From Candidatus Babelota bacterium (lineage in GTDB: Bacteria > Babelota > Babeliae > Babelales > RVW-14), in NCBI GenBank assembly GCA_013289515.1, contig JABCZU010000006.1, positions 1,773 through 65,772 on the forward strand: a stretch of 64,000 bases of DNA, written 5' to 3'. This document shows positions 1 through 64,000 of the stretch, one piece after another (positions within the stretch are counted from its first letter, which is position 1; each line of letters starts with the position of its first letter). The notes beneath the pieces were generated by a model that did not search any database, was not told the DNA's origin, and saw only the letters and a program-made list of their open reading frames with translations. Both the position numbers and the translations under genes were made by a program.

Positions 1-1
1 T

Positions 2-823
2 TCACGTACATACTTTCAGGAACTGATTGTAGATGGCCTGGTTACTATTAATGAGTCTGTTGTGAATAAAAGTAACCACAGGGTGCGTGCAGGAAGCCAG
101 GTGGGCGTCCTTTTTAAAACTAAAGAATACAACCTTGCACCGACCGCAGTAGATTTTGAAGTGATTGATGAGCAACCTGATTTTTTGATCATCAACAAGC
201 CGGCCGGCCTTTTGGTCCACCATGCGGCCTCAACACCTGATGAAGTCTCTCTGGTTAATGGCTTATTGCACCGTTATCCCGATATGCAAGGCATAGACAC
301 TACCAATCGCCCAGGCATTGTGCACAGGCTTGACAAGCATACAACCGGGCTTATTATTGTTGCCCGCAATCATGAGGCACAGATTGCCCTATCAAATGCT
401 TTTAAAGAGCGTCAGATGCACAAAACGTACCTAGCCATAGTAACAGGCACGCCTCTAGCAACCGGAAGTATTGCCTTGCCGATAGGTCGGCATCCTCGCG
501 AGCGCCAAAAAATGGCTACCTTTGGTATTGACGTGAGGCCTGCATTGACCCATTATACCGTTCTTGAACAGTATAAAGAGCATGCCATCGTTTCTGTGCG
601 CCTTATAACAGGACGAACCCATCAAATCAGGGTTCACTTTGCCGCTTTAGGCCATAGTTTGGTAGGTGACAGCGTCTATGGGCGTGCATCAGACCTTATT
701 GCGCGCCAGGCACTTCATGCGTGGCAGCTTTCATTCACCTTTAAGGGACAATCATTTAGCTACACGGCGCCGCTACCGGACGATCTCCAGGCATTACAAC
801 GCACATTTGCGTGTAAAAACTGA
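2..823 (+). CDS. rluD: RluA-family 23S rRNA pseudouridine synthase, 5'-truncated by the window edge
   Basis: Frame is open from position 2 with an S4-like segment (SRTYFQELIVDGLVTIN); motifs NKPAGLLVH, HRLDKHTTG (catalytic Asp), TGRTHQIRVH, LHA. Confidence 0.9.
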   Translation, partial: SRTYFQELIVDGLVTINESVVNKSNHRVRAGSQVGVLFKTKEYNLAPTAVDFEVIDEQPDFLIINKPAGLLVHHAASTPDEVSLVNGLLHRYPDMQGIDTTNRPGIVHRLDKHTTGLIIVARNHEAQIALSNAFKERQMHKTYLAIVTGTPLATGSIALPIGRHPRERQKMATFGIDVRPALTHYTVLEQYKEHAIVSVRLITGRTHQIRVHFAALGHSLVGDSVYGRASDLIARQALHAWQLSFTFKGQSFSYTAPLPDDLQALQRTFACKN

Positions 824-936
824 ACATTTGTACTTTTCTAAAGAAACTTTTTTCAGCAAGGTGTTGCGTGGGATAGGATGCAGTGGCTACCCTGAGAGGA
901 TCTTTAAGTTGTTAATTTCTCTGGAAAGGGTGCCAA

Positions 937-2463
937 ATGAAACGCCTATTAGCGACCGTTCTAACCGTCAGCCTGGCAGGTACAACCATTGCCAACGCCT
1001 ATACCAACAAAACATATCTAGAAACAAGGCCGGTGATTTTCAACCTGCCACTATGGAAGACGACTATCGGCGCCATGATGCCCAATGCCGACAACGGTAG
1101 GAATGGCGTTGTGCAGGCCATTGGCTTTTATCAAGGGGCTACCGAGCACCACAAAATTGGCCAGTACTTCCTGGTTGATGATAAAAGTACAATCCAGCTG
1201 AAAGCTACACCAACCGGCACAGGACATTTTAAGAGTGGGACCTTTGTAGGGAATAATTCGGTTGGAACGGCAAAAGATGTTGATCTAACCTATCTTTTAC
1301 ACGCCTATGGCATGGATCCGAATATTGCAGACAAGGTTAATGCTGCCGATCTGACGTTATCGCTGCATCCAATGCAAAGTATCTGTGGGGTAGGATTGTC
1401 ATACCATCAATCATATAAACAACTATTTTTTACGATTGATATGCCGGTGGTGCAGGTTAAGCATAGCATGCAGATCAAGGTTATGGGCGGCGACCAGCCC
1501 ATAGAAGGTGTGATAGCGCCATATTTGCAGGGTGAGTATTCAACCATATCGATTAATGATCCGGACCCAGAGGTCTTTAATGGCAATGGACAAATTGCCC
1601 TAACGCATGCAAAAATGAGCCAATGCCGGACGGCTGCTGGTGTGGCAGATATTGATATTAAGCTTGGTGGCATGCTGGTTAACGCCCAGTGGGCTCATCT
1701 TGGGCTCGCCCTTGGTATTACGCTTCCAACAGGCAATGAGCCACATGGTGAATATGCCTTCGAGCCTGTAGCGGGCAATGGCGGCCACTTAGGCATTGGC
1801 GGCGATCTGTATGTGGATGCAACAATAATCAAGAGGCGACATCATAAGCTTGATATTGTTGGCAAAGGCATGTTGCGCTATCTGGTTAAAGCCTATGAAA
1901 AACGCACGTTGGGGCTTAAAAACCGACCATTTGGACAGTACTACCTGCTTGGTAAGGTTGGGAAAGAAAAATTGATACCCGCAGCAAATGTATTAACGCG
2001 CAATGTTGAGGTGACGCCTGGGGTATTATTTGATGGCATGTTGGGAATAAGCTACAATTATCGCTGTTTTGTGCTTGATCTTGGTTATAATATCTATGCT
2101 CGTCAAACAGCGTGCGTAACATTGTGCTCGCGGCTTGAAGAGGATACCTACGCACTTACAGCGCGCGGCTATTCAACGGTTACCACGGTGCCGCCACTTG
2201 CTGTGCGGCCCTTTACCATAACGCCGGCAAATGTTGATGGTGGTGATCTAGCTACCGCGGTTATCAGCAAGGATACGATCGATATCACGGTCGCCCAGAC
2301 GCCTGCACAGTGCACGCATTCTATCTATTCAGCAATTGGCTATGTTGCAGCCAACCAGTCCCGTCCATTGATGATTGGTATTGGCGGCAAATACGAATGG
2401 TCGCCAAGCAATAGTGCCCTGAGTCAGTGGAGTATATGGGGCAAGGTTGGCATAGGGTTTTAG
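937..2463 (+). CDS. Secreted hypothetical protein, probable outer-membrane beta-barrel
   Basis: Signal peptide (MKRLLATVLTVSLAGTTIANA), alternating beta-strand patterns, C-terminal Phe (WGKVGIGF) typical of BAM substrates. Confidence 0.6.
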   Translation: MKRLLATVLTVSLAGTTIANAYTNKTYLETRPVIFNLPLWKTTIGAMMPNADNGRNGVVQAIGFYQGATEHHKIGQYFLVDDKSTIQLKATPTGTGHFKSGTFVGNNSVGTAKDVDLTYLLHAYGMDPNIADKVNAADLTLSLHPMQSICGVGLSYHQSYKQLFFTIDMPVVQVKHSMQIKVMGGDQPIEGVIAPYLQGEYSTISINDPDPEVFNGNGQIALTHAKMSQCRTAAGVADIDIKLGGMLVNAQWAHLGLALGITLPTGNEPHGEYAFEPVAGNGGHLGIGGDLYVDATIIKRRHHKLDIVGKGMLRYLVKAYEKRTLGLKNRPFGQYYLLGKVGKEKLIPAANVLTRNVEVTPGVLFDGMLGISYNYRCFVLDLGYNIYARQTACVTLCSRLEEDTYALTARGYSTVTTVPPLAVRPFTITPANVDGGDLATAVISKDTIDITVAQTPAQCTHSIYSAIGYVAANQSRPLMIGIGGKYEWSPSNSALSQWSIWGKVGIGF

Positions 2464-2467
2464 GCCG

Positions 2468-5400
2468 TTACTTAGGCACGGCCCTTAGAATCTGCCTAGC
2501 CATTCTAGCTGCAGCTTGACCTGCTATTGAAGGCAGGGCCTGCCCGCTGGCTGGTAGGGATAAGCGTGTCGTATGAGAACGATAATTTGTCGATAGTGGC
2601 TGTTGTCGCAACGTGAATGGCTGGTATGGCCTAACTGCTTGCCCTTCGTCCCTCGATACATCTCGCCGAGCTCGATACTCGGGATGACCGGATTCTACTT
2701 CGTTCCCCGAGCTTGTGGGAACGGGTTGGCGAAGTAGGGGCGGTTGACCTGTACCAGAGCCAGATACCGCATCAAGATTAAGTAGGCCACCTTCATCTGC
2801 GGCCTTGCGGCGTAGCTTTGCGACCTTGGCCTCAATATCTTCTATTGGCATTGGCATGGTTGAATAAATAGCATCGCCAGCAGCCTGGGCAACTAATTCA
2901 TATTTTTTTCCTTCTCTAACAAGTGTCTCTGGCGGTACTGGATTATGACTAACTGGCTGCAGTGCCGTTGATGGCGACGATTCCAATGGATTTTGTGCAC
3001 CAGGCAGATCTTTTATATGGTCTTGATCGACGATTATTATGTCTGGCGCAGCTTTTTGCTGTGGGCCCCTTTTCAGCATTTCGCTAATTTCTCCATATGT
3101 TTTGGCCGCCTTTTGCTGCTGCTTAATCAACTGTTTGGCGACGTGGCGCTCGCGTTCCTGTGCCACTTCTTGTGTGCTAAGTTCTTGCCGGCTCTGTTCT
3201 AGCGTCTGTTTAGTTTCGGCTAATTCTTGTTCTTTTTGCGCCAATGCCTTCCTGGCCTCCTCCAGCTCTTGGGCATGTTTGGCGATGTCATTATCAGAGC
3301 TGGTCAGCTTGAGCATAAGATTTTCAAGCGCTGTCTCCAACTCAGAACATTTGTCTTCCAGGCTGCCAATTTTGAGACCAAGGTCTTGGTTAATTTTCGT
3401 AGTTTGTTCGAGTGCACCTTGCAGACCCTTGACGCCAACTTCTTGCTGTCTGTCAAGTTCTTTTTTATTAATGAGTTCTTGTGCAAAATTTTCTTCAGCC
3501 GCAGTACGCAGTGCTATCTCTGCCTGCTTGTCGGCGATTGCCTTATCAGCCTCTTGCCTGAGTTGGACGAGCTGGTTTTGTACGTCTTGTAGTTGAGTTG
3601 TCTGTTGCTGGCTGATTTCAATGGCTTTTTCATTATCCGTCAACATTTGCTTGCGATCGATTTCTTGCTGCTTGGCAAAATCATTTTTGGTTTGCTCAAA
3701 TGCGGCCTTTTCAGTCGTAAATTCGGTCTTTTCTTGTGCAAGCGCCTCTTTTCCTAGTGCCAAGGCAGCTTGTAAGGCTTTTTGATCTTGGGCAAGCTTG
3801 TCGGCCAATGCTTGCTCTTTTTGAGCCAAGGCCTGTTCCTGATCTTGTTTTTGTTGGGCAAGGGTGGCCTGTTGTTCAGTCAGTGCCTGCTGTTGATCCT
3901 GTTTTTGTTTGGCTAAAGCAGTTTGTTGTAGTGCTATGTCCTGTTGTTGGCGTTGCAGCCCTTCGGTTAATGCCTGCTCTTTTTGAGCCAGAGCTTGTTC
4001 TTGATCGTTTTTTTGCTGGGCAAGGGTTGCCTGTTGCTCGGCCAGTACCACCTCCTGATCATGTTGCTGCTGATTAAGCCTTTCAACCAACTGATTTAAT
4101 GCCTGTTCTTGCATTGCAAGCCTGCTTGTCTTTGCTTGCAGGGCGGCATCTTGCTCATTGTGTGCGGTTACCTTGATGGCAAGCGCCGTGTCTTGATCCT
4201 GTTTTTGTTGGGCCAGCGCAGCCTGCGTTGCATCATGTTCCAGGCTTTGACGTACAGCTTCTTCCTGTAGTGCATTTCGTTGCTCGGCTATATCCTGTTG
4301 CTGGCGCTGCAATTCTTCTGTCAGGTTTCGCTCCCTGTCAGCTATTGCCTGCTGTTGTTGCTGGGTCTGGTGTTGCAAAGCTGCTTGTTGTTGGCGCATC
4401 TGCTCTTGAAATGTTTGCTTGTACTGTTCAAGCGCTTGTTGTTCATTTTGTAATGTTGCGTGCCCAGTGATTAACGTTTCATGCGCAACGTCCAATGCTT
4501 TCCAGTCACCCGCCAGGTTTTGCTGCTCCTGGGCAAAAGCATTTTGTTGTGTGGCTAACGTGGCCTGCTCAGCTTTTGCTAATTTAATCTGTTCCGCTAG
4601 GGCAGTCTGCTGGCTTTGCAATAATGTTCTTTGATCTTGTAAATCGGCATGTGCAAGTGCTTGAGCTTGACGTGCAGTATCTCGAGCCAGAGCAAATGCC
4701 CCTTTGGCCGCGTTCAGAGCATCACCATCTATGGCTAGTTTTTCAGTGGTGACTTGCTGAACACGTTCTGTCTGCGCAAAAGCTTGCTGTTGCGCTGCAA
4801 AGGCTTGCTGATCGTGCGTCAATTTTGTTTTATACTCCAGCACCTTTTTGCCCTCAGCCTCGATCTGGGCCTCTTGTTGTTCTAGTCTTTCTCGCCGTTG
4901 GCCAATGGCTGCCTGTTGTGCATTCAGTGTTGCCAGCTGATCAGCTTTGTTGTTATTGAATTCTTGTATTCCGTCCCTCAATCTATTTTGATAGTCAAGT
5001 AACGCATTTTTAAATGATACTGCCGCAGCCTGGTCGGCAGCTATGCGTGCTTGTTGAGCAGCCTGCTCTATCCTGCGCGCTTCTATGTCAAGCCGCTCTT
5101 GTCGGTTACGCTCAATTTCTCGATCAAGTTCTTGCTGGCGTTCAAGATCAATGCGCGCACGCTCTTGATGAAGCTGCTCGCTATCGATCTCTTGTTGCTC
5201 TTGTTGGCGTCTACGAGTCTGTTCCAGACGGTTTTGTTGCTGTTCATGGTCCTCCAATTCTTGTTGGCGCTGCTCAAGTTGTCGATGTAACCGCTCAAAT
5301 TCTTGCCGCAGTTCCAGGTCAAGTCGCGCACGCTCTTGATCACGTTGTTGGCGTTCAATCGCTGGTTGCTCTTGGTTGCGCCTACGGACATCTTCTAGCT

Positions 5401-6214
5401 CCCGTTCCTGCTGTGGGCGCTTAGCAATAATTTGCAGCCTTTGCGGTGGCCTTTGTATGTGACGTTGCACTGGCGCTTTTTGTATTGCGCGTCCCACTGG
5501 CCTTTGGACTACATGTGGTATGCGGCGTACGGGATTTTGTACGTTTATTGGCCTTGGTATTGCGCGGCGTACCGGCGGCTGTCGTCTTGCCGGCTTTTTT
5601 ACTGCCGCTTGTTTAATTTGTAAAGGGCGCTTTACTGGTGGGACTACACGAGGAGGACGTGGTTGCTGTATACCAGGTATGCGCCTAGGAGCCCGTGGTG
5701 GTACGACGCGAATTGGTGGGTGTATTGGTCCGGGTATCGGTGGTATATAGCCATGATCATGGTCAAGTATTGGCCCAGGTACTGGCGGCACTGGTCCAGG
5801 TACGGGTACCGGTACTGGTGGTACTGGTACTGGCGGTATCGGTGGCACAGGTACAGGCGGCTTGATTTCTGCCTTTTTGACAACCTTGCGCATCGGTTTT
5901 TTTGCTGCCGGTTGTTTGGCTTTGACGGGTGTAACCGGTGCTACTGATGTTTGTTGAGGCCGAGAAATGGCTGGTGGTGTTTGAATCGCTGGCTGATTTC
6001 CCTGATTGGATGCATTTGTGGCAAATCCCCCTGCTCCCTGTGGCTTAAGTACAGGTGCTTGCGAGCTTGCGCCGACGCTGGGTGCTCGTTTTGGCGCGCG
6101 ACCTGAGCGGCTTAAGTGGGCTATTGGCATAGCGATCACTACCGTTGGGCAACCGATCCACAGCAGTATAAAGAGTGCGTAGCCTATGCGCATGATAGCA
6201 TGTAATGTAACCAC
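2468..6214 (-). CDS. Large secreted protein with Pro/Arg-rich N-terminus and long Gln/Glu/Ala coiled coil
   Basis: 1248 aa ORF; hydrophobic leader; PVPP repeats; heptad-rich region with duplicated segments (QQATLAQQKxDQEQALAQKEQAL); exact start uncertain. Confidence 0.75.
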   Translation of the reverse strand: MVTLHAIMRIGYALFILLWIGCPTVVIAMPIAHLSRSGRAPKRAPSVGASSQAPVLKPQGAGGFATNASNQGNQPAIQTPPAISRPQQTSVAPVTPVKAKQPAAKKPMRKVVKKAEIKPPVPVPPIPPVPVPPVPVPVPGPVPPVPGPILDHDHGYIPPIPGPIHPPIRVVPPRAPRRIPGIQQPRPPRVVPPVKRPLQIKQAAVKKPARRQPPVRRAIPRPINVQNPVRRIPHVVQRPVGRAIQKAPVQRHIQRPPQRLQIIAKRPQQERELEDVRRRNQEQPAIERQQRDQERARLDLELRQEFERLHRQLEQRQQELEDHEQQQNRLEQTRRRQQEQQEIDSEQLHQERARIDLERQQELDREIERNRQERLDIEARRIEQAAQQARIAADQAAAVSFKNALLDYQNRLRDGIQEFNNNKADQLATLNAQQAAIGQRRERLEQQEAQIEAEGKKVLEYKTKLTHDQQAFAAQQQAFAQTERVQQVTTEKLAIDGDALNAAKGAFALARDTARQAQALAHADLQDQRTLLQSQQTALAEQIKLAKAEQATLATQQNAFAQEQQNLAGDWKALDVAHETLITGHATLQNEQQALEQYKQTFQEQMRQQQAALQHQTQQQQQAIADRERNLTEELQRQQQDIAEQRNALQEEAVRQSLEHDATQAALAQQKQDQDTALAIKVTAHNEQDAALQAKTSRLAMQEQALNQLVERLNQQQHDQEVVLAEQQATLAQQKNDQEQALAQKEQALTEGLQRQQQDIALQQTALAKQKQDQQQALTEQQATLAQQKQDQEQALAQKEQALADKLAQDQKALQAALALGKEALAQEKTEFTTEKAAFEQTKNDFAKQQEIDRKQMLTDNEKAIEISQQQTTQLQDVQNQLVQLRQEADKAIADKQAEIALRTAAEENFAQELINKKELDRQQEVGVKGLQGALEQTTKINQDLGLKIGSLEDKCSELETALENLMLKLTSSDNDIAKHAQELEEARKALAQKEQELAETKQTLEQSRQELSTQEVAQERERHVAKQLIKQQQKAAKTYGEISEMLKRGPQQKAAPDIIIVDQDHIKDLPGAQNPLESSPSTALQPVSHNPVPPETLVREGKKYELVAQAAGDAIYSTMPMPIEDIEAKVAKLRRKAADEGGLLNLDAVSGSGTGQPPLLRQPVPTSSGNEVESGHPEYRARRDVSRDEGQAVRPYQPFTLRQQPLSTNYRSHTTRLSLPASGQALPSIAGQAAARMARQILRAVPK

Positions 6215-6297
6215 GGTAATTCCTCATCAATTGGACATCGCCCCTGGCGAGATCAATTGTTTAAATTTAACAAGATAAATTATGTCTACTTGTTATT

Positions 6298-6326
6298 ATT
6301 ATAAGGAATTATTTATTGAATTGCAA
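6298..6326 (-). promoter_or_regulatory. Sigma70-like promoter upstream of the coiled-coil gene
   Basis: Minus strand reads TTGCAA-N17-TATAAT. Confidence 0.5.
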
Positions 6327-6361
6327 GCGGGTAAAATTTAAAATAGAAAATGTTTGCATGG

Positions 6362-6422
6362 AAAAGAAGATACGCCCTTTAAGTTTCGGTCTCCCGAGCT
6401 TAGGGGGCGTATCTTCTTTTTT
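6362..6422. terminator. Long intrinsic terminator hairpin
   Basis: aaaagaagatacgccc...gggcgtatcttctttt with A/T tracts on both sides, just past the stop of 6459..8141(-). Confidence 0.7.
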
Positions 6423-6458
6423 GTAAACCGCGTTGATTCTATTGCTTAAGAAGCAGTA

Positions 6459-8141
6459 TTAGTCGCGTTTAAGCTTGCTAGGCGAATCGCTAAAATGTAA
6501 ACCTGACTGCTGACGAGCCACTGCATCCAATGCCGCCTTTCTGCTTTCGTTGATGGCATTATTAACCTGGACGTTAGTTGCTCCAGCGGTAATGGCTTCC
6601 TGCTTGAGTGTCTCCACCTCTTGATCAGCCATTGTCTCTGCTGACGAACCAGAAACAGCCATGTGAGATTCATAGTTGGCGTTTCCCAGTCTGCGTAAAA
6701 GAACAGCTACGTTCTCCTTAGCTGCAGCATTCTTGCCTGCCTCGCTAGCCATGCCGCTTAAGAAATCCTGACCGGCGTTATTTTGGCTACCAGCAGCTGG
6801 TTGGTTGTTGCTGCCATTATTACCTAGGTTATTTAAGGCTTCTGGGTTTAAAATGTCTGCTGACTGTTGCTGTGGCGCACTAGTAAATGGCTGCCAGTCT
6901 TGTGCATCAAACTGCTGCCAGTCTTTTTCTGCCGTTGATCTGGACTTGGCGCCACTTGGTGGTGGCGTTATGGAGTGTAGGGCTGTAGTATACGACGCCT
7001 GGACTTGATTGATTTCGGCGAGAGAGATTCCCATGTTTATTGCGTTATTCTTAATGTTTTGGTATGCCTTATTTTCCTTACTAGCAGGATAAGGTGCCGC
7101 TTTATACTTCGCATATGCCTTTTTCAGGGCGTTTAACATCTTGGCCTTGGGATCACTTGGCGCTCCTTCTTCAAGAAGGCCTGATGACAACTCTCCCATA
7201 TTACTAGCATTTTGTGCTGCTTCTGACACAGCCGCTTCTGCCGTTGATCTGGACTTGGCGCCACTTGGTGGTGGCGTTATGGAGTGTAGGGCTGTAGTAT
7301 ACGACGCCTGGACTTGATTGATTTCGGCGGCAGCGATTCCCATGTTCATCGCGTTCTTCTTAATGTTTTGGTATGCCTTATTTTCCTTACTAGCAGGATA
7401 AGGTGCCGCTTTATACTTCGCATATGCCTTTTTCAGGGCGTTTAACATCTTGGCCTTGGGATCACTTGGCGCTCCTTCTTCAAGAAGGCCTGATGACAAC
7501 TCTCCCATATTACTAGCATTTTGTGCTGCTTCTGACACAGCCGCTTTAGCTGATATTCTTACCGAGCCTTCAGCAGGGATCACTGCTCTTACTCCAGCCA
7601 TATCACATACTGCAATGATATTAGCAGCAGGTGTGCCTTCTGATAGTGCTTGTCGTATGAACTTTAAAACTACATTTCCCTTTATAAGTATTTTATCGTT
7701 AGCAGCTTCCTTCGCTTGATCGCCGGTAGCTTTGTCCCATACGTTAAAGGCCTGTACGTACTGTTGACACACCCTTGTTAAACTATTAAGGGTCGATTTT
7801 GATGTAACCGCTTCTTCTTCCTCGGCCAAGCCGACTGGAAGTTGGCCAAAATTACTCAAGTTTTCCGCTGCATCCGGTGATGGTTTTGGTACGGATGTTG
7901 CTTTTGTTTTCGCAACGTAGCCTTTGGTGCTTGGGGCCCCCTTTCTCAATCTACCGTGGCCTCGCTTGCCTCCCAGTTTTGTCAGGCCCTCTTTTGACGT
8001 CTGTGGGGTTTTAAAATAACCCCTACCCTTGGTACCCGACGCACGGTGGGTAACTGGGTCTGCTGCCTGTACGCTTGCCATACTAGCCACCATGGCCAGT
8101 GCTAGCAACGATACGGTGACCTTACGCTTAAGAATACTCAT
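6459..8141 (-). CDS. Secreted hypothetical protein with a 103-aa internal tandem duplication
   Basis: Signal peptide ending SVQA; basic segment after cleavage; duplicated AAVSEAAQNAS...SRSTAE unit. Confidence 0.75.
   Translation of the reverse strand: MSILKRKVTVSLLALAMVASMASVQAADPVTHRASGTKGRGYFKTPQTSKEGLTKLGGKRGHGRLRKGAPSTKGYVAKTKATSVPKPSPDAAENLSNFGQLPVGLAEEEEAVTSKSTLNSLTRVCQQYVQAFNVWDKATGDQAKEAANDKILIKGNVVLKFIRQALSEGTPAANIIAVCDMAGVRAVIPAEGSVRISAKAAVSEAAQNASNMGELSSGLLEEGAPSDPKAKMLNALKKAYAKYKAAPYPASKENKAYQNIKKNAMNMGIAAAEINQVQASYTTALHSITPPPSGAKSRSTAEAAVSEAAQNASNMGELSSGLLEEGAPSDPKAKMLNALKKAYAKYKAAPYPASKENKAYQNIKNNAINMGISLAEINQVQASYTTALHSITPPPSGAKSRSTAEKDWQQFDAQDWQPFTSAPQQQSADILNPEALNNLGNNGSNNQPAAGSQNNAGQDFLSGMASEAGKNAAAKENVAVLLRRLGNANYESHMAVSGSSAETMADQEVETLKQEAITAGATNVQVNNAINESRKAALDAVARQQSGLHFSDSPSKLKRD
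6927..7546. repeat. Two near-identical 309-bp tandem copies, in frame
   Basis: gccgttgatctggacttggcg occurs at 6931 and 7240; the copies differ at only a few positions. Confidence 0.9.
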
Positions 8142-8210
8142 CGCGGACTCCTTGTCTTAAAGGTGTTATAAAACTTAACCTACTCGGTTTTTTTAATTCA
8201 TACTAGCATT

Positions 8211-8240
8211 ATTATACAAATAGAAAATATAATTATGCAA
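8211..8240 (-). promoter_or_regulatory. Sigma70-like promoter
   Basis: Minus strand reads TTGCAT-N18-TATAAT upstream of the 8141 start. Confidence 0.5.
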
Positions 8241-8332
8241 TGAATTTAAAAAATATCCAGGCAGAGATTTATTTTTTGGGGCAATGAGCTGAAAGAAAGG
8301 GGGTTGGCGCATGGCCATTTTTGAAATAAGAA

Positions 8333-8536
8333 TCAATCCGCGTTAGGCAAAGCCAAGCGAAAGGCGGGATTTTTCCTAATCTTGTGAATGCGATCGCCAA
8401 GAAAGTCCCAGAAGGATATTGCAAATTTTTTGCAAGTCTTATAGAGATCGATGAGGATGTCGCGCCAAACCTTAAGCCTGGTTGCATTGTTATGGAACTG
8501 GGCATCAGGGTGATTCAATGCCGACAAAAGTTGGCC
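8333..8536 (-). mobile_element. IS66-like transposase C-terminal remnant fused in frame to the USP gene
   Basis: LLSALNHPDAQFHNNA...LYKTCKKFAISFWDFLGDRI resembles the IS66-type ending (P..PLHNN..E...L..TC.K.G.SF..YL.DRI); recognised from memory, not searched. Confidence 0.55.
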
Positions 8537-9892
8537 CGGTCTTTGCTGATAAAAAAGCATGTACGGTGTAAAACTTGGCCCATTCTGATCTATGCCAGCA
8601 GTCGCAAAATCTGCCATCTGTCCATCCGTCAAGCCCTGTATGCGGCTATCATCGCAACGATACCACCGATTGTTATTGCCAACATTTTTAATATAGGCAA
8701 TGTAATGGCCACCACCAACATCACCGCTGTGGCAAATAATGCCAACCAAATCATACGGCCTGTATGAGGCTCTTTGAGCAGCCTGTCCCGGTAGCAAGTA
8801 TGCTTCTAGTGAGAGCCCTGTTAGCGGAAAGGTGATCGGATCTGATTTTTTTCTAGAGACGCCTATTTGTTGATCAAAAACAAAACGCTTTAAATGCAGG
8901 GTTAGTATTGGCGGCAATTGGTTTACATTTACAAAGAATTGTTCTTCAATCGCTACTCGCTGTCTGCAACCAACACAGTAGAAATCGGCGTCACCATCAT
9001 TGTTTTTTGCAAAGAACCGGTGAAGGCATTCTGGCAGTGAAGCTTTCCTTTGCGGGATATCTAAGGATAGCATAGTAGTAACATTTTTTTCGGCGGTACT
9101 GATACGGTTACAAGTTGGGCAATGAAGATCTTTCTGTATTCCCAGCCTAAAAATATTGTCTAACGCTTCTCTTGTTTGTTGGCCACCGATAATATCACCT
9201 TTTATGATAACACGACCGGTCCCTCGATCAGACGTCCCAGAAGCTTGATTAAGCAACTTTACATAAAATTCTGATGCATCCTCTTGTGCGTCCTCTTGGC
9301 CAGCCCGTGGAAAAAACCGTTGTGCTGTACGCCACGCAAACGAGGCACTAAAATTATCAAGCATTGCTTGGCTGTTTTGAGCAGGATTCATATACGCATT
9401 CACCACCCCATAAAGATCGCTGGTCAATGAATTATTTGGCAGGTAGTTGCCCAGATATAGGCTTGCTAAGGTATTGGTAAACAACGGTATGTGCACCAAA
9501 CACTGCAAGGTGGCGTTAAAGTAACAGCTAACCCTTGTATTGATCAATTGCCTCACCGTTCCTGGTATTCGGGACGCTGCTGCCGGCTTTTTAGCTTGAG
9601 GCTTGTTGCCAGGTTTGGCATTGTTCGCGGCCGGCTTATGTGCAGGCTTTTTTTGAATGGGCTTATTGGCCACTACCGGTTTTTTGACCAGCATCGGCTT
9701 TTTTGCCGCAACTTTTTTTTGGTTAGCAAGGGCTTGTTTTTGTTTGGCGGCTGCCTGTACCTGCTTTTGTTTAGCCTTTTGAGCAGCTGCTTGCCTTTGC
9801 TTGGGCGTTACTGCTGTAACGGTGCTTGCTGCTGCGATGCCTATGATTACCATGCAGAGTAGGGCACATCGTACAATCTTTTTATAATTCAT
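8333..9892 (-). CDS. Secreted USP-family (peptidase C19) deubiquitinase-like protein
   Basis: Signal peptide and K/Q/A linker; Cys box LINTRVSCYFNATLQCL; QEDASEF; CPTC/CVGC zinc finger; LPPILTLHLKRF; His box YDLVGIICHSG..GGHYIAY; WYRCDD; PYMLFY. Confidence 0.88.
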   Translation of the reverse strand: MNYKKIVRCALLCMVIIGIAAASTVTAVTPKQRQAAAQKAKQKQVQAAAKQKQALANQKKVAAKKPMLVKKPVVANKPIQKKPAHKPAANNAKPGNKPQAKKPAAASRIPGTVRQLINTRVSCYFNATLQCLVHIPLFTNTLASLYLGNYLPNNSLTSDLYGVVNAYMNPAQNSQAMLDNFSASFAWRTAQRFFPRAGQEDAQEDASEFYVKLLNQASGTSDRGTGRVIIKGDIIGGQQTREALDNIFRLGIQKDLHCPTCNRISTAEKNVTTMLSLDIPQRKASLPECLHRFFAKNNDGDADFYCVGCRQRVAIEEQFFVNVNQLPPILTLHLKRFVFDQQIGVSRKKSDPITFPLTGLSLEAYLLPGQAAQRASYRPYDLVGIICHSGDVGGGHYIAYIKNVGNNNRWYRCDDSRIQGLTDGQMADFATAGIDQNGPSFTPYMLFYQQRPGQLLSALNHPDAQFHNNATRLKVWRDILIDLYKTCKKFAISFWDFLGDRIHKIRKNPAFRLALPNAD

Positions 9893-9913
9893 GATCTATG
9901 CCCTTTATTTGGT

Positions 9914-11182
9914 TTAACGCAACTGTCCTGAAGTAGGGTCGAGTATGAATGTTTTAATGAGCCTACCTCGTTGGATTGTAAGCTGATTGCCATTTAGCGT
10001 AATGTGGTTGCCCTGAACCGGCTGTCCTGCAAATGGCTCAAATTTTACTATTTTGGTAAGGTTGCCATTCTGAATTGTGATATCTTTTTCCCGAATCGTG
10101 ATCTCATTGCTGCCTATCACAAAATTATTGCCTTTGCAGTCGATTGTGGTCCCATTCTTGCCTATCTCAAAAATGCTTCCACTTGGGAAAACCAAATCCA
10201 AATCCCCTTGCATTATGGTACCACCTGAATTTATTATATTTGTCGTAATAACATTGCCGGCCCCGTTGGATGCACCGGCTAAAAATGGCTCCAGTACTAC
10301 GGTTGCAATACGGCTGCCACGTTGTATGCTGATGTTGTGGCCATTGGTTATGATTTTAGTTCCCTGATGTGATTGTCCTGGATATGGCTTAAATGCTACC
10401 GTTCTGGTCTTGTTGCCACGCTGGATCGTGACGTCATTGTCTCGTATTGTGATGCGATTACCAAGCATTGCGATGGTGTTATTTTCTACCGAAATGCCAG
10501 TGCCTTGCAGCGTAATATTATTACCACGCAATGAGTTGCCATTGCTGCCTTCGGCTATTGAATTGTTGTTGCCATGCAATGAGTTGCCGGAACCACGTAT
10601 CGTGTTGTCATTGCCTTGTACCATGTTGCCTGATCCAGGTATTACGTTGTTGTTGCCCTGTACTATATTGCCAGAACCGTTGATTGCGTTACCATTGCTG
10701 TCACCCTGTAGCACGTTGCCAAAGCCCCGGATCGCGTTACTACGCGCCTGGACCCTCTTTGGTGCATTTTTTTGTGCAGCCGCCTTTTGTTGAGCAGCTT
10801 TTTTTTGCGCTGCTATTTGCGCTGCCAATTGTTGGGCTTTTTGCATAGCAGCTTGTTTTACCTTTTGGGCTGCTTGAGCCTGTTTCTGTTTAGCCAGCTG
10901 CGCTTGTTTTTGTTTGGCTATCTGAGCCTGTTTAACTTTTTGTGCAGCAGCAGCCTGTTTGGCTTTTTGAGTAGCTAACTGCTTAGCCTTCTGGAGAGCA
11001 AGCACTTTCTTCTGCTTTGCCAGTAGAGCTTGTTTTTGCTTGGCTGCCTGCTTGGCCTTTTGGGCAACCGCCTGAGCCTGCTTTTGTTTGGGCGTCAAAG
11101 CTGTAACGGTGCTTGCTGCCGCAATGCCTATGATGGCCATGCAGAGTAAAATGCGTACTTGGATTTCCTTAAAGTTATTCAT
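9914..11182 (-). CDS. Secreted protein with K/Q/A-rich helix and GN-rich beta-solenoid repeats
   Basis: Leader nearly identical to that of the USP protein; GSGNxVQGNxNxI repeats; repeated ITIQxGxxxxxVxFEP units. Confidence 0.75.
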   Translation of the reverse strand: MNNFKEIQVRILLCMAIIGIAAASTVTALTPKQKQAQAVAQKAKQAAKQKQALLAKQKKVLALQKAKQLATQKAKQAAAAQKVKQAQIAKQKQAQLAKQKQAQAAQKVKQAAMQKAQQLAAQIAAQKKAAQQKAAAQKNAPKRVQARSNAIRGFGNVLQGDSNGNAINGSGNIVQGNNNVIPGSGNMVQGNDNTIRGSGNSLHGNNNSIAEGSNGNSLRGNNITLQGTGISVENNTIAMLGNRITIRDNDVTIQRGNKTRTVAFKPYPGQSHQGTKIITNGHNISIQRGSRIATVVLEPFLAGASNGAGNVITTNIINSGGTIMQGDLDLVFPSGSIFEIGKNGTTIDCKGNNFVIGSNEITIREKDITIQNGNLTKIVKFEPFAGQPVQGNHITLNGNQLTIQRGRLIKTFILDPTSGQLR

Positions 11183-11363
11183 AATTGGAACTCCTGCTCT
11201 ATTATTTAGTTAATATTTTCAAACAAGAAATACTTTTTGGCCTATCCCCAGTATCTACTAATTATTTTGCCGTGTCAACAGCTGTTTAATTTTCTATCTG
11301 AATTACCAATGGTAAGGTTGGTGCAAAAGGACGCATAATCCAGGTCGCGGAGGAGAAAGAATT

Positions 11364-11960
11364 CTAGCTCAGCACCCGTACCGTAATCGTAATGGTGCTA
11401 AAAGGCAGGGGGATTTGAAACCGATCCCAGCTCTTTTGTATGGTTAGCGGCCACTGCTGCGTGCATTCAAGAAAAACTACGGGGACTTGTGCCTTATTGG
11501 CTAAAAAGTGGACGCCCGGCTTAAGCTGGCCGGCTGGCCCGCGAGAGCCATCGCCAATCAGTGCAAAGCGTCCGGTGCTTTCCAGTTCTTTCAGCGCGTG
11601 ACGCGTAACGGCAACGGGGGATTGGTAGGCGGAGCCATACACCACCGTAAATCCTAGCCGCTGGCAAACATAGCCAGCAATCTTGCCATCATCACTTGGG
11701 CTGGCCATGCAGGCCGCTGGCGCCCCTATTTTGAAAAAATAAAAAACGGCTGGGATAATCTGCTGGTGCCACGCGTAAAATACGCCCCGCATGGTGGTCA
11801 CATCCACAGGGTCGCCATCATAATGCACGCGTAGGCGGTAGGTACAAAAGAGGAGTCGTACGCAGTAATACGCCACACGTTGTAACAAAAAATTGAAGAA
11901 TGTACTCTTTTTAAGCAGAGTGATGATACGTTTAATGGAATAATTTTTTATAACATTCAT
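11364..11960 (-). CDS. DUF374 / lysophospholipid acyltransferase-like protein
   Basis: Motifs AWHQQ, ASPSDDG, DGSRGP, KSWDRFQIPLPFS; start placed at MNVIK (11960). Confidence 0.8.
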   Translation of the reverse strand: MNVIKNYSIKRIITLLKKSTFFNFLLQRVAYYCVRLLFCTYRLRVHYDGDPVDVTTMRGVFYAWHQQIIPAVFYFFKIGAPAACMASPSDDGKIAGYVCQRLGFTVVYGSAYQSPVAVTRHALKELESTGRFALIGDGSRGPAGQLKPGVHFLANKAQVPVVFLECTQQWPLTIQKSWDRFQIPLPFSTITITVRVLS

Positions 11961-12020
11961 ACTGTTACTTCCTGAGAAAAAGGGCTTAAAATTGCACTCT
12001 ATATTTTGTAAGGCGTTAGC

Positions 12021-14987
12021 ATGACCACCATGATTCCCCAGTTTAAAATACACAAACACGTTTTAACAAATGGACTTACCGTCCTCACCCATCCCCTGCA
12101 CCATACGCCCCGCGTTGAAGTACACTTATGGTACAACGTTGGATCAAAGGATGAAGGACACCGCGAACGTGGCATGGCGCACCTGCTTGAACACATGATG
12201 TTTAAGGGTACCAAGAACCTTTCTGAAAGTGATATTAACAGCGTATGCCAGAAACTTGCTGGCGATGCAAACGCCTTCACCTCGCAGGATTATACCTGTT
12301 ACACCTTCAGATTGCCAAGCAATGCGTGGGAGGTTGGCGTCCAACTGCTTGCTGAGTGCATGCAACACGCCACCTTTAACCCGGAAATGCTGGCCTCTGA
12401 ACTCAAGGCAGTGGTTGAAGAGCTGCGTCTGTACAAAGATGATTATCAAGGTGGCCTGGTAGAGCAGATGATTGCCACACTCTTTCCCCAACACCCGTAC
12501 AGCCATCCTATTATTGGCTTTAAAACAGATTTGTGTAATTTGAATCGGGACGATTTATACGCCTTTTATAAAAAACATTATCACCCAGGAAATGCCGTGT
12601 TGGTCGTAACGGGCGACGTGAAGGCGGATGACGTCTTGGCTGCCGCACAAAAGCACTTTGGCCATATCCCACCCGCACAAGATTATAAAAAAGAGACATT
12701 GAGTTTTCAGGAAGATTTAGTCATTAACAATACCGTGCTCTATCGTCCTACCACGACCCCGTGGTACTGTTACATGTACAAAGTTCCTGGCTTTAAAGAG
12801 AAAAAAAACCATGTGCTTGATATTGTTAGTGGCATCCTGGCAGGGGGCAAGAGCTCGCGCCTTTACCAGCGTTTGGTAAATAAAGAGGCATGCGCTGTCG
12901 ACGTCGAATGTTCCGTGTATGATTTTTTTGACAAGGGTCTTTTATCCATCAATGTTTGGCCGGCCAATGGGGTCGATCCGGCCCTCATCGAGGGGATTAT
13001 TGAGGAGGAGCTGAGCCTTTTGCGCACTCATGGCATTCACGACTGGGAATTTGCGGCGACACAAAAGCGAACGCTCATAGACTTTACCTCCTTGCTTGAA
13101 AGCATCGAGCGCCAAGCCTTTGTGATTGGCAACTCCTACCTTGCCACTGAAGATACGCACTTTATTGAGCATTATGTGGCAGCAATTGCACAGGTTAGTA
13201 AGCACGACATTCAAGACTTTTTTAAGGTCTATCTAACGCCGACCAAGCAGCATAAGGGCTACTTGCTGCCGATTACTGACCAGCACGATATGCGTGAATT
13301 TGCAGACCAACAACAAAGAGCCGATGAGCTTGAGGCACGGATTTTACAACAGCATCAGCGTAGCCTGCCGGTTGAAGAGCCACGCTTGGCCCAGTCACTT
13401 GTTGTGCCAAAGCGAGCCCCTTTTTCATTTCCTAAGCCAAAGGTTCATACGCTATCAAACGGCCTTGAGCTGGTATACCACCACAATCCGCAGATACCAC
13501 AGATCATCTGTTTATTAAGCTTTAAAGCAAATCATCTCTATGAAGCCCAGGATCAGGCCGGGGCCTTTGGCTTTTTATTGCGTGTTATGACCGATAGTAC
13601 CAAAGATCATGATGCCGACGCCTTTGCCCAGCTTCTGGAAACTGAAGGAATTTCGCTTGGCGCATCGGGTGACGGCATCGTTATTCGTTGTCTGAGTGCT
13701 GACTTTGCTAAGGCTCTTCAGTTGCTGGCATCAATTGTCCGGTACCCATCACTGAGAAAAAAATCCATAGAAAAAGTACGCCAACAGATTGTGAGCGAGC
13801 TTGATGAATTTTGGGACAGTCCTATTGATTTTATCGACCAGATAGCAAAAGAGCTGGTCTATGGTCAGCATCCATACCATAAAAATGCATTGGGATCTAA
13901 ACCGTCAATTAATCACTTACAAAAAGATGATCTTGTGGCCCTCTACAACCAGTTAATATCCCCCCAGCAGGCTGTTATGGTCGTGGTTGGCGATTTATCA
14001 GCCATCACAATGCCCAGCTCTATTGAAACTATTTTAGGGGGTTGGCATGGACCAAAGGTTCACGACCTTGTCTACCCGCCACTACCGCCATTTAAACCTC
14101 AGCTGGTCAGCGTACCCATCAATCGAGATCAAACCGTTATTGGTGTAGTTGCGCCATCAATTTCTCGCAGGCATCCTGATTACAATGCTTTGTCCATCCT
14201 GGACATTATTGTAACGGGCGGCGCTGTATCGTCCCCATCCTCGCGGCTTTTTCAGCTACGCGAGCAGAGCGGACTCTTTTATGCGATCGGTGGATCACTC
14301 ACCTATGGCGCCTATGTGCAACCAGGGATGGTGTTTATTAAGACAAGTGTTGCCACTAAAAAAGCTGATCTAGCCCAAAAAATGATTCTGGGAACCTTTG
14401 ATACGGTGGCTCATCATGGTGTTACTAATGAAGAATTTGCGACCGCCAAAAATTTGCTATTATCTGCATCTATTGAGCTTTTTGAAAGCAATCTTCAACA
14501 GGCACACACCTTTCTATTTCTAAAAAAGCTTAATTTAAATTTTAATTTATTTGACAAACAGGGCGAATTACTGTCTATACTGAGGATAGCTGAAGTAGAT
14601 AGTGCAGCTAAACAATATTGCAACCCAAGCGCCATGGCTGTGTTGCATGTTGGCAGAATAGAAGAACAAAAGATGTCGTTAAGAACGGGAGAGTCCCTAA
14701 TACCAATAAAGGAGAAGAGGATGGCAATCAAGAAAAAAGCAGTTAAGAAGGCTGCTCCAAAGAGAAAAGTAGCCAAAAAGGCTGCTCCAAAGAGAAAAGT
14801 AGTCAAAAAGGCTGCCCCAAAAAGAAAGGTAGCTAAAAAAGCTGCCCCAAAGAAAAAGGCTGCTAAAAAGGCTGCTCCAAAAAGGAAAGTAGCCAAAAAG
14901 GCTGCTCCAAAGAGAAAAGCAGCTAAAAAGGCTGCCAAGAAAGTTGGCATGCGCGTTGTTGCTCCAGTGACAGCGGCTGCTAAGTAA
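12021..14987 (+). CDS. M16 (insulinase/pitrilysin) zinc peptidase, two-lobe, with in-frame histone H1-like C-terminal tail
   Basis: WYNVGSKDE, GMAHLLEHMMFKGT (HxxEH), NAFTS; degenerate second lobe (LSNGL, SRLF..LRE..GL.Y); no stop before the KKAAPKRK repeats. Confidence 0.85.
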   Translation: MTTMIPQFKIHKHVLTNGLTVLTHPLHHTPRVEVHLWYNVGSKDEGHRERGMAHLLEHMMFKGTKNLSESDINSVCQKLAGDANAFTSQDYTCYTFRLPSNAWEVGVQLLAECMQHATFNPEMLASELKAVVEELRLYKDDYQGGLVEQMIATLFPQHPYSHPIIGFKTDLCNLNRDDLYAFYKKHYHPGNAVLVVTGDVKADDVLAAAQKHFGHIPPAQDYKKETLSFQEDLVINNTVLYRPTTTPWYCYMYKVPGFKEKKNHVLDIVSGILAGGKSSRLYQRLVNKEACAVDVECSVYDFFDKGLLSINVWPANGVDPALIEGIIEEELSLLRTHGIHDWEFAATQKRTLIDFTSLLESIERQAFVIGNSYLATEDTHFIEHYVAAIAQVSKHDIQDFFKVYLTPTKQHKGYLLPITDQHDMREFADQQQRADELEARILQQHQRSLPVEEPRLAQSLVVPKRAPFSFPKPKVHTLSNGLELVYHHNPQIPQIICLLSFKANHLYEAQDQAGAFGFLLRVMTDSTKDHDADAFAQLLETEGISLGASGDGIVIRCLSADFAKALQLLASIVRYPSLRKKSIEKVRQQIVSELDEFWDSPIDFIDQIAKELVYGQHPYHKNALGSKPSINHLQKDDLVALYNQLISPQQAVMVVVGDLSAITMPSSIETILGGWHGPKVHDLVYPPLPPFKPQLVSVPINRDQTVIGVVAPSISRRHPDYNALSILDIIVTGGAVSSPSSRLFQLREQSGLFYAIGGSLTYGAYVQPGMVFIKTSVATKKADLAQKMILGTFDTVAHHGVTNEEFATAKNLLLSASIELFESNLQQAHTFLFLKKLNLNFNLFDKQGELLSILRIAEVDSAAKQYCNPSAMAVLHVGRIEEQKMSLRTGESLIPIKEKRMAIKKKAVKKAAPKRKVAKKAAPKRKVVKKAAPKRKVAKKAAPKKKAAKKAAPKRKVAKKAAPKRKAAKKAAKKVGMRVVAPVTAAAK
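14551..14581 (+). promoter_or_regulatory. Internal promoter inside the M16 gene, probably for the histone-like protein
   Basis: TTGACA (14551)-N19-TATACT (14576), preceded by an AT-rich UP-like tract; spacer is long. Confidence 0.45.
14721..14987 (+). CDS. Histone H1-like Lys/Ala-rich DNA-binding protein (88 aa), nested in frame
   Basis: Strong RBS aaggag upstream of ATG 14721; about seven 10-aa KKAAPKRKVA repeats. Confidence 0.8.
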   Translation: MAIKKKAVKKAAPKRKVAKKAAPKRKVVKKAAPKRKVAKKAAPKKKAAKKAAPKRKVAKKAAPKRKAAKKAAKKVGMRVVAPVTAAAK

Positions 14988-15012
14988 TAGTCTTTTACTC
15001 GATAAAAGACGA

Positions 15013-15046
15013 TAAAGTGATCCGACCTCCGGATCACTTTTTTTTT
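15013..15046 (+). terminator. Intrinsic terminator
   Basis: aaagtgatccg-acctc-cggatcacttt followed by a long T run. Confidence 0.85.
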
Positions 15047-15069
15047 GTCGGGGATTTTTGTTCATTACC

Positions 15070-15097
15070 TGGATCCCCGATCAAAGTCGGGGATGAC
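15070..15097. repeat. REP/RPE-like palindromic element
   Basis: tggatccccgatcaaagtcggggatgac; related copies at 19823-19849 and 58894-58920. Confidence 0.75.
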
Positions 15098-15132
15098 GAC
15101 TTCGTCGTCACTTTTTTTTTGGGGAAATAATC

Positions 15133-15651
15133 ATGACACTACGTACCATTATTACTATAACACTCGTAATAGCCGGCATAGCGGTTATTTTTTATGTTGG
15201 CTACTCATTAATTTTTAAGCATTACAGACGTAGTAACACCATTGAACGTACGCTGGCAATTATTAAGCCAGAGGCCGTTCAGGCTCATCAGACAGGTCCC
15301 ATTATTGATCGCATAGAACAGATGGGCTTTACTATTATCGATTTTAGAAAGGTACATTTGGGCAAAGAAGAGGCAGCAAAATTTTATCACGAACATAAAA
15401 ATAAATCTTTTTTTGGCGACATGACTCAGTACATAAGCAGCGGGCCAATCGTGGTTATGATTCTTGAAAAGCTCAATGCTATTGGTGATTGGCGCGATCT
15501 TATGGGCGCAACCAATCCGGCAAAGGCCAAGGATGGTACTATCAGAAAACAGTTTGGTACAAACATCGAAAAAAATGCGGTTCATGGTTCTGACTCGCAA
15601 GCAGCAGCACAACAGGAAATAGCGTTCTTTTTTGCTGATAGGCGTAAATAG
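15133..15651 (+). CDS. ndk: Nucleoside diphosphate kinase with N-terminal membrane anchor
   Basis: ERTLAIIKP, SGPIVVM, GTIRKQFG, NAVHGSDS (catalytic His); extra ~35 aa hydrophobic N-terminus. Confidence 0.93.
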   Translation: MTLRTIITITLVIAGIAVIFYVGYSLIFKHYRRSNTIERTLAIIKPEAVQAHQTGPIIDRIEQMGFTIIDFRKVHLGKEEAAKFYHEHKNKSFFGDMTQYISSGPIVVMILEKLNAIGDWRDLMGATNPAKAKDGTIRKQFGTNIEKNAVHGSDSQAAAQQEIAFFFADRRK

Positions 15652-15755
15652 CTTATATGGGCTATGCACATTATGCTTGCATAGCCCACTATTTTCGTCC
15701 ATTATTCTTAAAGAGTAAAAACATCCATATTTTTGTCCACATGAAGGAGAGTTCC

Positions 15756-16661
15756 ATGAATCGTCTTTGGGCCACAATCAGTCGCCACGTACTAGTACTA
15801 GCATTATGCCTTGCAAGCATAAACGTTGACCTACACGCAATGAACGCTCCTTCAGGTGGTCAACCATTAACTTCACCATCAAGCAAGAAAGTATCGGTAC
15901 TCAAAAAACAAAAATCACTCATTCAGCAACAGCTCGCACATGATCAAAGCGTGCCAAGCACTAGCACCACCCAGGCAACACCAGCAACTGAAACAACGGC
16001 GCTAATAGGGCAATCGACGGCTGGCCACAACACAGATACCGCAGCAATACAGGCAAGAAGTATAGAAACTAAAATGGCCGGTTGCAAAAAGATTATTGGC
16101 ACCGTAATAATCGTTCTTGGTGCCGTTACCGTTGAAGGTGTAAGTTGTGGCACCGTTTATTTTCTGACCAATGACTGGTCCGGCTCAGCGCGCGTAGGCG
16201 CCTTAGTCTATAGTGTGGCCCTGCCACTTGGCCTACTCTATTGTATGAGTGGTAGCCTGTTACACGAGGCGCATCACATACGCAAATACCTGATGACGGA
16301 ATTTTCGCACTACGCTGTTCCAATGGCACATACCATCACCAGTGGTCTTGAAGTTGCTGGGCTGAATTATCTAAAAAGTGCATGTATAGATCCTTTGATT
16401 AATCATGCAGACTATGAGCTCAACCAATGTATGGGGCAACTTGCTGCCGGCCTGGTCGGCGTTGTTGGGATACCAATAGCGCGAGAAAAATTGTTGCAAT
16501 ATGTTGGCCACGAATGTGAATCTACGGTGAGCGACTATTTAAAGCGACATCTCAATGTCTTTATCATAGCTCCATGGAACATGCTTACCAACTGGATTAA
16601 AACCGAAACTGATGAGTACTTTGAGGCGTATGAAAATAGTCATGCAGCCAATGCTCATTGA
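15756..16661 (+). CDS. Hypothetical secreted/membrane protein
   Basis: RBS aaggag before ATG 15756; signal peptide ending LHA; S/T-rich linker; hydrophobic hairpin segments. Confidence 0.65.
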   Translation: MNRLWATISRHVLVLALCLASINVDLHAMNAPSGGQPLTSPSSKKVSVLKKQKSLIQQQLAHDQSVPSTSTTQATPATETTALIGQSTAGHNTDTAAIQARSIETKMAGCKKIIGTVIIVLGAVTVEGVSCGTVYFLTNDWSGSARVGALVYSVALPLGLLYCMSGSLLHEAHHIRKYLMTEFSHYAVPMAHTITSGLEVAGLNYLKSACIDPLINHADYELNQCMGQLAAGLVGVVGIPIAREKLLQYVGHECESTVSDYLKRHLNVFIIAPWNMLTNWIKTETDEYFEAYENSHAANAH

Positions 16662-17374
16662 GCTGGTTGATTCTCACGCGTGAAGTCATTAAACGTGTTG
16701 TAATCTATGCAGTCAACAGGATTCATATCAAGTTCAACATGGCCAGGAATATAATCAGACGGTAGCTTACCAGAGCCGTCACGTGTATTGATTACAAGGC
16801 TAATCGAAGCAATCGTCGTCAAAAGACACAGCGTCGGATGCGCTTTAATAAACTGTATGCGCTGCCCGCAGCATGCCCCAAAGCAGCCCTTTCTGGGAGG
16901 AATAAGATCTGCTTGATAGCGATAGGCATAGTGCAATGGGGTGCATCCATTTGTATCAAGCACGTGGATGGCGCCTGGTGTTAAACGCAGTAAATAGGCA
17001 ATTATCCGATTGCTCACATCCTGATCATTATCTTTGGTGGTCATACTCACGCGTACAGCAATATGCAGCAGGGTTTCATTGCTATCGCCATATGGGAGAA
17101 GCACATCCAACGGTGTTTTGCTGTTATCAAAAATATTTTTTAGTAAAGCAACGTCGTTCTGGCGCACCGCCCGGAGGGCCAGCATAGGCACCAATGTTTG
17201 CTCGCTTATTTGCTCCTCAGATAATGCAGGGGCACCACTATTTTCCTGTTGTTCGTTATCAATGGCAACTGCACTATTGCGTTGATCGTCAGCATTTTCT
17301 TGATATGCTGCAAAGGCAAGGCTGGGTGCAAGAATGTGTATCGTCAAACTTAGTATTATTACAGGTACGTTCAT
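16655..17374 (-). CDS. Secreted ankyrin-repeat protein
   Basis: Signal peptide ending AFA; ETLLHIAV, GCTPLHYA and D.SGKLP motifs. Confidence 0.75.
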   Translation of the reverse strand: MNVPVIILSLTIHILAPSLAFAAYQENADDQRNSAVAIDNEQQENSGAPALSEEQISEQTLVPMLALRAVRQNDVALLKNIFDNSKTPLDVLLPYGDSNETLLHIAVRVSMTTKDNDQDVSNRIIAYLLRLTPGAIHVLDTNGCTPLHYAYRYQADLIPPRKGCFGACCGQRIQFIKAHPTLCLLTTIASISLVINTRDGSGKLPSDYIPGHVELDMNPVDCIDYNTFNDFTRENQPAQ

Positions 17375-17384
17375 GCGTTCTCCT

Positions 17385-19253
17385 TTAGGGCGCAATAAGC
17401 TCTTTGAACATTTGTTTTTTCCAATCCCACACTAAAAACAGTGGACGTTGTTTAGCATACTGCGTGTCTAGTCTCAAGGTAAAGCCAGTAATGATTGACT
17501 GTCCGTTAATAGGTTCGTACTGCACGTTTTCGTAGCTGCCCAGTGACCATGGATTTGCTGGTGGCAGAAAAAATTGTACTTTTGATGGGTCGCTTGATGT
17601 ATATCTAAATCCACCGTCAACTGGGACGATAGTTACATAATTTTTATCGTGGTACTGGCTGATCTTATTTCTAAAGCCAATAGGCGAAACAATGTTACTA
17701 TCTCGTTGTGTTAGTGCCGCGCTGCCGTCACAATATATCAATCGCGGCCTATCATGCATGACCCAGAAGGCGTCGTAGACAAGATCGCCAAAGCCATCGA
17801 GTGGATGACTCAGGAAGCAAATGGGTCTAGACGGTTCGGCCAAAACTAGTTGATCCATTGCCCGATGAAGCACATGCATTTTTTGTGTACGCAGCGTGAA
17901 GCACTCGACGCAGAAGTAGACACAAAATACAATGAGCGCGGTGAAATATAAAAACACAGCCCTACGATAGATTCTACTTTTAATGCTACTGAACACAAAG
18001 CAGGCAAGATATGCCATGACAATAAACGGGGCTACTTCATAAAAATAGCGTGGGCTGTAGGCACCAACGTAGGCTGGCCAGATAATGAGTGCAGTGCTGA
18101 CAAGGCAGAGTAATACAGGAATTTTTTGTGTTGTTGTGATAAACGCGATAATAATAATCAGGGTAAGGGGTAGTGTCATACCAAGGCGCAGCCAGGTATT
18201 GCCCCACGGTAGCCAGGAGAGCCAGAGGGCATCGTAGCAAAAGACTATGGCTTGTTGCAGTTTGTTCATGATTATGGTTAGGAGTGGAGCTGCCTGCCTT
18301 GTTTTTCCTAGCGATGCAAAATCAAAGGGATACAGCCAGGTGCGCAATGCTACGTAGGCGATGGTGATTGCCCAGAAGGGGCTAGTGAGTTTGACGAGCG
18401 TCGTACGCTCAAATGGTTCGACCCCTTCGACAGGGCTCAGGGTGAGCGCCTTGTTCCGCTCATGCCCCTCGACAAGCAAGGCTTGCTCGGGGTCCTCGGG
18501 ATATTTAAAATTATCCCGCTCATCCTGAGGAGGCTCGTAAGAGCCGTCTCGAAGGACGAACCAACCACGAGCGTCTTTTTTAAACACTGGCATAGGATTC
18601 AGAAGAGCTTCCGTATACCACGCAGCCCAGAGCATCAGGATGAATGGCAACACCACCAATGTTTCGCGCGTGAAGAGTGCGCAGACAAACAGCACGCAGG
18701 CCAGTAGGTAGTACCTGTGCTTGCGTGTATCCAAATACTGTTTACCCAGCAGAAAAATGCAGAGCATACACAGGACGTTGATATAGTATTGCAGGTTAAC
18801 CAGATGACCAAAACGATAGGCAATTTGTGGATGAAACGCAAAGGCACAGGCGCCCAAAAATGCTGCCGATAGTGGCGCGAATAGGGAGCCGATGTAGAAC
18901 AGCAGCGCACTATTGGCTGCATGCACAACAACATTAGTTAGAAGGTACCAGTAGCCATTGGTGCCAAAGAGCCAATATTGTATGACGTGATAAAAAAAAT
19001 AAAGCGGTCGATAGTAGGTTGCCAAAAAGCTTGTGCGCCCGCCGCGTGGGAAATTTGATGGCCCAAAGTCTTGGTTGACGTGGCCGTCATAGAAAAAATA
19101 GAAGAGGGCTTTCCAGGTTTTTATTTTTGATGCCAAGTACAAGGCGTGGAAGTCGTCGCCGTTCAGCCACCAGTTTGTGTATGGCAGGCCTAGTATGCTG
19201 ATTATGCTTATTATAAGAATTGTTATAAGGACAACTTTCTTTTGATAAATCAT
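17385..19253 (-). CDS. Polytopic GT-C-type membrane glycosyltransferase (PMT/ArnT/TMTC-like) with in-frame palindromic insert
   Basis: NGDDF after TM1, YYRPL, HAANS.LL, FAFHP, LFTRET; many TM segments; ~50-aa hydrophilic insert. Confidence 0.7.
   Translation of the reverse strand: MIYQKKVVLITILIISIISILGLPYTNWWLNGDDFHALYLASKIKTWKALFYFFYDGHVNQDFGPSNFPRGGRTSFLATYYRPLYFFYHVIQYWLFGTNGYWYLLTNVVVHAANSALLFYIGSLFAPLSAAFLGACAFAFHPQIAYRFGHLVNLQYYINVLCMLCIFLLGKQYLDTRKHRYYLLACVLFVCALFTRETLVVLPFILMLWAAWYTEALLNPMPVFKKDARGWFVLRDGSYEPPQDERDNFKYPEDPEQALLVEGHERNKALTLSPVEGVEPFERTTLVKLTSPFWAITIAYVALRTWLYPFDFASLGKTRQAAPLLTIIMNKLQQAIVFCYDALWLSWLPWGNTWLRLGMTLPLTLIIIIAFITTTQKIPVLLCLVSTALIIWPAYVGAYSPRYFYEVAPFIVMAYLACFVFSSIKSRIYRRAVFLYFTALIVFCVYFCVECFTLRTQKMHVLHRAMDQLVLAEPSRPICFLSHPLDGFGDLVYDAFWVMHDRPRLIYCDGSAALTQRDSNIVSPIGFRNKISQYHDKNYVTIVPVDGGFRYTSSDPSKVQFFLPPANPWSLGSYENVQYEPINGQSIITGFTLRLDTQYAKQRPLFLVWDWKKQMFKELIAP
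18414..18563. repeat. 150-bp composite palindromic element inside coding sequence
   Basis: Bounded by tggttcg/cgaacca; contains ccccttcgacagggctcagggtgagcg and cgctcatcctgaggaggctcgtaagagccgtctcgaa, both with relatives at 19405-19483. Confidence 0.8.
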
Positions 19254-19278
19254 ATTTTCCTAATTAAGTTAAGAGTAA

Positions 19279-20183
19279 ATATGATTTATATATTTCATTT
19301 GCGAGGTTGCCACCTCGCGCTGGCCTTAAGAGTGTTATCAAACACTCTTAAGAATCTCGTGACTAAGGGCTGCCGCCCTTAGAACCTGCTAATACGCTCA
19401 ACTTCCCCTTCGACGGGGCTCAGGGTGAGCGGAGCGCTATTCCGCTCATGGTGAGGAGCTGCGTAAGCAGCGTCTCGAACCATCATGGCAATTCATGTGG
19501 CTTTGCCACATTCTCGCCAGCCCTCCGATTGAGCTAGCTATGGACTTTTTTATTTTATTGATTTGTCACACGTGTATTGTCACTTTTATTACAACAACTC
19601 TCTGCAAAACGTAAGCAAAAATTATGTTGCATATCATGCGCTCGGACATGCAGCCCAAGGGGGCCGCAAACTCGCGAAGCAGTGAATTACTACGCCTCGC
19701 TTCGCCCGCATTGCGGGCCTCCGCTCCGTCTTTTTAAGAGGATCTTGGACTCCAGCCTTCGCCAAAGCTTCGGCGGACGGATACGTCCGAGATGACCAAT
19801 AAGGAATAGTTTTCACTTTTTTGTCATCCTGAACTTGTTTCAGGATCCAGTCCATTAGTATAGCTCCTCTTCGCGAGTTTGTGGCTCTTAGCCGCATGTC
19901 TGAGCGTTTAACTTGCAATAAGTATAGTACTTTCACATCGCAAAGAGCTGTTGTACATGAACCATAATATGAATTGCGCAAATCAATGAGATAAGAAAAT
20001 CCCTAAGTAGCCCGACATGCGGGGTGGCGCACATTGGCCTTTGGCCAGGGCACCGTCGCCGCTTACAAGGGCGTATTAGCAGTCCAGCTGCAAGCTGGTC
20101 ATGGAGATTTTTAAGAGGTTTTGAGAAACCTCTTAAAGCCAGCGCGAGGTGGCAACCTCGCAAACGAAATATATAAATTATAT
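19279..20183. mobile_element. Non-coding MITE-like element with ~115-bp imperfect terminal inverted repeats and nested REP-like hairpins
   Basis: 19279-19397 matches the reverse complement of 20071-20183 (tatatttc.tttgcgaggttgccacctcgcgctggc...ctgctaatacgc); no credible internal CDS. Confidence 0.65.
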
Positions 20184-20199
20184 AAAATAAAAAATCATA

Positions 20200-21117
20200 T
20201 TATTTTTTTAGTTTTCCAATAATCTTACTTGAGACATTCTCTACACTCAATCCTGCCCTTTCCTTCAAATACGCCCGACTCCCCGTTTCATGATAATAAA
20301 AATCATCAACACCAAACGCATGAAATATAACTTTATAATCAAGCGCTTGGCTCAGCACACTGCCGACCGCCTCGCCAAGGCCACCGATAAGTAGATGCTC
20401 TTCGATGGTAAAGATGCCATGTAGTTTTTTGTGGGTAAAAAAATTAATATCCAATGGCTTGATGGTCGGCATACTTACCAGGCCGATGCTAATGTCCAAG
20501 GCGCTCAAGTGTTGCTGCACCTGCCAGCCAAGATCAAGGGCGTTACCGGAAGCAACGATGTACGTATCATCGTGCGGTACTATTTCTATGGCCTTGCCTA
20601 GCTCAATAGCCTGGCTGCCTGCGTACGTTATCAACTCTTCATTATTAGAAAGCCGAATGTACGCCGGTAGCTTGAGGGCGTGTAACGCCGGCATGAGTGA
20701 TGCAATTTCATGCTTGCTGCCGGGGGCAACCACCGTCATCTCTGGCAGGCTGCGCATAATGGCAACATCTTCAATAGCATGATGCGTAACGCCCATCGGC
20801 CCGTAGCTGAAACCACCACCAACACCAACAATGGTTACCGGCAGCTGTTGGTAACACAGGTCGTCACGTACCTGTTCAAAGCAGCGTAGCGTTACAAACG
20901 GGATGATGGAATAGACGTACACTTTTTTACCGGTCATCGCAAGGCCAGCGGCAACGCCGATCATATTTTGTTCGGCAATGCCGGTATTGATGTAGCGTTG
21001 CGGATAGGCGGCTGCAAATTTTTCAATGACTGAAAAACCAACATCACCAACGAGCAAATAAATGCTTGGGTCAATGGCCGCCTGATCAAAAAGCCATTGC
21101 ATAAATACCGTTCTCAT
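20200..21117 (-). CDS. Transketolase-like C-terminal (pyrimidine-binding) subunit
   Basis: GIAEQNMIGVAAGLA, G.THHAIED, EEH..IGGLG. Confidence 0.9.
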   Translation of the reverse strand: MRTVFMQWLFDQAAIDPSIYLLVGDVGFSVIEKFAAAYPQRYINTGIAEQNMIGVAAGLAMTGKKVYVYSIIPFVTLRCFEQVRDDLCYQQLPVTIVGVGGGFSYGPMGVTHHAIEDVAIMRSLPEMTVVAPGSKHEIASLMPALHALKLPAYIRLSNNEELITYAGSQAIELGKAIEIVPHDDTYIVASGNALDLGWQVQQHLSALDISIGLVSMPTIKPLDINFFTHKKLHGIFTIEEHLLIGGLGEAVGSVLSQALDYKVIFHAFGVDDFYYHETGSRAYLKERAGLSVENVSSKIIGKLKK

Positions 21118-21968
21118 AGGCGGGTAATCTCCTTTTTTGCCAGCTGGTGCTGATCGCCTTTAAACGAGCGATAGTGCCATTCCAATTTATTTTCTATCTG
21201 CGCCAGCCCTTTGCCTTTCGTGGTATGGGCAATGATGACCTGCGGGCATGCTGCTAATTGCGGTTGGTTAAACGTATCAATGAGCGCGGCATAATCATGC
21301 CCATCAACATGCTTGACGCTGCAGCCAAACGCTTTGAATTTTACTTCAAGGCCGCCGGGGACCAGGTCATCCGTTTTATCAAGGCCTTGTAAGTTATTGT
21401 AATCGACAATGACGGTCAGATTATTAAGCTGAAAGCGAGCCGCCATCATCAGTGCCTCCCAGATCGATCCCTCTTGGCATTCACCATCACCAACCAAGGC
21501 GTATACTTTGCTTGGCCGTTGATCATGCTTGGCCGCGATTGCCAGGCCAACTGCCATTGGTAGACCGTGGCCCAGTGACCCGGTGCTTGCTTCAATCCCA
21601 GGAAATGCCCCGCGCTGCGGATGCCCACTCAGCTGCGTGCCGTTGCCATGGTAGCGCTTTAGCAGTTCTGCCGGCAGCAGCTGGACCGAAGCGAGTGCTG
21701 CGTACAGCGCGCAGGCGCCGTGCCCTTTGCTTAAAATAAAATAGTCACGTGTTGGATCGTTGTGTTTAATTTTTTCAACATCTAAAAAACAGTGGTACAG
21801 CACCGTCAAAATATCGATGATAGAAAAGCTGCAACCCAAGTGTGAACTGTTTGCAGCGGTTAGCGCATCGATGATGAGGTGTCTATTTTCTAGCGCTTTG
21901 AGCGCCACATGTTCAAGCAGCGCTGGTGATGTGGGGGGTACGTTGCTGATGTGTTGGGACGTGATCAT
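21114..21968 (-). CDS. Transketolase-like N-terminal (TPP-binding) subunit
   Basis: SHLG, RDYFILSKGH, STGSLGHG, GDGECQEG..WE, HTTKGKG. Confidence 0.9.
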   Translation of the reverse strand: MITSQHISNVPPTSPALLEHVALKALENRHLIIDALTAANSSHLGCSFSIIDILTVLYHCFLDVEKIKHNDPTRDYFILSKGHGACALYAALASVQLLPAELLKRYHGNGTQLSGHPQRGAFPGIEASTGSLGHGLPMAVGLAIAAKHDQRPSKVYALVGDGECQEGSIWEALMMAARFQLNNLTVIVDYNNLQGLDKTDDLVPGGLEVKFKAFGCSVKHVDGHDYAALIDTFNQPQLAACPQVIIAHTTKGKGLAQIENKLEWHYRSFKGDQHQLAKKEITRL

Positions 21969-22063
21969 GCAAAACTCCTTTCATGGGATTCGTGCGACTG
22001 GCAGATCATTTAAGAGTGGCACAGCTTGTTGCATTCTTGTGCAAGTAAGATAATACGTCCACA

Positions 22064-23086
22064 TTACACACCACACTGGCCGTTCGCCCGGACCGTGTCC
22101 GCCATGGCCTGGCGTGAAGGCTGGATGATGGAGGGGGTGGAATGGCCAACAGAATACAAATTCAAATGCTTTTCAAACCAATCAATCGACGCCACAAGCC
22201 CCTGGTGCAAATTGTACCGTGGTGCCCACTGCAATGCCTGTGATGTCTGCGCAATATCAGCCTGCCAACGTGCCGGCTCCCATGGGCGTGGTACCTGTGT
22301 GCCCCAATTGACGGTCAGTGGTTTTTGTAAAATGTTGCCAACAGTGTCCACCACATCCTGAATGGTAGATTGCACGCCGGTACCACCGTTAAAAATAAAG
22401 GCATCGGTTGGTAATTTTTTTGTAACCGCGATCAACACATCAACCATATCGCTAATATAAATGTAGTCACGCACGTAGTGACTGGCTGAAAGATTAATGG
22501 GCTTGCCTTCAAGGGCATTGGCGATAATGGTTGGGATCAGGCGCGTTGGCATTTCATAATCGCCATAGACCGAAAAAGGGCGTACGGTGTACACGGGGAG
22601 TTTATTAAAGAGTGCCTCTTTCAGGCAAAATTGTGTGGCTGCCGCCTTGGCAACAGCATAGTCGCTGATCGGTTCAAGTAATTGCCGTTCGCTCATTGCT
22701 ACCGGTTGCATGCCGTATTCCGATGAGCTGCCGGTATTGACAAAGCAGCTAAAGCCAACCTCTTTGCAGGCATTGAGCAGCGTGATAGTGCCATAGAAAT
22801 TAACATTGTACACCGTCATCTGATCACGTTGATGTGGCATGCCGCCGTACGAGGCCAGATGGTAGATAACGCCGGGCCGTATGGCGAGCACAAGGGTGCG
22901 TACGCCGGCAGCATCGGTCAGATCTATTTCGTGAATAACAAGTTTGTCTAGAAGGTCTGAGAGGCGATGCAGATCACTTTGCTTTTCCACTAAGAGGTGC
23001 ACGGTTGCATCCAATTGATGCGCCACAAGTTTGCGCACCAGATTTGCACCTATAAAACCGGCTCCACCGGTAACCAGTACTATCAT
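22064..23086 (-). CDS. NAD-dependent epimerase/dehydratase (extended SDR)
   Basis: TGGAGFIG, GSSSEYG, YAVAK (YxxxK), RDYIYI.D. Confidence 0.9.
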   Translation of the reverse strand: MIVLVTGGAGFIGANLVRKLVAHQLDATVHLLVEKQSDLHRLSDLLDKLVIHEIDLTDAAGVRTLVLAIRPGVIYHLASYGGMPHQRDQMTVYNVNFYGTITLLNACKEVGFSCFVNTGSSSEYGMQPVAMSERQLLEPISDYAVAKAAATQFCLKEALFNKLPVYTVRPFSVYGDYEMPTRLIPTIIANALEGKPINLSASHYVRDYIYISDMVDVLIAVTKKLPTDAFIFNGGTGVQSTIQDVVDTVGNILQKPLTVNWGTQVPRPWEPARWQADIAQTSQALQWAPRYNLHQGLVASIDWFEKHLNLYSVGHSTPSIIQPSRQAMADTVRANGQCGV

Positions 23087-23104
23087 GTCCTGCTCCTTGA
23101 AAAT

Positions 23105-24802
23105 TTACAAAGCGGCTATCGTCTCTGTCTTAACCACAATATGTTTACCGCATGCACTAATGCCATAGCAAAGAATTTTGCCCTGATAACCAAAATCTCG
23201 CCGCTGCTTTTTATAGTCATGTGCTTTGATTTGTTCAAGCGCCTTGTCTGCAGCCTTTGCAAGCACGGCCTGTGTTGACCGCTCTGTTTTTTTGAATTCC
23301 AAAAGGACTCCAATATCATTATGATCGCGTGGCATAAGCATAATATCATAGCGACCATCACCCGATTCACGGTTTGATTGTACGATGTATCGATAAGAAA
23401 GTTCGGCCAGCAACCCAAGAACAAACATGTCTACACTTCGCTCCATATCGTTTTTGGGGAGGTCATGAAAGCTACACATGTTATCAATATATCCTTGTAA
23501 CAGTATGGTAACGTTAAGCACGTCACCAGTAATCAGCGCTTCAAATAACTTCTTAAGCTTAGCAAAAGAGAATACTTTGCTAATCGCTTTTAGAACAAGG
23601 TCTCTATAAAGTACAACAATTTCTTTGTTTGGTAGTGCAAGCGTATAAAGGAATTTGTCATTGCGAGAAATGCGGTCGATTGCTGTAATGTATCCAGTGA
23701 ACAATAAGAAACTCCACGGCTCTTGATCTTCAGTGTCAAGTTCTGGAAGTATGACTCCCTCATCTATTACTTTCTCTGTTATAGGCTTGCCTTCGAGTAA
23801 AAGCTCAAGTTCTTTTTTTGTTTCATCACTCGCCTGAGCAATGACTTTTGCCACCAGCTCATTATCACTGGTATTGACCCAATAGGGCTTTAAGTCACCC
23901 CCCGCTTTAATACAATTCAACACTGACCAGGGATTATATATTTGCGTTTTACCAAAGGTGTAACCATTGTACCACGATCTGATGTCTTCTTGATGCTCGT
24001 GGAGGCCGTACTGAGTAATAAGCGCATTAACTTCATTATCTGTAAAACCAAACTTATCAGAATATTCCTTACTTAATACGCTGCAAACGGCCAGATTATT
24101 AAGTCCGGAAAATATTCCCTCTTTGGCTGTACGAGTAATACCAGTTAAAAAGGCACGATTTAGGGCAGAATTAGTTTTGAACACTGCTGAAAATAAATCT
24201 CGTACGAAACTTACCATATCAACATAGTAGTCATTGAGATAAGCAGCTATAATTGGTGTATCGTATTCATCAATAAGCACAATAGTTTTTTGACCGTAAT
24301 GAGCCTCTAAGGCCTCGGTCATAAAAAGTAAGCTATTACAATAATCAACGCTATCGGCAGTTTTTTTAACAAGGGCGTTGTACATGTCTTGTTGATCAGC
24401 ATCTAAAACATCGTAGATGGGAGCCATTGTGCGCTTTACCTCTTTCGCAAGCAGCCCAATAATTTGTTTATACGCATCATCCCAATTGCGCTTCTTAACA
24501 TCTTTAAGTGTTATAGAAATGACAGGGTATTGTCCCTGGAGGTCACGATATTTAGGATCTTTCCAGATGTTTGTTTTTTCAAAAAGGCATGCATTCGATT
24601 GCTTGGTGCGCTCAAAAAAGTATTTAAGCATAGAAAGATTCAAGGTTTTGCCAAATCGGCGAGGACGAGGAGTTAAAACAATCTCGCTGCCATCTTCCCA
24701 AAATTCTTTAATGAGCAATGTTTTATCAACATAGACGCTTCCTTTGTCAATAAGTTTTTTATAGTCATCGACGCCGATAGGAATAGAAGGCAGCGTAGTC
24801 AT
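23105..24802 (-). CDS. AAA-ATPase-like protein with C-terminal PD-(D/E)xK nuclease-like domain
   Basis: YVDKT, RPRRFGKT, LIDEYD, GLNN, YNPWS, SNRESGDGRYD, LLEFK. Confidence 0.88.
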   Translation of the reverse strand: MTTLPSIPIGVDDYKKLIDKGSVYVDKTLLIKEFWEDGSEIVLTPRPRRFGKTLNLSMLKYFFERTKQSNACLFEKTNIWKDPKYRDLQGQYPVISITLKDVKKRNWDDAYKQIIGLLAKEVKRTMAPIYDVLDADQQDMYNALVKKTADSVDYCNSLLFMTEALEAHYGQKTIVLIDEYDTPIIAAYLNDYYVDMVSFVRDLFSAVFKTNSALNRAFLTGITRTAKEGIFSGLNNLAVCSVLSKEYSDKFGFTDNEVNALITQYGLHEHQEDIRSWYNGYTFGKTQIYNPWSVLNCIKAGGDLKPYWVNTSDNELVAKVIAQASDETKKELELLLEGKPITEKVIDEGVILPELDTEDQEPWSFLLFTGYITAIDRISRNDKFLYTLALPNKEIVVLYRDLVLKAISKVFSFAKLKKLFEALITGDVLNVTILLQGYIDNMCSFHDLPKNDMERSVDMFVLGLLAELSYRYIVQSNRESGDGRYDIMLMPRDHNDIGVLLEFKKTERSTQAVLAKAADKALEQIKAHDYKKQRRDFGYQGKILCYGISACGKHIVVKTETIAAL

Positions 24803-24815
24803 TGTTATTCTCCAC

Positions 24816-24864
24816 TAAAAAAATGATAGGCTATGGAATGCTCGAACACCTCCATAGCCTATCA
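24816..24864 (-). terminator. Hairpin plus U-tract immediately upstream of the RBS of 23105..24802
   Basis: 14-bp stem tgataggctatgga/tccatagcctatca followed on the minus strand by T7, then ggag and ATG. Confidence 0.65.
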
Positions 24865-24924
24865 CACACTTAGTCTCAAAGCAAAAAACGGAAGGCGAAC
24901 AAAAAGCAGTACATGGTTAGTCAT

Positions 24925-24963
24925 CACCTCCGTTTCCTTGACCCGGCGCAAACCTTTTGGCTA
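24925..24963 (+). repeat. 39-bp direct repeat, copy 1
   Basis: cacctccgtttccttgacccggcgcaaaccttttggcta; one mismatch to 26687-26725. Confidence 0.9.
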
Positions 24964-24972
24964 GTGAAAACT

Positions 24973-26523
24973 TCACATGCCCCATAGATTAATCGTTTTG
25001 TTATCATACTGTTCTTGACGTTGATACACCTTTTCATCCCAGGGCTTGGTTTTGTTTCTATCAAAAATTATAAGATGCCCTTCAGTTGCATTGCTTTTAT
25101 CCATGTACTCGGCAGTTTGTTTAAGCCCATCGTGCAATGCTTTTGGTCCATAGTTGATTTTTAATTCCAGGACAATGCGTTGCTGCTGGAAGGTAACAAG
25201 AATATCAACACGCTTGGTGCCCAGTGCATATTCGCGATGAATAGTTCCACCGCCATTAACGACACGTTGCAGGAAGGCCATAAGTATTAGGTGCGGGCCA
25301 GATTCTTGGTAATTAAACTGTTCAAGCCAGATTTCGGAATTTTCTCTATAAAATTCTGTGAACTTGTGTAGTAATTTTTGCATATTCAGCGAGCCATCAG
25401 CATTCTTGTAATCTGGCGATTGTTCAATAATTGCATATTGAAATCTACTGGATAAAACCCGCGGCAAAATTTCCTGGTAGATGGGATTGGCAATTGTCAT
25501 GGTACTACGTTTGATAAGCCCTAAGTCCTCAACATATTTCTTATCATCCTCATCAGCAATAAGCATTGATGTTGAGCCGGTAATGATCGCATCGATAATC
25601 TTTCTTACGCGAGGCTCATTGAGACGATTAATAATGACGTCAAGGTGCGTGTCCTGTCGCTGGATAAGCGTCTCTTTAGCCCGCTCAATGACGTCCTTGG
25701 TGATAGGTTGACTTCGATCCGTAACATCAACAAAACAGGCCTGGCGACCAAGCGCATTCACAAGCCATGGTTGTCCCTGTGTTAAATAAAAGGCATAATC
25801 AATCGCTTCATCAGTAAATTTTTGGCCAGTCTGGCTTGTATGCTGCAGATACAAATTGCGCACTTCTTGTGCAGAAAAATCTGCAAGCACCAGGCTCTCG
25901 GCTTTAATGTTAAATGCGCTGCCGCCAAGAATTGTTTTTCCTTCTTTGTCAGACCAAATTAGGTAATCGCGTACATCGCGCACGCCGACAAGACAGACTG
26001 CCTGAGGAAAACTCTTTGGTCGATTCACATAGCCAGCACGTAATTGACGCAGCACAGAAATGAGGGTGTCACCGACAAGGGAATCTATTTCATCAATAAA
26101 AAGTACAATTGGTTTATCAGTATGTTCTGACCAAAATTGCAAAAATTCGTTAAGGGCGCCACCAGAGAGCATTGGATTATTTGCTTCACGCTGTAAGTAG
26201 GCATATGCCGGATCTTCTAGGCCAAAACATCGGCTAATATCTGTTTTAAAACAACTTAAAATGGTGCGAAGGCCATCAATAACATTGCTTCTTGCTGCCT
26301 GGGCAGGCTCAACATTAATATACAATGCCTTATAAGTTTCTTCGGCATTGAGTTGATCAACAAATATACGTATGGCTGTTGTTTTGCCACTTTGACGCGG
26401 TGCATGCAGGATGAAATACCTTTTGTCATTAATTAGATTGTGTACCTCATCTTCATCTAATCGATGAGGAATAAAGTAATGATCTTCTGGATTAACCGGC
26501 CCACTTGTCGTAAAATTTTTCAT
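24973..26523 (-). CDS. AAA-like ATPase with C-terminal PD-(D/E)xK-like domain
   Basis: F.TSGP, HAPRQSGKTT (Walker A), LFIDEID (Walker B), GQPWLVN, REYALGTKRVD, LELK; start placed at MKNF (26523). Confidence 0.85.
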   Translation of the reverse strand: MKNFTTSGPVNPEDHYFIPHRLDEDEVHNLINDKRYFILHAPRQSGKTTAIRIFVDQLNAEETYKALYINVEPAQAARSNVIDGLRTILSCFKTDISRCFGLEDPAYAYLQREANNPMLSGGALNEFLQFWSEHTDKPIVLFIDEIDSLVGDTLISVLRQLRAGYVNRPKSFPQAVCLVGVRDVRDYLIWSDKEGKTILGGSAFNIKAESLVLADFSAQEVRNLYLQHTSQTGQKFTDEAIDYAFYLTQGQPWLVNALGRQACFVDVTDRSQPITKDVIERAKETLIQRQDTHLDVIINRLNEPRVRKIIDAIITGSTSMLIADEDDKKYVEDLGLIKRSTMTIANPIYQEILPRVLSSRFQYAIIEQSPDYKNADGSLNMQKLLHKFTEFYRENSEIWLEQFNYQESGPHLILMAFLQRVVNGGGTIHREYALGTKRVDILVTFQQQRIVLELKINYGPKALHDGLKQTAEYMDKSNATEGHLIIFDRNKTKPWDEKVYQRQEQYDNKTINLWGM

Positions 26524-26686
26524 CCTACAGCGCTCTCCGCTTAAATTTTTTATAGACTTTGCTGTAGCCACAAGGCTCTACATTGTTACTGAATTTGTAG
26601 TATAGCAGATTTTATTGTTGTGCCCTAGATCCGGGCAGAGCGGGGCAAAAAAAGAGGGCAGTAACCTCTTGCATGGCGAGCGCCAC

Positions 26687-26725
26687 CACCTCCGTTTCCT
26701 TGACCCAGCGCAAACCTTTTGGCTA
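26687..26725 (+). repeat. 39-bp direct repeat, copy 2, overlapping promoter TTGACC-N18-TACAGT
   Basis: cacctccgtttccttgacccagcgcaaaccttttggcta; -35 at 26700, -10 at 26724. Confidence 0.85.
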
Positions 26726-26773
26726 CAGTTTTATACAGGATTTGTCATCATAAGCCATACCCTGGGAGGCCCA

Positions 26774-27961
26774 ATGCCCAACATCAAAAAAATATTCTAC
26801 GTCGTCCTGCATTGTGCTGCCTACCTCTTTGCTTCTCATGCCAGCCTCCTGGCAGGATGGCGGTCAAAAAACCCTTACTCTATCGTATTACACGCCCGTA
26901 AAGATTGCGGGATGTTTAGCATCTTTGATGATGTCCTGGATATGCTCAAGCGCTATGAGCGGGGACACTACAAAGGCGTCGAAATAGATTTTAAGCAGAC
27001 GGGGGCATATTATGATCCTGATTATGGCAACAACTGGTGGAGCTACTATTGCGAGCCCATCAGCCTGGGCCAAAAAGTAGATCCGCACATAATCCTGGGA
27101 GGCAATCCATACTATATTCGCTGGTCAAAGGGAGAAAAGTATCGTAATCAAGCGTTTAGGCTGATTCAAAAATACATGCGCATAAAACCTCATATCCTGG
27201 AAAAGATCGATGCGTTAACCAAGGACTTTAACAATCATTGTGTACTTACCGTTCACTACCGAGGCACCGACAAAATTGCTGAGGCGCCGCGTATTGAGTA
27301 TGAGGTATTTTTGCAGGCAATCCAGCAGGCTATAAAAACGTTTGGTCAGCAAAGCTATAGAATGTATGTGGCGACTGATGAGCAAGCTTTTTTAGACTAT
27401 ATCATCGCACACTTTGGCCAGCACGTGCTGTACAATAAGGATGCCTTCCGCTCAGATAACAACACGCAGGCGGTGCACCTCAACCCATTTTATAACCGTT
27501 ATAAATGCGGCGAAGATGCGCTGATTGATGCCCTTGTGCTTTCGCGCGGTAATTATTTAATTAAATCGTGTTCAAATTTGAGTCGATGGTCGACATTTTT
27601 TAATCCAAAACTTCCCTTTATCCAGCTTTCTCTGCCAAAAAACTCGTATGCTACCTGCTCACTCTTTGGTCAATTGGGCAACCAGCTTTTTGAAATAGCA
27701 GCCACGCTAGCTCCACCACTTCCCAGGCCGACTAAATCCAGCTTTTCCTGGTGGGCTGCCTATCTTAACAAAAATCCTGGCAAGGTGGTCATAGCCCCCT
27801 CACACTTTCAGCTTCCTATCTCACGGACAACCGGGGTACGTGCGACGTTGCCTGACTGGTCGATCATAGATATTGATTACAAAAAATCCCATGAGTCGTA
27901 TCCAAAGGATATGTATGCTTATGATGCATCTTCAATGTCACTTGATACGCAGAATGTGTGA
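26774..27961 (+). CDS. NodZ/GT23-like fucosyltransferase fused to an internally deleted GT11 remnant
   Basis: Leader; GMFS, NWWSYY, VHYRGTDK, YVATD, ALIDALVLS; tail has GQLGNQLF followed closely by SSFSWWAAYL. Confidence 0.75.
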   Translation: MPNIKKIFYVVLHCAAYLFASHASLLAGWRSKNPYSIVLHARKDCGMFSIFDDVLDMLKRYERGHYKGVEIDFKQTGAYYDPDYGNNWWSYYCEPISLGQKVDPHIILGGNPYYIRWSKGEKYRNQAFRLIQKYMRIKPHILEKIDALTKDFNNHCVLTVHYRGTDKIAEAPRIEYEVFLQAIQQAIKTFGQQSYRMYVATDEQAFLDYIIAHFGQHVLYNKDAFRSDNNTQAVHLNPFYNRYKCGEDALIDALVLSRGNYLIKSCSNLSRWSTFFNPKLPFIQLSLPKNSYATCSLFGQLGNQLFEIAATLAPPLPRPTKSSFSWWAAYLNKNPGKVVIAPSHFQLPISRTTGVRATLPDWSIIDIDYKKSHESYPKDMYAYDASSMSLDTQNV

Positions 27962-27990
27962 TGGGGGGTTGAGAGATAGGTTGGATTTCC

Positions 27991-28020
27991 TTGACGCTAC
28001 AAAAACGTTTTAGTTACAGT
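27991..28020 (+). promoter_or_regulatory. Sigma70-like promoter
   Basis: TTGACG-N18-TACAGT. Confidence 0.5.
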
Positions 28021-28090
28021 GGTACGTAGATAAATTTTTTCAGGAAAATACAGAACGTTATTAAAACTTATTAATCTAAAGGGGATACTC

Positions 28091-28813
28091 GTGACATCTA
28101 AAGGAATTATTTTTTGTTGTGTAACAATTTTTCTTAATGCGCATGCGGTCCAATACCACCAGCCCTATGCACCGTATTATAGCCAAATTGGTCAAGATAA
28201 ATATTTAAATGAACAGCTATTTCATAACAAAAAACATGGTGTCTTCGTTGACATAGGGGCACATGATGGGATTAGCTACAGCAATAGCTATTATTTTGAA
28301 AAAAAACTTGGTTGGAAAGGGATTTGTGTAGAACCGCATCCGGACAGATATAAAGAGTTGGTTAAAAATAGAAAGGCAGCATGCGTTCAGGCCTGTATTG
28401 CTAATGCTAATGGTAAAGCAAGATTTTGCAAGATAACTGGACCCCTTGAAATGCTTAGTGGATTGATTGATGAGTATGATCCCCGCCATCTGATAAGAAT
28501 TGACCAAGACCTGAGTACACATGGGGGGAGCAAGCAAATAATATCGGTAGACGTGTTTACGCTTAAATTTGTTCTTGATAAATATAAAATAAAAAAAATA
28601 GATTTTATGAGTGTTGATACCGAGGGTAGTGAATTTCCCATCTTGCAGTCCATTGATTTGAATAAGATCTATATTGGCGTCATTGTTGTTGAAAATAATT
28701 ACCAGGACAATAAGGTTAAAAATTATTTACTTAGTAAGGGCTATGAGCTCATTAAAAAAATAGAATATGATGATGTATATAAAAAAAAGAATTATAATCC
28801 CCGCCAAAAATAA
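28091..28813 (+). CDS. FkbM-family methyltransferase with signal peptide
   Basis: YSQIGQD, FVDIGAHDG..SNS, WKGICVEP, SVDTEGSE; leader ending AHA. Confidence 0.88.
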   Translation: MTSKGIIFCCVTIFLNAHAVQYHQPYAPYYSQIGQDKYLNEQLFHNKKHGVFVDIGAHDGISYSNSYYFEKKLGWKGICVEPHPDRYKELVKNRKAACVQACIANANGKARFCKITGPLEMLSGLIDEYDPRHLIRIDQDLSTHGGSKQIISVDVFTLKFVLDKYKIKKIDFMSVDTEGSEFPILQSIDLNKIYIGVIVVENNYQDNKVKNYLLSKGYELIKKIEYDDVYKKKNYNPRQK

Positions 28814-28889
28814 GGATTGGTCATATTTTTGAGGGCTAACGCCAAAAGGTGTCTATTCTATGACGTGTGCACATTCAATGTGAGATGGC

Positions 28890-39797: not shown

Positions 39798-41747
39798 TTA
39801 TTTCAAAAACTGATTGATATACCAATCATACACTCCCTTAATGCCATCAGACAAGGCAATTTGAGCCTTCCATCCCAAGCTGTTAACATATGACACATCA
39901 AGCAATTTTTTGAGCGTACCATCAGGCTTATTGGTATCAAAGCGCAATTCTCCTTTAAAGCCAACAATGTCTTTGATAAGAAGAGCAAGGTATCGCAAGG
40001 AAATATCAGTACCAACACCAACATTAATACATTCATTGAGCATTGAAGCATCGTAATTTTGCATAAGAAATATAAGCGCTTGTGCCAAGTCATCTACATG
40101 CAAAAATTCACGCATTGGGTTACCGGTCCCCCAGACTGTAACATGATGTTTGAATACACCAATCTTGGCTAAAGTGCTAATTACTGAGGCCGAATCATTC
40201 TGATCAATTAACGCATCAAGGCCATAACCAAGACTATGCTTTTTGACATCCTGCACAATTGCTGCAAGGTCATCCTGTTCAAGTAATTTTGCCAAATGAA
40301 TTTTACGAATCAGTGCTGGTAACACGTGGGATGTTTCGAAGTTAAAATTATCATTAATACCATATAAATTGGTTGGCATAGCAGAAATAAAGTTTGTACC
40401 ATATTGGTGGTTATATGCATCGCACAGTTTAATTGCAGCTATTTTGGCCACCGCATACGGCTCATTGGTTACCTCCAATGGACCGGTAAGCAAATACTCT
40501 TCTTTCATTGGCTGCGGCGCTTGCTTTGGATAAATACAAGAGCTGCCTAAATTAATTAATTTTCGCACGCCATATTTATGTGCTGCATCAATCACGTTAG
40601 CTGCAATCATCATGTTCTTATAAATAAATTCACCTCGGTACGTATTGTTGGCCAAAATGCCGCCAACTTTTGCTGCAGCCAAGAAGACATATTCTGGGCG
40701 CTCCTTTTTAAAAAAATCATGTACTGCTTGTTGATTACATAAATCGAGTTCACTGCTTGTGCGTACTACCAAATTTTTGTATCCAGCAGCCTCAAGGGCC
40801 CGTACAAGTGCTGAACCAACCAATCCCTTATGTCCGGCAACATAGATCTTTGCCTGCAGAGGCATGGGCTTGCACGTTGTAGATTTTAGGTTATTAGTTA
40901 TAACAAATCCAAGTTTTTTGAATACATTCCCCCATTCTTTCTGCACATGTTTATACCCTACAGAAAGAATGTCTTTGACAAAGAAATTTTTAATATGCCT
41001 TTCTTTCCAATCTGTTCTATAGATCGGTAAATCATTCAGTACCACTAGCGTGTAAATAAGCTTAGGAAATTTGCGAGAAATTACATTACGTAATCCAATA
41101 GCCTCAGCTTTTGTTATTTTAGTACGAAAAAAATATATGGGCTTTCCACTGTTAAGGGCTGCATTAAAACGATCAATCCTTCTTAGCATTTTTGCTTGAA
41201 CGGCCTGATAATCGCTCAAAGGCTCAAGATCTTTTTTAAAATCATGAATAAATCGTATACCATATAATTGATCCTCAACACCTATACACCTACCATGACT
41301 CTTGCCAGTTAATTTTAAATTTTCTCGTTTCAAGTAATCTTTAAAGTTACTTTCTATTGCTCTATGAATTGCTTTAATAGGACTTATGCACCAGTCAAAG
41401 GGGAAAAATGCTTCTGAAATTTTAAAAATTTCTAAACTAAGAGCACCTGCACAATTACAACCCAGGCTTATGGTTACATATTGTTTTTTTAAACTAAGTC
41501 CTACTCCTAGGTCCGGGGAAGTATAATCTCTATCTGCTAACGGCAAATACAAGTTACAAAGACAAGCCGCCAATGCATGCGCATTAGTTTCTTTTCTTAG
41601 ATTTTCTAAAACTGAATATTCTTGTTCAATTTCATTGGCTAATATCGTTGTTGGATAATCATCTGCTGTAGTCTGAAATGGTTTTAATGGTTGTAATAAA
41701 AACAAGAATATAACACTGAGAAATGCCCTAATGGTACCTATTGCCAT
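39798..41747 (-). CDS. fcl: DUF1796 domain fused to GDP-L-fucose synthase, with leader peptide
   Basis: N-terminal ISLGCNC, FPFDW, FIHDF, RRIDRF; C-terminal KIYVAGHKGLVGSA, AAKVGGI.AN, GSSCIYP, YAVAK, PTNLYG..DNF, SHVLPA, WGTG.P.REFLHVDD, KPDG. Confidence 0.9.
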   Translation of the reverse strand: MAIGTIRAFLSVIFLFLLQPLKPFQTTADDYPTTILANEIEQEYSVLENLRKETNAHALAACLCNLYLPLADRDYTSPDLGVGLSLKKQYVTISLGCNCAGALSLEIFKISEAFFPFDWCISPIKAIHRAIESNFKDYLKRENLKLTGKSHGRCIGVEDQLYGIRFIHDFKKDLEPLSDYQAVQAKMLRRIDRFNAALNSGKPIYFFRTKITKAEAIGLRNVISRKFPKLIYTLVVLNDLPIYRTDWKERHIKNFFVKDILSVGYKHVQKEWGNVFKKLGFVITNNLKSTTCKPMPLQAKIYVAGHKGLVGSALVRALEAAGYKNLVVRTSSELDLCNQQAVHDFFKKERPEYVFLAAAKVGGILANNTYRGEFIYKNMMIAANVIDAAHKYGVRKLINLGSSCIYPKQAPQPMKEEYLLTGPLEVTNEPYAVAKIAAIKLCDAYNHQYGTNFISAMPTNLYGINDNFNFETSHVLPALIRKIHLAKLLEQDDLAAIVQDVKKHSLGYGLDALIDQNDSASVISTLAKIGVFKHHVTVWGTGNPMREFLHVDDLAQALIFLMQNYDASMLNECINVGVGTDISLRYLALLIKDIVGFKGELRFDTNKPDGTLKKLLDVSYVNSLGWKAQIALSDGIKGVYDWYINQFLK

Positions 41748-42069
41748 ATTATTCCCTTTCCCCTTATTAGTTAATTTTGAAACAGTTACCCAATATCCCC
41801 AATTTAATAGACAGAAAAGGCTCTTTGCAACATTGTATTATAAAATAAAATATTGATTGCAGTGGAAAATTGACTTAGCCATGCAAAAAAACCACACTTT
41901 CTTAGTAAAAACGATTACCTTTTAGAAAATAGATAGATTTATTTAGTAAAATTTTTTTGGCTAAGAGACATTGAACAAATTGCGAAAAAACGTCCGCTGG
42001 AAATGCCTCAATTTCGGCAATTGCTCTTCGATAACCTCATATCTATAAGTCATCAATAGTACACAAATC

Positions 42070-42099
42070 TTGATCGAATAAAGATATCTTTATTATAGT
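42070..42099 (+). promoter_or_regulatory. Sigma70-like promoter upstream of gmd
   Basis: TTGATC-N18-TATAGT in the divergent fcl/gmd intergenic region. Confidence 0.45.
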
Positions 42100-42192
42100 G
42101 GCAAGGAGATGCAATGCGCGATCTTTTTTTAGGAATGGGAAAGCGCTATATTTACAAAAAATGTATTATGGTACAGAAGGGGATAAAAAATA

Positions 42193-43428
42193 ATGAAATA
42201 TATTGTCAGGTTATTTTTATTAAACGCATTTGCTATTATGCCGTACTCAATCAGTGGTTATGCGCCCTTAGTCAACAGCGATTCTAGTCCCATTGCTCAT
42301 CCATTAAAGATAAATACCAATACTGTTAGCAATAAAAAAGTTGCTCTCATTATTGGTGTTACAGGACAAGATGGAGCCTATCTTTCAGAATTTTTATTAA
42401 GAAAGCACTATACTGTACATGGCATTAAGAGACGTTCCTCGTCATTCAATACAGGAAGAATAGACCATCTTTATCAAGATCCTCACCTCAATGCCAACAA
42501 GCACTTTATCTTGCACTATGGCGATTCAACCGATGCCAGCAGCATCTTAGCAATCATACAAAAGGTGAAACCAGATGAGATTTATAACCTTGCAGCACAA
42601 AGTCACGTTCAAGTTTCATTTGAAATGCCCGCCTACACGGCAATGGTGGATGCTTTGGGAACATTATACGTTCTAGAAGCTATTCGCAGCCTTGGCTTAA
42701 CACATAAAACAAAATTTTATCAGGCATCAACAAGCGAACTTTTTGGTAAGGTTCAGGAAACTCCCCAAAAGGAGACAACGCCGTTTTATCCACGCTCCCC
42801 TTATGCCGTTGCTAAAATTTATGGCTTTTGGATAACCAAAAACTATCGTGAAGCCTATAATATGTTTGCATGTAACGGTATCCTATTTAATCATGAATCA
42901 CCCATCAGAGGCGAAACCTTTGTCACCAGAAAAATTACACGGGCAGTTGCGCGCATTAAATATGGCCTTGAAGATACGTTATATTTAGGAAATCTTGATT
43001 CCAAGCGCGACTGGGGACACGCTCGTGATTATGTGGAAGCTATGTGGCTTATGCTTCAGCAAAAAACCGCTGATGACTTTGTGATCGCCACCGGCCAAAC
43101 TCATTCTGTAAGAAAGTTTGTTGAACTAGCCTTTAAAGAAGCTGGCATCACTATTAAGTGGCACGGGGAAGGAGTCAACGAATACGGAACTGATAAGGAC
43201 ACGGGCAAGGCCATCGTTATGGTTGATAAAAAATACTTCAGGCCAACAGAGGTCGATCTGCTCCTTGGCGACGCCACTAAGGCACGCACAATTCTTAGAT
43301 GGACGCCTCGTACCACATTTGAGCAATTAGTTAATGAGATGGTTGTTAGTGAAATGGATGAGGTCCGCCATCAAATGAGATCATTGCAAACCAATCAATC
43401 GCTCTTTGAAGAACAGGATCTGTATTAA
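42193..43428 (+). CDS. gmd: GDP-mannose 4,6-dehydratase with ~47-aa N-terminal leader
   Basis: [67 protein letters not shown]. Confidence 0.95.
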
Positions 43429-43429
43429 G

Positions 43430-44455
43430 ATGAAAAAAATACTCTATGGCCTTATCTATTGCATGTTGCATACAACACTGACACTGGCAAATGCTGAAAA
43501 AATCATTTATATAGTTCCAGCAATAGACACGCCCACCAATGGAGGATTATTTGCTCCTAAAGAATTTAATGATAGTCGAAGGAGGTTTATAGCATTAAAA
43601 GAAGTAGCACAACGCAAAGGCTACACACTTCAGGCAACTAAAGACATTAGCGATAAAAAAAATGTTGTTGCTGTCGTTGTTTTTACTACCATGCATATTA
43701 ACCAGAAATTGCTTCAGAATTTGCAACAATATCCCAAGAGAAAGCGCATCCTATTTTTGTCAGAATCTCCTCTGTTGCAAGGATGGGCTCATGATTCATC
43801 CATCACAAAACATTGGGGGAAAGTATTTACCGTATTAGATAACTTTGTCGACAATAAAAAATTTTTTAAATATTACTATCCACAATCTTCGTTACAAATG
43901 ATTGGTGATATACCCCCTTTTGAGCAAAAAAAATTTTGTACCCTGATTGCAGGTAATAAAGATTTCTGTAGTAAGAATAAAGATGGGCTCTACGTACAAC
44001 GAAGAAAAACAATAAAATTTTTTGAAGATTTACATACTAATGAGTTTGATTTATATGGCATTGGATGGAACAAAAAAAAGAATCCATCATATCAAGGAGC
44101 AATCAAAAATAAAACGGAAACTCTAAAACATTACAAGTTTTGTATTTGTTATGAGAATATTAAAAACACTTATGGTTATATCTCAGAAAAGATTTTTGAC
44201 TGTCTTATAGCTGGTTGTATTCCAATTTATTGGGGAGCTGCAAATGTTACCTCTTACATCCCAAAAAATTGCTTTATAGACCGACGAGCATTCAACTCCC
44301 TAAGTGACCTTTATAGATTTTTAAAAAAGATGAATGAGGATACCTACAATCAATATTTGGTAAATATTAGAAAGTTTCTAAATTCAGAAAAAGTAAATAA
44401 ATTTTCCATAAATCATTTTACAAAAACATTCTTGAATGCTGTAGAAAAACCATAG
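43430..44455 (+). CDS. GT10-like (alpha-1,3/4) fucosyltransferase with signal peptide
   Basis: ESP, YKFCICYEN...GYISEKIFD.L.AGCIPIYWG (alpha-3-fucosyltransferase motif); leader ending ANA. Confidence 0.82.
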   Translation: MKKILYGLIYCMLHTTLTLANAEKIIYIVPAIDTPTNGGLFAPKEFNDSRRRFIALKEVAQRKGYTLQATKDISDKKNVVAVVVFTTMHINQKLLQNLQQYPKRKRILFLSESPLLQGWAHDSSITKHWGKVFTVLDNFVDNKKFFKYYYPQSSLQMIGDIPPFEQKKFCTLIAGNKDFCSKNKDGLYVQRRKTIKFFEDLHTNEFDLYGIGWNKKKNPSYQGAIKNKTETLKHYKFCICYENIKNTYGYISEKIFDCLIAGCIPIYWGAANVTSYIPKNCFIDRRAFNSLSDLYRFLKKMNEDTYNQYLVNIRKFLNSEKVNKFSINHFTKTFLNAVEKP

Positions 44456-44515
44456 TTCAATGGATAAGGATTTTTGCGACAGATATGCAAAAAATCTGTC
44501 GCAGGGGGCAGGGTT

Positions 44516-45772
44516 ATGAAGTTGACGTATAAAAAATTATACAGATTGCTATGTTTACAAATATTCTTTCTATGGAATATCTTTCCTCTTAATTATATCG
44601 ACCAGGTTGACGACCTCTTATATCGTTCTGTGTATATGCCCCAAAAAAGCGAAAAAAAAACTGCTGTTGTGCTAGTGCACCACGATGCCCCGCATTGGGG
44701 GGGCATGGAGTCTCATATGGTTAATTATTACAAGACACTTCTGAAACATGGACATTCTGTGGTGCTTATTACGAAGACGGGGACAGAAACAGCGCGACAG
44801 CTTGATTGTATGAAATTACCCTTTATGCCGTTTTCTAAAAATGGCTTGTATCAGGATATGCTTGATGCTTGTAGGGCTATTGATGCCAATGTTATTGTGT
44901 GTCTGAGCTTTGAGAAAGTTGGTGTAGCAAAGCTTGTAGCAAAAACCATGCCTATTAAGATTATCTATGAGCAGCACATGGTCTCGTATGCACAACAATC
45001 AGGCTCTGTAACAATGCTCAAAGGTATTGATGCCGTTGTGGCGGTCAACCAGGAGCTTGTAAATCATTTTGAAAAAATAAATCAACATGATACATTAGAT
45101 ATCAAGCACATAAAATTTATTCCGCCCTTTATGGACGAGGATAGGTTTTCTTTGCCGCTACCAAAAATATCTAAAGACAAATACTTTAAAAAGAATTTTA
45201 ACATAGGACTCAAACAGTGTCCTACGCTTTGTATGATAGCTGGTATGTACCCAAGTGTTGATGGCAAAAATCACCCATTACTTTTTAAAGCAATTCACCA
45301 TTTTGTGCATATTAAAAAAAGACCGGTACAAGCCTTACTTGTTGGTGATGGCGCAGCCAAAGAGTATTTAAAAAAATTGGTACACAAATTAAAAATAAAT
45401 GAGTACATACACTTTCTTGGTTTTACACCCCCTTCTCAAATTCCTGCTATTCTTCATTATGCAGATTTTCACGTATTGGCAAGCACAAAGGAGTCATTTG
45501 GTCTTGTTCATATAGAGGCCGGTTTTATGAAAAAACCGTCGATAGGGGCATTGGGAACCGGAGCAACCACTATTATTAAACACGGCGTATCAGGATTGTT
45601 ATTTAAAAATAACAACCTTAAAAGCCTGATTAATTGTATTGACCAGTTGGCTCATCGCCCCGTATTGTGTGCCAAGTTTGGCAAGAATGCCTTTGAGTAT
45701 ATGCATAAATATTTTTCTAACGATATTCACTATCAGCTGCTTACAGATCTTTATAAAAAAATAGGTTGTTAA
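44516..45772 (+). CDS. GT4-family glycosyltransferase, close paralogue of 34635..35927
   Basis: WGGMESHMVNYYKTL, ESFGLVHIEA; hydrophobic leader. Confidence 0.85.
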   Translation: MKLTYKKLYRLLCLQIFFLWNIFPLNYIDQVDDLLYRSVYMPQKSEKKTAVVLVHHDAPHWGGMESHMVNYYKTLLKHGHSVVLITKTGTETARQLDCMKLPFMPFSKNGLYQDMLDACRAIDANVIVCLSFEKVGVAKLVAKTMPIKIIYEQHMVSYAQQSGSVTMLKGIDAVVAVNQELVNHFEKINQHDTLDIKHIKFIPPFMDEDRFSLPLPKISKDKYFKKNFNIGLKQCPTLCMIAGMYPSVDGKNHPLLFKAIHHFVHIKKRPVQALLVGDGAAKEYLKKLVHKLKINEYIHFLGFTPPSQIPAILHYADFHVLASTKESFGLVHIEAGFMKKPSIGALGTGATTIIKHGVSGLLFKNNNLKSLINCIDQLAHRPVLCAKFGKNAFEYMHKYFSNDIHYQLLTDLYKKIGC

Positions 45773-45797
45773 TAAAAACCACTGTGGAGATTTTTTA

Positions 45798-46736
45798 GTG
45801 ATGATTAAATTAACGTTTTTAGCAAATACAAGAGTATTGGTAGTATTATTTATTTTGATTCAAGGCTCATTATTAGGTCTTATTATTCAGGTTCCTCCTG
45901 CACACCATCACCAAGTACAACTCAGTGGGTTACGAGCTTCAAGCCTTCCGTACATCTCAGGTGATACTTTTAGAATGGCCTGCGATCTTATTATTGATGA
46001 AAGACAGCGCGTATTCAATACTGACTGGGTAAAAAATGGTAGTGTTATTTTTCTTAAAGCAAATCTGATCCCATTTTTCTTTACGCGGATTCATCCCTAT
46101 ATTACTAAGCGGTATATCCTTGTAACACATAATAGTGTTCAACCTGCTCCTGGTAAATTTATCAAATATTTGAATGATAAAAAAATCATCGCCTGGTTTG
46201 GACAAAACTGCGATAGCAATGCGCATAAAAAATTTATACCAATTCCAGTAGGTATTGCTAATCGTTACTGGTCAATCGGCGATATTAAAGTGTTTGACAA
46301 TGTTCGTGAGCGCACAAAAAATCATGAGCGTCCCTGGCTTGTCTACCTTAATTGTGTAAATACCCATCCGGAACGCCAAGAGGTTAATAGGCTTTTTTCG
46401 AGTAAGCCATGGTGTGTGAATGCGACAAAAAAACCGCACCCTGAATTCTTAGAAGATCTTGCGCGTTGTAAATTTATATTATGTCCACGGGGTAATGGGC
46501 TTGATTGCCATAGAACCTGGGAAGTACTTCTTATGGGCGCCATCCCTATCATGAAACACTCAACGCTGGATCCATTATTTGCAGGACTCCCTGTTGTACT
46601 TATTAATAAGTGGAGTGATGTTACCGAGGATTTTCTTGAAAAAACATACGCCAAAATACAACGCACAATATTTGCAACTGATCGTATGTTTGGTGGCTAT
46701 TGGCTAAAGCTTATTGCTCAGGCAAAAAAATTATGA
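45798..46736 (+). CDS. Exostosin/GT47-like glycosyltransferase with leader
   Basis: PYISGDTFR, IPIPVGI.N, KFILCPRGNGLDCHRTWE.L.MGAIPI. Confidence 0.75.
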   Translation: MMIKLTFLANTRVLVVLFILIQGSLLGLIIQVPPAHHHQVQLSGLRASSLPYISGDTFRMACDLIIDERQRVFNTDWVKNGSVIFLKANLIPFFFTRIHPYITKRYILVTHNSVQPAPGKFIKYLNDKKIIAWFGQNCDSNAHKKFIPIPVGIANRYWSIGDIKVFDNVRERTKNHERPWLVYLNCVNTHPERQEVNRLFSSKPWCVNATKKPHPEFLEDLARCKFILCPRGNGLDCHRTWEVLLMGAIPIMKHSTLDPLFAGLPVVLINKWSDVTEDFLEKTYAKIQRTIFATDRMFGGYWLKLIAQAKKL

Positions 46737-46923
46737 TCGCTTATCAATAAGAACCTTACTTGATCTTTTTGCTTGACAATCAGAGTGGCCTTAATGAAGG
46801 ATATGTATCACAGATAAATGCTTTGATATGTGAAGCACCTTGACCTTGCAGTGTGAGGGCGTATAAAAACAAAATTTGTGCGCATATTATGATAAATCCT
46901 ACTTCCTACAAGCAAAGAGTGCA

Positions 46924-47793
46924 ATGCCAAGAAATCTATTATTTATGATAACGTTTTATTGCGCCTGTTCTATTGGATCCTTATTATCCAATGTCCAAAA
47001 GATTGTACGTAGCTTTCCCCCAAAAGGTAATTATTCCGTTGTCATGCACTCCCGACAAGGTGCCGGTATGTTTAGTATGTTTGATGATGTTCTTGATTTA
47101 TTAAAACGTTACGAGCTAGGGCATTATCAAGGCGTTGAGGTAAATTTAGGAAAAACAGGGGTTTACTATCAACCTAGTCATGGTGAAAATTGGTGGTCCT
47201 ATTATTGCGAACCAATAAGCCTGGGTAAAAAAAGTAATAGTAAAATGATTATGGGTGGGGATCCATACATCATTTCATGGCGACGACATCCATGGCCTCG
47301 GAAAGAAGCATCTAGGCTTATTAAGAAATATATACGCATCAAATCTCATATTCAAAAAACAGTTAATGTTTTAAGCAGAGCCCTAAAAGACCATTTTGTC
47401 ATATCAGTTCATTACAGAGCAACTGACAAACTTTTTGAGGCTCCTCGCGTGAGCTTTGAAAAGTTTGAGCAAGAAGTCCTAAAAACAATGAAAGCTTACG
47501 GTCAAAAAAAATATAAAATTTTTGTAGCAACTGATGAGCAAGCATTCTTATGTTATATGATCAAGAAATTTGGGATTCTTGTTCATTATAATCCGAGTGC
47601 AATACGTTCCAAGGATGGTAAGCCTGTCCATAATAATGTGCAGAATGACCAGTATAAATGCGGCGAGGATGCCTTGATTGACGCGCTTTTACTCTCTCGA
47701 GGAAATTATCTTATTAAGACTGTCTCATTTTTAAGCAGGTGGGCAACATTTTTTAATATCAATCTTCCCTTTGTAGAGTTGAGCAATAAATAA
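46924..47793 (+). CDS. NodZ/GT23-like fucosyltransferase with leader
   Basis: GAGMFS, NWWSYY, VHYRATDK, FVATD, ALIDALLLS. Confidence 0.8.
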   Translation: MPRNLLFMITFYCACSIGSLLSNVQKIVRSFPPKGNYSVVMHSRQGAGMFSMFDDVLDLLKRYELGHYQGVEVNLGKTGVYYQPSHGENWWSYYCEPISLGKKSNSKMIMGGDPYIISWRRHPWPRKEASRLIKKYIRIKSHIQKTVNVLSRALKDHFVISVHYRATDKLFEAPRVSFEKFEQEVLKTMKAYGQKKYKIFVATDEQAFLCYMIKKFGILVHYNPSAIRSKDGKPVHNNVQNDQYKCGEDALIDALLLSRGNYLIKTVSFLSRWATFFNINLPFVELSNK

Positions 47794-47839
47794 CAAATGC
47801 AATGTTGATCTATTATATTTATGATAAGAAGGAGAAATC

Positions 47840-48565
47840 ATGTATCAAATCTTAAAAAAAACGGCGATTTTATTTATTGCTGGCCTACTGTTTTTTCAGC
47901 ATGTAGAATGTGCTCGCAAAATAACCAAAAAAATAACCAAAAAAATTATCAAGACATATTTACCTGAACATTTTGTGGTTGTTGAGGCTGGTGCATGCAA
48001 TGGCTCAGATACTGCTGAAATGGCCAAGCTTTGGCCCAATAGTAAAATACACGCCTTTGAGCCAGTGCCCGCTCTTTTTGCTCAATTGAAAAATAGAGTC
48101 AAAAATCATAAAAATGTTGCCTGTTATACTTCCGCGTTAAGTAATCAAGCAGGATCTGCTACATTTTATGTTAGCAGTGGAACATCGGATGCTTCAAGTT
48201 CCTTGCTGAAGCCTAAAGAGCACTTAACTGTTTGTCCAACCGTTCTTTTTGAAAAAGAAATTATTGTTAAAACAATTATGCTAGATGATTGGGCCAAACA
48301 ACATAAGATAGAAAAAGTTGATTTTCTATGGCTTGATATGCAAGGATCCGAGCTCACAATGCTTAAAGCAGCTCCAAAGATACTTAAAACAGTACGTGTT
48401 ATTCAGATGGAGGTATCTATAAAGGAGTTGTATGAAACGGTTCCTCTTTATTCCGAAGTACGAAAGTGGCTCGAACAACAAGGGTTTGCGGTGGTACTGG
48501 CTGATATAGATGAGGCTAGAGGATGGGGAGATGTGTTGTTTGTTAGGAAAAAGGCATATCTTTAA
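47840..48565 (+). CDS. FkbM-family methyltransferase with signal peptide
   Basis: VEAGACNG.D, HAFEP, SSSLLKP, WLDMQGSE, WGDVLF. Confidence 0.88.
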   Translation: MYQILKKTAILFIAGLLFFQHVECARKITKKITKKIIKTYLPEHFVVVEAGACNGSDTAEMAKLWPNSKIHAFEPVPALFAQLKNRVKNHKNVACYTSALSNQAGSATFYVSSGTSDASSSLLKPKEHLTVCPTVLFEKEIIVKTIMLDDWAKQHKIEKVDFLWLDMQGSELTMLKAAPKILKTVRVIQMEVSIKELYETVPLYSEVRKWLEQQGFAVVLADIDEARGWGDVLFVRKKAYL

Positions 48566-48647
48566 CCCCTTTATAAAAGAGCCCATGCAGGAACAGAGGG
48601 GAAATGTACTTAAAGTTCTTGGGCTTTTAAAATAATAAGGAAATGTA

Positions 48648-49577
48648 ATGGTGGGGCTTAAAAAAACATGCGGTGTTTTATTAGTTGTTGCCGCATGGGG
48701 CCGTGCTATCATCCCTGTTGATCAATGCATAACACTAATAAATCAATCCGTATTATCAAACCCAACCAAAGCGACATGCCAACCTACTGTAATCCAAGCC
48801 CCTATTGACGGCACCATCCTTTTTGCCACGCCACTACCCTCTCACGGCATTTATTACCCTCGGGCAGGTGCGTATTATCAAGCCGATCCTACACATCAAA
48901 AGGTCATGGTTGGCAAAGCCAAGCTCGCCCAGCGGTTTACACCGTACACCGATGCATGGTATACGCATGGCGGCCGGAATACGCAAGAGCTTAATGACTT
49001 GGTAGATGCCGTCATTGATTACGTAAAACCAAAGCTATCTATTGCAACTAAAAAGCCTAAGCTTGCAATCTTTGATATTGATGAAACGATCGTAAGTTTT
49101 TATTGGGTGCATCGTGCCAACCATTGCAAGCAGCGCGGACAACATGCCGGCCTGGTAGTACTTGAGCCTTTACATCGCCTCTACCAATTTTTCCAGGCGC
49201 ATAAATGTGCTATTGCCTTTATAACGGCGCGCAAAGAGCCACGGCGTAAGGCTACAGAAAGTATGCTTAAGGCTTGTGGCTACCAAAATTATGCTGCGCT
49301 GCACCTATTACCAGTTGATTACGATGAAGCAAAGGTGCACGTGTATAAAGAATCTGCCCGACAAACACTGTCCCAGCAGTACGAAATTGTTGCTACCATT
49401 GATGATGATTGTAAAAATTTAACAGGCAAGGCGCTTGGTTGGTGTGCTGTCTGGGTTCCTTCTCTATTGTATCGGCGTGATCATGACGAGGCCTTCTTTT
49501 CATCACTGCAAAAAATTGTGACGACTGATGTATATGCTCCAACACATAAACATGCTAAGCTCGTGAATCCGGAGTAG
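48648..49577 (+). CDS. HAD-superfamily (class B-like) acid phosphatase with leader
   Basis: AIFDIDET (motif I), FITAR (II), YK (III), IDDD (IV). Confidence 0.75.
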   Translation: MVGLKKTCGVLLVVAAWGRAIIPVDQCITLINQSVLSNPTKATCQPTVIQAPIDGTILFATPLPSHGIYYPRAGAYYQADPTHQKVMVGKAKLAQRFTPYTDAWYTHGGRNTQELNDLVDAVIDYVKPKLSIATKKPKLAIFDIDETIVSFYWVHRANHCKQRGQHAGLVVLEPLHRLYQFFQAHKCAIAFITARKEPRRKATESMLKACGYQNYAALHLLPVDYDEAKVHVYKESARQTLSQQYEIVATIDDDCKNLTGKALGWCAVWVPSLLYRRDHDEAFFSSLQKIVTTDVYAPTHKHAKLVNPE

Positions 49578-49610
49578 TGTTTAAAGGAGAATGTGTTTAG
49601 AGGGGAAGAT

Positions 49611-50831
49611 ATGTTTTTACGTCGATCAACGTTTTTTATTGGAGCGTTATTTTTATTAAGTTTGTCAAAAGAGGCTCGATCATTTGATTATACGGTGAAG
49701 GTGGCGACCGAGGCGGTCTATTCACCACAGGTGTCATTCTGTATCGTTGATTTAAAATATCGCAAAAATAATCTTAAAGTGTGTGAGCTAGGAGAGGGTG
49801 CCTACTCAGGTTTTCATGGACATGAACGGCTCTTTGGCCCTGGCAAAATATGGAGCAATTTTTGGGATTTTCTTGCTTCTTTTAGAACCCCATTTTATTT
49901 TGTTGATCCTTCAAATATTTTTGTCCGCCTACGAGCGCAGCAACAGCACAATGATCAATGGTCAAGTGCTACATTTGCACAACATGGGGGTAGGGTTGTG
50001 CGCTCATTTCAACATCTTGATGACACCATCAATAAGCAAAAAAAACAGTACAAGGCGCAGGCTCTTGGTCAGAGTCTCCTTCCTGACAAAACCACCTTAG
50101 TTATGTTTCATTTGCCTGGCATGCTTTTTAATCAAAGCAATAAGGATAAGATTACACAACTGCGCTACCCCGATACCGTTTTTGTTGATGCAATGACCCA
50201 TCCCTTTGTTTTAAATAAATTACTGACACACAAGCTTTTTATGCAAGACCAAAATCTTGTTAGTTTCAGGCCACAATGCCTGATCCTGCCAACCGGCTAC
50301 ACATCAGACATGGTTAAAAAGATACAAAAAACTATCAAGTCAGATCATTATGTTGTTAAGCCTATAGCCGATACTCATGGCAACGGGATTATGATGATAA
50401 GCAAACAGGAGCTTGGTCAAACGCTTCAAAAAATGTTTTGTCGTGGCTATTCATACGATCGTGACCCTCTCATTGCCTATTGGCAAAAAAGTAGGGCCGG
50501 TTCCTTTTTAGTTGAGTCACATGAATCCTCAGATCCCATTGAAGTTGGTGATAAGCATTATGACGCCACCATGCGCGTTGCCTTTGGCATTTATTATAGT
50601 GAGGGGACGGTAGGCATCTCATTTTTGGGGGCCTATTGGAAGCTGCCCAGCCTTGCCCTGGAAGATACTGGCCCGTTAACTAAAAAATTAAAATCGCGCA
50701 TTGCACATGGCACCAAATGTTCTGCAAAGGTTGCTCCGGCTGTGTATAATGAGGTGAAGGCTATCTTGTCTGCCATGTTGCCGCCGCTGTTTATTAAAAT
50801 GATTGAGGATAGGCATAGCAAGCCACGGTAA
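49611..50831 (+). CDS. Secreted ATP-grasp-like protein, apparently circularly permuted
   Basis: NKLLT, YVVKP...HGNGI, FLVE, MRV; N-terminal IVDLK...VCELGEG..SG. Confidence 0.55.
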   Translation: MFLRRSTFFIGALFLLSLSKEARSFDYTVKVATEAVYSPQVSFCIVDLKYRKNNLKVCELGEGAYSGFHGHERLFGPGKIWSNFWDFLASFRTPFYFVDPSNIFVRLRAQQQHNDQWSSATFAQHGGRVVRSFQHLDDTINKQKKQYKAQALGQSLLPDKTTLVMFHLPGMLFNQSNKDKITQLRYPDTVFVDAMTHPFVLNKLLTHKLFMQDQNLVSFRPQCLILPTGYTSDMVKKIQKTIKSDHYVVKPIADTHGNGIMMISKQELGQTLQKMFCRGYSYDRDPLIAYWQKSRAGSFLVESHESSDPIEVGDKHYDATMRVAFGIYYSEGTVGISFLGAYWKLPSLALEDTGPLTKKLKSRIAHGTKCSAKVAPAVYNEVKAILSAMLPPLFIKMIEDRHSKPR

Positions 50832-50847
50832 TACAGGAGATATCAGT

Positions 50848-52077
50848 ATGATACGTACAACAAAGATAGCCATCCTTATGGCCGCTGGAATAACGGCGCC
50901 TGCCTTACCGGTAACCCAGGCCGCCAAAAAGCTCAAGGTCCTGGTCGTAAATGAAACGCTTGGCAAAACAGGTATTAGTGTTTTTTCTGATAATGTATAC
51001 AAACAACTGATTCGTAATAACATACCGGCCATAGCGCTTATCGCTGAAAAGAATAATGCTCTGCGTGCCGAGTACGACGCATTAAAGCTGCCGTACCACA
51101 CATTCCCCTGCACTAAGCGACAAGCCCACGGATTGTTGATCAAACAATTGGCTACAATTATGCAGACCATTTGTACTAAAGAAAATATTACCATCATTCA
51201 CGGCAATAATCACATCTTTAACCCTGAGGGCATGGCTGCGGCAAAATTGGTAGCAAAAAAAATACCGGTCAAAGTGGTGGCAACCATACATTCCGAACCG
51301 GATTGCTGCAAAGTGCCGTTTAAAGGGCTTGATGGAGTTATATCGATTGGCCCTGCGGTGGGACGTCTTGCTGATAGCATTGATACAAAAGAAAAGACTG
51401 GCGTGCACCACCGCATGTGGATTGCACCCTTCTTTGATCAAGAGCGTTTCTTATCATTTGTGCCGACACAGCGTGAGACACGAAGGCAGTTTTTTAAAAA
51501 TACTTTTAACATCGTCCTTAGCGATGATGTTCCCGTCATTAGCATGGTGGCACAATTTTATAAGACGCCTACATTTAAAAATCATGATCTTTTGTTACGT
51601 GCCTTGCACAAGCTTGTGTATGTATTAAAAAAACCGGCGTACGTTATTTTCGCAGGGGCTGGCGTTAGTCTGGCTGCCAAACAACAATTAAGCCGCGAGC
51701 TAGATTTATCACAGCATGTTTTTTTTGTTGGGCAAACCGATCAGGTTCCGGCATTACTCTACCATTCGGATATATGTGCCCTTACCGGCAAGTCAGAAGC
51801 TTTTGGTATTGCACTACTGGAAGCAGCGTTGATGCAAAAGCCGTTGATCGGTACACGTGGTACCGGCATGGAAGCGCTGGTTAGGCATGGCCACACCGGC
51901 CTTCTGTTTGAGTCGGGCAATGTTGATGATCTCACCAAGCAGATCGTAACGTTGCTTGATGATGCCGTCTTGAGAAAAAAGCTTGGCCAGCAGGCGCACG
52001 CGTATGCTCGTGATCATTTTTCCGCTGATGCGGTTTTCAAAAAACTTGTGGCATTCTATGACAGGGTGCTTGGGTAA
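50848..52077 (+). CDS. GT4-family glycosyltransferase with signal peptide
   Basis: KNHDLLL.A, FAGAG, EAFGIALLEA, GHTGLLF; RBS aggag before ATG 50848. Confidence 0.85.
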   Translation: MIRTTKIAILMAAGITAPALPVTQAAKKLKVLVVNETLGKTGISVFSDNVYKQLIRNNIPAIALIAEKNNALRAEYDALKLPYHTFPCTKRQAHGLLIKQLATIMQTICTKENITIIHGNNHIFNPEGMAAAKLVAKKIPVKVVATIHSEPDCCKVPFKGLDGVISIGPAVGRLADSIDTKEKTGVHHRMWIAPFFDQERFLSFVPTQRETRRQFFKNTFNIVLSDDVPVISMVAQFYKTPTFKNHDLLLRALHKLVYVLKKPAYVIFAGAGVSLAAKQQLSRELDLSQHVFFVGQTDQVPALLYHSDICALTGKSEAFGIALLEAALMQKPLIGTRGTGMEALVRHGHTGLLFESGNVDDLTKQIVTLLDDAVLRKKLGQQAHAYARDHFSADAVFKKLVAFYDRVLG

Positions 52078-52154
52078 CTCACGTTGGCAAGATTACTACT
52101 GCATTCGCCTATTTTATGCTACAATGCGCAGTGATTAACGCGCAAAGGAATGCA

Positions 52155-54155
52155 ATGTACGCCCAAGTATTACTTCTCAACGGCTTTGAAAAACCTTTCT
52201 GGTATAAGGTACCGGCTCGTCTTTCTACTGCCATGCATGAAGGCTGCCTGGTCTCAGTACCATTGCAAAAACGTTACGAAGCGGCATTGGTAACAAATTT
52301 ATTCGATGCACTCCCTGCCGGTACCACATTTGCAATTAAAGAAATTAGTGACCTTGGGCCATTTCCGGGCGACCAACATTATCATGCCTTTGTACAAACC
52401 ATAGCTCGATTCTATTTTTTACAGCCCATCTATTTTTATCAACGCATACGCCATTTTTTAAAAGAACGCCACAATGTTGTGCAGGATGTTGATGTTGTAC
52501 CTGGTGCTGTAGTCAACAATGCATCATATGACACGATCAGTCTAACTGATGAGCAGCAGGCAGTGGTCGATTATCTCTCGCCATTAATCACCACACCGAG
52601 GTTTGCCCCCACTCTCTTGCACGGTGTAACCGGCTCGGGTAAAACAGAGGTGTACAAACGGCTGATCCGTGATGCTATCGCACAAAAAAAGACAGCGCTG
52701 CTGATGCTGCCCGAAGTTACGTTGGCCATGCAGTTTGAACTGCTCTTAAAGCAACAGATGCCTGAGGTGGTTATTATCAGTTTTCACTCAGCAACCAAAC
52801 TGACAGAAAAACGTGAACTATGGCAACGGCTGATGAAGCAAGAGCCATTTCTAATTATTGGTGTGCACCTGCCTATCGTGCTGCCAATTGCCAATTTAGG
52901 GCTGATCATTATTGATGAAGAGCATGAGCGTGGCTTTCAGGAAAAAAAGCATCCAAAGATGAACAGTAAAGAGATTGCACTCTGGCGTGCGCAGCGGTAT
53001 GGTATACCTATCCTGCTTGGCTCAGCAACGCCCTGCTTAAACTCACTGTATAATGTTAAGTACCATGGCTGGCGGCAGTTTTCTATCACCAAACGTTTTG
53101 CCGGCGTCTTGCCTGCGATCCAGAAAGTTATTTTAACGCAAGACAAAATGCGTCGCAAAGCCTTTTGGGTTAGCAGAAGTTTAGAGGCGGCAATCTGGGA
53201 CCGGCTTGCTAAAAAAGAACAGATTATTATCTTTCTTAATCGCCGAGGCTACAGCTTTTTTATGCAATGCAAAGAATGCGGTTTTATTTTTCAGTGTCCG
53301 TCATGTTCGGTGAGCTTGACGTTGCACATAGGCGCCGCGCCCGGTAGTAAAAGTTTATTGCGCTGCCATTATTGTGATTATCATACGCCAATGCCATATG
53401 CGTGTGCAGGTTGCAAGGCCCCGGAAAGTGCGTTGATCAAAAAGGGCATTGGTACTCAGCAAGTAGTTCAGCTCTTCCAAGAATTATTCCCACTGGCGGT
53501 TATAGAGCGTGCTGACTTGGACTCCACCAGCAAAAAACGATCGTGGAAAAAGACCGTCGAGCTCTTTAAAGCGGGCAAAATCGATATGCTCATCGGTACG
53601 CAGACAATCACCAAAGGCTACCACTTCCCTAAGGTAACGTTGGTTGGCGTCTTGTGGGCTGACCTTAATTTGCATTTTCCTTTTTATAATGCCGGTGAGA
53701 TTGCGTTGCAACAAATTATCCAAGTTGCCGGACGTGCTGGACGTGACTGTGCTGGCGGCAAAGTGATTGTGCAAGCGGTCAAAGATCATCCAATCTTTGA
53801 TTATCTAGACGAACAGCGCTATTTGACGTTTTGCGAAAATGAAATGGTGATGCGCGAAGAATCTTTTTATCCGCCATTCGCGCGGCTGGCAATGCTTGAA
53901 TTCAAATACACCGATGTTGGCCAGATTGACGTTGATGCCCAAGCGGTGGCAACAGCGCTTCATCAGCTTAATGACCAGACAGGCGAGCATGTTACTATTT
54001 TAGGTCCCGCCTATCCGGTGGTTCACCGTATTCAAAATTACGAAATTAGACATATTGTGCTCAAGGCCGCAACTTTCAAGCAACTGCATCAATTGCTCTC
54101 GGCGGCCCAGAAGGTTGCTATTATGAGCGATATGTTTATTGTTAGCAGCCAATAG
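52155..54155 (+). CDS. priA: Primosomal protein N' (replication restart helicase)
   Basis: LLHGVTGSGKTEVY, IIIDEEH, LGSATP, LNRRGY, four CxxC pairs, GTQTITKG.HF, QVAGRAGR, YPPF. Confidence 0.95.
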   Translation: MYAQVLLLNGFEKPFWYKVPARLSTAMHEGCLVSVPLQKRYEAALVTNLFDALPAGTTFAIKEISDLGPFPGDQHYHAFVQTIARFYFLQPIYFYQRIRHFLKERHNVVQDVDVVPGAVVNNASYDTISLTDEQQAVVDYLSPLITTPRFAPTLLHGVTGSGKTEVYKRLIRDAIAQKKTALLMLPEVTLAMQFELLLKQQMPEVVIISFHSATKLTEKRELWQRLMKQEPFLIIGVHLPIVLPIANLGLIIIDEEHERGFQEKKHPKMNSKEIALWRAQRYGIPILLGSATPCLNSLYNVKYHGWRQFSITKRFAGVLPAIQKVILTQDKMRRKAFWVSRSLEAAIWDRLAKKEQIIIFLNRRGYSFFMQCKECGFIFQCPSCSVSLTLHIGAAPGSKSLLRCHYCDYHTPMPYACAGCKAPESALIKKGIGTQQVVQLFQELFPLAVIERADLDSTSKKRSWKKTVELFKAGKIDMLIGTQTITKGYHFPKVTLVGVLWADLNLHFPFYNAGEIALQQIIQVAGRAGRDCAGGKVIVQAVKDHPIFDYLDEQRYLTFCENEMVMREESFYPPFARLAMLEFKYTDVGQIDVDAQAVATALHQLNDQTGEHVTILGPAYPVVHRIQNYEIRHIVLKAATFKQLHQLLSAAQKVAIMSDMFIVSSQ

Positions 54156-54304
54156 GTGACAGGACGCGGTCCCTAGCCCTGTAAGCGCCAAATGGTAGTG
54201 AGTTCAATTTTGTATAATTCTTGTCAACCAAGATACTAATCTGCTTAAGTTAACTGTGATTAGTGCGTTAAACCTATTACCATTTTATTATCAAAGGAGT
54301 TTGT

Positions 54305-55150
54305 ATGACAATGCGTTGCTTAGTGAACAGCCTGTTGCTCGTCTTGGCGCTGCATAATGGTCTGTTGGGTCTTGCCAGGCCTGAAGGATATGTGCACATT
54401 GATTGTACCCTAAGACCTATTGTTCCAAAATCGGAACGTATTTCACATCCGCACATACCGGCAACACCGGGTAAAGCGATCCCAAAAAATCAGGCGGTTA
54501 GTACCAACTGGAGTGGGTATGTTGCTGCAAACAATCTGAACAATCCGGCACAAAACTCTGTGACCAGCGTCTCTGGATCCTGGATAGTGCCATCAGTTAA
54601 ATCTTCTAATAATAATACCTACTGCGCAATTTGGATTGGTATTGATGGGTATGCTAGCTCAACGGTTGAACAATTAGGTACAGCTCATGATTGTATCAAT
54701 GGCCAGGTACAACATTATGCATGGATTGAAATGTATCCAGGTGGTAGTTACGGGATCAACGGCTTTCCCGTTAATCCTGGCGATGTCATTAGTTCTAGCA
54801 TAGTATATTCGGGCAACAATGTTTTTACTATGCAGTTGAATAACGATACTCAAAAAGTTTTCTTTACGGTGCCAACCAGCTACACAACCTCGGCAAGTGC
54901 GCTGAGAAATTCGGCTGAGTGGATTGTAGAAGCTCCTTACCTTAATGGCATACTGCCACTAAGTAACTTTGTGACCGCCTATTTGTGGGGTTGCAACGCA
55001 ACAATAAACGATGCTTTAAGGGCATTGAGTAATACTTCCTGGCAGAGTGCGTCGCTTGAGATGATAACAAATAATAGTTTACCAAAGGCGATACCGTCTA
55101 CCATCTTACAAGATGAAGGATCATTCTTTGTTACATGGCGACATCAATAG
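54305..55150 (+). CDS. Secreted G1-family glutamic peptidase (eqolisin)
   Basis: STNWSGY, WIGIDG, EQLGT (catalytic Gln), AWIE.YP, SAEWIVE (catalytic Glu); signal and propeptide. Confidence 0.88.
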   Translation: MTMRCLVNSLLLVLALHNGLLGLARPEGYVHIDCTLRPIVPKSERISHPHIPATPGKAIPKNQAVSTNWSGYVAANNLNNPAQNSVTSVSGSWIVPSVKSSNNNTYCAIWIGIDGYASSTVEQLGTAHDCINGQVQHYAWIEMYPGGSYGINGFPVNPGDVISSSIVYSGNNVFTMQLNNDTQKVFFTVPTSYTTSASALRNSAEWIVEAPYLNGILPLSNFVTAYLWGCNATINDALRALSNTSWQSASLEMITNNSLPKAIPSTILQDEGSFFVTWRHQ

Positions 55151-55185
55151 ATGATTCATCAAGAAATAAAGAATCGATAGCAAGA

Positions 55186-55219
55186 GAGAAGGGCTTTGTC
55201 TCAATACAAAGCCCTTCTC
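55186..55219. terminator. Hairpin between convergent genes
   Basis: gagaagggctttgt...acaaagcccttctc. Confidence 0.65.
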
Positions 55220-55242
55220 GTTATTCATTGCTAAAAAATATA

Positions 55243-55419
55243 TCAATCAAGAGGCTTTTTGCCAGAAAGAATTTTCATCACAATGGAAATAGCCAATAAC
55301 GCTAAAAAGATATAAAAAAGAATTACGGCTATGCCAGCAGCTTCTGCTGCAATGCCGGTAAAACCGAAAACTCCTGCAAGCATTGCAAGAACTAAAAAAA
55401 CAACTACCCAATCCAACAT
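55243..55419 (-). CDS. DUF1328 (UPF0391) small membrane protein, 58 aa, absent from the ORF track
   Basis: Manual translation [58 protein letters not shown]; RBS gagg upstream. Confidence 0.85.
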
Positions 55420-55647
55420 AGCGTTTCCTCTCTTTTAGACTGATTCCTTCAATGGATAATGTAACTGTTTGCTACACCATTTCACCATAGAAAAAATGGT
55501 GTCATAGGGTCAAGGATGCTTAAATCTTGTACAATCACCCTGACTGTTTGCTACCATAGCACATGTTGAAGGCACCTCATTAAAAATTATTTAGCTTGGT
55601 ATTGAGCTACCATTGTGAATATATTTTTTAACAACAAAAAGGGTTTT

Positions 55648-57663
55648 ATGAAATACATATTTTTACGCAAGCAGGGATTGAAAGCGAACCTGTTTGTCTT
55701 CTTGTGCGGAGCGGCATCTGGATATTTGCAGGGGGAACAGAAGAGCCGTCAGCCAGGCCAAGTGTGTCGAACCATTCAGGGGGTTGTCTATTATGGCCAG
55801 AAGGCTATGTGTGAAACCACCCAAAGCATCATGCTGCGCCAAAAGGCGTATGCAGCACAGATGATCAAAAAGGTGGTACGCAATAGACCACGTGTACGGC
55901 GGTCTGAACACTCACTGACGCATAACCCTCTGTCACCAAAGATTGCACAATTTTGTGTCCTCGCCAACCAAGCACCTCAAAGCGATAGAACGCGTATTTC
56001 ATTAGAGCCAAGAAAGGCACTAGCTTTTACTGCTGCCAGATTTGGTACCGATTCGTTTGACTTTCCTCCCGATTCTATGGGGGGCATTGGGCCTGATCGG
56101 TTTGTTATGACCATTAATGGACTGTTTAAAAGTTTCAACAAGACAACAGGCAAGGCTGATGGTGTTTTAGATGTAGATCCTGATGTTTTTTTCTCATCAG
56201 TAGCTAACAATAGTGGTACCAGTGATCCTCGCATTCGTTATGATAGATTCAGCAAGCGCTGGTTTATTGTAATGATTAATGTAGAGACCAGCAATAATCG
56301 CATTATGATTGCTGTCAGCGATAGTGGAACGATTACATCCAATACTGCGTGGCATTTTTACTTTATTCCTGCGGGAGATAATACCTTTTTAGATTACCCA
56401 ACGCTTGGCATCGATGCTCATGCCCTCTATATAGGGGGTGTGACATTTCCTGGCGATGCGACCACTGAATCATCTGATACTGGAGAGGTTTTTGTTGTTA
56501 ACAAAAATTCACTGTTAACCGGCGGACCTATTATGTTTACGGGCTTTCACAATTTGATTGATCCAAATACTGGGGTTGGCCCATTTGCCCCACAGGGTGT
56601 AGATAATTTTGATGCTGGAGCCACCAATGGTTATTTTGTAGCGGTGGATAATGCAAGCTTTGGTTTGTTAGACATTCTTCAAATTTCCAATCCGGCAGGC
56701 TCTCCTGCTATTGCCCATGAATTTGCACTTACCGTGCCTGATACGGCATATCCATTACCGGTACCGCATAAGGGAAATAACAATCCACGATATGGCACAT
56801 TAGATGCGCTTGATGATCGGCTTTTTGATGCGCATATTAGAAATGGTGTGTTATGGACGGTGCATAATGTTGGGGTGGATAATACCGGTGTAAGTTCATC
56901 ATCAGCAATAACGCGTGATGGTGCTCGGTGGTATGCGATTAATCTAAGCCAGGCGACACCACAGCTTGCACAAAGTGGCACTGTATTTACCAAGTCAGCA
57001 TCTAATGATGCACAAGAACGCTTCTACTGGGTTCCCTCCATTATGACAACCGGTGATGGTAGAGTGATACTTGGGTGTAGTTCTGCTGGCATAAAAGAAT
57101 TTGCTAATGCGGCGATAACACAGCGATTTACTTCAGATCCTATCGGCACTATGGAGCCGCCAGTATTATTCACCAATAGTCTGTGGGCGTACAATCCACC
57201 CGATGATCCAGGTGATGCGAATAACCCTCGTCGCTGGGGTGATTATTCATATACCAGTCTTGATCCTGCTGATAATATGACCGTATGGACTGTGCAAGAG
57301 TTTTGTTGCGCAACCAATACATGGGGTGTTACCGTTGCTAAAATAATAGCGCCACCGCCGGCAAAACCGATACAGGTGCAACCATCGCACGTGCGGGTTG
57401 GCCTTGCAACCGCCACACTCAAAATCACTGGACAATCTGTCAGTGGATCCGGGTATTATGACCCAGGCGCCGGCTTTTCAGGTCGATTAAGGGTGCTTAT
57501 CAGTAACGGGGTTATTATAAAAAGTGTTCAGGTAACAAGCAAGACGACCCTTACTGTAACGGTCTCGACGGCGCGGGCAACGCTGGGTGCAGCGACCGTC
57601 ACCATTATTAACCCGGATGGTCAACGAGTACAGGCATCAAATCTTTTTTCCGTAATCGCATAA
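55648..57663 (+). CDS. Secreted beta-rich hypothetical protein with C-terminal Ig/IPT-like domain
   Basis: PPD.MG.IGP, SDPRIRYD....RWF, DYPTLG, RWGDYS; tail TVTIINPDGQ; leader. Confidence 0.65.
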   Translation: MKYIFLRKQGLKANLFVFLCGAASGYLQGEQKSRQPGQVCRTIQGVVYYGQKAMCETTQSIMLRQKAYAAQMIKKVVRNRPRVRRSEHSLTHNPLSPKIAQFCVLANQAPQSDRTRISLEPRKALAFTAARFGTDSFDFPPDSMGGIGPDRFVMTINGLFKSFNKTTGKADGVLDVDPDVFFSSVANNSGTSDPRIRYDRFSKRWFIVMINVETSNNRIMIAVSDSGTITSNTAWHFYFIPAGDNTFLDYPTLGIDAHALYIGGVTFPGDATTESSDTGEVFVVNKNSLLTGGPIMFTGFHNLIDPNTGVGPFAPQGVDNFDAGATNGYFVAVDNASFGLLDILQISNPAGSPAIAHEFALTVPDTAYPLPVPHKGNNNPRYGTLDALDDRLFDAHIRNGVLWTVHNVGVDNTGVSSSSAITRDGARWYAINLSQATPQLAQSGTVFTKSASNDAQERFYWVPSIMTTGDGRVILGCSSAGIKEFANAAITQRFTSDPIGTMEPPVLFTNSLWAYNPPDDPGDANNPRRWGDYSYTSLDPADNMTVWTVQEFCCATNTWGVTVAKIIAPPPAKPIQVQPSHVRVGLATATLKITGQSVSGSGYYDPGAGFSGRLRVLISNGVIIKSVQVTSKTTLTVTVSTARATLGAATVTIINPDGQRVQASNLFSVIA

Positions 57664-57671
57664 ATAAAAAA

Positions 57672-57709
57672 GGCGAGACAATGGGCACAAAAAGGCTCGT
57701 TGTCTCGCC
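57672..57709. terminator. Hairpin between convergent genes
   Basis: ggcgagacaa...ttgtctcgcc flanked by A runs. Confidence 0.6.
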
Positions 57710-57732
57710 GAAAAAACATGATCCTGGCTAGG

Positions 57733-59001
57733 TCAGGCGGCGCAGGCATTTTTTGAAGTGAATAATGCCAGATTTGCGTGTAAATGGGGGGCGTCGGGCT
57801 GTTGTTCTAAGGCCTTCAAAACAGCTTTTTTGCCAAGCTCATAGTCTCCAACGTACCAGGCTGAAATACCTAATAGGTCATACCGCTTATAGTCATACAA
57901 CTCCTTTTCAACAAATAAATGATCCGATTGCGGATACGGCACCTCTACTGCCTTGCAGGCAAATAAAAAACGTGTATTTTGTTCATCGATTTTATCATAG
58001 TGCTGGGCAAGCCTTACGAGTGGCTCAGCACGGCTTGGACGCATGTTCCAAGCATCAAGATATTTACTCAGCGCCATCTCCCACTTGCCTAATTTTTCGT
58101 ATACCTGTGCCAGCCTATAACAGGCCATAAAATTTTCTTCATCCCAACCAGGCATCATAATACGACGTTCATACCATAGGCGAGCATTGGGCAAGTCGTC
58201 TAAACAATCGTATGTTTGTGCCACATAAAATACCGTACGCGGATCAAATGGGTTACGTTGATATTCTTGCAATAATAGCTTAACATCGCGTGACCATCGT
58301 GCTTGTGATTTTTCTTTGCCATAGCGTGAAGGAAGCCATTTGAAATAGACGTCCGGTGACACTTTTTGCTCAGTAACCTGATTAAGCACCTCATGGACAA
58401 CACCAACAAAATGTACATGTGCATGACATCGAATAAGGCGCGGCGAGTAAAAATCAATAGTATTATTGAGAAGTCGCATCAAATAGGCAGTATGCACATC
58501 CTCTTTATGTGACGCACAAAATTGCACCAGTCCCTCAACATTATGAATATACCACTCTGCATCAGGCATAAGCATAAAGCTAGCTTGAGGAAAAGCCTCT
58601 TGGGCACATTGCAGCCCTCGATTGCGTGAGGTTGCAAAATCGACAAATGGTTCCTGTTTAATCACGGCATTATGCACATGCTTATCTTGGAAATATTTTT
58701 TTGTTATCGCAATAGTATCGTCGGTGGAGCCGGTATCAAAAATGAAAAAAGCCAAAGCATTTTTATCAATGTGTGCATCAATAAAAGGCTGCAATGTTTC
58801 TCGGATAACAGCGGCTTCATCCTTTACCATGAGCACAACTACCAGTAGTGGGTCATTGTTATTAGAATGTGTAGTAGGACTGTGCTTTGCTTTGTCATCC
58901 CGGACTTGATCCGGGATCCATTCAATTAGTCCATCCACATTAGATCCGCTTAAAAAGCAGGACATAAAAACAAAAGATATCAATAAAAAATACGTCTTCA
59001 T
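57733..59001 (-). CDS. GT2 + TPR glycosyltransferase with signal peptide
   Basis: MVKDEA..I..TL, DTGSTDDT, F..SRN..L, DAEW, GVVHE, R..FY.AQTY; TPR helices (P.RAEPL..LA). Confidence 0.82.
   Translation of the reverse strand: MKTYFLLISFVFMSCFLSGSNVDGLIEWIPDQVRDDKAKHSPTTHSNNNDPLLVVVLMVKDEAAVIRETLQPFIDAHIDKNALAFFIFDTGSTDDTIAITKKYFQDKHVHNAVIKQEPFVDFATSRNRGLQCAQEAFPQASFMLMPDAEWYIHNVEGLVQFCASHKEDVHTAYLMRLLNNTIDFYSPRLIRCHAHVHFVGVVHEVLNQVTEQKVSPDVYFKWLPSRYGKEKSQARWSRDVKLLLQEYQRNPFDPRTVFYVAQTYDCLDDLPNARLWYERRIMMPGWDEENFMACYRLAQVYEKLGKWEMALSKYLDAWNMRPSRAEPLVRLAQHYDKIDEQNTRFLFACKAVEVPYPQSDHLFVEKELYDYKRYDLLGISAWYVGDYELGKKAVLKALEQQPDAPHLHANLALFTSKNACAA
58894..58920. repeat. RPE-like palindrome within coding sequence (translates as WIPDQVRDD)
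   Basis: gtcatcccggacttgatccgggatcca; relatives at 15070-15097 and 19823-19849. Confidence 0.75.
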
Positions 59002-59095
59002 ATAATTCCTAAATCACTAATTTTTTTTGAACGGGAAGCATTTCTTCTGCGTTCCCAACCTAAGCAAATTTTCCACATAATAGGCAAGAATTTTT

Positions 59096-59132
59096 AAAAA
59101 AAATGCCCATGCATTAATACGAATGCATGGGC
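59096..59132 (-). terminator. Terminator of collagen-like gene
   Basis: gcccatgcatt...aatgcatgggc with a T run on the minus strand; duplicated at 63870-63915. Confidence 0.75.
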
Positions 59133-59153
59133 GTAACGAATCTTTCTATGTGG

Positions 59154-62538
<3,385 letters not shown>

Positions 62539-62620
62539 ATTTTTATCCTTCGTTCTTTTTTTAGCTAGCTTATTACAATAAGAAAAATGTCGTATATTCC
62601 TTTACCATCCTTTCGTTCAT

Positions 62621-62660
62621 AAAAAACCCGGGGTTGATTCATAAGAACCAATCCCGGGTT
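62621..62660 (-). terminator. Terminator hairpin
   Basis: aacccggg...cccgggtt with a T run on the minus strand. Confidence 0.6.
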
Positions 62661-62689
62661 AAAACTTAACAAGCAATAGTCATGTGTTA

Positions 62690-63778
<1,089 letters not shown>

Positions 63779-63869
63779 AAGACTACTCCTCATTAGAAAT
63801 GATAATAATAAGATAAAAATCGATACCACCAACCTAAACAGATTTGCTATGCGATAGGCAAGAATTCTT

Positions 63870-63915
63870 TAAAAAAAATGCCCATGCATTACCACCAGTG
63901 CATGGGCATTTTTTT
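63870..63915. terminator. Bidirectional terminator, paralogous to 59096-59132
   Basis: aaaaaaatgcccatgca...tgcatgggcattttttt. Confidence 0.75.
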
Positions 63916-63946
63916 AAGAATCTCGGCTCGCTGCCGGGTCAAACTT

Positions 63947-64000
63947 TTACGCAAGTCGTAGAATATGAACTGAAGCACTAACATTTGCCTGTGTGCCCCC
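63947..64000 (-). CDS. 3' end of a fourth collagen-like paralogue, truncated by the window
   Basis: Translates as GGTQANVSASVHILRLA*, matching [17 protein letters not shown] at the end of 59154..61367. Confidence 0.8.
   Translation of the reverse strand, partial: GGTQANVSASVHILRLA

Follow-up and report, generated by a model that had tools for sequence, protein, structure and literature searches.

Twenty-two consecutive leader-bearing enzymes in a Dependentiae bacterium suggest synthesis of a sulfated, fucosylated glycan outside the cytoplasm

Composition of the gene cluster

The window, meaning the whole stretch of 64,000 nucleotides analysed here, comes from a Dependentiae bacterium, a parasite of protists. 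ORF calling within it yielded 22 consecutive ORFs between positions 26774 and 52077, in DNA of 34-39% GC (Table 1). The Pfam families found over these 22 proteins are FkbM (two), GT2 (three), GT4 (three), Sulfotransfer_1 (two), Sat-CysC, Gmd, DUF1796, DUF1796 joined to Epimerase, GT10, RXYLT1/GT47-like and class B acid phosphatase. Most family labels of the earlier note are borne out by Pfam, with the exceptions of two NodZ-like proteins and the GT47-like protein, which match under the cut-off, the weakly matching ATP-grasp protein, and the third NodZ-like protein and that at 35924-36904, which have no Pfam match. Wzx, Wzy, ABC exporter, priming transferase and ManB/ManC families, which the earlier note had likewise described as absent from the block, are not among the Pfam matches of the 22 proteins.

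Several members were characterized further. Sat-CysC, with the architecture PUA_2, ATP-sulfurylase and APS_kinase, is the sole copy in the genome. The NodZ/FUT8-like protein at 46924 shares 52-55% identity with the copies at 26774 and 36908; an AF2 model of the latter (pLDDT 79) matched FUT8 (6x5s, E 2e-9) and NodZ (3six, E 4.5e-9) in Foldseek, and the C-terminal tail of the copy at 26774 contains a stretch weakly resembling GT11. The unnamed family at 35924, here called unk359, has a VDDI motif and is probably a GT-A-like transferase; its AF2 model (pLDDT 61) shows alternating strands and helices in the N-terminal half. The ATP-grasp-like protein has paralogues on contigs C11 and C2. Beyond the block, the collagen-like protein at 59154 contains 167 consecutive Gxx triplets and 23% Thr, and the BclA_C match of that at 61498 reaches 35.5 bits against a cut-off of 38. 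The adjacency of collagen-like genes to such clusters is not conserved, being seen at four of 80 loci and in none of 10 regions.

Table 1. Cluster genes and neighbouring features, with positions in the window
Position	Strand	Feature	Evidence and remarks
26774..27961	+	NodZ/FUT8-like fucosyltransferase 1	Leader MPNIKK-IFYVVLHCAAYLF, lenient rule only; Pfam NodZ E 7e-5, under cut-off; GGAGG at -9 upstream of ATG
28091..28813	+	FkbM methyltransferase 1, leader	Pfam Methyltransf_21 1.4e-21; strict leader; no alternative start in first 50 codons
28890..29573	-	GT2 (a), leader	Pfam 1.1e-7; strict leader, n-region without K/R
29801..30772	+	GT2 (b), leader then K-rich stem	Pfam 2.6e-14
30873..31880	+	Sulfotransferase 1, leader	Pfam Sulfotransfer_1 6e-10; strict leader
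31917..33617	+	Sat-CysC (ATP sulfurylase and APS kinase, PAPS-making), leader replacing canonical N-terminus	Pfam 4.7e-85, 7.2e-59
33700..34638	+	GT2 (c), leader then K/R-rich stem	Pfam 2.7e-17
34671..35927 (longest ORF from 34635)	+	GT4 (a), leader at codon 12	Pfam 1.1e-25
35924..36904	+	unk359, leader	No Pfam match; VDDI motif
36908..37858	-	NodZ/FUT8-like fucosyltransferase 2, leader	Pfam NodZ 1e-4, under cut-off; LVGC in leader possibly a lipobox
38154..38900	+	Sulfotransferase 2, leader	Pfam 1.4e-21; leader end VNA-AP directly before PAPS-binding loop
38935..39756	+	DUF1796 protein, leader	Pfam 7.7e-18; lenient leader only
39798..41747	-	Leader, DUF1796 and GDP-fucose synthase (Fcl)	Pfam; Fcl part from about residue 296
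42193..43428	+	GDP-mannose 4,6-dehydratase (Gmd), leader-bearing extension of 48-51 residues	Pfam 8.8e-156, domain from residue 52
43406..44455	+	GT10 fucosyltransferase, leader (...TLTLANA-E)	Pfam 5.9e-16
44516..45772 (longest ORF from 44474)	+	GT4 (b), leader	Pfam 1.4e-26
45798..46736	+	RXYLT1/GT47-like, anchor-like hydrophobic segment of ~20 residues	Pfam 4.5e-6, slightly under cut-off
46924..47793	+	NodZ/FUT8-like fucosyltransferase 3, leader	No Pfam match; paralogue identity
47840..48565	+	FkbM methyltransferase 2, leader then K-rich stretch	Pfam 3e-23; AAGGAG at -11
48648..49577	+	HAD class B acid phosphatase, leader	Pfam Acid_phosphat_B 9.7e-17
49611..50831	+	ATP-grasp-like protein, leader	Weak Pfam ATPgrasp_ST, 16 bits (cut-off 31.4)
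50848..52077	+	GT4 (c), leader	Pfam 2.9e-29; AGGAG at -13
57733..59001	-	GT2 and TPR protein, beyond the reported block	Pfam; strict leader
59154..61367	-	Collagen-like (G-x-T)n protein, leader, candidate acceptor	Pfam Collagen 1.2e-69
61498..62538	-	Collagen-like protein, BclA_C-like C-terminal domain, leader, candidate acceptor	Pfam Collagen 7e-12
62690..63778	-	Collagen-like (G-x-T)n protein, leader, candidate acceptor	Pfam Collagen 2.2e-16

Leaders and their genomic background

Leaders were scored with our own lenient and strict rules (a basic segment, then a hydrophobic one) rather than with SignalP. The claim that every ORF of the block carries a leader holds for all 22 under the lenient rule when any in-frame start is allowed (19 at the longest-ORF start, 21 at the first ATG) and for 17 under the strict rule, the failures being 26774, 38154, 38935, 43406 and 46924. 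K or R precedes the hydrophobic core, of median length 14 residues, in 21 leaders, and small residues occupy -3/-1 after the core in 20; in 10, the 15 residues that follow the hydrophobic stretch contain more K/R than the n-region. The rules were calibrated on bases 1-100000 of E. coli K-12. Among 56 cytosolic proteins the lenient rule flagged one at the annotated start and five at any start, and the strict rule none and one, respectively, while the four signal-peptide proteins were recognized in four (lenient) and three (strict) cases. By this calibration the leaders look secretory, as had been proposed.

Leaders are also very frequent in the rest of the genome, being found in 25-51% of the 1128 ORFs outside the cluster: 571 (any start) and 410 (first start) by the lenient rule, 426 and 279 by the strict rule. 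Binomial tails for the cluster against this background range from 3e-7 to 2e-4. None of 5000 shuffles reached a run of 22 (lenient, any start), while the longest strict run in the cluster, 9, was reached by 12% of 2000 shuffles. Twenty-two leaders in a row are thus beyond chance despite the very high background, and the possibility raised in the earlier note, that ordinary cytosolic enzymes carry leaders at a similar frequency genome-wide, applies in part. Even the ordinary enzyme Ndk carries one, a segment of about 24 residues followed by KHYRR, and given both this and the background frequency, a leader is less telling here than it would be elsewhere. In C. destructans, 44% of CDS carry a leader according to Phobius (PMC6561590). 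The control genes said to lack leaders mostly do so: PriA, the M16 peptidase, both AAA genes and one transketolase half were not flagged, but the other transketolase half was, at codon 51 only, as was the epimerase at 22064, by the lenient rule only. The flagged stretch of this epimerase is a Rossmann strand, since its Pfam domain starts at residue 3.

Leaders as additions to leaderless enzymes

Comparison with leaderless homologues of Gmd, Sat-CysC and the sulfotransferase confirms that the leaders extend or replace the usual N-termini. Gmd has about 48 extra residues, residue 3 of E. coli Gmd aligning at residue 49, and Sat-CysC has a leader where leaderless homologues show the canonical 'PHGG' N-terminus. 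In relatives of Gmd and the sulfotransferase, 0-3 residues separate the end of the leader from the position at which leaderless homologues start (for example ...NVLTA-KVALIFGITGQDG and ...VNAA-PDFIILGVTKCGTT), an arrangement more in keeping with cleavage than with a membrane anchor. True starts downstream of the leaders, an outcome against which the earlier note had warned, are unlikely: purine-rich RBS-like motifs lie upstream of most leader starts, and in FkbM 1, sulfotransferase 2, Gmd, Fcl, FkbM 2 and HAD any later start would cut into the domain. In a few genes an in-frame start does follow the leader; in GT2 (b), for instance, it lies at codon 26.

Homologues conserve the hydrophobicity of the leader but not its sequence. 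For Sat-CysC a leader is present in all 12 intact homologues of the phylum and in 109 of the nearest 120 database proteins, one of them named Parachlamydia. Leaders are likewise found in 31 of 39 Gmd proteins of the phylum, in 22 of 27 near relatives of the sulfotransferase (against 0 of 93 distant ones), in 12/12 homologues of GT10 and 11/11 of RXYLT1/GT47-like, in 89/94 of GT2 (c) and 13/15 of Fcl in related loci, and in 74 of 80 of unk359, which has 169 relatives in genomes of Dependentiae and Chlamydiae. Over 80 loci of Dependentiae and Chlamydiae, 260 of 285 cluster-protein homologues carry a leader compared with 516 of 880 neighbours. The expectation that leader-bearing homologues and similar clusters recur across Dependentiae is therefore upheld, and for some of the families leader-bearing homologues occur in environmental Chlamydiae as well. 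Five genomes hold both leader-bearing and leaderless Gmd, the copies falling mostly in separate clades. These leaders are genuine and under selection. They are conserved additions to enzymes that are canonical in other respects, and they are specific to this enzyme set.

Counterparts and machinery in the rest of the genome

Outside the cluster, six of seven GT4 genes, the sole GT2 gene of another contig far from the cluster and both NTP-transferases of the genome are leaderless. The genome encodes three S26 signal peptidases and three secretins, as well as five NTT-type nucleotide transporters, by virtue of which host ATP must reach the periplasm. It also contains a SulP-type transporter, a PMM/PGM homologue and only one MraY-type gene. 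Searches of the genome, which is 87% complete, yielded no ManC, Wzx (PF01943), Wzy_C or Bac_transf, and E. coli ManC, WcaJ, WzxC and WcaD had no match in it either. A ubiquitin hydrolase (8333-9892), whose substrate is present only in the host, has a leader of the same type. For Dependentiae, the literature proposes that ankyrin and UCH proteins with signal peptides are secreted via Sec and type II, the sole secretion system found (PMC4378268, PMC6561590).

Proposed pathway and alternative explanations

We regard it as somewhat probable that the leaders are Sec signal peptides and that the pathway runs outside the cytoplasm, drawing on ATP, GDP-mannose, NADPH and SAM of the host. Export, compartment, acceptors and glycan composition are all points that we infer. 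If the leaders are working Sec signals, the whole toolkit leaves the bacterial cytoplasm: Sat-CysC for PAPS, Gmd and Fcl for GDP-fucose, about 12 Leloir-type glycosyltransferases (four of them fucosyltransferases), two sulfotransferases, two methyltransferases, the ATP-grasp protein and the phosphatase. Signal peptidase I would cleave most leaders, whereas a small number could be signal anchors or lipoprotein signals. The enzymes would then work where host metabolites are accessible, in the periplasm or, if type II secretion carries them further, at the bacterial surface, in the vacuole or in the host cytosol, with host ATP, sulfate and putatively GDP-mannose, NADPH and SAM as inputs. The predicted product is a glycan that carries fucose, sulfate and methyl groups and is attached to Sec-exported proteins; PAP or GDP may be removed by the class B acid phosphatase. 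Among the exported proteins that the pathway probably decorates, the BclA-like collagen fibres encoded next to it are the foremost candidates. Against export stand the supply of periplasmic NADPH, GDP-mannose and SAM, which is putative, the SulP-type transporter, which could import sulfate, and the mixture of tagged and untagged steps in operons of some relatives: one GDP-fucose operon (genome G103) has untagged ManC, tagged Gmd and untagged Fcl, and in another (G201) ManC, Fcl and one Gmd are tagged while a second Gmd is leaderless.

The leaders might instead be uncleaved anchors that tether the enzymes to the cytoplasmic face (N-out, catalytic domain in) as a membrane assembly line, the product leaving by an unrecognised route. 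In E. coli, K/R after the hydrophobic stretch hinders Sec export, and the 10 leaders with a more basic C-flank would by the positive-inside rule fit such an N-out, C-in anchor. The very basic stems of GT2 (b), GT2 (c) and FkbM 2, a 19-residue hydropathy of 1.6 reached by 13 of 22, the longer, anchor-like segments of unk359 homologues of Chlamydiae, the Ndk segment, and the SulP transporter and PMM/PGM homologue point the same way. We nevertheless consider anchoring unlikely, as the n-region is basic in 21 of 22, the median core is short for a membrane span, and only 20 of 109 members of the Sat-CysC clade have a more basic C-flank. Moreover, the leaders of Gmd and sulfotransferase abut the first strand with an AxA-like site and no linker, the soluble enzymes Gmd, Fcl and Sat-CysC are tagged too, and flippase or ligase families were not found in the genome.

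Leaders could also reflect a genome-wide habit of Dependentiae, with inefficient export, dual localisation or alternative starts leaving the enzymes cytoplasmic as usual. Although the high leader frequency here and in C. destructans, the tagged Ndk, the few in-frame starts past leaders and the mixed operons of some relatives agree with such a habit, we hold it to be decidedly improbable in view of the leaderless GT4, GT2, epimerases and NTP-transferases of the same genome, the tagged and untagged Gmd paralogues side by side in five genomes, the leader kept across the large Sat-CysC clade and the six genes without a later domain-keeping start. That the starts are misannotated and the leaders merely translated non-coding DNA is very improbable. 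AT-rich DNA like that of the cluster does give I/L/F/K-rich peptides, and Gmd of G103 has an ATG directly before the Rossmann strand; yet 30 stop-free codons have a chance of ~10% at ~35% GC (assumed base frequencies), whereas those 260 of 285 homologues keep an extension that is open and first basic, then hydrophobic, RBS-like motifs precede the leader starts and public gene calls include the leaders.

Comparison with known systems

The proposed export of the pathway resembles several known systems in part. Chlamydia trachomatis secretes glycogen enzymes to the lumen of its inclusion (Gehre et al. 2016, eLife, PMC4829429). As predicted here, an obligate intracellular bacterium there exports normally cytoplasmic sugar-polymer enzymes and builds a glycan outside from a host nucleotide sugar. 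The chlamydial enzymes reportedly leave by type III secretion and form a homopolymer from host UDP-glucose, whereas in our system Sec-type leaders sit on about 22 enzymes that would make a heteroglycan, the donor-makers Gmd, Fcl and Sat-CysC are tagged too, and sulfation and methylation would be added. The sialyltransferase Lst of Neisseria gonorrhoeae uses host CMP-NANA (PMC10827150, PMC4668040). It is likewise a Leloir-type glycosyltransferase that works outside the cytoplasm on a host-supplied nucleotide sugar, but as a single enzyme adding one sugar onto LOS, with neither a full pathway nor a donor made. Lst is located at the outer membrane.

In the Golgi, GT10, GT23-like and GT47-like fucosyltransferases and PAPS-dependent sulfotransferases have targeting segments at the N-terminus and work side by side in a non-cytosolic compartment, where nucleotide by-products are removed by a lumenal phosphatase. 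The Golgi donors are cytosolic products that transporters bring in, while here the donor-makers are tagged too; no homology is claimed for the whole system. The E. coli colanic acid locus (gmd-fcl-gmm-wcaI-cpsB-cpsG-wcaJ-wzxC, with wcaD) likewise places Gmd (64% identity) and Fcl (48% identity) beside fucosyltransferases, but its enzymes are leaderless, and alongside them are ManB/ManC, a priming transferase, a flippase and a polymerase, all of which our block lacks.

Giant viruses possess autonomous glycosylation (PMC4691112, PMC5408694). They are also parasites of protists with their own nucleotide-sugar enzymes, glycosyltransferases and methyltransferases, decorating their surface proteins within the host from host metabolites, but the viral enzymes arise in the host cytoplasm itself and do without an export signal. 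Among such viruses, GMD/GMER enzymes and capsid glycans with fucose and methyl groups are known. BclA of the Bacillus exosporium is a collagen-like glycoprotein whose O-linked oligosaccharides include a methylated sugar (PMC6222408, PMC10050317). The (G-x-T)n repeats and BclA_C-like domain recur here beside the glycan cluster, but the BclA_C match is under the Pfam cut-off and glycosylation of these collagen-like proteins is putative. BclA itself is glycosylated inside the mother cell. For this Dependentiae bacterium, a leader on all 22 enzymes, the donor-makers included, suggests a sugar coat that would be built outside its own cytoplasm from host metabolites.

Composition of the cluster

The genome analyzed comprises 1.43 Mb on 46 contigs and is 87% complete, and the window covers bases 1773-65772 of its contig C6. 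In it, 22 consecutive ORFs fill window positions 26774-52077. Most of the enzyme labels that an earlier note had given to these ORFs are backed by Pfam; the weaker ones are those of the three NodZ-like proteins, the ATP-grasp protein, and the 'GT-A-like' protein at 35924. NodZ-like copies 1 (26774) and 2 (36908) score 22.2 and 21.7 bits, below the Pfam NodZ cut-off of 28.3, and copy 3 (46924) has no Pfam hit. An AF2 model was built for one copy (pLDDT 79); its matches are FUT8, NodZ, POFUT1/2, and plant FUT1, at TM 0.5-0.6 and E values down to 2e-9, and the fold predicted for the trio is that of GDP-fucose-dependent fucosyltransferases. Alignment A2 shows no variation at R167 and almost none at H165, and both residues are presumably catalytic. 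The C-terminal 75 or so residues of NodZ-like 1 (window 27730-27961), which are missing in both paralogues, show a weak GT11 match (E 0.0075) and may be a remnant of another fucosyltransferase gene. The ATP-grasp protein has a weak Pfam match. No family is assigned by Pfam to the protein at 35924, whose GT-A label is based only on its strand/helix pattern and a VDDI motif; its AF2 model, built from 4 sequences (pLDDT 61), was too poor for a fold search. PDB sequence searches with NodZ-like 2, the 35924 protein, and the ATP-grasp protein gave nothing significant.

Translations of the donor-forming enzymes and sulfotransferases show catalytic motifs: HRAH and GLSGAGKST in Sat-CysC, PAPS loops in both sulfotransferases, and Y-x-x-x-K in Gmd as well as Fcl. 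All of these proteins begin with a leader, that is, a basic and then hydrophobic N-terminal segment, and the genome has no further copies of Sat-CysC, Gmd, Fcl, or sulfotransferases. The nearest named relatives of Sat-CysC (65% identical) and of a sulfotransferase (52%) are both from 'Candidatus Dependentiae bacterium', in keeping with an assignment of the genome to Dependentiae, as are the labels of related loci. GC content is 34-39% over most of the cluster (window 28000-48000) vs 44-53% in the flanks and 44% genome-wide, which may mean that the cluster came from outside or is under selection of a different kind.

Frequency and shape of the leaders

Leaders were called by two rules of our own, lenient and strict, with a 100-kb segment of E. 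coli K-12 as calibration. Of the 56 cytosolic proteins of that segment, the lenient rule flags 1 at the annotated start and 5 at any in-frame start, and the strict rule 0 and 1, respectively; among 4 signal-peptide proteins, the lenient rule finds all and the strict rule 3. The earlier observation that every enzyme of the cluster carries a leader was confirmed by the lenient rule (22/22; 19/22 at the longest-ORF start and 21/22 at the first ATG), while the strict rule accepts 17/22. None of 5000 shuffles reaches a run of 22, so the run lies beyond chance. This significance comes from the lenient and first-ATG flags only, as the longest run of strict flags, 9, is reached by 12% of 2000 shuffles and was set aside as evidence. 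A similar leader frequency throughout the genome had been named as grounds for refutation, and this was borne out in part: leaders are unusually common in the rest of the genome (279-571 of 1128 ORFs, depending on the rule), but the cluster still exceeds this background, with binomial tails of 3e-7 to 2e-4. The background agrees with the 44% of CDS with a leader reported for Chromulinavorax destructans (PMC6561590). Leaders are commoner in the phylum Dependentiae than elsewhere, which is a caveat on the observation.

At least one K or R precedes the hydrophobic core in 21 of the 22 leaders, the exception being GT2 a. The core has a median length of 14 residues (IQR 11.5-17). Small residues occupy positions -3/-1, by a permissive rule applied without a shuffled control, in 20/22 cluster proteins, 106/109 members of the Sat-CysC clade, and 22/23 of the sulfotransferase clade. 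Purine-rich RBS-like motifs precede most leader starts, and in FkbM 1 (28091), sulfotransferase 2, Gmd, Fcl, FkbM 2 (47840), and the HAD phosphatase no later in-frame start would leave the domain whole. The public gene calls of homologues also include the leaders.

Leaders as additions to conserved enzymes

For the three proteins aligned, Gmd, Sat-CysC, and sulfotransferase 2, the leaders proved to be extensions or replacements relative to leaderless homologues, largely as had been anticipated. The Pfam domain of Gmd starts at residue 52, and residue 3 of E. coli Gmd aligns at residue 49. In the Dependentiae loci fetched, 31 of 39 distinct Gmd genes encode a leader, which ends at the point where leaderless Gmd starts and often stops at an AxA-like site located 1-3 residues ahead of the first Rossmann strand (e.g. 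...NVLTA-KVALIFGITGQDG). Leaderless and leader-bearing Gmd coexist in five genomes; in a Gmd tree rooted in E. coli, most leaderless copies fall in one clade and most leader-bearing copies in another.

A search of 261 genomes of the phylum finds Sat-CysC in 13, the present one included, along with one pseudogene, and all 12 intact homologues outside the present genome bear a leader. The pseudogene, in relative G122 (loci L136-L138, C1:967026-968682), has three in-frame stops. A wider comparison took the 120 nearest proteins in a set of 5.8 billion, of which 109 bear a leader, one of them named Parachlamydia sp.; the 11 others comprise 8 with the canonical 'PHGG' N-terminus (e.g. a Terriglobales protein) and 3 with unflagged or truncated leader-like N-termini. 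The leader-bearing clade holds more than 100 protein clusters and extends into Chlamydiae. In sulfotransferase 2 the leader occurs on 22 of the 27 nearest relatives, ending directly ahead of P-D-F-x-I-x-G-x-x-K-C-G-T, and on 0/93 more distant relatives from Bacillus, cyanobacteria, archaea, and others.

Homologues of the 35924 protein served to define 80 related loci, labeled Dependentiae/Babeliales, Parachlamydiales, Simkaniaceae, Rhabdochlamydiaceae, and others. Here leaders occur on 260/285 homologues of cluster proteins vs 516/880 other ORFs. Together with the Parachlamydia Sat-CysC, these counts bear out the expectation of similar leader-bearing sets in Dependentiae and, for some families, in environmental Chlamydiae. 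At four Chlamydiae loci (L100, L104, L058, and L044) an anchored protein about 570 residues long has the 35924 domain as its C-terminal half; its gene belongs to a small, conserved operon that also includes a GT2-like gene and genes for two unknown proteins with leaders.

Leaderless counterparts and the classical glycan route

Within the genome, the leaders are specific to the enzyme set of the cluster. Six of the seven GT4 matches outside it are leaderless, as are both NTP-transferases and several epimerases; of two outside GT2 matches, the copy on contig C3 is leaderless and the nearby one at 57733-59001 bears a leader. At a second sugar locus (contig C12:21804-36973), leaderless GT4 genes, an epimerase gene, and methyltransferase-like genes are interspersed with genes for small proteins that bear leaders; this locus is probably the cytoplasmic glycan route.

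A classical Und-P-linked locus (Wzx/Wzy or ABC type) would have leaderless, cytoplasm-facing enzymes, and here all 22 carry leaders. The block had been described as devoid of a priming transferase, and Pfam finds none among the 22 proteins. Over the whole 87%-complete genome there are 0 Bac_transf matches and no match to E. coli WcaJ, with one MraY-type gene present; PF01943 (Wzx) and PF04932 (Wzy_C) likewise give 0, WzxC and WcaD are unmatched, and ManC was not found. The same genome does contain a PMM/PGM homologue (31% identical, contig C2) and one SulP match, and the absence of ManB or of a sulfate importer was accordingly rejected. There are three GT-C (PMT_2) genes. A tandem of polytopic-membrane-like ORFs of about 480-590 residues lies at contig C18:2545-14155; 3 match PMT_2, 1 of them above the Pfam cut-off.

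Secretion systems and exported neighbors

The genome encodes three S26 signal peptidases (Peptidase_S26 matches over the cut-off), three secretins, and five NTT-type nucleotide transporters, which are the mark of an energy parasite. The published description of Babela massiliensis names no secretion system other than type II and presumes that ankyrin proteins and ubiquitin hydrolases with signal peptides enter the cytoplasm of the host (PMC4378268; see also PMC4776705). An activated-sludge secretome study predicts few 'extracellular' proteins for each Dependentiae MAG (PMC11495043), which does not sit easily with massive secretion, although the class counted differs from signal peptides.

Selected features of the window, with positions in window coordinates
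Feature	Position	Strand	Remarks
1248-residue leader-bearing protein	2468-6214	-	rich in Q, A, P, E, R
Ubiquitin hydrolase with leader	8333-9892	-	Pfam UCH 5.7e-44; substrate host-only
Neighbor of the ubiquitin hydrolase	9914-11182	-	near-identical leader, K/Q/A-rich linker, body with weak beta-roll match
Nucleoside diphosphate kinase (Ndk)	15133-15651	+	Pfam NDK 1.2e-52, domain from residue 38
Sat-CysC	31917-33617
Protein at 35924	35924-36904
Sulfotransferase 2	38154-38900
Fcl	39798-41747
Gmd	42193-43428
HAD class B acid phosphatase	48648-49577
Four consecutive collagen-like genes	59154-63832, onward on contig C6	-

The ubiquitin hydrolase and its neighbor look like host-directed effectors. 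The 1248-residue protein has a proline-rich PVPxP-like stretch followed by a long charged part, probably coiled-coil, and AT skew falls to -0.29 and -0.39 within its gene.

Five collagen-like (G-x-T)n genes are present in the genome, four of them adjoining the cluster and the fifth at contig C27:14710-15987. Three of the adjoining genes lie a short way past the cluster in the window and encode leader-bearing proteins (59154-63778; Pfam Collagen 1e-69, 7e-12, and 2e-16; 19-23% Thr), and the fourth lies on the same contig beyond it. One collagen-like protein has 167 uninterrupted Gxx triplets. BclA_C is matched in 61498-62538 only, at 35.5 bits vs a cut-off of 38; BclA of Bacillus is described as a glycosylated collagen-like filament (PMC6222408, PMC10050317). 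Collagen-like genes were rejected as a conserved partner, as they adjoin 4/80 loci of the 35924 protein and 0/10 Gmd regions. Because this adjacency is not conserved, which counts against the proposal developed below, the idea that these proteins are acceptors rests on the present genome alone.

An extracytoplasmic pathway and its main alternative

With moderate confidence, we consider the leaders to be Sec signal peptides and the pathway to work outside the cytoplasm; export, its site, the acceptors, and the glycan composition are what we infer. The leaders would direct the enzymes through Sec, and the enzymes would thereby be co-localized with Sec-exported acceptors outside the cytoplasm. 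Host ATP is certain to be available in the periplasm, since the parasite is NTT-dependent, and sulfate, GDP-mannose, NADPH, and SAM would presumably reach the same space. Sat-CysC would supply PAPS, and Gmd and Fcl GDP-fucose, from which the transferases would assemble a fucosylated, sulfated, and methylated glycan, with PAP or GDP perhaps removed by the class B phosphatase. The site may be the periplasm, the cell surface, or, via type II secretion, the host cytosol.

Several observations count against export. The leader background is high and even Ndk is tagged: within its 37-residue N-terminal extension, KHYRR comes after a hydrophobic stretch some 24 residues long, and Ndk of a relative (G235) is leaderless. 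Five of the 22 leaders are weak, failing the strict rule, a SulP transporter is present, and the GDP-fucose operons of some relatives mix tagged and untagged steps. The main alternative is that the leaders are uncleaved anchors that hold the enzymes on the cytoplasmic face of the inner membrane. The h-region of a Sec signal peptide, with about 7-15 uncharged residues, is shorter than a membrane span; despite the short median core, 13/22 leaders attain a hydropathy of 1.6 over 19 residues, which makes anchors conceivable for several of them, and a basic stretch follows 10 of the 22. A positive-inside analysis of orientation was ambiguous, the C-flank being the more basic in those 10/22, and basic mature N-termini also occur on proteins of this genome whose export is clear. 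We regard such anchoring as improbable, and prefer Sec-dependent export.

Precedents and significance

Near functional precedents are the secreted glycogen enzymes described for Chlamydia trachomatis (PMC4829429), gonococcal Lst, reported to use host CMP-NANA (PMC10827150, PMC4668040), the Golgi, and the autonomous glycosylation described for giant viruses (PMC4691112, PMC5408694). In none of these four do Sec-type tags occur together with both an entire heteroglycan pathway and donor synthesis that is itself tagged. No paper on such a tagged pathway was found in the literature searched, in which supplementary signal-peptide lists of Dependentiae genome papers may include such enzymes. The window contributes tagged PAPS and GDP-fucose synthesis, sulfotransferases, paired leaderless and leader-bearing paralogues, and a Sat-CysC clade reaching Chlamydiae.

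By textbook, bacteria run nucleotide-sugar glycosyltransferases and make GDP-fucose and PAPS in the cytoplasm, and glycans built outside the membrane are thought to require lipid-linked donors. To our knowledge, textbooks exclude Leloir-type synthesis in the periplasm or at the surface, as nucleotide sugars are lacking there. It is conceivable, if somewhat doubtful, that glycosylation and sulfation take place in a Golgi-like workshop outside the cytoplasm of Dependentiae and of some environmental Chlamydiae, fueled wholly by host cytosolic metabolites, with PAPS and GDP-fucose made extracytoplasmically. If true, Leloir-type glycans would be synthesized in a bacterial periplasm or on the cell surface. 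A conserved enzyme set with secretion signals in two phyla of protist parasites offers a concrete, testable case. Its PAPS synthase and sulfotransferases would be candidates for the first bacterial enzymes of these kinds that act outside the cytoplasm. A cultured member of the Dependentiae has been reported to lack LPS genes (PMC6561590), and the cluster gives a route into studying the uncharacterized surface of the phylum. An energy parasite may have shifted its surface-glycan synthesis to a host-fed space, like giant viruses in the same hosts.
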